From an uncultured virus (IMG/VR IMGVR_UViG_3300002835_015924) (taxonomy: Duplodnaviria; Heunggongvirae; Uroviricota; Caudoviricetes): 20,000 bases of DNA. Location of the stretch: the IMG/VR virus record IMGVR_UViG_3300002835_015924; one strand, 5' to 3'. Positions within the stretch are counted from its first letter, which is position 1; each line of letters starts with the position of its first letter. Under the pieces are notes generated by a model. That model was given only the letters and a program-made list of their open reading frames with translations. It was not told where the DNA came from and made no database searches. Below, one piece after another: positions 1 to 20,000 of this stretch. A program made the position numbers and the translations under genes.

Positions 1-309
1 ATATTTATTGTTTAAATTCATTACAGGAGAATGATATTGTCCAAGCCCAGATGGCCTGGGAAACTGAGATCTTAGTGAACAATTTTGATATTTAATAATT
101 TTGAATTCAGTAAATGGCAATAAAAATGGTGCGCCTTTATAAAGTTTGTGATCAACGTTGCCAGTCCAAGGATTATGACTCCATGCACTTACAGTTCTTT
201 TTGATGTTTCAAGTAAATCAATATCATCTTGAGAAAATACTTTCCAATCTTTTGAATAATATTTTTCCTCCAAGGACAAGATTTTATGTTTAAGTATTAC
301 TGGATTCAT
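1..309 (-). CDS. Partial hypothetical protein (runs off window start; MNPVILKHKILSLEEKYYSKDWKVF...), probably part of the glycan cluster
   Basis: Manually translated: ATG at 309-307 overlaps the TGA of the upstream gene (ATGA coupling), open for 103 codons to base 1. No recognisable motif in the visible part. Confidence 0.75.
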   Translation of the reverse strand, partial: MNPVILKHKILSLEEKYYSKDWKVFSQDDIDLLETSKRTVSAWSHNPWTGNVDHKLYKGAPFLLPFTEFKIIKYQNCSLRSQFPRPSGLGQYHSPVMNLNNKY

Positions 310-1247
310 GATTTTTTATTTAAAATTAATGATTTGATTTCATGATGCGAAAGTTTATCGCAGCTTTGTGTGTTGTATTCTGATTCTAAATGATTCTCTA
401 ATGTATTCTTTTCATTAAGATGCAAAAGCAGAAAAACATTTTTGTAAACTTCAGTATATTCATATTCAGAATTCGAAATTAAATTTTCATACATTCTTTC
501 TCCAGGCCTAACAGGCATACTTTCATAATCACAATTATAAATTTCGCAAAAAACATTCAGCAATTCTTCAATTGTGCATGATTTCATTTTGCAGCTCAAA
601 ATTTTGCCTTCTACTTCCTCAATATTATCTAGGGCAGTTTTGATCAGATTTACTGCCTCATCCACAGAAAAGAAAAATCTTGTCATGTCTTTATTGGTAA
701 TAGTTGGCTTTTTGCCATTTTTGACCAAATCTTCCCAAATCGGAAACACTGAACCAGATGACCAAGTGACATTACCATATCTGACGCAACAGATTTTAGT
801 TGTTTCACAAGAAGATAAAGTGTAAAGTTTTTCCATCGTTGCTTTTGTTAAACCGTAAAGATTTTTGATTGGTGGAGACGCTTTGTCTGTAGAAATGCCT
901 ATTAATTTTTCCACAGAATATTTAAGACACAAATCTAATACATTTTTGGAGCCAATTAAGTTGTTTGTAAAACATTCAGAAGGAAATTTTTCAGCCCAAT
1001 CAACAAATTTAGTGGCAGCAGCATGAATAACATAATTAGGTTTGTGTGTCATAAACACTTTCTCTAATTCATTTATGTTGCTGACATCACAAGGATAAAG
1101 CTCCACTTGTGAATTTTTAAGTTTTACATTGAATAAATTTTTATTATTTCTGGATACACCTACAACTTTGTAACCAAGTTTTACATAATGATCACACAAA
1201 CTCTGTCCCAAAAATCCACTTGCTCCAGTGATTAAAATTGTTTTCAT
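306..1247 (-). CDS. UDP-GlcNAc 4,6-dehydratase-like SDR (PseB/FnlA/CapD 'polysaccharide biosynthesis protein' family)
   Basis: GASGFLG Rossmann motif, HAAATKFV, ISTDKA, YGLTK (YxxxK), VRYGNV, MTRFF and RPGE motifs typical of this family. Confidence 0.88.
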   Translation of the reverse strand: MKTILITGASGFLGQSLCDHYVKLGYKVVGVSRNNKNLFNVKLKNSQVELYPCDVSNINELEKVFMTHKPNYVIHAAATKFVDWAEKFPSECFTNNLIGSKNVLDLCLKYSVEKLIGISTDKASPPIKNLYGLTKATMEKLYTLSSCETTKICCVRYGNVTWSSGSVFPIWEDLVKNGKKPTITNKDMTRFFFSVDEAVNLIKTALDNIEEVEGKILSCKMKSCTIEELLNVFCEIYNCDYESMPVRPGERMYENLISNSEYEYTEVYKNVFLLLHLNEKNTLENHLESEYNTQSCDKLSHHEIKSLILNKKS

Positions 1248-1297
1248 TTAATTCTTATACACATTTCTGTTACAAAATACAAATGTATAATTAAGTT
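1248..1297. promoter_or_regulatory. Bidirectional pair of leaderless-type -10 boxes (GTATAAT-N6-ATG on +, GTATAAG-N6-ATG on -)
   Basis: Read directly; same architecture at 3082-3118, 5874-5921 and 9888-9921. Confidence 0.75.
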
Positions 1298-2146
1298 ATG
1301 GATAAAATAAATCTAATAATTACTTGTTATGATGGAGCGCGAAGACAAAAGTATAATAACTCAATTTCAAATCTCAAATTGCAAAATTACACATTAAATA
1401 ATTTCAAGCATTCAATTTCGCAAGTAACTCTTGTTTGCACCACAGATTCAAATTATAGCAATACATTTAAATCGGAAATATCTGAATTTGAAAAATCATC
1501 AAAATTTAAAACGGAAATTCTTTTTAGAGAAAATGTTGGTGCAAGTTATGGCTCATTTAATCATGCTTATCTAAGATATAGAACAGATTTTGATCAATAT
1601 ATTTTCCTGGAAGACGATTATGTTTTTAGTTGTGATTATTTTGATGAGATAATGATGAGTAAAATGTATCTTTCTGAAAACTGCGGTTTTGTGTGTTCGT
1701 TAGCAGATAAAACAAACAATCCTCATGCAGCTATTTCTGTTGGAATGATTAACACAAAGGCATTAGAAAAAATTATTAATGACAAAGGTCAACTTTCTTT
1801 TGCTGGTGATAACGTTTACAGGGGAGAGTCAGGACATGAATATGCTGGACAATATTTATTTTCTAAAGACATAATTGATTCTGGTTTCAATATTGTTGAT
1901 TGCACTCCTGATTACGATTCTTGGTTTTTTGGTTGCCAGGACAACAATGACACAGTGATGTGTTTTTCTGAAACCATTAAAAACAAACATTTTGTTGTCC
2001 CAGTTCAAATTTTTAAAGACCTCAACAGTGGTAAGCAACTACCTGTCACAAAAAACGAATTTTTGTCGCGACACTACAATTATTCAGTATATTCTTGCGG
2101 AATACAGGGTTTGTCTTATTTGCAAAGTTATCTTGAAGAAAATTAA
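1298..2146 (+). CDS. Putative GT-A fold glycosyltransferase
   Basis: RENVGASYGSFNHAY followed by YIFLEDDY (DxD-like); sugar-cluster context; promoter box 6 nt upstream of ATG. Confidence 0.6.
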   Translation: MDKINLIITCYDGARRQKYNNSISNLKLQNYTLNNFKHSISQVTLVCTTDSNYSNTFKSEISEFEKSSKFKTEILFRENVGASYGSFNHAYLRYRTDFDQYIFLEDDYVFSCDYFDEIMMSKMYLSENCGFVCSLADKTNNPHAAISVGMINTKALEKIINDKGQLSFAGDNVYRGESGHEYAGQYLFSKDIIDSGFNIVDCTPDYDSWFFGCQDNNDTVMCFSETIKNKHFVVPVQIFKDLNSGKQLPVTKNEFLSRHYNYSVYSCGIQGLSYLQSYLEEN

Positions 2147-3081
2147 ATTCGGTTTATAAATTCTAAAACTTTTATCTCATTTGATAAATCAGTGGGAATG
2201 TTTTCAGAAATTTTATTTAAGAACAATAAAGTGTCTTCAATCCAAAAATTTCCATTAAGCTCTTGTTGAGAAGTTTCTGGAATTTTTCCTGGCCCAGTAT
2301 CAGAATGAGTGATGAAAGTAAAGTCTCCGTTTCTTGCATTCACATTTTTGATTTCATATTTACAATCTTTCAAGTTCAAAGCAAAACTGAAATTCTTTTT
2401 CCAATCAGAACAAGATGCAAATAAACTTGCTACCGCATTAGTCTCGTTGTTTTTTAAAATTGCCATTGCCACGTCTTCTCCAGCACTTTTCCAATAAGAG
2501 TTAGCCTTTGACCCACTAACTAATTCAAGATTTGGATCACAAAGCAAAGACATGTGAATTATGTGTGTGAGTAAATCATAACTTACGCCACCTCCCTGTG
2601 AATTTTCTCTCATCCTCCACTCTTTATCGTATCCATCTCTTGCGCCATGACAATAGTTTCCTAAAATTGAATGAGGCTTGTCTTTCAAATAATTTCTACT
2701 TTTTAAAATATTTCCTATTGTATATCCAACGTGACAAACAAGATTTTTTTTCTGAGCTGTTTCATTTAATTTTTGTAACTCTTCTACTGTTACGGCCCCA
2801 GGTTTTTCGACCATTACATGTTTTCCGGCTTCTAAGGCTTTTATTGAATAATCGTAAAGAAACTGATGAGGTGTGCATACAAAAACTGCGTCAACCATAG
2901 TCATCATTGTATCAAAATCCACTGATACAGCATCAAATGTTTCGCAAAATTTTCTTTCTATTTTGTCGTAGCCATCCAAGCAACAAACTACCTGGTCTTT
3001 TTCAAAAGCTTTTGCTCTTTCAAATGTTGCTAAACCGCAACCAATAAAACCGCATTTTAGATTTCTTATTTCTACACTCAT
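2143..3081 (-). CDS. Gfo/Idh/MocA family NAD(P)-dependent sugar oxidoreductase (start revised to MSVEI at 3081)
   Basis: GFIGCG, VFVCTPH, HVMVEKP, GGGVSYDLLTH motifs; GTATAAA-N6-ATG box supports 3081 rather than 3096. Confidence 0.88.
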   Translation of the reverse strand: MSVEIRNLKCGFIGCGLATFERAKAFEKDQVVCCLDGYDKIERKFCETFDAVSVDFDTMMTMVDAVFVCTPHQFLYDYSIKALEAGKHVMVEKPGAVTVEELQKLNETAQKKNLVCHVGYTIGNILKSRNYLKDKPHSILGNYCHGARDGYDKEWRMRENSQGGGVSYDLLTHIIHMSLLCDPNLELVSGSKANSYWKSAGEDVAMAILKNNETNAVASLFASCSDWKKNFSFALNLKDCKYEIKNVNARNGDFTFITHSDTGPGKIPETSQQELNGNFWIEDTLLFLNKISENIPTDLSNEIKVLEFINRI

Positions 3082-3118
3082 AAATATTTTATACATTGAC
3101 TAGCTGTATAATAACCAT
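3082..3118. promoter_or_regulatory. Bidirectional pair of -10 boxes (GTATAAT-N6-ATG +; GTATAAA-N6-ATG -)
   Basis: G at 3106 (+) and 3094 (-), each 13 nt before the ATG. Confidence 0.75.
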
Positions 3119-4096
3119 ATGTCTAATGAATTAAATGAAGGAATATTTTCGTCATCTGCACCTTTGAGAATTCCTATTGCTGGCGGCGGCACAGATCTTC
3201 CAGAATATTACACTAGACATGGTGGTTTTTGGCTATCACTTGCAATTAACAAATCTGTCAATGTTTACTTGTTAAAAAATATATTAGGAAAATATTTCAT
3301 TCATTACAAGAATAATGAAATTTGCGATAATGTTGATGAAATCAAACACCCAATTGTTAAAAATCTTTTAAAGAAATTCGATATTAATCAATCTTTAACA
3401 ATTCATTCTATTTCGGAGTTGCCAGGAAATTCTGGTTTAGGTAGTTCTTCAGCTTTCTCTTTATGCATGATCAAAGCTTTATCTAAAATTAGCAATGAAT
3501 ATATTGAAAACATTCCTGATTATGTTTATGATTTTGAAAGAAATATCTTGAACGAGTTTGTTGGTAAACAAGATTCTTGGGCGGCTTATTGTGGGGGACT
3601 TAAGGCTTTTTCATGTGATTCAAACGGAAAAATGTCTGTATCAAATATTTGCACTAGTTCTGAAGTATCTGTTTTGTGTGAGCACCTACTATTGGTACAA
3701 GCAGGCAAACAAAGATTCGCAAATGAAATTTTAAAATCTCAAGCAAACAAATTGACCACTGATAAAGCTTTTGAAGATAAATATCACAAAACTAAAGAAA
3801 TGGCTTACGAAGTTATGGATTTATTAAAAAACATGGATATTTATAACTACGGAAAACTTGTTGATCGTCATTGGCAAAATAAATTAGCAGCTTTCAGTAA
3901 TCAGTTTGATAGTGCAGTTTTTGAAGTTTATAATGAACTTATGTCAAAAGGAGCTATAGGAGCTAAACTGTGCGGTGCTGGAAATTCAGGATTTATGCTT
4001 GCTGTATTTCCTTCACGAAACCAATTAAATGATTTTGTGAAGGAAACCAAATGTCTGTATATCAAAGTGAAACCTGATTTTATAGGACTAAAATAA
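3119..4096 (+). CDS. hddA: GHMP-family sugar-phosphate kinase, D-glycero-alpha-D-manno-heptose-7-phosphate kinase-like
   Basis: SAPLRIPIAGGGTDLPEYY, PGNSGLGSSSAF, GKQD, GAKLCGAGNSGF motifs. Confidence 0.88.
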   Translation: MSNELNEGIFSSSAPLRIPIAGGGTDLPEYYTRHGGFWLSLAINKSVNVYLLKNILGKYFIHYKNNEICDNVDEIKHPIVKNLLKKFDINQSLTIHSISELPGNSGLGSSSAFSLCMIKALSKISNEYIENIPDYVYDFERNILNEFVGKQDSWAAYCGGLKAFSCDSNGKMSVSNICTSSEVSVLCEHLLLVQAGKQRFANEILKSQANKLTTDKAFEDKYHKTKEMAYEVMDLLKNMDIYNYGKLVDRHWQNKLAAFSNQFDSAVFEVYNELMSKGAIGAKLCGAGNSGFMLAVFPSRNQLNDFVKETKCLYIKVKPDFIGLK

Positions 4097-4125
4097 CGGC
4101 AATTTTATGCAGTTTTTTTAAAACA

Positions 4126-4890
4126 TCATAGCTTATCTTTGTATCTCTCAGGAATGACAGATATTCCCTGTATTAATGCCGCATCATACCATTCAGACCT
4201 CAATTTTTCATCTTTTTTGAATTGGTGAAATCCTGGTTGACCTGGGTTTGGCCCAAAATTAGGATGCAGATTTTTAGCGTCCACAAAGTTTGCTCGTCTT
4301 GCATTATCAATTCTGAAATCAAACAGTTTTAAATGAAAGTTCATCAAATCTTCATCTCTTGCAACTACTGGTTCACTCGAGTGAAATCCCAACCCATAAC
4401 TTTTTACTGGTTTTCTTATGATTACCAACTTGTCTTCTGCATCATCTTTATAAAAATAGTGTCTTTGGGAAAGAATTTTAAGATGATGGTTGTAAGGCTC
4501 TTCATCTTCAATGATATTAATAACGGTATAACCATTCACTTTGATATAGTCTTGTTGATTTAACTCAATGTAATGCTTTAAGTCTTTATACTTATCTGGG
4601 TCTGGAATAAAGTATTGATCAGCTTCTGCAAAAATTACTACATCGTAATCTTTCAGTAGATTTTGTTGTGATTCCATAACTACTTGAATATGACTGGCAA
4701 CATCAGCATGATATTGTGGATTATACTCAATAAGATTTACTTTTTCATCAAACATTCGTATGAATGGATCTTTGTCAGGCTCCACTATGGCAAACAAATT
4801 TTCATATCCAAAAAGCTGTCCATAATAATTTTGCCAAATATTAGTGAAAAAGAATTCTTTATAAAAAATTCCCAATACCGCTATTTTCAT
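4126..4890 (-). CDS. Putative family-2-like glycosyltransferase (Glyco_tranf_2_4-like)
   Basis: YYGQLFGYENLF...YDVVIFAEADQYFIPDP...GFH...FHLK pattern; coupled to upstream epimerase via TAATG overlap at 4890. Confidence 0.6.
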   Translation of the reverse strand: MKIAVLGIFYKEFFFTNIWQNYYGQLFGYENLFAIVEPDKDPFIRMFDEKVNLIEYNPQYHADVASHIQVVMESQQNLLKDYDVVIFAEADQYFIPDPDKYKDLKHYIELNQQDYIKVNGYTVINIIEDEEPYNHHLKILSQRHYFYKDDAEDKLVIIRKPVKSYGLGFHSSEPVVARDEDLMNFHLKLFDFRIDNARRANFVDAKNLHPNFGPNPGQPGFHQFKKDEKLRSEWYDAALIQGISVIPERYKDKL

Positions 4891-5873
4891 TATTTATCAT
4901 TCCTTGTAAAAACCCATTGATTGTTAAGAATCCAATCCACAGTATCAAAAACACTTTGCCTAAGATCATACTTAGGATTCCAGCCTGTGGAAATTAATTT
5001 GTCTACACAGGGCATTACTACAGGATTGTCCCCAACCCAGCCAGTGGCTTCTTTCCCGTATTCAATTTCACCCTTATAATTGGTTCTTTCTAAAATAGCA
5101 TTTACAGAATACTTTAGCTTCATAGCATTTGGGTGTCCAACATTAAATGCCTCAAATTGTGTTTTTGAATCATAGTTAATTAAATGAATGATTGCATCTA
5201 CCGCATCTTGAATGTGTAAATAAGATTTTAGCTGTCCTCCTGAACCAAGAATATTAAGTTTTTTGTCGCCATTCAAAATATTCTTAACAAAATCGTATAC
5301 GTGTCCATGAGAATATCTTGCACCCAGCATGCTAACAAAACGCATTGAATAAACTTGCAAGTCAAAAGTATTTGCAAATCCCTCTAGAATTTTTTCGCTT
5401 GCGATTTTTGTGGCAGCATATACTGAAGTTTGATCGCATATTTCATCTTCTTTGGATGGATACAAATTGGGGTCTCCATAAACTGAACAAGTGGATGCAA
5501 AAAGAAACTTTTTAGTTCCAGCTTTGATAGCTGCCTCTATTAAGTAATTTGTAACATTAATGTTTTTTTCTAAGCACTCTGAGTAGTTATTTTTGTTATT
5601 GCTGATGTCAGCTAAGGCAGCTAAATGAACAATACAATCAACGTTTTCTAACACTGAACTTGAAAAAGAACTATCAATTGTTTTCTTGTTGAAAGAAAAT
5701 CTTTCATTGCCTTTATATGGCAGCAAATGCTCCACAAATCCGGTGGATAAATTATCGTAAGCAATAATTTTGTAGTCCGTAGTGTTGAGAATTTTTTCTA
5801 CTAGATTTGTTCCAACAAATCCAGCAGCACCTGTAATTAAAATTGTTTTTGAGGATTGAGTGTTTTGGCTCAT
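4890..5873 (-). CDS. NAD-dependent nucleotide-sugar epimerase/dehydratase (extended SDR; start revised to MSQNTQ at 5873)
   Basis: GAAGFVG, HLAALAD, ASTCSVYG, YAATK, GWVGDNP; revised start removes overlap with divergent gene and has a GTACAAA box upstream. Confidence 0.9.
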   Translation of the reverse strand: MSQNTQSSKTILITGAAGFVGTNLVEKILNTTDYKIIAYDNLSTGFVEHLLPYKGNERFSFNKKTIDSSFSSSVLENVDCIVHLAALADISNNKNNYSECLEKNINVTNYLIEAAIKAGTKKFLFASTCSVYGDPNLYPSKEDEICDQTSVYAATKIASEKILEGFANTFDLQVYSMRFVSMLGARYSHGHVYDFVKNILNGDKKLNILGSGGQLKSYLHIQDAVDAIIHLINYDSKTQFEAFNVGHPNAMKLKYSVNAILERTNYKGEIEYGKEATGWVGDNPVVMPCVDKLISTGWNPKYDLRQSVFDTVDWILNNQWVFTRNDK

Positions 5874-5921
5874 ATTATTTTTTGTACACAGATTTACCTT
5901 ATTTAAACGTATAAAAAAAGT
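5874..5921. promoter_or_regulatory. Bidirectional pair of -10 boxes (GTATAAA-N6-ATG +; GTACAAA-N7-ATG -)
   Basis: G at 5909 (+) and 5887 (-). Confidence 0.7.
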
Positions 5922-6845
5922 ATGAGTAAAATCGCTGTATTTGGTGGCCTTGGGTTTATTGGACAAAATTTATGTAAAGATCTTCTACAGGATAATGAAG
6001 TAATTATCTTTGACAATCATTCTAATCCCTCTCGTTTATCTGGCGAATTGGACTACTATGTTTCTGATGCTAGAATCAAAAGAGAAGTGGATGATTTTTT
6101 TGAACAACACCAATTTGATGCAGTCATTAATCTAGTTGCAAATGCTGACATTCAAGTGTCCACCACTGACCGATTCATTGACTTTGAATTATCCCCAATA
6201 ACTAATTTGAACATTTTAGCCGCTTGCGAAAAGAATAATGTTCCTAAATATGTTTATTTCTCAGGCTCTGGTGTTTATGGCCCCTCAGAAGACTTGACAC
6301 CCAAATATGAAAGTGACGCATCATTAAATTGCCCATCTATGTACGCTTGTTCAAAAATTTCTTGTGAATCGTTTGCCACTGCATTTGCAAATACTTCCGA
6401 TATGTCAGTAGCTATTTTACGACCTGCAAACATTATTGGGCCAGGTTTGACTCATGGCTTGATTTATGATGTTTTGCTGAGAATCAAAAATAACAGAGAA
6501 CAAATACACATTTTAGGAAATGGCACTCAACAAAAATCTTATATTCACACTGACGATATTATTTCTGGTGTTAGATTTATGTTGGATACAAACGAAAAAG
6601 TTTCCATTTTCAACATAGCATCTGATGACACTATTACTGTTAAAGAAATTGTTGATGAAATTATCGAGCAAACAGGTTTTGGTACAAAAGTAAATTATGG
6701 AGAAAAAAATATAGGATGGGTTGGCGATGTTCCAAAAATTCAATTAAATTGTGATAAATTAAAGTCCATTGGGTGGAGTCCTAAATATAATTCCAAGCAA
6801 GCTGTTTACGAATCCGTAAAGGCTAATCTTGATTTATTGTTTTAG
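5922..6845 (+). CDS. NAD-dependent nucleotide-sugar epimerase/dehydratase (paralog of the divergent neighbour)
   Basis: GGLGFIG, SGSGVYG, YACSK, GNGTQQKSYIH, GWVGDVP. Confidence 0.9.
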   Translation: MSKIAVFGGLGFIGQNLCKDLLQDNEVIIFDNHSNPSRLSGELDYYVSDARIKREVDDFFEQHQFDAVINLVANADIQVSTTDRFIDFELSPITNLNILAACEKNNVPKYVYFSGSGVYGPSEDLTPKYESDASLNCPSMYACSKISCESFATAFANTSDMSVAILRPANIIGPGLTHGLIYDVLLRIKNNREQIHILGNGTQQKSYIHTDDIISGVRFMLDTNEKVSIFNIASDDTITVKEIVDEIIEQTGFGTKVNYGEKNIGWVGDVPKIQLNCDKLKSIGWSPKYNSKQAVYESVKANLDLLF

Positions 6846-6856
6846 AACTCCCTAAT

Positions 6857-7405
6857 TTATAGCGCGTTCACTAAATAGTGCCAAAAAACTGCTTGTAAAC
6901 TTTCGGCCACTGGTGTAATCATAGCTGAATCAGAAGGACAAAAATGAATGCATGCGTGTGCTTTCTGTTTTGTGTAACCTCCATCTCTAGAAACTATACC
7001 TAAAATATAGGCTTCTTTTTTAATTGCGTAATCAATTGCTTTGACAATATTTCTGGAGGTGGTTTCTGATCCTCCTCCAACACTAAACACAATGATCGCA
7101 TCTTTCTCTTCCAAATTGCTTGTCATCAAGCTTGATTCAAAACAATCTTCAAAACTTACATCATTGATATATGCTGTAAGCTCTGAAACATTATCTACTG
7201 GGGTCAATGCATCAATTCCTCCAATTTTCCTAAAGTCATTTACTGCATGGGAGCAATTAGCGGCTGAACCACCTACTCCCAAGAAAAAAATTCTACCCTT
7301 TCGCTCTTTCACTAGTTTAATGATGCTCACAAATTCTTGCAAAGTTTCTTCACTCACTTGCGAAATGCATTCTTCTACTGCTTTTATGTATTCTTTATAA
7401 ATCAT
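6857..7405 (-). CDS. gmhA: SIS-domain phosphoheptose isomerase-like protein
   Basis: GVGGSAANCSHAVNDF, SELTAYIND, FSVGGG, AESLQAVFWH motifs. Confidence 0.85.
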   Translation of the reverse strand: MIYKEYIKAVEECISQVSEETLQEFVSIIKLVKERKGRIFFLGVGGSAANCSHAVNDFRKIGGIDALTPVDNVSELTAYINDVSFEDCFESSLMTSNLEEKDAIIVFSVGGGSETTSRNIVKAIDYAIKKEAYILGIVSRDGGYTKQKAHACIHFCPSDSAMITPVAESLQAVFWHYLVNAL

Positions 7406-8094
7406 AATGTTAGCCCCGCTTTTTTAGCATCATTCAAGAATTGCTCGGATGACAATTTTGCTATGTCATATCCAGTGTAATCAAACCAATTAAATTTAGC
7501 AATATATGATGTGGGCACTGTAATTATATCACAACCGCAATCTGCAGCTTGTTTGATATTATAAAGCTCTCTCATCGAAGCCCATAGCACTTGTGACTTT
7601 GGAAAGAATTTTTTCACTTTTTGACAAACCACCATAGCATCATTTAGTGTATCCAGAATTCTTCCAGCAAAAACTGAAATAATAAGATTTTCGGAATCAA
7701 CTAGACGTGTAAGCTGTAAATGTTCACCCACACATGTGAGATTAATTTTTACATTTTCGGAAATAAGTTTGTTAACTAATGCAATATTGCTACTACCATC
7801 AGGGTTCAAGACAGGAATTTTTACATAAACATTTTCTCCCATACTAGAAAGTAATGTGGCTTGTCGATGCATCTCTTCTTGGTCATCACTTACTACCTCA
7901 AAAGATAGTGGCGCAGTGGGAATTAGTTTCAAGATTTCTTGGATTGTTTCAATGTAGGATTTATCTCCAATTTCTTTAGCAATCAAGCTAGGATTAGTGG
8001 TGAAACCACAAAATCTTTCGTCGTTGGCGAATTTTCGAAGTTCATCAAGGTTTCCAGTATCACAGTAAAGCTTGATTTCAGGCAATTTGCTCAT
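7402..8094 (-). CDS. tal: Transaldolase (short TalC/FSA family; sugar-cluster subtype)
   Basis: DTG, GFTTNPSL, SFEV, YVKIP (Schiff-base Lys), SVFAGRILD, LWASMRE, DIITVP. Confidence 0.9.
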   Translation of the reverse strand: MSKLPEIKLYCDTGNLDELRKFANDERFCGFTTNPSLIAKEIGDKSYIETIQEILKLIPTAPLSFEVVSDDQEEMHRQATLLSSMGENVYVKIPVLNPDGSSNIALVNKLISENVKINLTCVGEHLQLTRLVDSENLIISVFAGRILDTLNDAMVVCQKVKKFFPKSQVLWASMRELYNIKQAADCGCDIITVPTSYIAKFNWFDYTGYDIAKLSSEQFLNDAKKAGLTL

Positions 8095-8097
8095 GTA

Positions 8098-9231
8098 TTA
8101 ATTATACATTTTTGTGAACTTCAAACCAAAGTTTTTTGCACATTCCTCATCGCATTCAGAATCTCCATAGAAAATTGAATTTTTTGAGATTTGAATTTTT
8201 TTACTTGCTTTTGACAGCATTCCTATAGCCGGTTTTCTACATTCACAATCATATCTTAACGGATCAAAAACATCGTCTTTCTTCTCAACATCCCTGTGTA
8301 TGCAACTCATAGAAAAAATAACATTTTTGTGATTATCTATCAAAAATTGCCTTGCATTATGAGTCATTCTATTAATATCTGATAATTTTGCAGTGTATCT
8401 TGTTTTATCAGGTTGATTTGTCACAATTACACAATTGGAGTTGTCTAACATAGGCAGCAAAGCGTGTATTGGTTCAAATTTCATGTGTTTGTAAATATCT
8501 GGATCCCATTTGTTTATTGTCCCATCACGATCTAAAAAATTATAAGTGTTGGTCTGCTTAAAGCGCTTAAATGTTTCATTCACTTTTTCATAATCTTCCA
8601 GTGTATTTATTTGATAATAATTTGCATTTGCAAAATGCACTTTGTAAAACAAACAACTTTTGAAATAATCTGAAAAATTAACTGGCTCTTTAAAAAGAAT
8701 TTTTTTGAAAGCATCTTTAGTAAAAATAGATATTCCGTGCTCAACAAAATTGCAATTTTTTGTCCCAATAATGAAATTAGAGGATTTAATTGATGGGTGT
8801 TGTTCTAATTGAATTTCAAAATTTGAATGAGGTGATTTGTAATTCGAAACTGACATCATACAGTTTTGTTTAGATTCAATAAAATGCCAATACATGAACT
8901 CTAAATCACAAAAAGCCACGGAGTCTCCATAAGTCACAAAAAAACTGTCATCGAGATGTGGCTTTGCACATTTTAAAGCTTCCCATGTTCCACAAGATTC
9001 ATATGGATCTAATGTGTAAGAAAAATTAATCTCTAAACTTTTCAAGTGCTCAATTACTTCTTGTGCATAAAACCCAAGACAGAAATGAAATTTTTCAATA
9101 CCTTGATTCTTGAATTCTCTCACAATGTAGTTGATAATTGGTTCTTCAGCAACTTTGACTAAACATTTTGCTAAATCTACTTTGAGACGTGTGCCTTTAC
9201 CTCCAGCAAATATAACCGCTTGATTTATCAT
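8098..9231 (-). CDS. Fusion of sugar-1-phosphate nucleotidyltransferase (HddC-like) and HAD heptose-bisphosphate phosphatase (GmhB-like)
   Basis: N-terminal AVIFAGGKGTRL...KCLVKV and VTYGDS; C-terminal FLDRDGTIN, VTNQP, CIH...CECRKPAIGML, GDSECD. Confidence 0.87.
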   Translation of the reverse strand: MINQAVIFAGGKGTRLKVDLAKCLVKVAEEPIINYIVREFKNQGIEKFHFCLGFYAQEVIEHLKSLEINFSYTLDPYESCGTWEALKCAKPHLDDSFFVTYGDSVAFCDLEFMYWHFIESKQNCMMSVSNYKSPHSNFEIQLEQHPSIKSSNFIIGTKNCNFVEHGISIFTKDAFKKILFKEPVNFSDYFKSCLFYKVHFANANYYQINTLEDYEKVNETFKRFKQTNTYNFLDRDGTINKWDPDIYKHMKFEPIHALLPMLDNSNCVIVTNQPDKTRYTAKLSDINRMTHNARQFLIDNHKNVIFSMSCIHRDVEKKDDVFDPLRYDCECRKPAIGMLSKASKKIQISKNSIFYGDSECDEECAKNFGLKFTKMYN

Positions 9232-9887
9232 GTCACAAGTCCTTGAACAATAATGTTCGCTATTCCAGCATTCTTCTTTTCACACACAGATGACAAAGTT
9301 AGCGACCAAAGTCTTTCACACAAGCATCCCCCCTTTCTTACATCATCATAAATTGTTCCATTATAATCTAGCTTGTAATTAAAAGACTCTAAAGTAAGAA
9401 TTAAGTTTTGTGTGTAAATGCGTTTTGCTTTTTCATAAAGTTCAGTTTTGCAAATGAAAGAATTACAATAAAAAATAGAGTTTTCTAAAAATTGTTTTTC
9501 AATTTTTGTTAATTCACAATAATGGTCAATGTATTTTTGAATACCGGGATGCCAATGATTAGCTTGCGCAACCCAATCTTTTCTAGATGAAACAATTGGA
9601 GTTAAATCATAATTTTCATAATCTGCAGCTTGTAATCTTTGAATCAACAAATCATTATTAGCCAGTCCAAATTTTTGTGCAAAACTTGCAGACACAAAAC
9701 CGACATAATCAGTATTTGTGCTTAAATCTGAAAAATGCGACCGGTATTCTTGCAGAAAAGGCCATGCCGTTTTAAGATATGGTGGACAAGGCAATTTTTC
9801 TAAGTTGACAAATTCACCAGGAACGCTTTTTTGATATTCATCAAGAGAATCAACATGCCACAATTTATAGAATTTTATCGAATGCAT
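9228..9887 (-). CDS. Hypothetical glycan-related protein (weak resemblance to DUF4422-type glycosyltransferase-associated domains); start revised to MHSIKF at 9887
   Basis: DYVGF...FYCNSFICK...R-GGCLCERLWS pattern; GTACAAA-N6-ATG box; ATGA coupling to downstream gene. Confidence 0.5.
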   Translation of the reverse strand: MHSIKFYKLWHVDSLDEYQKSVPGEFVNLEKLPCPPYLKTAWPFLQEYRSHFSDLSTNTDYVGFVSASFAQKFGLANNDLLIQRLQAADYENYDLTPIVSSRKDWVAQANHWHPGIQKYIDHYCELTKIEKQFLENSIFYCNSFICKTELYEKAKRIYTQNLILTLESFNYKLDYNGTIYDDVRKGGCLCERLWSLTLSSVCEKKNAGIANIIVQGLVT

Positions 9888-9921
9888 GGATTTTTTGTAC
9901 CGTAAAACGTACAATTGTGTT
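9888..9921. promoter_or_regulatory. Bidirectional pair of -10 boxes (GTACAAT-N6-GTG +; GTACAAA-N6-ATG -)
   Basis: G at 9909 (+) and 9900 (-). Confidence 0.7.
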
Positions 9922-10854
9922 GTGAGAAATTTTAAAAAAATATTAGTTACTGGCGGCGCCGGTTTTATAGGAAGTTATTTTGTAGATTTATGTTTAGAAA
10001 AAAATATATCTGTGGTAAATATAGATGCTCTTAAAACAGGAAGCATGCTTGAACATGGCCCAGTCAAACAACATGAATTTTATCATTTTCTGCCTTTTGA
10101 TATTTCAAACCCATCTTTAATCATACCAGATGACATAGATTGTATAGTTCATTTTGCTGCTGAAACTCATGTAGATAGAAGTGTGAGTGACCCCTTTTCT
10201 TTTGTTCAATCTAATGTTATTGGCACCTATAATTTATTAAATAAATGCATAAATAAAGATATTTGGTTTCATTTAATTTCCACTGATGAAGTATACGGGG
10301 ATGTAATTCACAAAGATCAACCCTCTAAAGAAACTGATTCAATCCATTCATCCTCTCCATATTCAGCTACAAAAGCAGCTTCAGAACAATTGGTAATTTC
10401 ATACGGAAGAACATATGGCTTAAATTTCACAATAAGCAGAGGATGCAACACAGTGGGAGGAAGACAAAATTCAGAAAAACTTTTACCCAAGTTCTTGCAT
10501 AATGCTCAAAACGGAATTCCTTTGCCTGTGTATGGAGATGGTTCTGCAATCAGGCAGTATATTCATGCGGAGGATCATGTAAGTGCTGTTTACAAAATTC
10601 TTACACAAGCAGAATCTAATTCCATTTGGAATGTTTGCGCTGATTTAAGTTATTCAATCAATGATATTGTAGAAATATTAAAAAATAAATTTCCTGATTT
10701 AACAATTACTGATAGAGAAAATCGCCCTGGCCATGATTTAAAATATAATATTGATAACACAAAACTGAAATCTGTTTTGTGTTGGTCTCCTGTTTACCAA
10801 GGCAAAAACATCATTTTGAAATCCATAGATGAATTAGCTAAAAAAAACGTATAA
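9922..10854 (+). CDS. rmlB: dTDP-glucose 4,6-dehydratase (start revised to GTG at 9922)
   Basis: GGAGFIG, HFAAETHVDRS, ISTDEVYG, SPYSATKA, RPGHD; GTACAAT-N6-GTG box. Confidence 0.92.
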   Translation: MRNFKKILVTGGAGFIGSYFVDLCLEKNISVVNIDALKTGSMLEHGPVKQHEFYHFLPFDISNPSLIIPDDIDCIVHFAAETHVDRSVSDPFSFVQSNVIGTYNLLNKCINKDIWFHLISTDEVYGDVIHKDQPSKETDSIHSSSPYSATKAASEQLVISYGRTYGLNFTISRGCNTVGGRQNSEKLLPKFLHNAQNGIPLPVYGDGSAIRQYIHAEDHVSAVYKILTQAESNSIWNVCADLSYSINDIVEILKNKFPDLTITDRENRPGHDLKYNIDNTKLKSVLCWSPVYQGKNIILKSIDELAKKNV

Positions 10855-10891
10855 TATAAATATAAAATGAATTTAAAGGAGATTGGCGAAT

Positions 10892-11098
10892 ATGCAAAAA
10901 GAATTTACAGGCTTGGAGTTAGGGCTTATGGTTAAGAATAAGAAAACATTAAAAAATTGGATGGTGACAGAACTTATTACATCATATTCATCCATTGCCA
11001 AGCAGTCTCCCGATGAATTTAAGGTAAGATTGTCAAACGGAATGGGCAAATATGTAATTGTCCCAATAGATAAATTGAACAAAAATTACGAGTGGTAA
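10892..11098 (+). CDS. Small hypothetical protein (about 68 aa)
   Basis: ORF filling the gap between rmlB and ahcY; AAGGAG SD at 10876-10881; GTATAAT at 10849-10855; start could be TTG 10883. Confidence 0.6.
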   Translation: MQKEFTGLELGLMVKNKKTLKNWMVTELITSYSSIAKQSPDEFKVRLSNGMGKYVIVPIDKLNKNYEW

Positions 11099-11100
11099 AT

Positions 11101-12336
11101 ATGTCATTAGCAGATAAAGGTAGACAAAGAATTGAATGGGCATCACGAGAAATGCCTGTTCTTAATTTAATTAAGCAACGTTTCTCGCACACCAAGCCTT
11201 TTGCAGGCAAACGAGTGGCAGCATGTATGCATATAACCACAGAAACTGCAAACTTAGCATTAACACTAGCAGAAGGTGGGGCATTTGTGTGTTTATGTGC
11301 TTCAAATCCACTGTCCACACAAGATGACGTAGTTCACGCTTTGAACTCTTCTCCAAATATTAAAGTTTTTGCAAAACATGGTGACGATCACGATACATAT
11401 TATTTGCATATTAAGGCTGCTCTAAGTTGTAAACCCCATTTAGTTATGGATGATGGCTGCGATCTTGTGAATTATCTTTACACTAAAGAACCTATGTTAC
11501 TTGAAAATGTTATTGGGGGGACAGAAGAAACAACCACAGGTGTGCAAAGACTTAAGGCTATGCAACGTGATGGATTATTGAAATACCCAATAGTTTGTGT
11601 AAATGATGCTTTAACAAAACATATGTTTGATAATCAATACGGCACTGGTCAATCTACGTTAGATGGTATTATTAGGGCTACAAATATTCTGATAGCAGGC
11701 AAGATTGTTGTTGTGGCAGGATATGGTTGGTGCGGAAAAGGTTTAGCATTCAAAGCTAGGGGCATGGGAGCCAGAGTAGTAGTTACTGAAGTAGACCCTA
11801 TCAAAGCTTTACAGGCACACATGGATGGTTTTGATGTTGATTCTATGCACAACGCAGGTTTGTATGGGGATATTTTTATCACAGTAACAGGAAATAAAAA
11901 TGTTATAAACGAATCGCATTTTAGCTCTATGAAAGACGGCGCAATACTTTGTAATTCTGGGCATTTTGATTCAGAAATAGACATTAAAAGTTTACAAAAC
12001 TTATCATCAAGTTATAAACCTGTTAAAGATAACATTATTGAATACACAATTCAGGGAATAGATAATCGTAGGCTATATGTTTTAGGCGAGGGAAGATTAG
12101 TTAATTTAGTTTGCGCTGAAGGTCACCCATCTGCTGTAATGGATATGTCTTTTGCGAATCAAGCACTGTGCGCTGAATGGCTTTGCAACAATGAGGCCTC
12201 AAATTGTTTACACTCTGTTCCAGAAGCAATAGATCAAGAAGTGGCAAAGTTAAAACTTGAATCTCTGAAAATCAACATAGATGTTTTAACAGATGAGCAA
12301 ATTCAATATCTAAATTCGTGGCAAGAAGGCACTTAA
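11101..12336 (+). CDS. ahcY: S-adenosyl-L-homocysteine hydrolase (adenosylhomocysteinase), short type
   Basis: EMPVL, ACMHITTET, SNPLSTQD, MDDGCDL, EETTTGV, KHMFDNQYGTGQS, GYGWCGKG, NSGHFD, GRLVNL, GHPSAVMDMSFANQ; ATG at 11101 directly after upstream stop. Confidence 0.97.
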   Translation: MSLADKGRQRIEWASREMPVLNLIKQRFSHTKPFAGKRVAACMHITTETANLALTLAEGGAFVCLCASNPLSTQDDVVHALNSSPNIKVFAKHGDDHDTYYLHIKAALSCKPHLVMDDGCDLVNYLYTKEPMLLENVIGGTEETTTGVQRLKAMQRDGLLKYPIVCVNDALTKHMFDNQYGTGQSTLDGIIRATNILIAGKIVVVAGYGWCGKGLAFKARGMGARVVVTEVDPIKALQAHMDGFDVDSMHNAGLYGDIFITVTGNKNVINESHFSSMKDGAILCNSGHFDSEIDIKSLQNLSSSYKPVKDNIIEYTIQGIDNRRLYVLGEGRLVNLVCAEGHPSAVMDMSFANQALCAEWLCNNEASNCLHSVPEAIDQEVAKLKLESLKINIDVLTDEQIQYLNSWQEGT

Positions 12337-12360
12337 GATTTTCAATAGGAATTAAATATT

Positions 12361-12624
12361 ATGTCAGATTATCCAACAATTATTTTACCAAATTCTGTAG
12401 AAGTACAGCCTGCCATTAACACTGATACATTCAAGGTGTTGCAAGTGGCTGAAAACCCTGATGAAAAATGGCTTAACGCTTATGTTAGCGGTGGCGCTCA
12501 AAATGTTTGGGTATCAGTGTTGACACCAGAAACCTATCATGCTGATTGGAGCGATGAAACCATCTCGGAAGCTGTGATTTTGTGGGCTGAAGCCACTTAT
12601 CCTCCTTCACTTAAAAGAATATGA
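12361..12624 (+). CDS. Hypothetical protein (87 aa, acidic, phage-like)
   Basis: ORF with ATGA coupling to next gene; AGG-N19-GAAT motif upstream. Confidence 0.7.
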   Translation: MSDYPTIILPNSVEVQPAINTDTFKVLQVAENPDEKWLNAYVSGGAQNVWVSVLTPETYHADWSDETISEAVILWAEATYPPSLKRI

Positions 12625-12950
12625 CAAATCTATATTATTTTACTTCAAAAAATTGTTACATTTATTGTTTTGCTCACACTATCGAAGAGGCAATTAAGTT
12701 TATTAAAGCAAATTGTCCCACGTATAATCGTTTATATTCTTATAATGTAAAACTAGTAGAAGATGAAGTTTTGCAAGAGGATGGCGTGGAAATTTTAAGA
12801 AAAAACAATTTTGTTGGTATTCCTGAAGTAAAACATTTCATGTTAAATGGCTCAGTATCTGCTCAGCAAAATCATTTTGACACAAAACAGAGGTCTGCAA
12901 GACTTTGGTGCTCCAAAGAAGTGCCAGAAACCACGCAACTTTGGAAGTAA
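12621..12950 (+). CDS. Hypothetical protein
   Basis: 109-aa ORF, ATGA-coupled, no recognisable motif. Confidence 0.65.
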   Translation: MTNLYYFTSKNCYIYCFAHTIEEAIKFIKANCPTYNRLYSYNVKLVEDEVLQEDGVEILRKNNFVGIPEVKHFMLNGSVSAQQNHFDTKQRSARLWCSKEVPETTQLWK

Positions 12951-12979
12951 AAAAAACGTAAATTCAAATAGGATATTTT

Positions 12980-13408
12980 ATGGATGAAAATTTAAGAAAT
13001 AATTTAGGCGAGCTTTTTCCGGAACTGGTTTTTTTTGATGACCCAGTGAAAGATTCTTCGATTGTTGGGTTAGGTTTACTTAATGATAATGGGCCAGCAT
13101 GGTGTGTTGTTTACGATGAAAACTTAGTTATTAATGATTTATTGTCTGAGTTTGGTGATGAACAGGATGCTATCGATTGGTACAGCTATAACACTGCTGG
13201 CACATACTGCGGCGAAACCACTCCAATATTCATTCATGAAAATGATTACAATGATTTTCCAGCCTCAAGAATAGGAAGGGAATTTTTAAGCTTTTATCGT
13301 TTGCATGATATCAAAGACTACGAACAGGCTTTACATCTTGTTTCAAATGAAAATTTCTTTGTGTTTGTTGGCTTGAATCAATTAGATGAAATCAGAGATA
13401 TAGTTTAA
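12980..13408 (+). CDS. Conserved phage-type hypothetical protein
   Basis: DSSIVG...VVYD...DAIDWYSYNTAGTYCGETTPIFI pattern recalled from a widespread small phage protein family; AGGA SD upstream. Confidence 0.7.
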   Translation: MDENLRNNLGELFPELVFFDDPVKDSSIVGLGLLNDNGPAWCVVYDENLVINDLLSEFGDEQDAIDWYSYNTAGTYCGETTPIFIHENDYNDFPASRIGREFLSFYRLHDIKDYEQALHLVSNENFFVFVGLNQLDEIRDIV

Positions 13409-13734
13409 TGCGGTATAGATGGATTATATATTATGATGGCGCTTGTCCTTTGTGTGAAAATGCGGCTTCTACCTTGAAACTTTTAATTTGGAATTACATA
13501 AAACTGACATTTGTTGATTTGAACGGTGAAATAGCAAAAGCTAAAGGATACAGCAACAAGCAGGTAGTTTTAGAAACTTCACAAGGTGTGTATTTTGGTA
13601 TGCAAGCATGGCTAAAAATACTAGAACACACCAAGTACAGTTGGGCAACACATATATTATTGAGGCCTTTGTTTTGTGTGCTTTATTTCATTGTTTCTAG
13701 AAATCGAAAACTTTTAAGTAAAATATTTTCTTAA
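13408..13734 (+). CDS. DCC1-like (DUF393) thiol-disulfide oxidoreductase family protein
   Basis: N-terminal YYDGACPLC (DxxCxxC) and C-terminal LYFIVSRNR. Confidence 0.8.
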   Translation: MRYRWIIYYDGACPLCENAASTLKLLIWNYIKLTFVDLNGEIAKAKGYSNKQVVLETSQGVYFGMQAWLKILEHTKYSWATHILLRPLFCVLYFIVSRNRKLLSKIFS

Positions 13735-14132
13735 TCTTCTAAGGCTGCTTTAAGTATTTGAGCTAAGTCCATCACAGCTTGTTGATCGTCGCCTTCGTTT
13801 TCATTAGTTATTGTTTCAATAACATCCTGAAATTCAGGAGAATTAACGATTTCAGCGGCAATTTCAGAAGCCTGTTCGTCAATATCTTGTTCAGGCATAT
13901 CTCCAGACATATCTTCAGGCTCAGAAAAATCTGACTCTTCCATAACTGGATTTTCAATTGGTGGGAACAGTTTTGTGTCAACAGTAGTCACATCTGTGTC
14001 TGGAGCAATTTCATCAGCAGCATCACCGATAACATCAGTTAACTTCTGTGATACTTCTGGGTTATCATTTTCTAATTCTTCGGCCATTTGCGAAAGTCTT
14101 ATTAAATTTTTAAGCAATTTAATTTTATCCAT
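13731..14132 (-). CDS. Acidic hypothetical protein with N-terminal LIRLSQMAEELE motif
   Basis: 133-aa D/E-rich ORF; promoter motifs upstream. Confidence 0.75.
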   Translation of the reverse strand: MDKIKLLKNLIRLSQMAEELENDNPEVSQKLTDVIGDAADEIAPDTDVTTVDTKLFPPIENPVMEESDFSEPEDMSGDMPEQDIDEQASEIAAEIVNSPEFQDVIETITNENEGDDQQAVMDLAQILKAALED

Positions 14133-14165
14133 TAATTACTTTTTACACATTACTTAACAACAATC

Positions 14166-14330
14166 CTTTATCTGATTTTACGTGAACTACCGCTAGGCTA
14201 AAGACCCAGCGGCTTCCTGCTTCATAGATTCCGATTTGCGGCCCGTGAGGGCCGTAGGGATCAGATTCTCCACAGGCGTGAATTCGGTATGTTCCGTACC
14301 TATAAGATTTTTTCCGAATAATATCATCAT
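14166..14330 (-). ncRNA. Predicted TnpB omegaRNA/reRNA (scaffold overlapping tnpB 3' end to 14182; guide approx. 14181-14166)
   Basis: Established architecture of IS605 TnpB; GC-rich hairpins CGGCCC-GTGA-GGGCCG (14239-14254) and the RE hairpin (14190-14212). 5' boundary is approximate. Confidence 0.65.
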
Positions 14331-15491
14331 GTTAGCTGAGTGAACATCTCGATCACAACTATAACCACAAGCACATTCATAAATACGCTGACTCAGATTG
14401 TGTTTGTTCTTGCATCCGCAAATGCAAGTCTGTGTAGTTGGAATGAATTGATCTAACATAGTTGCTCTTTCACAGCTCTTTAGTTTCATTTTCACTCTTC
14501 CCAACACAGAATGTTGTATCTTCTTACTTCCTCTGGCTAATGATTTTTTATTCTTCCATCCTTTGATGTTTTCGTCTTGAAAATAAATATGTTCAGATTG
14601 TTTCAATTCTGACACAATCTTATTAGCAATATCATTTTTAACATTACTAATCTGTTGATATTCTTTTCTGATTTTCTTGATTGTTTTATTTCTGTTGTTA
14701 GAACTTTTTTTTCTTCTAGATAATTCTCTTTGAAGAGTTTTTAGTCGTTCAGTTTCTTCAACATAAACATTGATTTTCTTTCCATTTGATAAAGTTATAT
14801 TATTCTTAATGCCCATGTCCAGTCCTATACTGGTTCCTGGTTCATACTGATCTTTCACTTTGCTTTTATGTACATATGTCGTGATAGCTACATAATATCC
14901 ATCCGGTCTGCTAATCAGTTTTGCATTAGCACAATCACAATCTGGATCAAGCTGGTGTGATCCTTTAACTCTAACATCCCCTGAAACTCCTTGTATTTTC
15001 ATTTTTGTTTCAGATTTAATTTTGTATGTAGCTCCAAATTGTTTTAGATTAATTGAATTCACTTCAGATGTGAATTTTAGACTTCCTATTTTCTTTCCTT
15101 TCTCTCTAATTCTTGCAAGAACCCTGATATTGTCTTTCACTTCATCTATTACAGACTGGGTTTGCTGTGCTGAGATGAATTTCTTTTCTCTTAATTCAAG
15201 ATTTCCATCTTTATTCATCACTTGAATGAAATCACCACATTTATAATCAAAAATGGGATTATCTTTTCCGAAAGCAATCATTTCATTTCTAATCCATTTA
15301 GCTTCAACAAAAAGCATTTTTAGTTGTTCTTTTTGCCTTTGATTAAGTTTATTAGATTGTATTTTAACTGTTATAACTTTACAAGATTGGGTTTTTCGTT
15401 TTTCCTTAGTTTCAGACATGCTCATGCTAATCAGCATGTTCCGCTCGGAACGTGCTGATTGATCCATATTAGATCTTCTGTGATGAGGCAT
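14193..15491 (-). CDS. tnpB: TnpB RNA-guided endonuclease
   Basis: RuvC-I GLDMGIK, RuvC-II region IYFQDEN, Zn finger CICG...CACG, RuvC-III DRDVHSA; C-terminal tail overlapping right end. Confidence 0.93.
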   Translation of the reverse strand: MPHHRRSNMDQSARSERNMLISMSMSETKEKRKTQSCKVITVKIQSNKLNQRQKEQLKMLFVEAKWIRNEMIAFGKDNPIFDYKCGDFIQVMNKDGNLELREKKFISAQQTQSVIDEVKDNIRVLARIREKGKKIGSLKFTSEVNSINLKQFGATYKIKSETKMKIQGVSGDVRVKGSHQLDPDCDCANAKLISRPDGYYVAITTYVHKSKVKDQYEPGTSIGLDMGIKNNITLSNGKKINVYVEETERLKTLQRELSRRKKSSNNRNKTIKKIRKEYQQISNVKNDIANKIVSELKQSEHIYFQDENIKGWKNKKSLARGSKKIQHSVLGRVKMKLKSCERATMLDQFIPTTQTCICGCKNKHNLSQRIYECACGYSCDRDVHSANMMILFGKNLIGTEHTEFTPVENLIPTALTGRKSESMKQEAAGSLA

Positions 15492-15532
15492 AATGCAGGA
15501 TTCTTATCTAACTATAACTAAACCTTCTTTAT
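15492..15532. promoter_or_regulatory. Overlapping face-to-face AGG-N19-NAAW motifs serving tnpA and tnpB
   Basis: CAGGATT (AGG 15497-15499, -36 of tnpA ATG) and AAGGTTT (AGG 15525-15523, -34 of tnpB ATG). Confidence 0.5.
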
Positions 15533-15955
15533 ATGAAAAATATAGTAAATAAAAAATATAAATCAAATTGTCATCAAAAATACAGAACTAGATACCATTT
15601 TATTTTTTCGACTAAATATAGAAAGAAATGTCTAAAAGGTATTGAAGCAGAGACTGAATTAGCCTTTAGATATAGCGAATCAATATCTGATTACAAAATA
15701 CTTTATTTTGGAATAGATAAAGACCATGTACATTTATTAGTAGAATTTAAACCTAGTTTATCGATAGGGCAAGTTGTTAATAGAATGAAATCTATAACTA
15801 CAAACGAGCTTTGGAAAAATAAATCTGAACATTTGTCAAAATTTTATTGGAAAAATAAGAAATTATTATGGACTCATGGATATTTTGCTGAAACAACAGG
15901 CAATGTTAGCGAAGCTAACATTGCTGAATACATTCTTGAACAAGGTCTTAAATAG
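15533..15955 (+). CDS. tnpA: IS200-type Y1 (HUH) transposase
   Basis: YHFIFSTKYRK, DKDHVHLLV (HUH), LWTHGYF, EYILEQ (catalytic Tyr). Confidence 0.95.
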   Translation: MKNIVNKKYKSNCHQKYRTRYHFIFSTKYRKKCLKGIEAETELAFRYSESISDYKILYFGIDKDHVHLLVEFKPSLSIGQVVNRMKSITTNELWKNKSEHLSKFYWKNKKLLWTHGYFAETTGNVSEANIAEYILEQGLK

Positions 15956-16019
15956 AAATTCACATGACGATGCTAAAGACATCGCATCTATCTTTCTATT
16001 TTTTTCGTATAATACTAAT

Positions 16020-16562
16020 ATGACTATCATATCTTGTTCTTATAAAAAACGTGTTGGAAAAGATACATTTTGTCGAATTGTGCAAGAGCTTTTTCCTGAT
16101 AAAAAAGTAATTAGAGTGGCTTTTGCAGACGAGCTTAAAGAAGAATTGGACACCATTTTATTAAAGCCAAATGGAATATCTAGAAGAATTTTTGAAGACC
16201 CAAAAGTCAAAGAAATTGCTAGACCTCTGCTACAGGGCTGGGGAACAATTCGTAGAGAATTTTGTGACATCAATTATTGGGTAAAAAGGGCTTTTTGGAA
16301 GATGAACGATCCAAATGCAATTTACATTATTACTGATGCCAGATACTTGAATGAAATTGAATTTATTAATTCGCAAAATGGTCACACAGTTCACATCAAA
16401 CGTAATCTAGATGTAGATTCTTTGTCAGAACATTCTTCAGAAACTGAATTAGACAATTATCATCATTTGTTCAAATACACCATTGAAAATTATGGTACAG
16501 AAGCTCAATTTAAAGAAAAAATCAAAGATTTAATGGACAAGATTTTTGCTGAAGCCGCTTAA
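16020..16562 (+). CDS. Deoxynucleoside monophosphate kinase (phage T4 gp1-like); start revised to ATG 16020
   Basis: KKRVGKDT P-loop variant, AFADELK, RPLLQGWGT, ITDARYLNE, HSSETELD; the longer ORF-track extension lies inside the IS left end. Confidence 0.85.
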   Translation: MTIISCSYKKRVGKDTFCRIVQELFPDKKVIRVAFADELKEELDTILLKPNGISRRIFEDPKVKEIARPLLQGWGTIRREFCDINYWVKRAFWKMNDPNAIYIITDARYLNEIEFINSQNGHTVHIKRNLDVDSLSEHSSETELDNYHHLFKYTIENYGTEAQFKEKIKDLMDKIFAEAA

Positions 16563-17098
16563 TTGGCTTCAGCTTTTTTCTCAAGTTCTAACACAAGTTT
16601 TTTAAGTTCGCTCAAGTCTTCTGTCACAAACAAATTGAAGATAGGTATTTTTTTATTCTGAGCTATTCTTAATGCTTGCCCAGTGCCCCCTTTCCAATTG
16701 CCAGAGGCATCTACTTCACAATAACAAACAATGAAATTAGATTTTGTTTGGCAATTTTCTCCAAGCACTTGATAGCTGTTTCTAGCCATAAGTTTTTGCA
16801 CACCATCACTTGTTTCAAAAAGATTGGGGTGAAATTGAAAAGCGATCTCAAATGCTTTTGCGCATTGTGTGTATAGCAAAGAAGGATGATTATTAAAGCC
16901 TTTCCACGGAAGATAAATTTCTTTTTTGCCATTTTGTGAATCACAGCCTTTTTCAAAAGCTTTGTCTGCTCCATCTGCCGCGCCAGATCTCAACACAAAA
17001 CCTTTTTTTGCTAAGACAGCCCCAATTTTTTCCATAATTTTTAGAATATTTTCAGGTGTAGAGCGAGAACCAATTCCTGCGTAGTAAATTACATCCAA
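16559..17098 (-). CDS. SLOG-superfamily (DprA/Smf-like Rossmann) protein, phage type
   Basis: YAGIGSRSTP, LRSGAADGADKAFE, IYLPW, ARNSYQVLG, GGTGQALRIA. Confidence 0.8.
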   Translation of the reverse strand: MDVIYYAGIGSRSTPENILKIMEKIGAVLAKKGFVLRSGAADGADKAFEKGCDSQNGKKEIYLPWKGFNNHPSLLYTQCAKAFEIAFQFHPNLFETSDGVQKLMARNSYQVLGENCQTKSNFIVCYCEVDASGNWKGGTGQALRIAQNKKIPIFNLFVTEDLSELKKLVLELEKKAEAN

Positions 17099-17685
17099 GG
17101 GTTTCCACCATAAACTTGAATCAGAGATTCCTTTACTTTAAGCCTATCTTTACTCACGCTGATTTTTTTATCGTATGATGATTGTGTGATATTTTCTGGC
17201 CAAATATAATCCCTTCTAAATAAATCTGGGTCTTTCATTTCTTCCCATTTGAATTGTGAATACCATTGTATAGTTTCATCTGCCTTCTTTCTGCCATTTT
17301 CTTTTTCTTCAAAGCCTTTTTGAAGTAATCTAGCTCTGTGCGAAGAGTGTATTTCTTCGTCACCAAGCCATACAGGAGAAGAAAGTGAAGTAGTATATTT
17401 CTTATATTCTGACAGTTTTGCGTCAATATAATCAGTTTTACAATCTCGATTTTTCATTTCTAGAGAATTGTAAATCAAATATTCCACTAAGGCTCCAGGT
17501 GTGGCAGCCCAGGCAATCAAAGCTGGATGATTCATCCATCCTTTTCTGAGTTTACCTGATTTTGTTGGAATATTGAACATTATATCTAGCAATTGTGAAG
17601 CTTCTAATCCTTGTTTCACTAATCTTTTTGTGTCTAATGATTCAAGGCTTTTTTGATAATCGGCATAGGGCATAAATACTTGCAT
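17089..17685 (-). CDS. Pyrimidine-dimer DNA glycosylase/endonuclease V-like protein (MSMEG_6728 family)
   Basis: MQVFMPY...LDTKRLVKQGLE, GWMNHPA, WLGDEEIHSSHRARLLQK, YIWP. Confidence 0.8.
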   Translation of the reverse strand: MQVFMPYADYQKSLESLDTKRLVKQGLEASQLLDIMFNIPTKSGKLRKGWMNHPALIAWAATPGALVEYLIYNSLEMKNRDCKTDYIDAKLSEYKKYTTSLSSPVWLGDEEIHSSHRARLLQKGFEEKENGRKKADETIQWYSQFKWEEMKDPDLFRRDYIWPENITQSSYDKKISVSKDRLKVKESLIQVYGGNPWM

Positions 17686-17740
17686 ATTTAATATTACGAA
17701 AAATAATTGAAAAATAGGTAAGTTTTGTGTGACTTGAGTA

Positions 17741-17769
17741 GTAACAAATTAGACACACAAAACGTCTAA
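17741..17769 (+). promoter_or_regulatory. Putative ECF-sigma-type promoter GTAAC-N17-CGTCTA upstream of the STN gene
   Basis: GTAAC 17741-17745 and CGTC 17763-17766, matching the AAC/CGT ECF consensus. Confidence 0.45.
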
Positions 17770-17806
17770 AGAATAGTAACTCAATGAAGAGTTAAATTGG
17801 AGAAAA

Positions 17807-18412
17807 ATGAACAAAAAAATTTTAAGTTTTGTATTAATTGTGATAAGCCTTTTCACATTCGCCTCATTGTCTTGCGCACAATTCAATGGTTCTACCAAAA
17901 AAATAACTGTGGAATACAAAGACACAGATGTTAGGGAGGCAATTATGGCTATTTTACATTCAGCCAATATCAGTTACTCGATTTATCCAGAAGTGCAAGG
18001 ACAAATAACTTTGTCAGTAAAAGAAGTACCTTTAGAAAATGTTCTAGAAAATATCCTTAGACAAGTGGATTGCACCTACGAATATGTAGCTGGACTGATT
18101 GTCGTTAAGAAGAGAAAGGAAGAAATAATTCCAGAAACTACAGACATAACAACTTCACAACCTAATAAACCCACAAAGGTAATCAGAAGATTAGTGATTA
18201 GAAGTGCAGATCCTTTGCTAATTTCAATGCTGCTCAGTGGAAGCCAAAATTACTTTGGAAGCCCCGAACCCATTCAGGCTTCATACTTATCAACAGGTTT
18301 CGGTATGAATGGCATGTTTTCAGGTATGAACGGAGGAATGAGCGGATTTGGCGGTATGACCGGAAATGGTGGATTTGGTCAATCAGGTGCGCCAGGAAAT
18401 AGAGGTAATTAA
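17807..18412 (+). CDS. Exported protein with secretin/TonB short N-terminal (STN)-like domain and Gly/Met-rich tail
   Basis: Sec signal peptide MNKKILSFVLIVISLFTFASLSCA; ITVEYKDTDVREAI...VQGQITLSVKEVPLENVLENIL; GGMSGFGG tail; GGAG SD. Confidence 0.78.
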   Translation: MNKKILSFVLIVISLFTFASLSCAQFNGSTKKITVEYKDTDVREAIMAILHSANISYSIYPEVQGQITLSVKEVPLENVLENILRQVDCTYEYVAGLIVVKKRKEEIIPETTDITTSQPNKPTKVIRRLVIRSADPLLISMLLSGSQNYFGSPEPIQASYLSTGFGMNGMFSGMNGGMSGFGGMTGNGGFGQSGAPGNRGN

Positions 18413-18416
18413 ATGT

Positions 18417-18440
18417 AGGGGGGAAATCCCCCCTTTTTTT
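18417..18440 (+). terminator. Rho-independent terminator
   Basis: AGGGGGG-AAAT-CCCCCCT hairpin followed by a T-tract, just after the STN gene stop. Confidence 0.85.
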
Positions 18441-18714
18441 ATCTTTCTGAGGGAGGAGTGTATGAAGCGATCAAATCTACTGCAATTTTTTCCAGGCCAT
18501 CCACGCCTTCTGTGACCTTTTCGAGTTGCGTTAAAACTAATTTAAGATTTTCATGCACTTCTTCAAGATGTGGTTCTTCCCAGGTTTGAACTCTTCCAAT
18601 GAGTGCATTTAAATTTAAGAATTGCACTTTATTATGAAATCTGTTCACAATAGCGTCGATTAAAAATACACAATGCAAGATATCCTTGAGTTTTTCTACT
18701 TGTTTTTCTTCCAT
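18439..18714 (-). CDS. Hypothetical protein (91 aa, helical)
   Basis: ORF with GTAAAAT-N6-ATG box. Confidence 0.7.
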   Translation of the reverse strand: MEEKQVEKLKDILHCVFLIDAIVNRFHNKVQFLNLNALIGRVQTWEEPHLEEVHENLKLVLTQLEKVTEGVDGLEKIAVDLIASYTPPSER

Positions 18715-18731
18715 AAAATTATTTTACATTT

Positions 18732-19190
18732 TTATTCTGAAAAAACAGCATACTCTTGACCATTTTTTTCATAAGAGCCTACTTGAATTGCCCCAGCTGC
18801 GTTGATTAAAGCATCTGCACCTTGAGATTTTACCGCTTTCCCTTCGTGACAAGCTATATAATTCATCCCTGGATAATTTTTTTGCATCCATTCTTGGAAC
18901 TGATCTTCATTCGCTTGATAAAGCTCGCCAGCTTTGCCTTCTCTAGGAATACTAAACATTACACCTGATGGTGAATCAATTCCATGAAGCAATAAAATTT
19001 GACTAGTTCTACCATCAGAAGTTTTGACAGTGATTGGTGCAGGAGGACTATTTTGATTTATGTTAGATATGCTTCCTGCAGTAATTTCTACCTCCAGAGC
19101 ACCCCCAGATGGAATTGTTTGTTTAGGTTTGGTAGGGTCTAATTCCTCTGTATTGTTCAAATCTATATTTTGAGAATATCTGTACCACAT
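18732..19190 (-). CDS. Hypothetical protein starting MWYRYSQ (start revised to ATG 19190); possible His-Cys peptidase-like motifs
   Basis: First ATG in frame; TAAAGG motif at -35; LLLHG and YIACH motifs. Confidence 0.7.
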   Translation of the reverse strand: MWYRYSQNIDLNNTEELDPTKPKQTIPSGGALEVEITAGSISNINQNSPPAPITVKTSDGRTSQILLLHGIDSPSGVMFSIPREGKAGELYQANEDQFQEWMQKNYPGMNYIACHEGKAVKSQGADALINAAGAIQVGSYEKNGQEYAVFSE

Positions 19191-19225
19191 AATATTAGTT
19201 TTGTGTGATTTAAAACTCAAAACCT

Positions 19226-19738
19226 TTAAGCAAATTTATCACACTTATCAAAACTTGCACCAAGTTTATCTTTATCAGATATTATTATTGGCAAATCTTT
19301 CCATGCAATTTTAAGGCTATTGTAAATTAAAGTTCTGTCATGTTTGGGGCTATAATAATCTGAACATTTGTAATAGAAAGTAGTGTTTTCTTCTAAACTT
19401 TGAAAACCATGTGCAAACCCTTCAGGCACAAACATTGCTAACCCGTTTTCAGCTGAAAGTTCAATTTCAAACCATTTACCAAATGTTTCAGAAGATTTTC
19501 TCAAATCCACAACAACATCCAATACTTTCCCACACAAAACGTACACCAGTTTTGCTTGTGGATTTTCAATTTGATAATGTAAACCTCTTATCACACCTTT
19601 TTTAGACACAGAGCAATTATCTTGCACAAAATTACAGGGATAAGTTTTGTGTTTGTTGACAAATATTTCAGAAAATTTTCCTCTGTCATCCCCAAAACAT
19701 TTAAGTTGTTGGACAATAATTCCGCCAAATGGTTCCAT
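19226..19738 (-). CDS. rmlC: dTDP-4-dehydrorhamnose 3,5-epimerase
   Basis: DDRGKFSE, VQDNCSVSKKGVIRGLHYQ, QAKLV, DVVVDLRKSSETFGKW, PEGFAHGF, ISDKD. Confidence 0.95.
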   Translation of the reverse strand: MEPFGGIIVQQLKCFGDDRGKFSEIFVNKHKTYPCNFVQDNCSVSKKGVIRGLHYQIENPQAKLVYVLCGKVLDVVVDLRKSSETFGKWFEIELSAENGLAMFVPEGFAHGFQSLEENTTFYYKCSDYYSPKHDRTLIYNSLKIAWKDLPIIISDKDKLGASFDKCDKFA

Positions 19739-19787
19739 TTAATTTTTGTACACAGGTTGTATGTTTACTTTTCTTTAAAATTTCTTT

Positions 19788-20000
19788 ATGGACAATCGAT
19801 TATTTATTGAGCTATGTGAAGAATTAGATAATTCTCAAATGTATAAACAAGCCAATGAAATAGAAACATTTTTTTTGAAAACAAGTCAGAATAATGGCAA
19901 GAAAAAACTGACAAAAGAACAACTTGATTTAGTTAAAAAACAGCCCACTCTTCAACAGAAAAGAAGTGTCCTACAAAAGCTAGTAGATTTTTTAACAGGA
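19788..20000 (+). CDS. Partial hypothetical protein (MDNRLFIELCEELDNSQMYKQANEIETFFLKTSQ...), runs off window end
   Basis: Manually translated, 71 open codons to the window end; AGG-N19-TAAA motif upstream. Confidence 0.75.
   Translation, partial: MDNRLFIELCEELDNSQMYKQANEIETFFLKTSQNNGKKKLTKEQLDLVKKQPTLQQKRSVLQKLVDFLTG

Follow-up and report, generated by a model that had tools for sequence, protein, structure and literature searches.

An IS608-like element of an uncultured virus and a target that reads as the reverse complement of a gene-start box

In IS608 (ISHp608), cleavage on the left takes place about 19 nt 5' of the foot of the LE hairpin, and on the right a few nt beyond the RE hairpin on its 3' side. 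A 4-nt guide located 5' of the hairpin reads the target, the element enters on the 3' side of that target without duplicating it, and excision is seamless (PMC3201880). According to the same source, C-3 of the target pairs with guide base 1 and T-4 with guide base 2, while A-2 stays unpaired (PMC3201880). For the TnpB family, the TAM is given as the left cleavage site of the transposase (PMC8612924). Free-standing homing endonucleases of the seg and mob kinds in T4-like phages are encoded by selfish genes placed between phage genes, and they can cleave the allele of a co-infecting phage that lacks the element (PMC13565253).

Here we describe an IS200/IS605 element in a stretch of 20,000 nt, which as a whole is called the window below. 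The element is of a known kind (IS200/IS605, IS608 type), and the link of its target to a phage gene-start box was found unreported in the literature searched: the search, which covered mainly titles and abstracts, returned no report in which a TAM is tied to the promoter motif of a phage. The best explanation overall, which we consider probable, is that this is an IS608-type element whose ATAC target is the reverse complement of the box, and that the surviving copies are concentrated at boxes. The first-pass annotation had read the locus in a similar way, as a promoter-targeting 'safe harbour' transposon, and this interpretation is supported by the sequences compared. It had named three tests (the junctions of an empty-site allele, a TAM other than ATAC, and the enrichment of other insertions at boxes); all three were run, and none refuted it.

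Borders, genes and ends of the element

The element and its target were assigned the following features:

14182..16006, minus strand: whole IS200/IS605 element, 1825 nt, with borders from related copies and from a 1825-nt skip in run X11
14193..15491, minus strand: tnpB, 432 aa, with matches to Pfam OrfB_IS605 (PF01385) and Cas12f1-like_TNB (PF07282)
15533..15955, plus strand: tnpA, Y1 HUH transposase, 140 aa, Pfam Y1_Tnp PF01797, E 2.5e-29
14182..14305, minus strand: RE with omega-RNA-like scaffold, from an alignment of 8 copies and the consensus fold
15964..15991, minus strand: LE subterminal hairpin and guide, with arms at 15980-15987 and 15964-15972, loop TCTTTAG at 15973-15979 and guide ATAG at 15988-15991
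16007..16011, minus strand: target/TAM TATAC, with core ATAC at 16007-16010 and TTATAC at 16007-16012, which remains in the flank

On the minus strand, the order of the element is LE, tnpA (in the opposite sense), tnpB and RE, and tnpA is directed towards the dNMP kinase gene. Its extent had been annotated as 14182..16013; the element itself stands, but the right edge does not, as the end is located at 16006 and positions 16007-16013 are flank. The RE border was placed at 14182 from 10 of 10 related loci, which finish with ...GGTAGTTCAC and are divergent beyond it, and the LE border at 16006|16007 from related copies whose LE-side flanks differ upstream of TATAC.

The H-V-H and C-terminal Tyr motifs of TnpA align to the solved IS200-like transposases (2a6m/2vhg), consistent with a Y1 enzyme. 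TnpB retains the RuvC Asp/Glu/Asp and a Cys cluster, which are invariant in 12 relatives. To the solved structure of ISDra2 TnpB (8bf8) it shows a weak match (phmmer E 1.5e-10), and in the alignment to 8bf8 the RuvC residues agree.

Subterminal hairpins, not terminal inverted repeats, are found at the ends, as in IS200/IS605 elements, and the loop TCTTTAG is common to LE and RE. The LE guide ATAG comprises the 4 nt directly 5' of the LE hairpin, which is kept with altered stems in L018, L022, L026 and L028; between copies, the LE and RE stems vary in a compensatory fashion. At the other end, the terminal hairpin of RE (14190-14212, loop TCTTTAG) doubles as the transposase DNA site and is accompanied by the guide GAAG (14213-14216) and the last letters TAGTTCAC (14182-14189). 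In the consensus RE fold of 8 copies, 19 of the 48 pairs are preserved through two-sided changes. No match to Rfam was obtained anywhere in the window.

When the IS608 rule is applied to this family, the cleavage sites are complementary to the 4-nt guides 5' of the hairpins. From the LE guide ATAG, AT?C is expected and ATAC is seen; from the RE guide GAAG, TC?C is expected and TCAC is seen; and from the guide AAAG of the sister lineage L026/27, TT?C is expected and TTAC is seen. Archaeal relatives pair the guide AAAA with TTTAT (AAAA/TTAT). It was found that TATAC stands 5' of LE in all 7 ATAC-type insertions and TTATAC in 5 of them, with insertion 3' of this fixed 4-5 nt target, no duplication and a seamless empty site, as expected of IS200/IS605. 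The earlier assignment of ATAC as the target is borne out both by the flanks and by the prediction from the guide.

The element, an IS608-type one whose tnpA and tnpB point away from each other, looks intact and recently mobile. Its mobility is pointed to by a filled/empty polymorphism (see below) and by near-identical copies at multiple sites (L021, L022, L023), and we infer that it is active in transposition. The element DNA is 92% identical between the window and L018/19 while the backbones are only about 66% identical, and we account for this by recent spread. Copies with tnpB only and with intact ends persist in L018/19. No DNA near-identical to the window was present in the phage records, the exact flank patterns had 0 matches in viral_contigs, and scans with the TnpB protein gave 0 and then 1 distant locus in viral_contigs and 0 in genome_contigs. 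The DNA comparison covered TnpB relatives other than those known only from ENA/Logan (e.g., P0002, P0007 and P0009-P0011).

Gene-start boxes and the sites of insertion

Because of alternating gene strands and sugar genes, a giant eukaryotic virus was considered as the source and then dropped, as no matches to NCLDV capsid, Gp23, Terminase_6N or Rpb2_6 were obtained in the relative (for the first two, the controls were also silent). The long same-strand gene blocks of the relative and its PHROG matches point to a large phage. The features that concern the box are as follows:

16007..16022, plus strand: box GTATAAT, 6 nt and the ATG of the dNMP kinase gene (ATG 16020; gene 16020-16562)
13731..14132, minus strand: neighbour gene of 133 aa, preceded by a GTAAAAA box of its own (14 nt from the ATG) and left untouched by the element
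18715..18731, minus strand: unoccupied site orthologous to the L018/L019 insertion, with box GTAAAAT; the flanking L018 proteins match 18457-18717 and 18735-19052

The sequence agrees with the earlier statement that GTAT at 16007-16010 starts the GTATAAT-N6-ATG of the dNMP kinase, the ATG being at 16020 and the kinase being identified by matches to Pfam DNMK and phrog_139. The context before the box is TTTTC when filled and TTTAC when empty, as had been noted, and the flanking genes are left intact together with their motifs: LE lies against the intact kinase box, and the 133-aa gene is untouched. The number of GTATAA boxes had been given as 8, which we correct to 7 at ORF starts. The total of 14 GTATAA sites in the window is ordinary (shuffles 10.9 +/- 3.2), and 7 of these 14 are located exactly 13 nt before an ORF start.

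In these AT-rich lake phages, the box takes the form GTA[T/A][A/T]A[A/T], is located exactly 12-14 nt before the ATG and precedes many transcription units; its common GTATAA form is the reverse complement of the target. Boxes are retained at orthologous genes, with sequence variants. For example, the box at 18715..18731 reads GTAAAAT, so there is no TATAC at this site. The DNA of the L018/19 site and the window could be aligned only in conserved genes, and protein matches were used instead.

Four of the seven independent ATAC-type insertions (window, L018/19, L022/L031 and L028/L037) have LE directly against GTATAA[AT]-N6-ATG of a real ORF, in a small sample; for 4 more insertions (L020, L021, L024 and the L031 copy), contig ends leave the LE flank unreadable. 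The L029 insertion is marginal (14 nt, 56-aa ORF, LE deleted), the L023 insertion is in coding DNA, where it falls in the 3' end of an ORF of 92 aa, and the L092 insertion, with guide ATAG, is 28 nt from a gene start and lacks a box at the 13-nt position. The LE of a distant TnpB-only element in the 347-kb relative likewise adjoins GTATAAA-N6-ATG. Among the viral superfamily copies with other targets, which served as a control, none of 6 adjoins a gene start. With the TATAC sites of the window as background (7 of 30 are of the box type), the probability of at least 4 in 7 is 0.056, and with those of the relative (58/620) it is 0.002. The expectation that other insertions occur at boxes is upheld in these comparisons, but against the TTATAC background of the window, with boxes at 7 of 14 sites, a share of 4 of 7 represents no excess (P 0.50).

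The arithmetic behind a 'safe harbour' also agrees with the window: the junctions at TTATAC are intergenic in 31% of cases compared with 3.9% for all 6-mers (rank 7 of 1593), and the strictly intergenic TATAC junctions are boxes in 5 of 5 cases. In the 347-kb relative, 36 of the 223 TTATAC sites are box-like, and the intergenic rank of TTATAC is 163 of 3542.

In the explanation that we prefer, the transposase would find ATAC (TATAC in every flank seen) by pairing with the guide ATAG, and the element would be inserted 3' of the target with no duplication. At a box, LE would then adjoin the box, itself left intact, and the element would lie upstream of the box, so that no gene would be broken. 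As non-coding DNA makes up about 4% of the window and its intergenic TATAC sites are all boxes, target specificity together with the loss of gene-breaking insertions would concentrate the surviving copies at boxes. Judged from the sequences at hand, the pattern requires nothing beyond these two factors.

A stronger version holds that the guide ATAG arose and was kept because it matches the phage box, which would make the fit an evolved safe-harbour strategy and not a lucky one. We regard this as possible, though rather unlikely. The LE guide does vary in the RE-motif superfamily (AAAA 12, AAAG 1, CAAG 2 and ATAG 1), as seen in the 16 of 131 loci in which our LE script found an LE (the other loci were without one (70) or too short (45)); ATAG occurs only in AT-rich viral contigs, and the high rank of TTATAC in the window would suit such a strategy. 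On the other hand, the rank in the 347-kb relative is much lower, the L092 insertion has the guide ATAG without a box at the expected distance, and the small number of LEs seen counts against it as well. Moreover, the phage of L025-27 is rich in TATAC-bearing boxes, GGTATAAT being present as a box 10 times within 7.7 kb, but the target of its copy is TTAC, and the RE of this copy, not its LE, adjoins an orphan GTATAAT.

The box itself is presumably a promoter. It is present at 11 of the 20 heads of transcription units but in 0 of the 7 internal genes that overlap the upstream gene (Fisher p 0.022), and divergent gaps are filled by back-to-back boxes, e.g., 1248-1297. By the established spacing, a start of the bacterial type would fall on the first letter of the ATG when TATAAT is followed by 6 nt, which we count against a translation signal. 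A search among RNA runs returned none that contains the stretch. A signal for translation or RNA processing, with an element that simply survives in any AT-rich spacer, would be suited equally by the constant 13-nt spacing to the ATG, and one gene (17807) carries a GGAG-type site instead of a box; against the distribution at unit heads and the back-to-back arrangement, we find this reading improbable.

Empty and filled alleles and the predicted action of TnpB

One further feature, which adjoins the RE border, is needed here:

14162..14181, minus strand: RE flank, predicted TnpB guide/target by geometry (with a guide role expected from the family), directly after the TAM in the empty allele

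Four lake metagenome runs were examined. In run X11, a single 57-nt contig joins 14154-14180/1 to 16006/7-16035 with 0 mismatches and omits 1825 nt; three letters of the joint (CGT) are ambiguous, being present at both ends. The empty allele is represented by this contig only, with a depth of 2.9 and a shorter side of 27 letters, below our caution threshold of 30. The same run also has a filled contig of 1882 nt (14154-16035) with a depth of 10.5, and no empty-site joint was found in runs X1, X8 and X15. The junction reconstructed by the first-pass annotation was recovered as predicted (14154-14181 to 16007-16035), and the empty allele is a plain 65-nt divergent gap. The match of the 133-aa ORF to an 834-aa protein of the 347-kb relative is confined to residues 708-826, so a deletion of the N-terminal part was suspected. 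An IS-linked deletion beside RE was rejected because the junction of the empty allele is plain.

After excision, or in a phage that was never occupied, the TAM and the RE flank would adjoin and form a substrate for cutting by TnpB-omega-RNA. This predicted substrate and the element co-occur in run X11, and cleavage and homing by TnpB may be expected by analogy with the family. A tentative extension, which we would not bet on, is a phage-to-phage gene drive in lake jumbo-phages, in which a one-base change of the LE guide from AAAG to ATAG re-aimed the transposase at the boxes and TnpB converts element-free alleles in co-infection. If this is true, each genome would offer dozens of harmless landing sites, and phages could escape site by site through changes from GTATAAT to GTAAAAT, as at 18715-18731.

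It is more doubtful still that TnpB acts as a weapon of the phage against co-infecting relatives without the element, beyond the retention of the element itself. The filled and empty alleles together in one lake sample, the same element in a phage with such a different backbone and the persistence of the tnpB-only copies in L018/19 would fit a weapon, but nothing distinguishes it from ordinary selfish homing, and the guide matches the exact empty site only. Finally, it is highly improbable that the element is fixed and inert in the phage and that the 57-nt contig derives from a different organism or from faulty assembly: the joint in one of four runs, its depth and its short side speak for this, but all 57 letters match, the contig starts and stops at the same positions as the filled one (14154, 16035), the length fits, by our own arithmetic, junction-spanning words of 31 letters (which we take to be the word length of the assembler) minus the 3 shared letters, and the junction was foretold from the family borders.

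Significance and comparison with known systems

With the preferred reading, that of an IS608-type element whose survivors lie at boxes matching its target, the locus would be a naturally occurring example of an IS200/IS605 element with a DNA-encoded target guide that coincides with a regulatory motif of its host, provided that the box is a promoter. The case comes with several independent insertions and with a filled/empty polymorphism in wild populations. It would allow the persistence of such elements in genomes nearly without spare DNA, as well as TnpB homing between co-infecting phages, to be put to the test. It also provides a TnpB lineage with a TATAC TAM and a natural covariation of guide and target consistent with the IS608 rule, together with a candidate class of promoters for a group of phages not yet in culture.

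Compared with IS608 of Helicobacter pylori, the window element has the same pair of Y1 TnpA and TnpB, the subterminal hairpins and a TnpA alignable to 2a6m/2vhg. The placement of the cleavage sites, the reading by guides, the 3' insertion and the seamless excision are also common to both. The differences are in the target and its guide (TTAC/AAAG in IS608, ATAC/ATAG here), in the right site (TCAA in IS608, TCAC with guide GAAG here), in the host, which here is probably a large lake phage, and in the gene order, with tnpA and tnpB divergent in the window. The divergent arrangement is that of IS605 itself.

The TnpB-omega-RNA of ISDra2 from Deinococcus radiodurans is similar in its RuvC Asp, Glu and Asp, which align, and in a putative guide RNA scaffold that overlaps the 3' end of tnpB and RE. 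Its TAM is TTGAT, whereas the one predicted here is TATAC. The resemblance to the seg and mob genes is that of a selfish nuclease gene between phage genes and a possible cutter of the element-free allele; unlike these, recognition here would be by an RNA guide and a TAM, and the first arrival by single-strand transposition. Tn7 at attTn7 likewise makes a 'safe-site' target choice that spares host genes, and in both cases the choice of target avoids gene breakage, but the safe site of Tn7 is one unique locus whereas that of the window element is a short motif at many gene starts.

Element borders and the empty allele

The transposon lies in a densely coding window (33% G+C, about 700 nt intergenic outside the element), whose genes include sugar-nucleotide enzymes, an AdoHcy hydrolase, a DCC1-like protein, a dNMP kinase, a SLOG protein and a pyrimidine-dimer glycosylase. 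The features concerned are the following.

13731-14132, minus strand: 133-aa gene, neighbour on the right-end (RE) side
14182-16006: the IS200/IS605 element, 1825 nt
14193-15491, minus strand: tnpB (Pfam OrfB_IS605 and Cas12f1-like_TNB)
15533-15955, plus strand: tnpA, Y1 transposase (Y1_Tnp, E 2.5e-29), divergent from and adjoining tnpB
ATG at 16020, plus strand: dNMP kinase gene, neighbour on the left-end (LE) side

A metagenome scan for relatives of the element gave 21 loci, including the window's own stretch (L017, 100% across 14095-16094). Since ten loci besides L017 terminate in ...GGTAGTTCAC with differing sequence beyond, the RE end is placed at 14182. At the LE, the copies have in common a hairpin with loop TCTTTAG, AAGATAG before the hairpin and about 19 nt of the end, and the flanks of the window and the compared copies part ways upstream of TATAC. 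The limits above follow from these two divergence points. The first-pass annotation had given 14182..16013; its 14182 end stands, while its right end does not, as the element stops at 16006 and 16007-16013 is flank. Within the 5' end of tnpB there is a perfect-looking 15-nt palindrome (15429-15460), which encodes an N-terminal extension (…ERNMLIS…) conserved in most TnpB relatives; therefore the long tnpB start at 15491 is probably real.

Of the words sampled from 13300-16900, at least 72% are present in each of twenty public runs from lakes or fresh water; four of these runs (X1, X8, X11 and X15) were compared over 12500-19500. Both alleles are present in X11. The filled allele is a contig of 1882 nt spanning 14154-16035 (depth 10.5). 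The empty allele rests on a single 57-nt contig, with a shorter side of 27 letters (depth 2.9, zero mismatches), in which 14154-14180/1 is joined to 16006/7-16035 and 1825 nt are skipped, with the letters CGT common to both ends at the joint. This contig matches exactly the junction that had been predicted from the window alone. The empty joint is absent in X1, X8 and X15, where cover is filled or broken only. The empty allele may never have had the element or may have lost it by seamless excision.

In a relative, the place of the acidic 133-aa ORF is taken by an 834-aa protein (L001:2450-4954), which the ORF matches over residues 708-826 only; nothing in the window matches the remainder. This match to just the C-terminal 120 residues had suggested a deletion beside the RE, an idea that the empty allele rules out. 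The same ORF carries in-frame short-repeat insertions at 13889-13890, of 12 nt in X15 and 24 nt in X11.

Guide bases and target

For IS608, passages of PMC3201880 describe four guide bases 5' of each hairpin foot that read the cleavage sites, with C-3 pairing with the first guide base, T-4 with the second and A-2 unpaired; from the pairs TTAC/AAAG and TCAA we read that position -1 pairs with the fourth. By this rule the LE guide ATAG (15988-15991, minus strand) predicts AT?C, and ATAC is seen; the RE guide GAAG predicts TC?C, and TCAC is seen. A sister lineage (L025-27, TnpB 65% identical) has guide AAAG and is inserted at TTTAC. The RE motif is widespread, with 51 loci in viruses and at least 120 in genomes, many of the latter belonging to Methanosarcinales; a script found the LE in 16 of 131 RE-motif loci. 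Among these 16, guide AAAA occurs with flank TTTAT and CAAG with TGAC, and a second ATAG guide (L092, TnpB 40% identical) with flank TATAC. This agreement of guide and flank across copies identifies ATAC as the transposase target, bearing out the first-pass proposal; a fifth target base, T, is common to 7/7 ATAC-type flanks.

The RE end motif is CAGGAAG, 8 nt, TCTTTAR, 8 nt, TAGTTCAC. The genome contigs bearing it (at least 120; L108-L187) include many Methanosarcina, Methanolobus and Methanogenium, with several copies each, and also Fischerella, Desulfosporosinus and Sulfurovum; TnpB proteins of L108-L187 reach no more than about 34% identity with that of the window. The reconstructed empty sites of L026/27 (L026:2255-2275) and the window (14176-16013) agree in 13 letters around the joint, with the elements oppositely oriented. 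The joint ACGT is palindromic, so a single junction offers ATAC on one strand and TTAC on the other.

Gene-start boxes and the position of surviving copies

GTATAA is not in excess in the window (14 sites against 10.9 +/- 3.2 in shuffles), and 7 of the 14 lie at exactly 13 nt (G to A of ATG) from an ORF start. The eight promoter boxes counted earlier thus become seven, although their recurrence before ORF starts is upheld. With a relaxed search (GTA[ATC][AT]A, 12-14 nt before the start), the box is found at 11/20 transcription-unit heads versus 0/7 genes overlapping an upstream same-strand gene (Fisher p 0.022). Divergent gaps have two boxes back to back. At orthologous genes in relatives the box is present with variable letters: that of the dNMP kinase is GTATATA in L001, and that of the glycosylase is GTATAAT in L019 and GTAATAT in the window. 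Judged from sequence, these features fit a promoter with its start at or near the ATG. Another lake phage (L026:37-7434) has a very regular gene-start box, with ten consecutive genes each preceded by (G/A)AGGTATAAT, 5-6 nt and ATG.

The LE flank can be read for seven independent insertions of the ATAC type; four others (L020, L021, L024 and the RE copy in L031) are truncated where their contigs end and stand outside this set.

LE flanks and positions of the seven insertions
Window: ATTATAC; box insertion, dNMP kinase
L018/19: ATTATAC; box insertion, 104-aa ORF
L022/L031: TTTATAC (L022); box insertion, 99-aa ORF
L028/L037: TTTATAC; box insertion, 617-aa Hsp70-like gene
L029: AATATAC; LE-deleted copy adjoining GTATATT, 14 nt before a 56-aa ORF
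L023: ATTATAC; in coding DNA, last 23 codons of a 92-aa ORF interrupted
L092: TATAC; 28 nt from a 274-aa ORF start

Tabulating the flanks of the window's element and of other copies, as had been proposed, shows that in 4/7 insertions the LE directly abuts GTATAA[AT]-N6-ATG, the ORF pointing away from the element. As a control, 0/6 viral superfamily copies with other targets have an ORF start within 50 nt of the LE. After insertion the LE supplies the base preceding the box, which is C in the window and T in L018, L022 and L028, in agreement with the T or C preceding the window's 7 natural boxes. Contigs bearing copies (L028:972-2825, L037:1-1182, L031:701-1228, L023:1-1217) encode Hsp70-like, OprB-type porin, RF-1 domain and CCA-adding-enzyme-like proteins. 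In L029 a second, unrelated IS200/IS605 element (1368-2998; tnpA 158 aa, tnpB 384 aa with HTH_OrfB domain) adjoins the LE-deleted copy.

L018/19 and the window's phage are related: they have in common the order SLOG, glycosylase, small genes, dTDP-sugar epimerase, and their backbones are about 66% identical in DNA. The copy of the element in L018/19 is without tnpA, 92% identical in DNA and at a different site, corresponding to window 18715-18731, where the window has the box GTAAAAT, no TATAC, and is unoccupied. One nearly identical element is inserted three times (L021, L022, L023). Near-identical copies at several sites, and 92% identity over backbones of about 66%, thus suggest that the element has moved recently and between diverged phages.

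The box positions could reflect targeting or survival. Outside the element the window has 30 TATAC sites, 7 of them boxes; where the junction is strictly intergenic, 5/5 are boxes. Junctions at TTATAC are intergenic in 31% of cases in the window versus 3.9% for all 6-mers (rank 7 of 1593), and in 25% versus 11% in the 347-kb relative (rank 163 of 3542). The probability of at least 4/7 at boxes is 0.056 on the window's TATAC background, 0.002 on that of the 347-kb relative, and 0.50 on the TTATAC background of the box-rich window. Because the values depend so much on background, the data show that the target motif provides many harmless sites and that surviving copies occupy them; a preference beyond the motif, or a motif selected for its match to the box, goes further than the data. 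The L025-27 phage, which has 10 GGTATAAT boxes in 7.7 kb but whose copy uses TTAC, argues against simple tuning of target to box.

The 347-kb relative (G001), with its long blocks of genes on one strand, looks like a large phage. One of its elements, distant and with TnpB only, has its LE abutting GTATAAA-N6-ATG. Two more TnpB-only elements (317000-318420 and 341400-342720) have a different LE hairpin, and the RE of one lies 11 nt before the GTATACA box of the next gene. A second repeated upstream cassette, far longer than the box, precedes about 40 small same-strand genes in L039-L042 (3.4-68 kb; e.g. L039:3464). In each unit a G+C-rich hairpin and its T run are followed by a near-identical cassette of about 35 nt, laid out as TTTTCCAGGTTTAACA, 9 nt, TATAAT, 4 nt, ATG; the whole resembles the repeated terminator-promoter unit of an early region.

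TnpB and comparison with known elements

In a protein search the relatives of TnpB are 94% identical, then 83% to about 64%, and its RuvC acidic positions and Cys cluster show no variation in 12 relatives. The last 120 nt or so before the RE end have a conserved fold, with 19/48 pairs kept via double changes in 8 copies; a comparison of the window with Rfam found nothing. The RE flank (14181 down to 14162) comes straight after the TnpB target-adjacent motif (TAM) in the empty allele, an arrangement known for TnpB targets in the family (PMC8612924; preprint 10.1101/2023.03.14.532601). A predicted TnpB cut of the empty allele would fall within the 65-nt divergent gap. Cutting, homing and an effect on co-infecting phages are what we infer by analogy with the family.

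The first-pass observation is confirmed, and the earlier picture of a transposon whose target coincides with the promoter box, and which so finds safe sites, is supported in its testable parts, namely the empty site, the ATAC target and repeated box use. The new points are a specificity of the ATAG/ATAC kind and its coincidence with the phage gene-start box, together with the repeated use of such boxes and the filled/empty polymorphism in the wild. Mechanistically the element is ordinary for IS200/IS605: its TnpA aligns with ISHp608 and other solved IS200-like transposases over the H-V-H motif and the C-terminal Tyr motif, and alignment of its TnpB with that of ISDra2 keeps the three RuvC acidic positions.

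Follow-up and report, generated by a model that had tools for sequence, protein, structure and literature searches.

The 20,000-nt stretch of DNA analysed here (the window) contains an ordinary but complete IS200/IS605-family transposon that encodes a transposase, TnpA, and a predicted RNA-guided nuclease, TnpB (Table 1). The element is intergenic, lying between a dNMP-kinase gene and a gene for a small acidic protein, and both of its genes are full length and keep their catalytic residues in the sequence of the window copy. TnpA scores 102 bits against Pfam Y1_Tnp (cutoff 23) and its residues 8-138 match solved IS200/IS605 transposases, including IS608 TnpA (2a6m/2vhg) and 2xm3, while the alignment with 2ec2 places both the H-x-H motif and the C-terminal tyrosine in register. 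TnpB exceeds the Pfam cutoffs for OrfB_IS605 (44 bits) and Cas12f1-like_TNB (27 bits), and its profile matches the ISDra2 TnpB structures 8bf8/8exa/8h1j (E 1.3e-17). The RuvC D-E-D residues (D225, E307 and D382) and the zinc-finger cysteines C356/C358/C373/C375 are invariant in 19 sequences; a reading of TnpB as nuclease-dead was rejected on the invariance of the catalytic residues. The tnpB stop codon falls inside the right-end hairpin.

The location of tnpA on the strand opposite tnpB gives the element an IS605-like rather than an IS608-like layout, and the same divergent arrangement is shared by 44 of 45 tnpA-bearing related loci. In IS605 and IS606 from H. pylori the two genes are likewise oppositely oriented, a resemblance of layout, whereas those of IS608 are co-directional. 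Terminal inverted repeats are absent, and the two subterminal imperfect palindromes lie on the same (minus) strand. A scan of both strands of the 20-kb window for hairpins with a TCTTTAG loop and at least 7 of 8 pairs closed returned exactly two, both on the minus strand and bracketing tnpA and tnpB, against a mean of 0.14 such hairpins in 300 first-order-Markov random windows. All the end strings given in the original prediction are found on the minus strand where it had placed them, and its description of an apparently intact element holds good for the open reading frames, the catalytic residues, the hairpins and the guide/site pairs alike.

Table 1. Features of the element and its surroundings (window coordinates; predicted or putative roles are marked as such).
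Feature	Position	Strand	Remarks
Insertion sequence	14182..16006	minus	1825 nt; top (active) strand is the window minus strand
tnpA, Y1 (HUH) transposase, 140 aa	15533..15955	plus	Pfam Y1_Tnp, E 2.5e-29
tnpB, 432 aa	14193..15491	minus	Pfam OrfB_IS605 and Cas12f1-like_TNB
Left cleavage site CL / flanking target TTATAC	16007..16012	minus	ATAC at 16010..16007; outside element; predicted TnpB TAM TATAC
Left end	15950..16006	minus	linker, guide GL, IPL, GTGAA, outer helix
Left linker	16006..15992	minus	+1..+15, 15 nt
Left guide GL ATAG	15991..15988	minus	+16..+19
Left hairpin IPL ATGCGATG / loop TCTTTAG / CATCG-T-CAT	15987..15964	minus	imperfect palindrome, extrahelical T
GTGAA	15963..15959	minus	3' of IPL
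Left outer helix, AAATAGAAA paired with TTTCTATTT	16001..15993 with 15958..15950	minus	
Putative ωRNA scaffold	14182..14316	minus	tnpB 3' end and right end, ends at TCAC, ~135 nt
Right end	14182..14216	minus	GR, IPR, spacer, CR; motif conserved in 22 distinct right ends
Right guide GR GAAG	14216..14213	minus	
Right hairpin IPR CCGCTGGG / loop TCTTTAG / CCTAGCGG	14212..14190	minus	loop at 14204..14198
Right spacer TAGT	14189..14186	minus	
Right cleavage site CR TCAC	14185..14182	minus	
Right flank GTAAAATCAGATAAAG, predicted native 16-nt ωRNA guide	14166..14181	minus	role by analogy with ISDra2 TnpB
Uninterrupted site TTTTAC … AAAAAAC	18722..18747	plus	orthologous to L002/L003 insertion site

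Guides, boundaries and putative ωRNA

The 4-nt guides located 5' of each hairpin in the window obey the guide/cleavage-site pairing rule of IS608, as set out in the relevant passages of PMC3201880 and PMC5934647, with G1 pairing to C2, G2 to C1 and G4 to C4. Among relatives, the tetranucleotide predicted by this rule is found 13-16 nt upstream in 40 of 45 unique left ends, whereas 2000 shuffles of the left-end labels averaged 11.5 and reached 21 at most, and for these 45 ends the matrix of guide class against target class is essentially diagonal. The ATAC that guide ATAG had been predicted to specify is indeed present at the expected position in the window, and within the ATAG guide class ATAC occurs 13-16 nt upstream in 8/9. 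The base just 3' of the left hairpin covaries with G2, being G in 9/9 ATAG ends and A in 35 of the 36 others. A T occupies position -5 in 8/8 ATAC sites and position -6 in 5/8, and all but one of the independent ATAG-class insertions are flanked by TTATAC or TATAC. The TTATAC-type motif also flanks relatives L002, L009, L010 and L012, L072 adjoins GTAC, not ATAC, and in L004-6 the guide is AAAG with TTAC exactly 15 nt upstream. A pattern scan of IMG/VR for ATAG-type left ends returned 19 loci, with a true hairpin in one (L148); the other 18 lack the hairpin and were set aside as chance matches.

Comparison of copies places the left boundary at the 3' edge of TTATAC or no more than one or two bases from it. 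The sequence common to L009 and L010 begins only at TTATAC and that common to L072 and L073 only at TAC. The left and right flanks of the window element have no repeat between them. The linker from target to guide measures 13-16 nt among relatives (16 in the closest sister L002, 14 in L012, 15 in the window), so that geometry alone leaves the left cut unfixed to the base. Covariation over 31 relatives extends across IPL and the outer helix, where 13 of 15 pairs are changed on both sides.

At the other end the sequences place the boundary base-exactly, directly after TCAC, the right cleavage site originally proposed: metagenome relatives keep the motif and diverge immediately past it. The 22 distinct right ends among L001-L118 are all concordant with the pairing rule, 20 with GAAG/TCAC and two with GAAA/TCAT. 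L008, L009 and L010 are copies of a single element (identity 99.9-100% across 1689-1877 nt) in three different flanks, with divergence right after TTCAC, and L012/L013 present the same pattern of different flanks that diverge after the right end.

A putative ωRNA scaffold is made up of the right end together with the tnpB 3' end, and for this stretch RNAalifold on 11 relatives gives 29 pairs, 21 of them with compensatory changes. The one Rfam match, to RAGATH-18 at 14214-14276, is weak and sub-threshold (26.7 bits; gathering score 44.9). The sole sign of RNA is one 226-nt contig within tnpB from an RNA library, which may be DNA carry-over and is no demonstration of transcription. By analogy with ISDra2-type TnpB, we infer that TATAC is the TnpB TAM and that the 16-nt right flank is the native guide. 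The TAM had been proposed as (TT)ATAC; the position of this motif stands, and the T frequencies at -5 and -6 make 5'-TATAC the better form. A literature search for TnpB with 'TATAC' yielded unrelated titles among the matches listed, although such a TAM may already have been published.

Insertion sites, host and sequencing data

A syntenic 347-kb viral record lacks the element between the same two genes, and the alignment of the window left flank to this record ends exactly at the C of its TATAC. A further uninterrupted site lies in the window itself, as the counterpart of the insertion site of L002/L003, a tnpA-less sister element whose TnpB is 94% identical to that of the window: the left flank of L003 is syntenic with window 16583-18714, the right flank of L002 with 18789-19748, and window 18727 is the exact point at which the L002 left flank ceases to align locally. 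At both orthologous uninterrupted sites the C of T(A/T)TAC marks precisely where homology is lost, as judged from pairwise local alignments of flank against site, which replaced poor MAFFT three-way alignments. Both sites have diverged, and length differences of 12 and about 19 nt lie beside the junction; they are therefore not precise empty sites. The sister copies are 92% identical in tnpB-region DNA and their host flanks only about 70%; the presence of a sister copy elsewhere in a related genome, with flanks far more diverged, points to recent movement of the lineage. Two huge-phage records with several copies of a related IS, G001 (348,671 bp, with terminal repeats) and G002 (334,687 bp), were compared for insertion polymorphisms, and since only the IS parts match no empty sites were obtained.

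A huge freshwater phage is the most likely host, its phage nature being drawn from one syntenic IMG/VR record, classified there as a provirus. Nineteen DNA sequencing runs of lake and freshwater metagenomes contain half or more of the sampled words. In low-depth contigs of the four runs examined (one RNA, three DNA) neither the circle junction, nor the donor joint, the exact empty site or the RNA end was seen. Contigs over the left end come from three runs (X12, X14 and X19) and over the right end from one (X14), and all show the same insertion, so that the window copy is known from one context only. In each of two runs one contig begins or terminates at 14180, only 1-2 nt away from the right junction, which we take as a low-coverage coincidence. 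Megablast of window 13000-17500 against a phage GenBank collection gave no match, nor did searches of IMG/VR with the TnpB protein, the exact right-end hairpin or the acidic neighbour protein.

Proposed mechanism and alternative explanations

The reading that we consider likely is that of a complete, probably still mobile IS200/IS605 insertion sequence with divergent tnpA and tnpB, occupying an intergenic position in the genome of, most probably, a huge freshwater phage. On the single-stranded top strand, TnpA would bind the hairpins and cut after ATAC and after TCAC, releasing a circle that would carry the junction TCAC-GAAAAAAAT and reinsert 3' of (T)TATAC, with the donor resealed as ATAC-GTAAAATC. 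TnpB would be loaded with an ωRNA drawn from the 3' end of tnpB itself and from the right end and running on into the flank, and would cut the resealed donor joint, which offers the TAM TATAC and a 16-nt match; recombination with another genome copy is then proposed to restore the element.

The single context of the exact copy, with bridging contigs that all show the same insertion, the lack of joints in the low-depth contigs of the four runs and the recurrence of the sampled words in 19 lake and freshwater runs would also suit an element that is intact but immobile, fixed in the phage lineage, with TnpB and its RNA no longer acting on it. We regard this as unlikely given the preserved reading frames, catalytic residues, hairpins and guide/site pairs, and the sister copy, so similar in TnpB and tnpB DNA, at another site with much more diverged flanks. 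It also seems quite improbable that the left boundary is misplaced, with the cut one base off or a TAM that is longer or different (TTATAC, or ATAC with a downstream preference). Such a shift could be accommodated by the 13-16-nt linkers of relatives, that of L002 being 16, by the invariant T at -5 in all eight sites and by copies that bracket the left edge only to a shared TTATAC or TAC; against it stand the guide-predicted tetranucleotide in 40/45 left ends, the two orthologous-site alignments that both stop on the C of TAC and the IS608 cut, which the pertinent part of PMC3201880 places immediately 3' of the guide-paired tetranucleotide.

That TnpB is no nuclease, serving as an RNA-guided repressor (TldR-like) or kept only for regulation of the transposon, is extremely improbable. 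Nuclease-dead TnpB derivatives do exist, according to the summary statements of bioRxiv 10.64898/2026.09.22.753285, but none of the 19 aligned relatives departs from the catalytic triad or the four zinc-finger cysteines, and tnpB resides within an element having both ends and tnpA, the context of an autonomous transposon. A more far-reaching reading, possible but doubtful as a whole, is that this lineage moves actively between huge freshwater phages that have themselves diverged, with TnpB-ωRNA as a homing device and with a clade-wide left-end helix for which no IS608 counterpart is described. Here TnpB-ωRNA would cut element-free genomes in the replicating phage genome pool, and the left-end helix may bring the cleavage site into position in advance or serve in addition as a terminator of the convergent tnpA.

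Relation to known systems and significance

The element shares with IS608 a Y1 TnpA and a TnpB, same-strand subterminal hairpins with 4-nt guides directly 5' of the hairpin feet, the placement of GL (+16..+19) and of the target (19 nt 5' of the hairpin foot), a crossed pairing of the type A+16:T-3, A+17:T-4, and a left hairpin that carries an extrahelical T; PMC5934647 lists A+16 and A+17 among the GL positions of IS608. The GL/CL pair is AAAG/TTAC in IS608 and ATAG/ATAC here, and the GR/CR pair GAAT/TCAA there and GAAG/TCAC here. The original comparison, 'as in IS608', is apt for the position of GL and does not extend to the distance between the hairpin foot and the right cut, which is 8 nt here and 10 nt in the IS608 arrangement described in PMC3201880. 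Past the left hairpin on its 3' side, IS608 forms a separate small hairpin at +46..+60 according to PMC5934647, where the present element has sequence that pairs with the linker. The likeness to ISDra2 TnpB lies in the structure-profile match, in an RNA scaffold (putative here) that overlaps the tnpB 3' end and the right end, and in a TAM expected to equal the transposon target motif, whereas the two are distant in sequence and the TTGAT of ISDra2 from Deinococcus radiodurans differs from the predicted TATAC. The tnpB-only (IS1341-type) condition is represented by L002/L003 and L004-6, which keep both ends and tnpB without tnpA; the window copy is the autonomous form.

The element provides a clean, fully annotated autonomous example of the IS605 type, the ends, TATAC and guide of which can be read from sequence with the backing of comparative data. 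Its TnpB is a candidate compact nuclease with a predicted TAM unlike TTGAT and TTAC. It is one further member of a very large family, IS200/IS605. Given the variety of TAMs among the many TnpBs on record, the practical gain is small. The IS608 pairing rule predicts targets over a large TnpB clade (TTAT, TTAC, TTAA, ATAC, CTAC and CTAG) and is useful for in silico prediction of TAMs, while the presence and apparent recent movement of this element in huge phages make a modest ecological point.

Genes and ends of the element

The insertion-sequence ends, guides and cleavage sites that had been read off by eye are all present as quoted on the minus strand, and the observation proves correct and far beyond chance. 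Across the entire window, on both strands, hairpins whose TCTTTAG loop is closed by seven or more of eight pairs occur just twice, at the left and right ends of the element, against a mean of 0.14 in random first-order-Markov windows. The region between them carries two ORFs, tnpA and tnpB. The tnpA product aligns over its full length with solved IS200/IS605 transposases, including IS608 TnpA, and in this alignment retains the H-x-H motif and the C-terminal tyrosine. The solved structures of ISDra2 TnpB are matched by a profile built from the window TnpB plus 18 relatives. The RuvC residues D225, E307 and D382 and the zinc-finger residues C356, C358, C373 and C375 are invariant in an alignment of 19 TnpB sequences. 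Lying on opposite strands, the two genes are divergent, an arrangement of the IS605 rather than the IS608 type; of the 45 loci with a tnpA (118 loci searched), 44 carry it on the strand opposite tnpB. Judged by its sequence, the element belongs to the IS200/IS605 family, is of IS605 type and is intact.

Features of the element and its flanks in the window
Feature	Position	Strand	Basis
Left flank …AGTATTATAC (ATAC = 16010..16007)		minus	read from sequence
Linker GAAAAAAATAGAAAG, 15 nt	16006..15992	minus	read from sequence
ATAG	15991..15988	minus	read from sequence
Left imperfect hairpin ATGCGATG-TCTTTAG-CATCG(T)CAT	15987..15964	minus	read from sequence
Outer helix, AAATAGAAA with TTTCTATTT	15950-16001	minus	covariation, 6 bp or longer
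tnpA, 140-aa ORF	15533-15955	plus	Pfam Y1_Tnp, E 2.5e-29; Y1 IS200-like transposase
tnpB, 432-aa ORF	15491..14193	minus	Pfam OrfB_IS605 and Cas12f1-like TNB domain
GAAG, right end	14216..14213	minus	read from sequence
Right hairpin CCGCTGGG-TCTTTAG-CCTAGCGG	14212..14190	minus	read from sequence
TAGT, then TCAC	TCAC = 14185..14182	minus	read from sequence
Right flank GTAAAATCAGATAAAG	14181..14166	minus	read from sequence

A protein search identified 999 TnpB relatives at E ≤ 0.001 among 3685 candidates, with a top identity of 94%. Scanning with the 19-sequence alignment confirmed 344 metagenome loci, the best 80 of which were used, and gave 38 genome loci (identity 32-50%), mainly from Spirochaetales, Fretibacterium/Synergistaceae and Bacillota MAGs. 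One locus, the 2000-nt contig L001, is identical to the window and not independent. The motif CAGGAAG-stem-TCTTTA(G/A)-stem'-GTAGTTCAC is common to all close relatives (L002-L013), its stem showing compensatory changes, and their similarity is gone directly past TTCAC. A single element, 99.9-100% identical in L008, L009 and L010, adjoins three distinct right flanks, and another (L012 and L013) adjoins two. Among loci L001-L118, 22 distinct right ends fit the search expression; 20 combine guide GAAG with site TCAC and two combine GAAA with TCAT, the switch that pairing between the fourth bases of guide and site would produce. Because the flanks diverge past TTCAC and the guide/site pairs agree, these alignments make the right boundary at 14182 base-exact.

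Guide and target pairing at the left end

Related copies bracket the left end as well. L009 and L010, which carry the same 1877-nt element, begin their common sequence at TTATAC, after which come a 15-nt linker, ATAG and the hairpin; the 94% identical sister element (L002/L003) presents TTATAC, 16 nt and ATAG, and L012 presents TTTATAC, 14 nt and ATAG. In L004-L006 the guide is AAAG and TTAC lies exactly 15 nt upstream; the common sequence of L072 and L073 starts at TAC, L072 adjoining GTAC. For IS608, PMC5934647 gives the left guide AAAG at +16..+19 and the cleavage site TTAC, with pairs A+16:T-3 and A+17:T-4, and PMC3201880 places left cleavage 19 nt from the hairpin foot, on the 3' side of TTAC.

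A left-end expression combining a 4-nt guide, a stem of 8 bp in which 7 or more pairs form, the loop T/C-C/A-TTTA-G/A and the tail (A/G)(T/G)GAA(T/C), applied to 273 loci and the window gave 54 matches, 45 of them unique by flank and element. The tetranucleotide predicted by the IS608 rule is present in 40 of these 45, with linkers of 13-16 nt, whereas 2000 shuffles of the guide labels averaged 11.5 and never exceeded 21; the left ends are kin, and their counts are not independent events. Guide AAAG predicts TTAC (found in 17/19), AAAA predicts TTAT (8/9), ATAG predicts ATAC (8/9) and AAAT predicts TTAA (4/4); the matrix of guide class against site holds two off-diagonal counts only, and single cases of AGAG with CTAC and AGAC with CTAG are consistent with crossed pairing. 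Guide base 2 also covaries with the base immediately 3' of the hairpin (G in 9/9 ATAG ends, A in 35/36 others), reminiscent of the IS608 base triplets described in PMC5934647. The ATAG class occurs in at least three distant lineages, namely the window clade, L069/L072/L073 (42% TnpB identity) and L148. Its ATAC sites are preceded by T at -5 in 8/8 and at -6 in 5/8, and the motif, originally predicted as (TT)ATAC, is therefore best written TATAC.

In an alignment of 31 of the 41 distinct left ends, sequence after (A/G)TGAA, 3' of the left hairpin, is base-paired with the linker's 3' portion, and five of six pairs of this outer helix show two-sided changes in 12-14 sequences. This helix, formed by linker and post-hairpin sequence, differs from the small separate hairpin 3' of the left palindrome described for IS608 in PMC5934647. 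Since tnpA terminates beside the helix in the copies examined in detail and the linker is frequently A-rich, the helix may serve as a terminator of the convergent tnpA on the opposite strand; alternatively it may pre-position the cleavage site.

Uninterrupted sites, probable mobility and the host genome

A 347,392-bp IMG/VR record (L119; CheckV 99% complete, classed as provirus) carries a 65% identical homologue of the neighbouring dNMP kinase and shows synteny to window 9931-19753, with DNA identity of 68-90%. Its acidic-protein/kinase intergenic region is 49 nt long and without the element. The local alignment of the window left flank stops precisely at the C of TATAC in L119. Window 16583-18714 and 18789-19748 show synteny to the flanks of L002/L003, the sister element that lacks tnpA; here the L002 left-flank alignment stops precisely at window 18727, TTTTAC in the window corresponding to TTATAC in L002, and the AAAAAAC found 3' of TCAC in L002 is present at 18741-18747. 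Both comparisons involve diverged genomes, with length differences of 12 to ~19 nt beside the junction, and as diverged rather than exact empty sites they support the element boundaries. Together they show that one IS lineage has inserted twice, independently, in related genomes. That the tnpB DNA of the window and sister copy is 92% identical, yet the flanks are far more diverged, speaks for recent movement of this lineage.

Between TTTTAC and AAAAAAC the window has 12 nt, ATTTTTATTCTG (18728-18739), matching 7/10 of the first bases of the L002 element (432-443), a resemblance probably due to chance in AT-rich DNA. Compared with window 13597-13716, the L119 kinase gene (4004-4678) has an internal insert of ~40 aa resembling the C-terminus of window ORF 13408-13734 (70% over 40 aa, tblastx), an apparent scar of recombination between the two genes. 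The acidic protein beside the right end (13731-14132, minus strand) has 133 aa against 834 aa in its homologue (L119 1450-3954), the first few residues and C-terminal ~125 aa corresponding; a big internal deletion or insertion has taken place in this gene, next to the IS.

Nineteen DNA runs, all of lake or freshwater metagenomes, contain half or more of the sampled words. In the four runs examined, contigs span the left end in three and the right end in one, in the same context as the window, and no excision joints were seen in the contigs. An RNA library yields a single contig (226 nt), which lies within tnpB. Position 14180, 1-2 nt from the right junction, is where a 262-nt contig stops in run X12 and where a 262-nt contig begins in run X19, which may be a low-coverage break only.

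Window 1-11000 and 19226-19738 contain many sugar-nucleotide genes (four epimerase/dehydratase-like ORFs, a dTDP-4-dehydrorhamnose 3,5-epimerase and a transaldolase), together with an S-adenosylhomocysteine hydrolase, a DprA-like protein and a pyrimidine-dimer glycosylase. Such an auxiliary-gene set is typical of very large phages. The host is presumably a phage. In two complete or near-complete huge-phage records of IMG/VR, G001 (348,671 bp, terminal repeats; behind L208) and G002 (334,687 bp; behind L158), a related IS whose guide is AAAA and whose target is TTAT is present in multiple copies. At least 120 IMG/VR stretches contain the right-end pattern GAAG-N8-TCTTTAG-N8-TAGTTCAC. The single metagenome contig L013 (1782 nt) presents an L012-type right end and, ~1 kb on, an L009-type left end; two related IS lineages therefore share one genome.

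Putative ωRNA and predicted nuclease

The final 135 nt through TCAC were aligned for 11 of 19 aligned relatives, the eight omitted including those with large insertions. Their common fold has 29 pairs, 21 with compensatory changes, and is built from a 5-bp hairpin in coding sequence, the long-range stem GCCTG…CAGG, a variable inner stem and the right-end hairpin. This conserved 3' structure has the shape that an ωRNA scaffold should have and is a candidate for one; Rfam RAGATH-18 matches at 14214-14276 below threshold (26.7 bits, gathering score 44.9).

The original interpretation of an intact element is supported, with an exact right end and a well-supported left end. TATAC is the predicted target and TAM, and GTAAAATCAGATAAAG the predicted native guide, with which TnpB would act as a TAM-dependent nuclease. 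TnpB proteins have a role in homing, and by analogy the window TnpB may have the same role.
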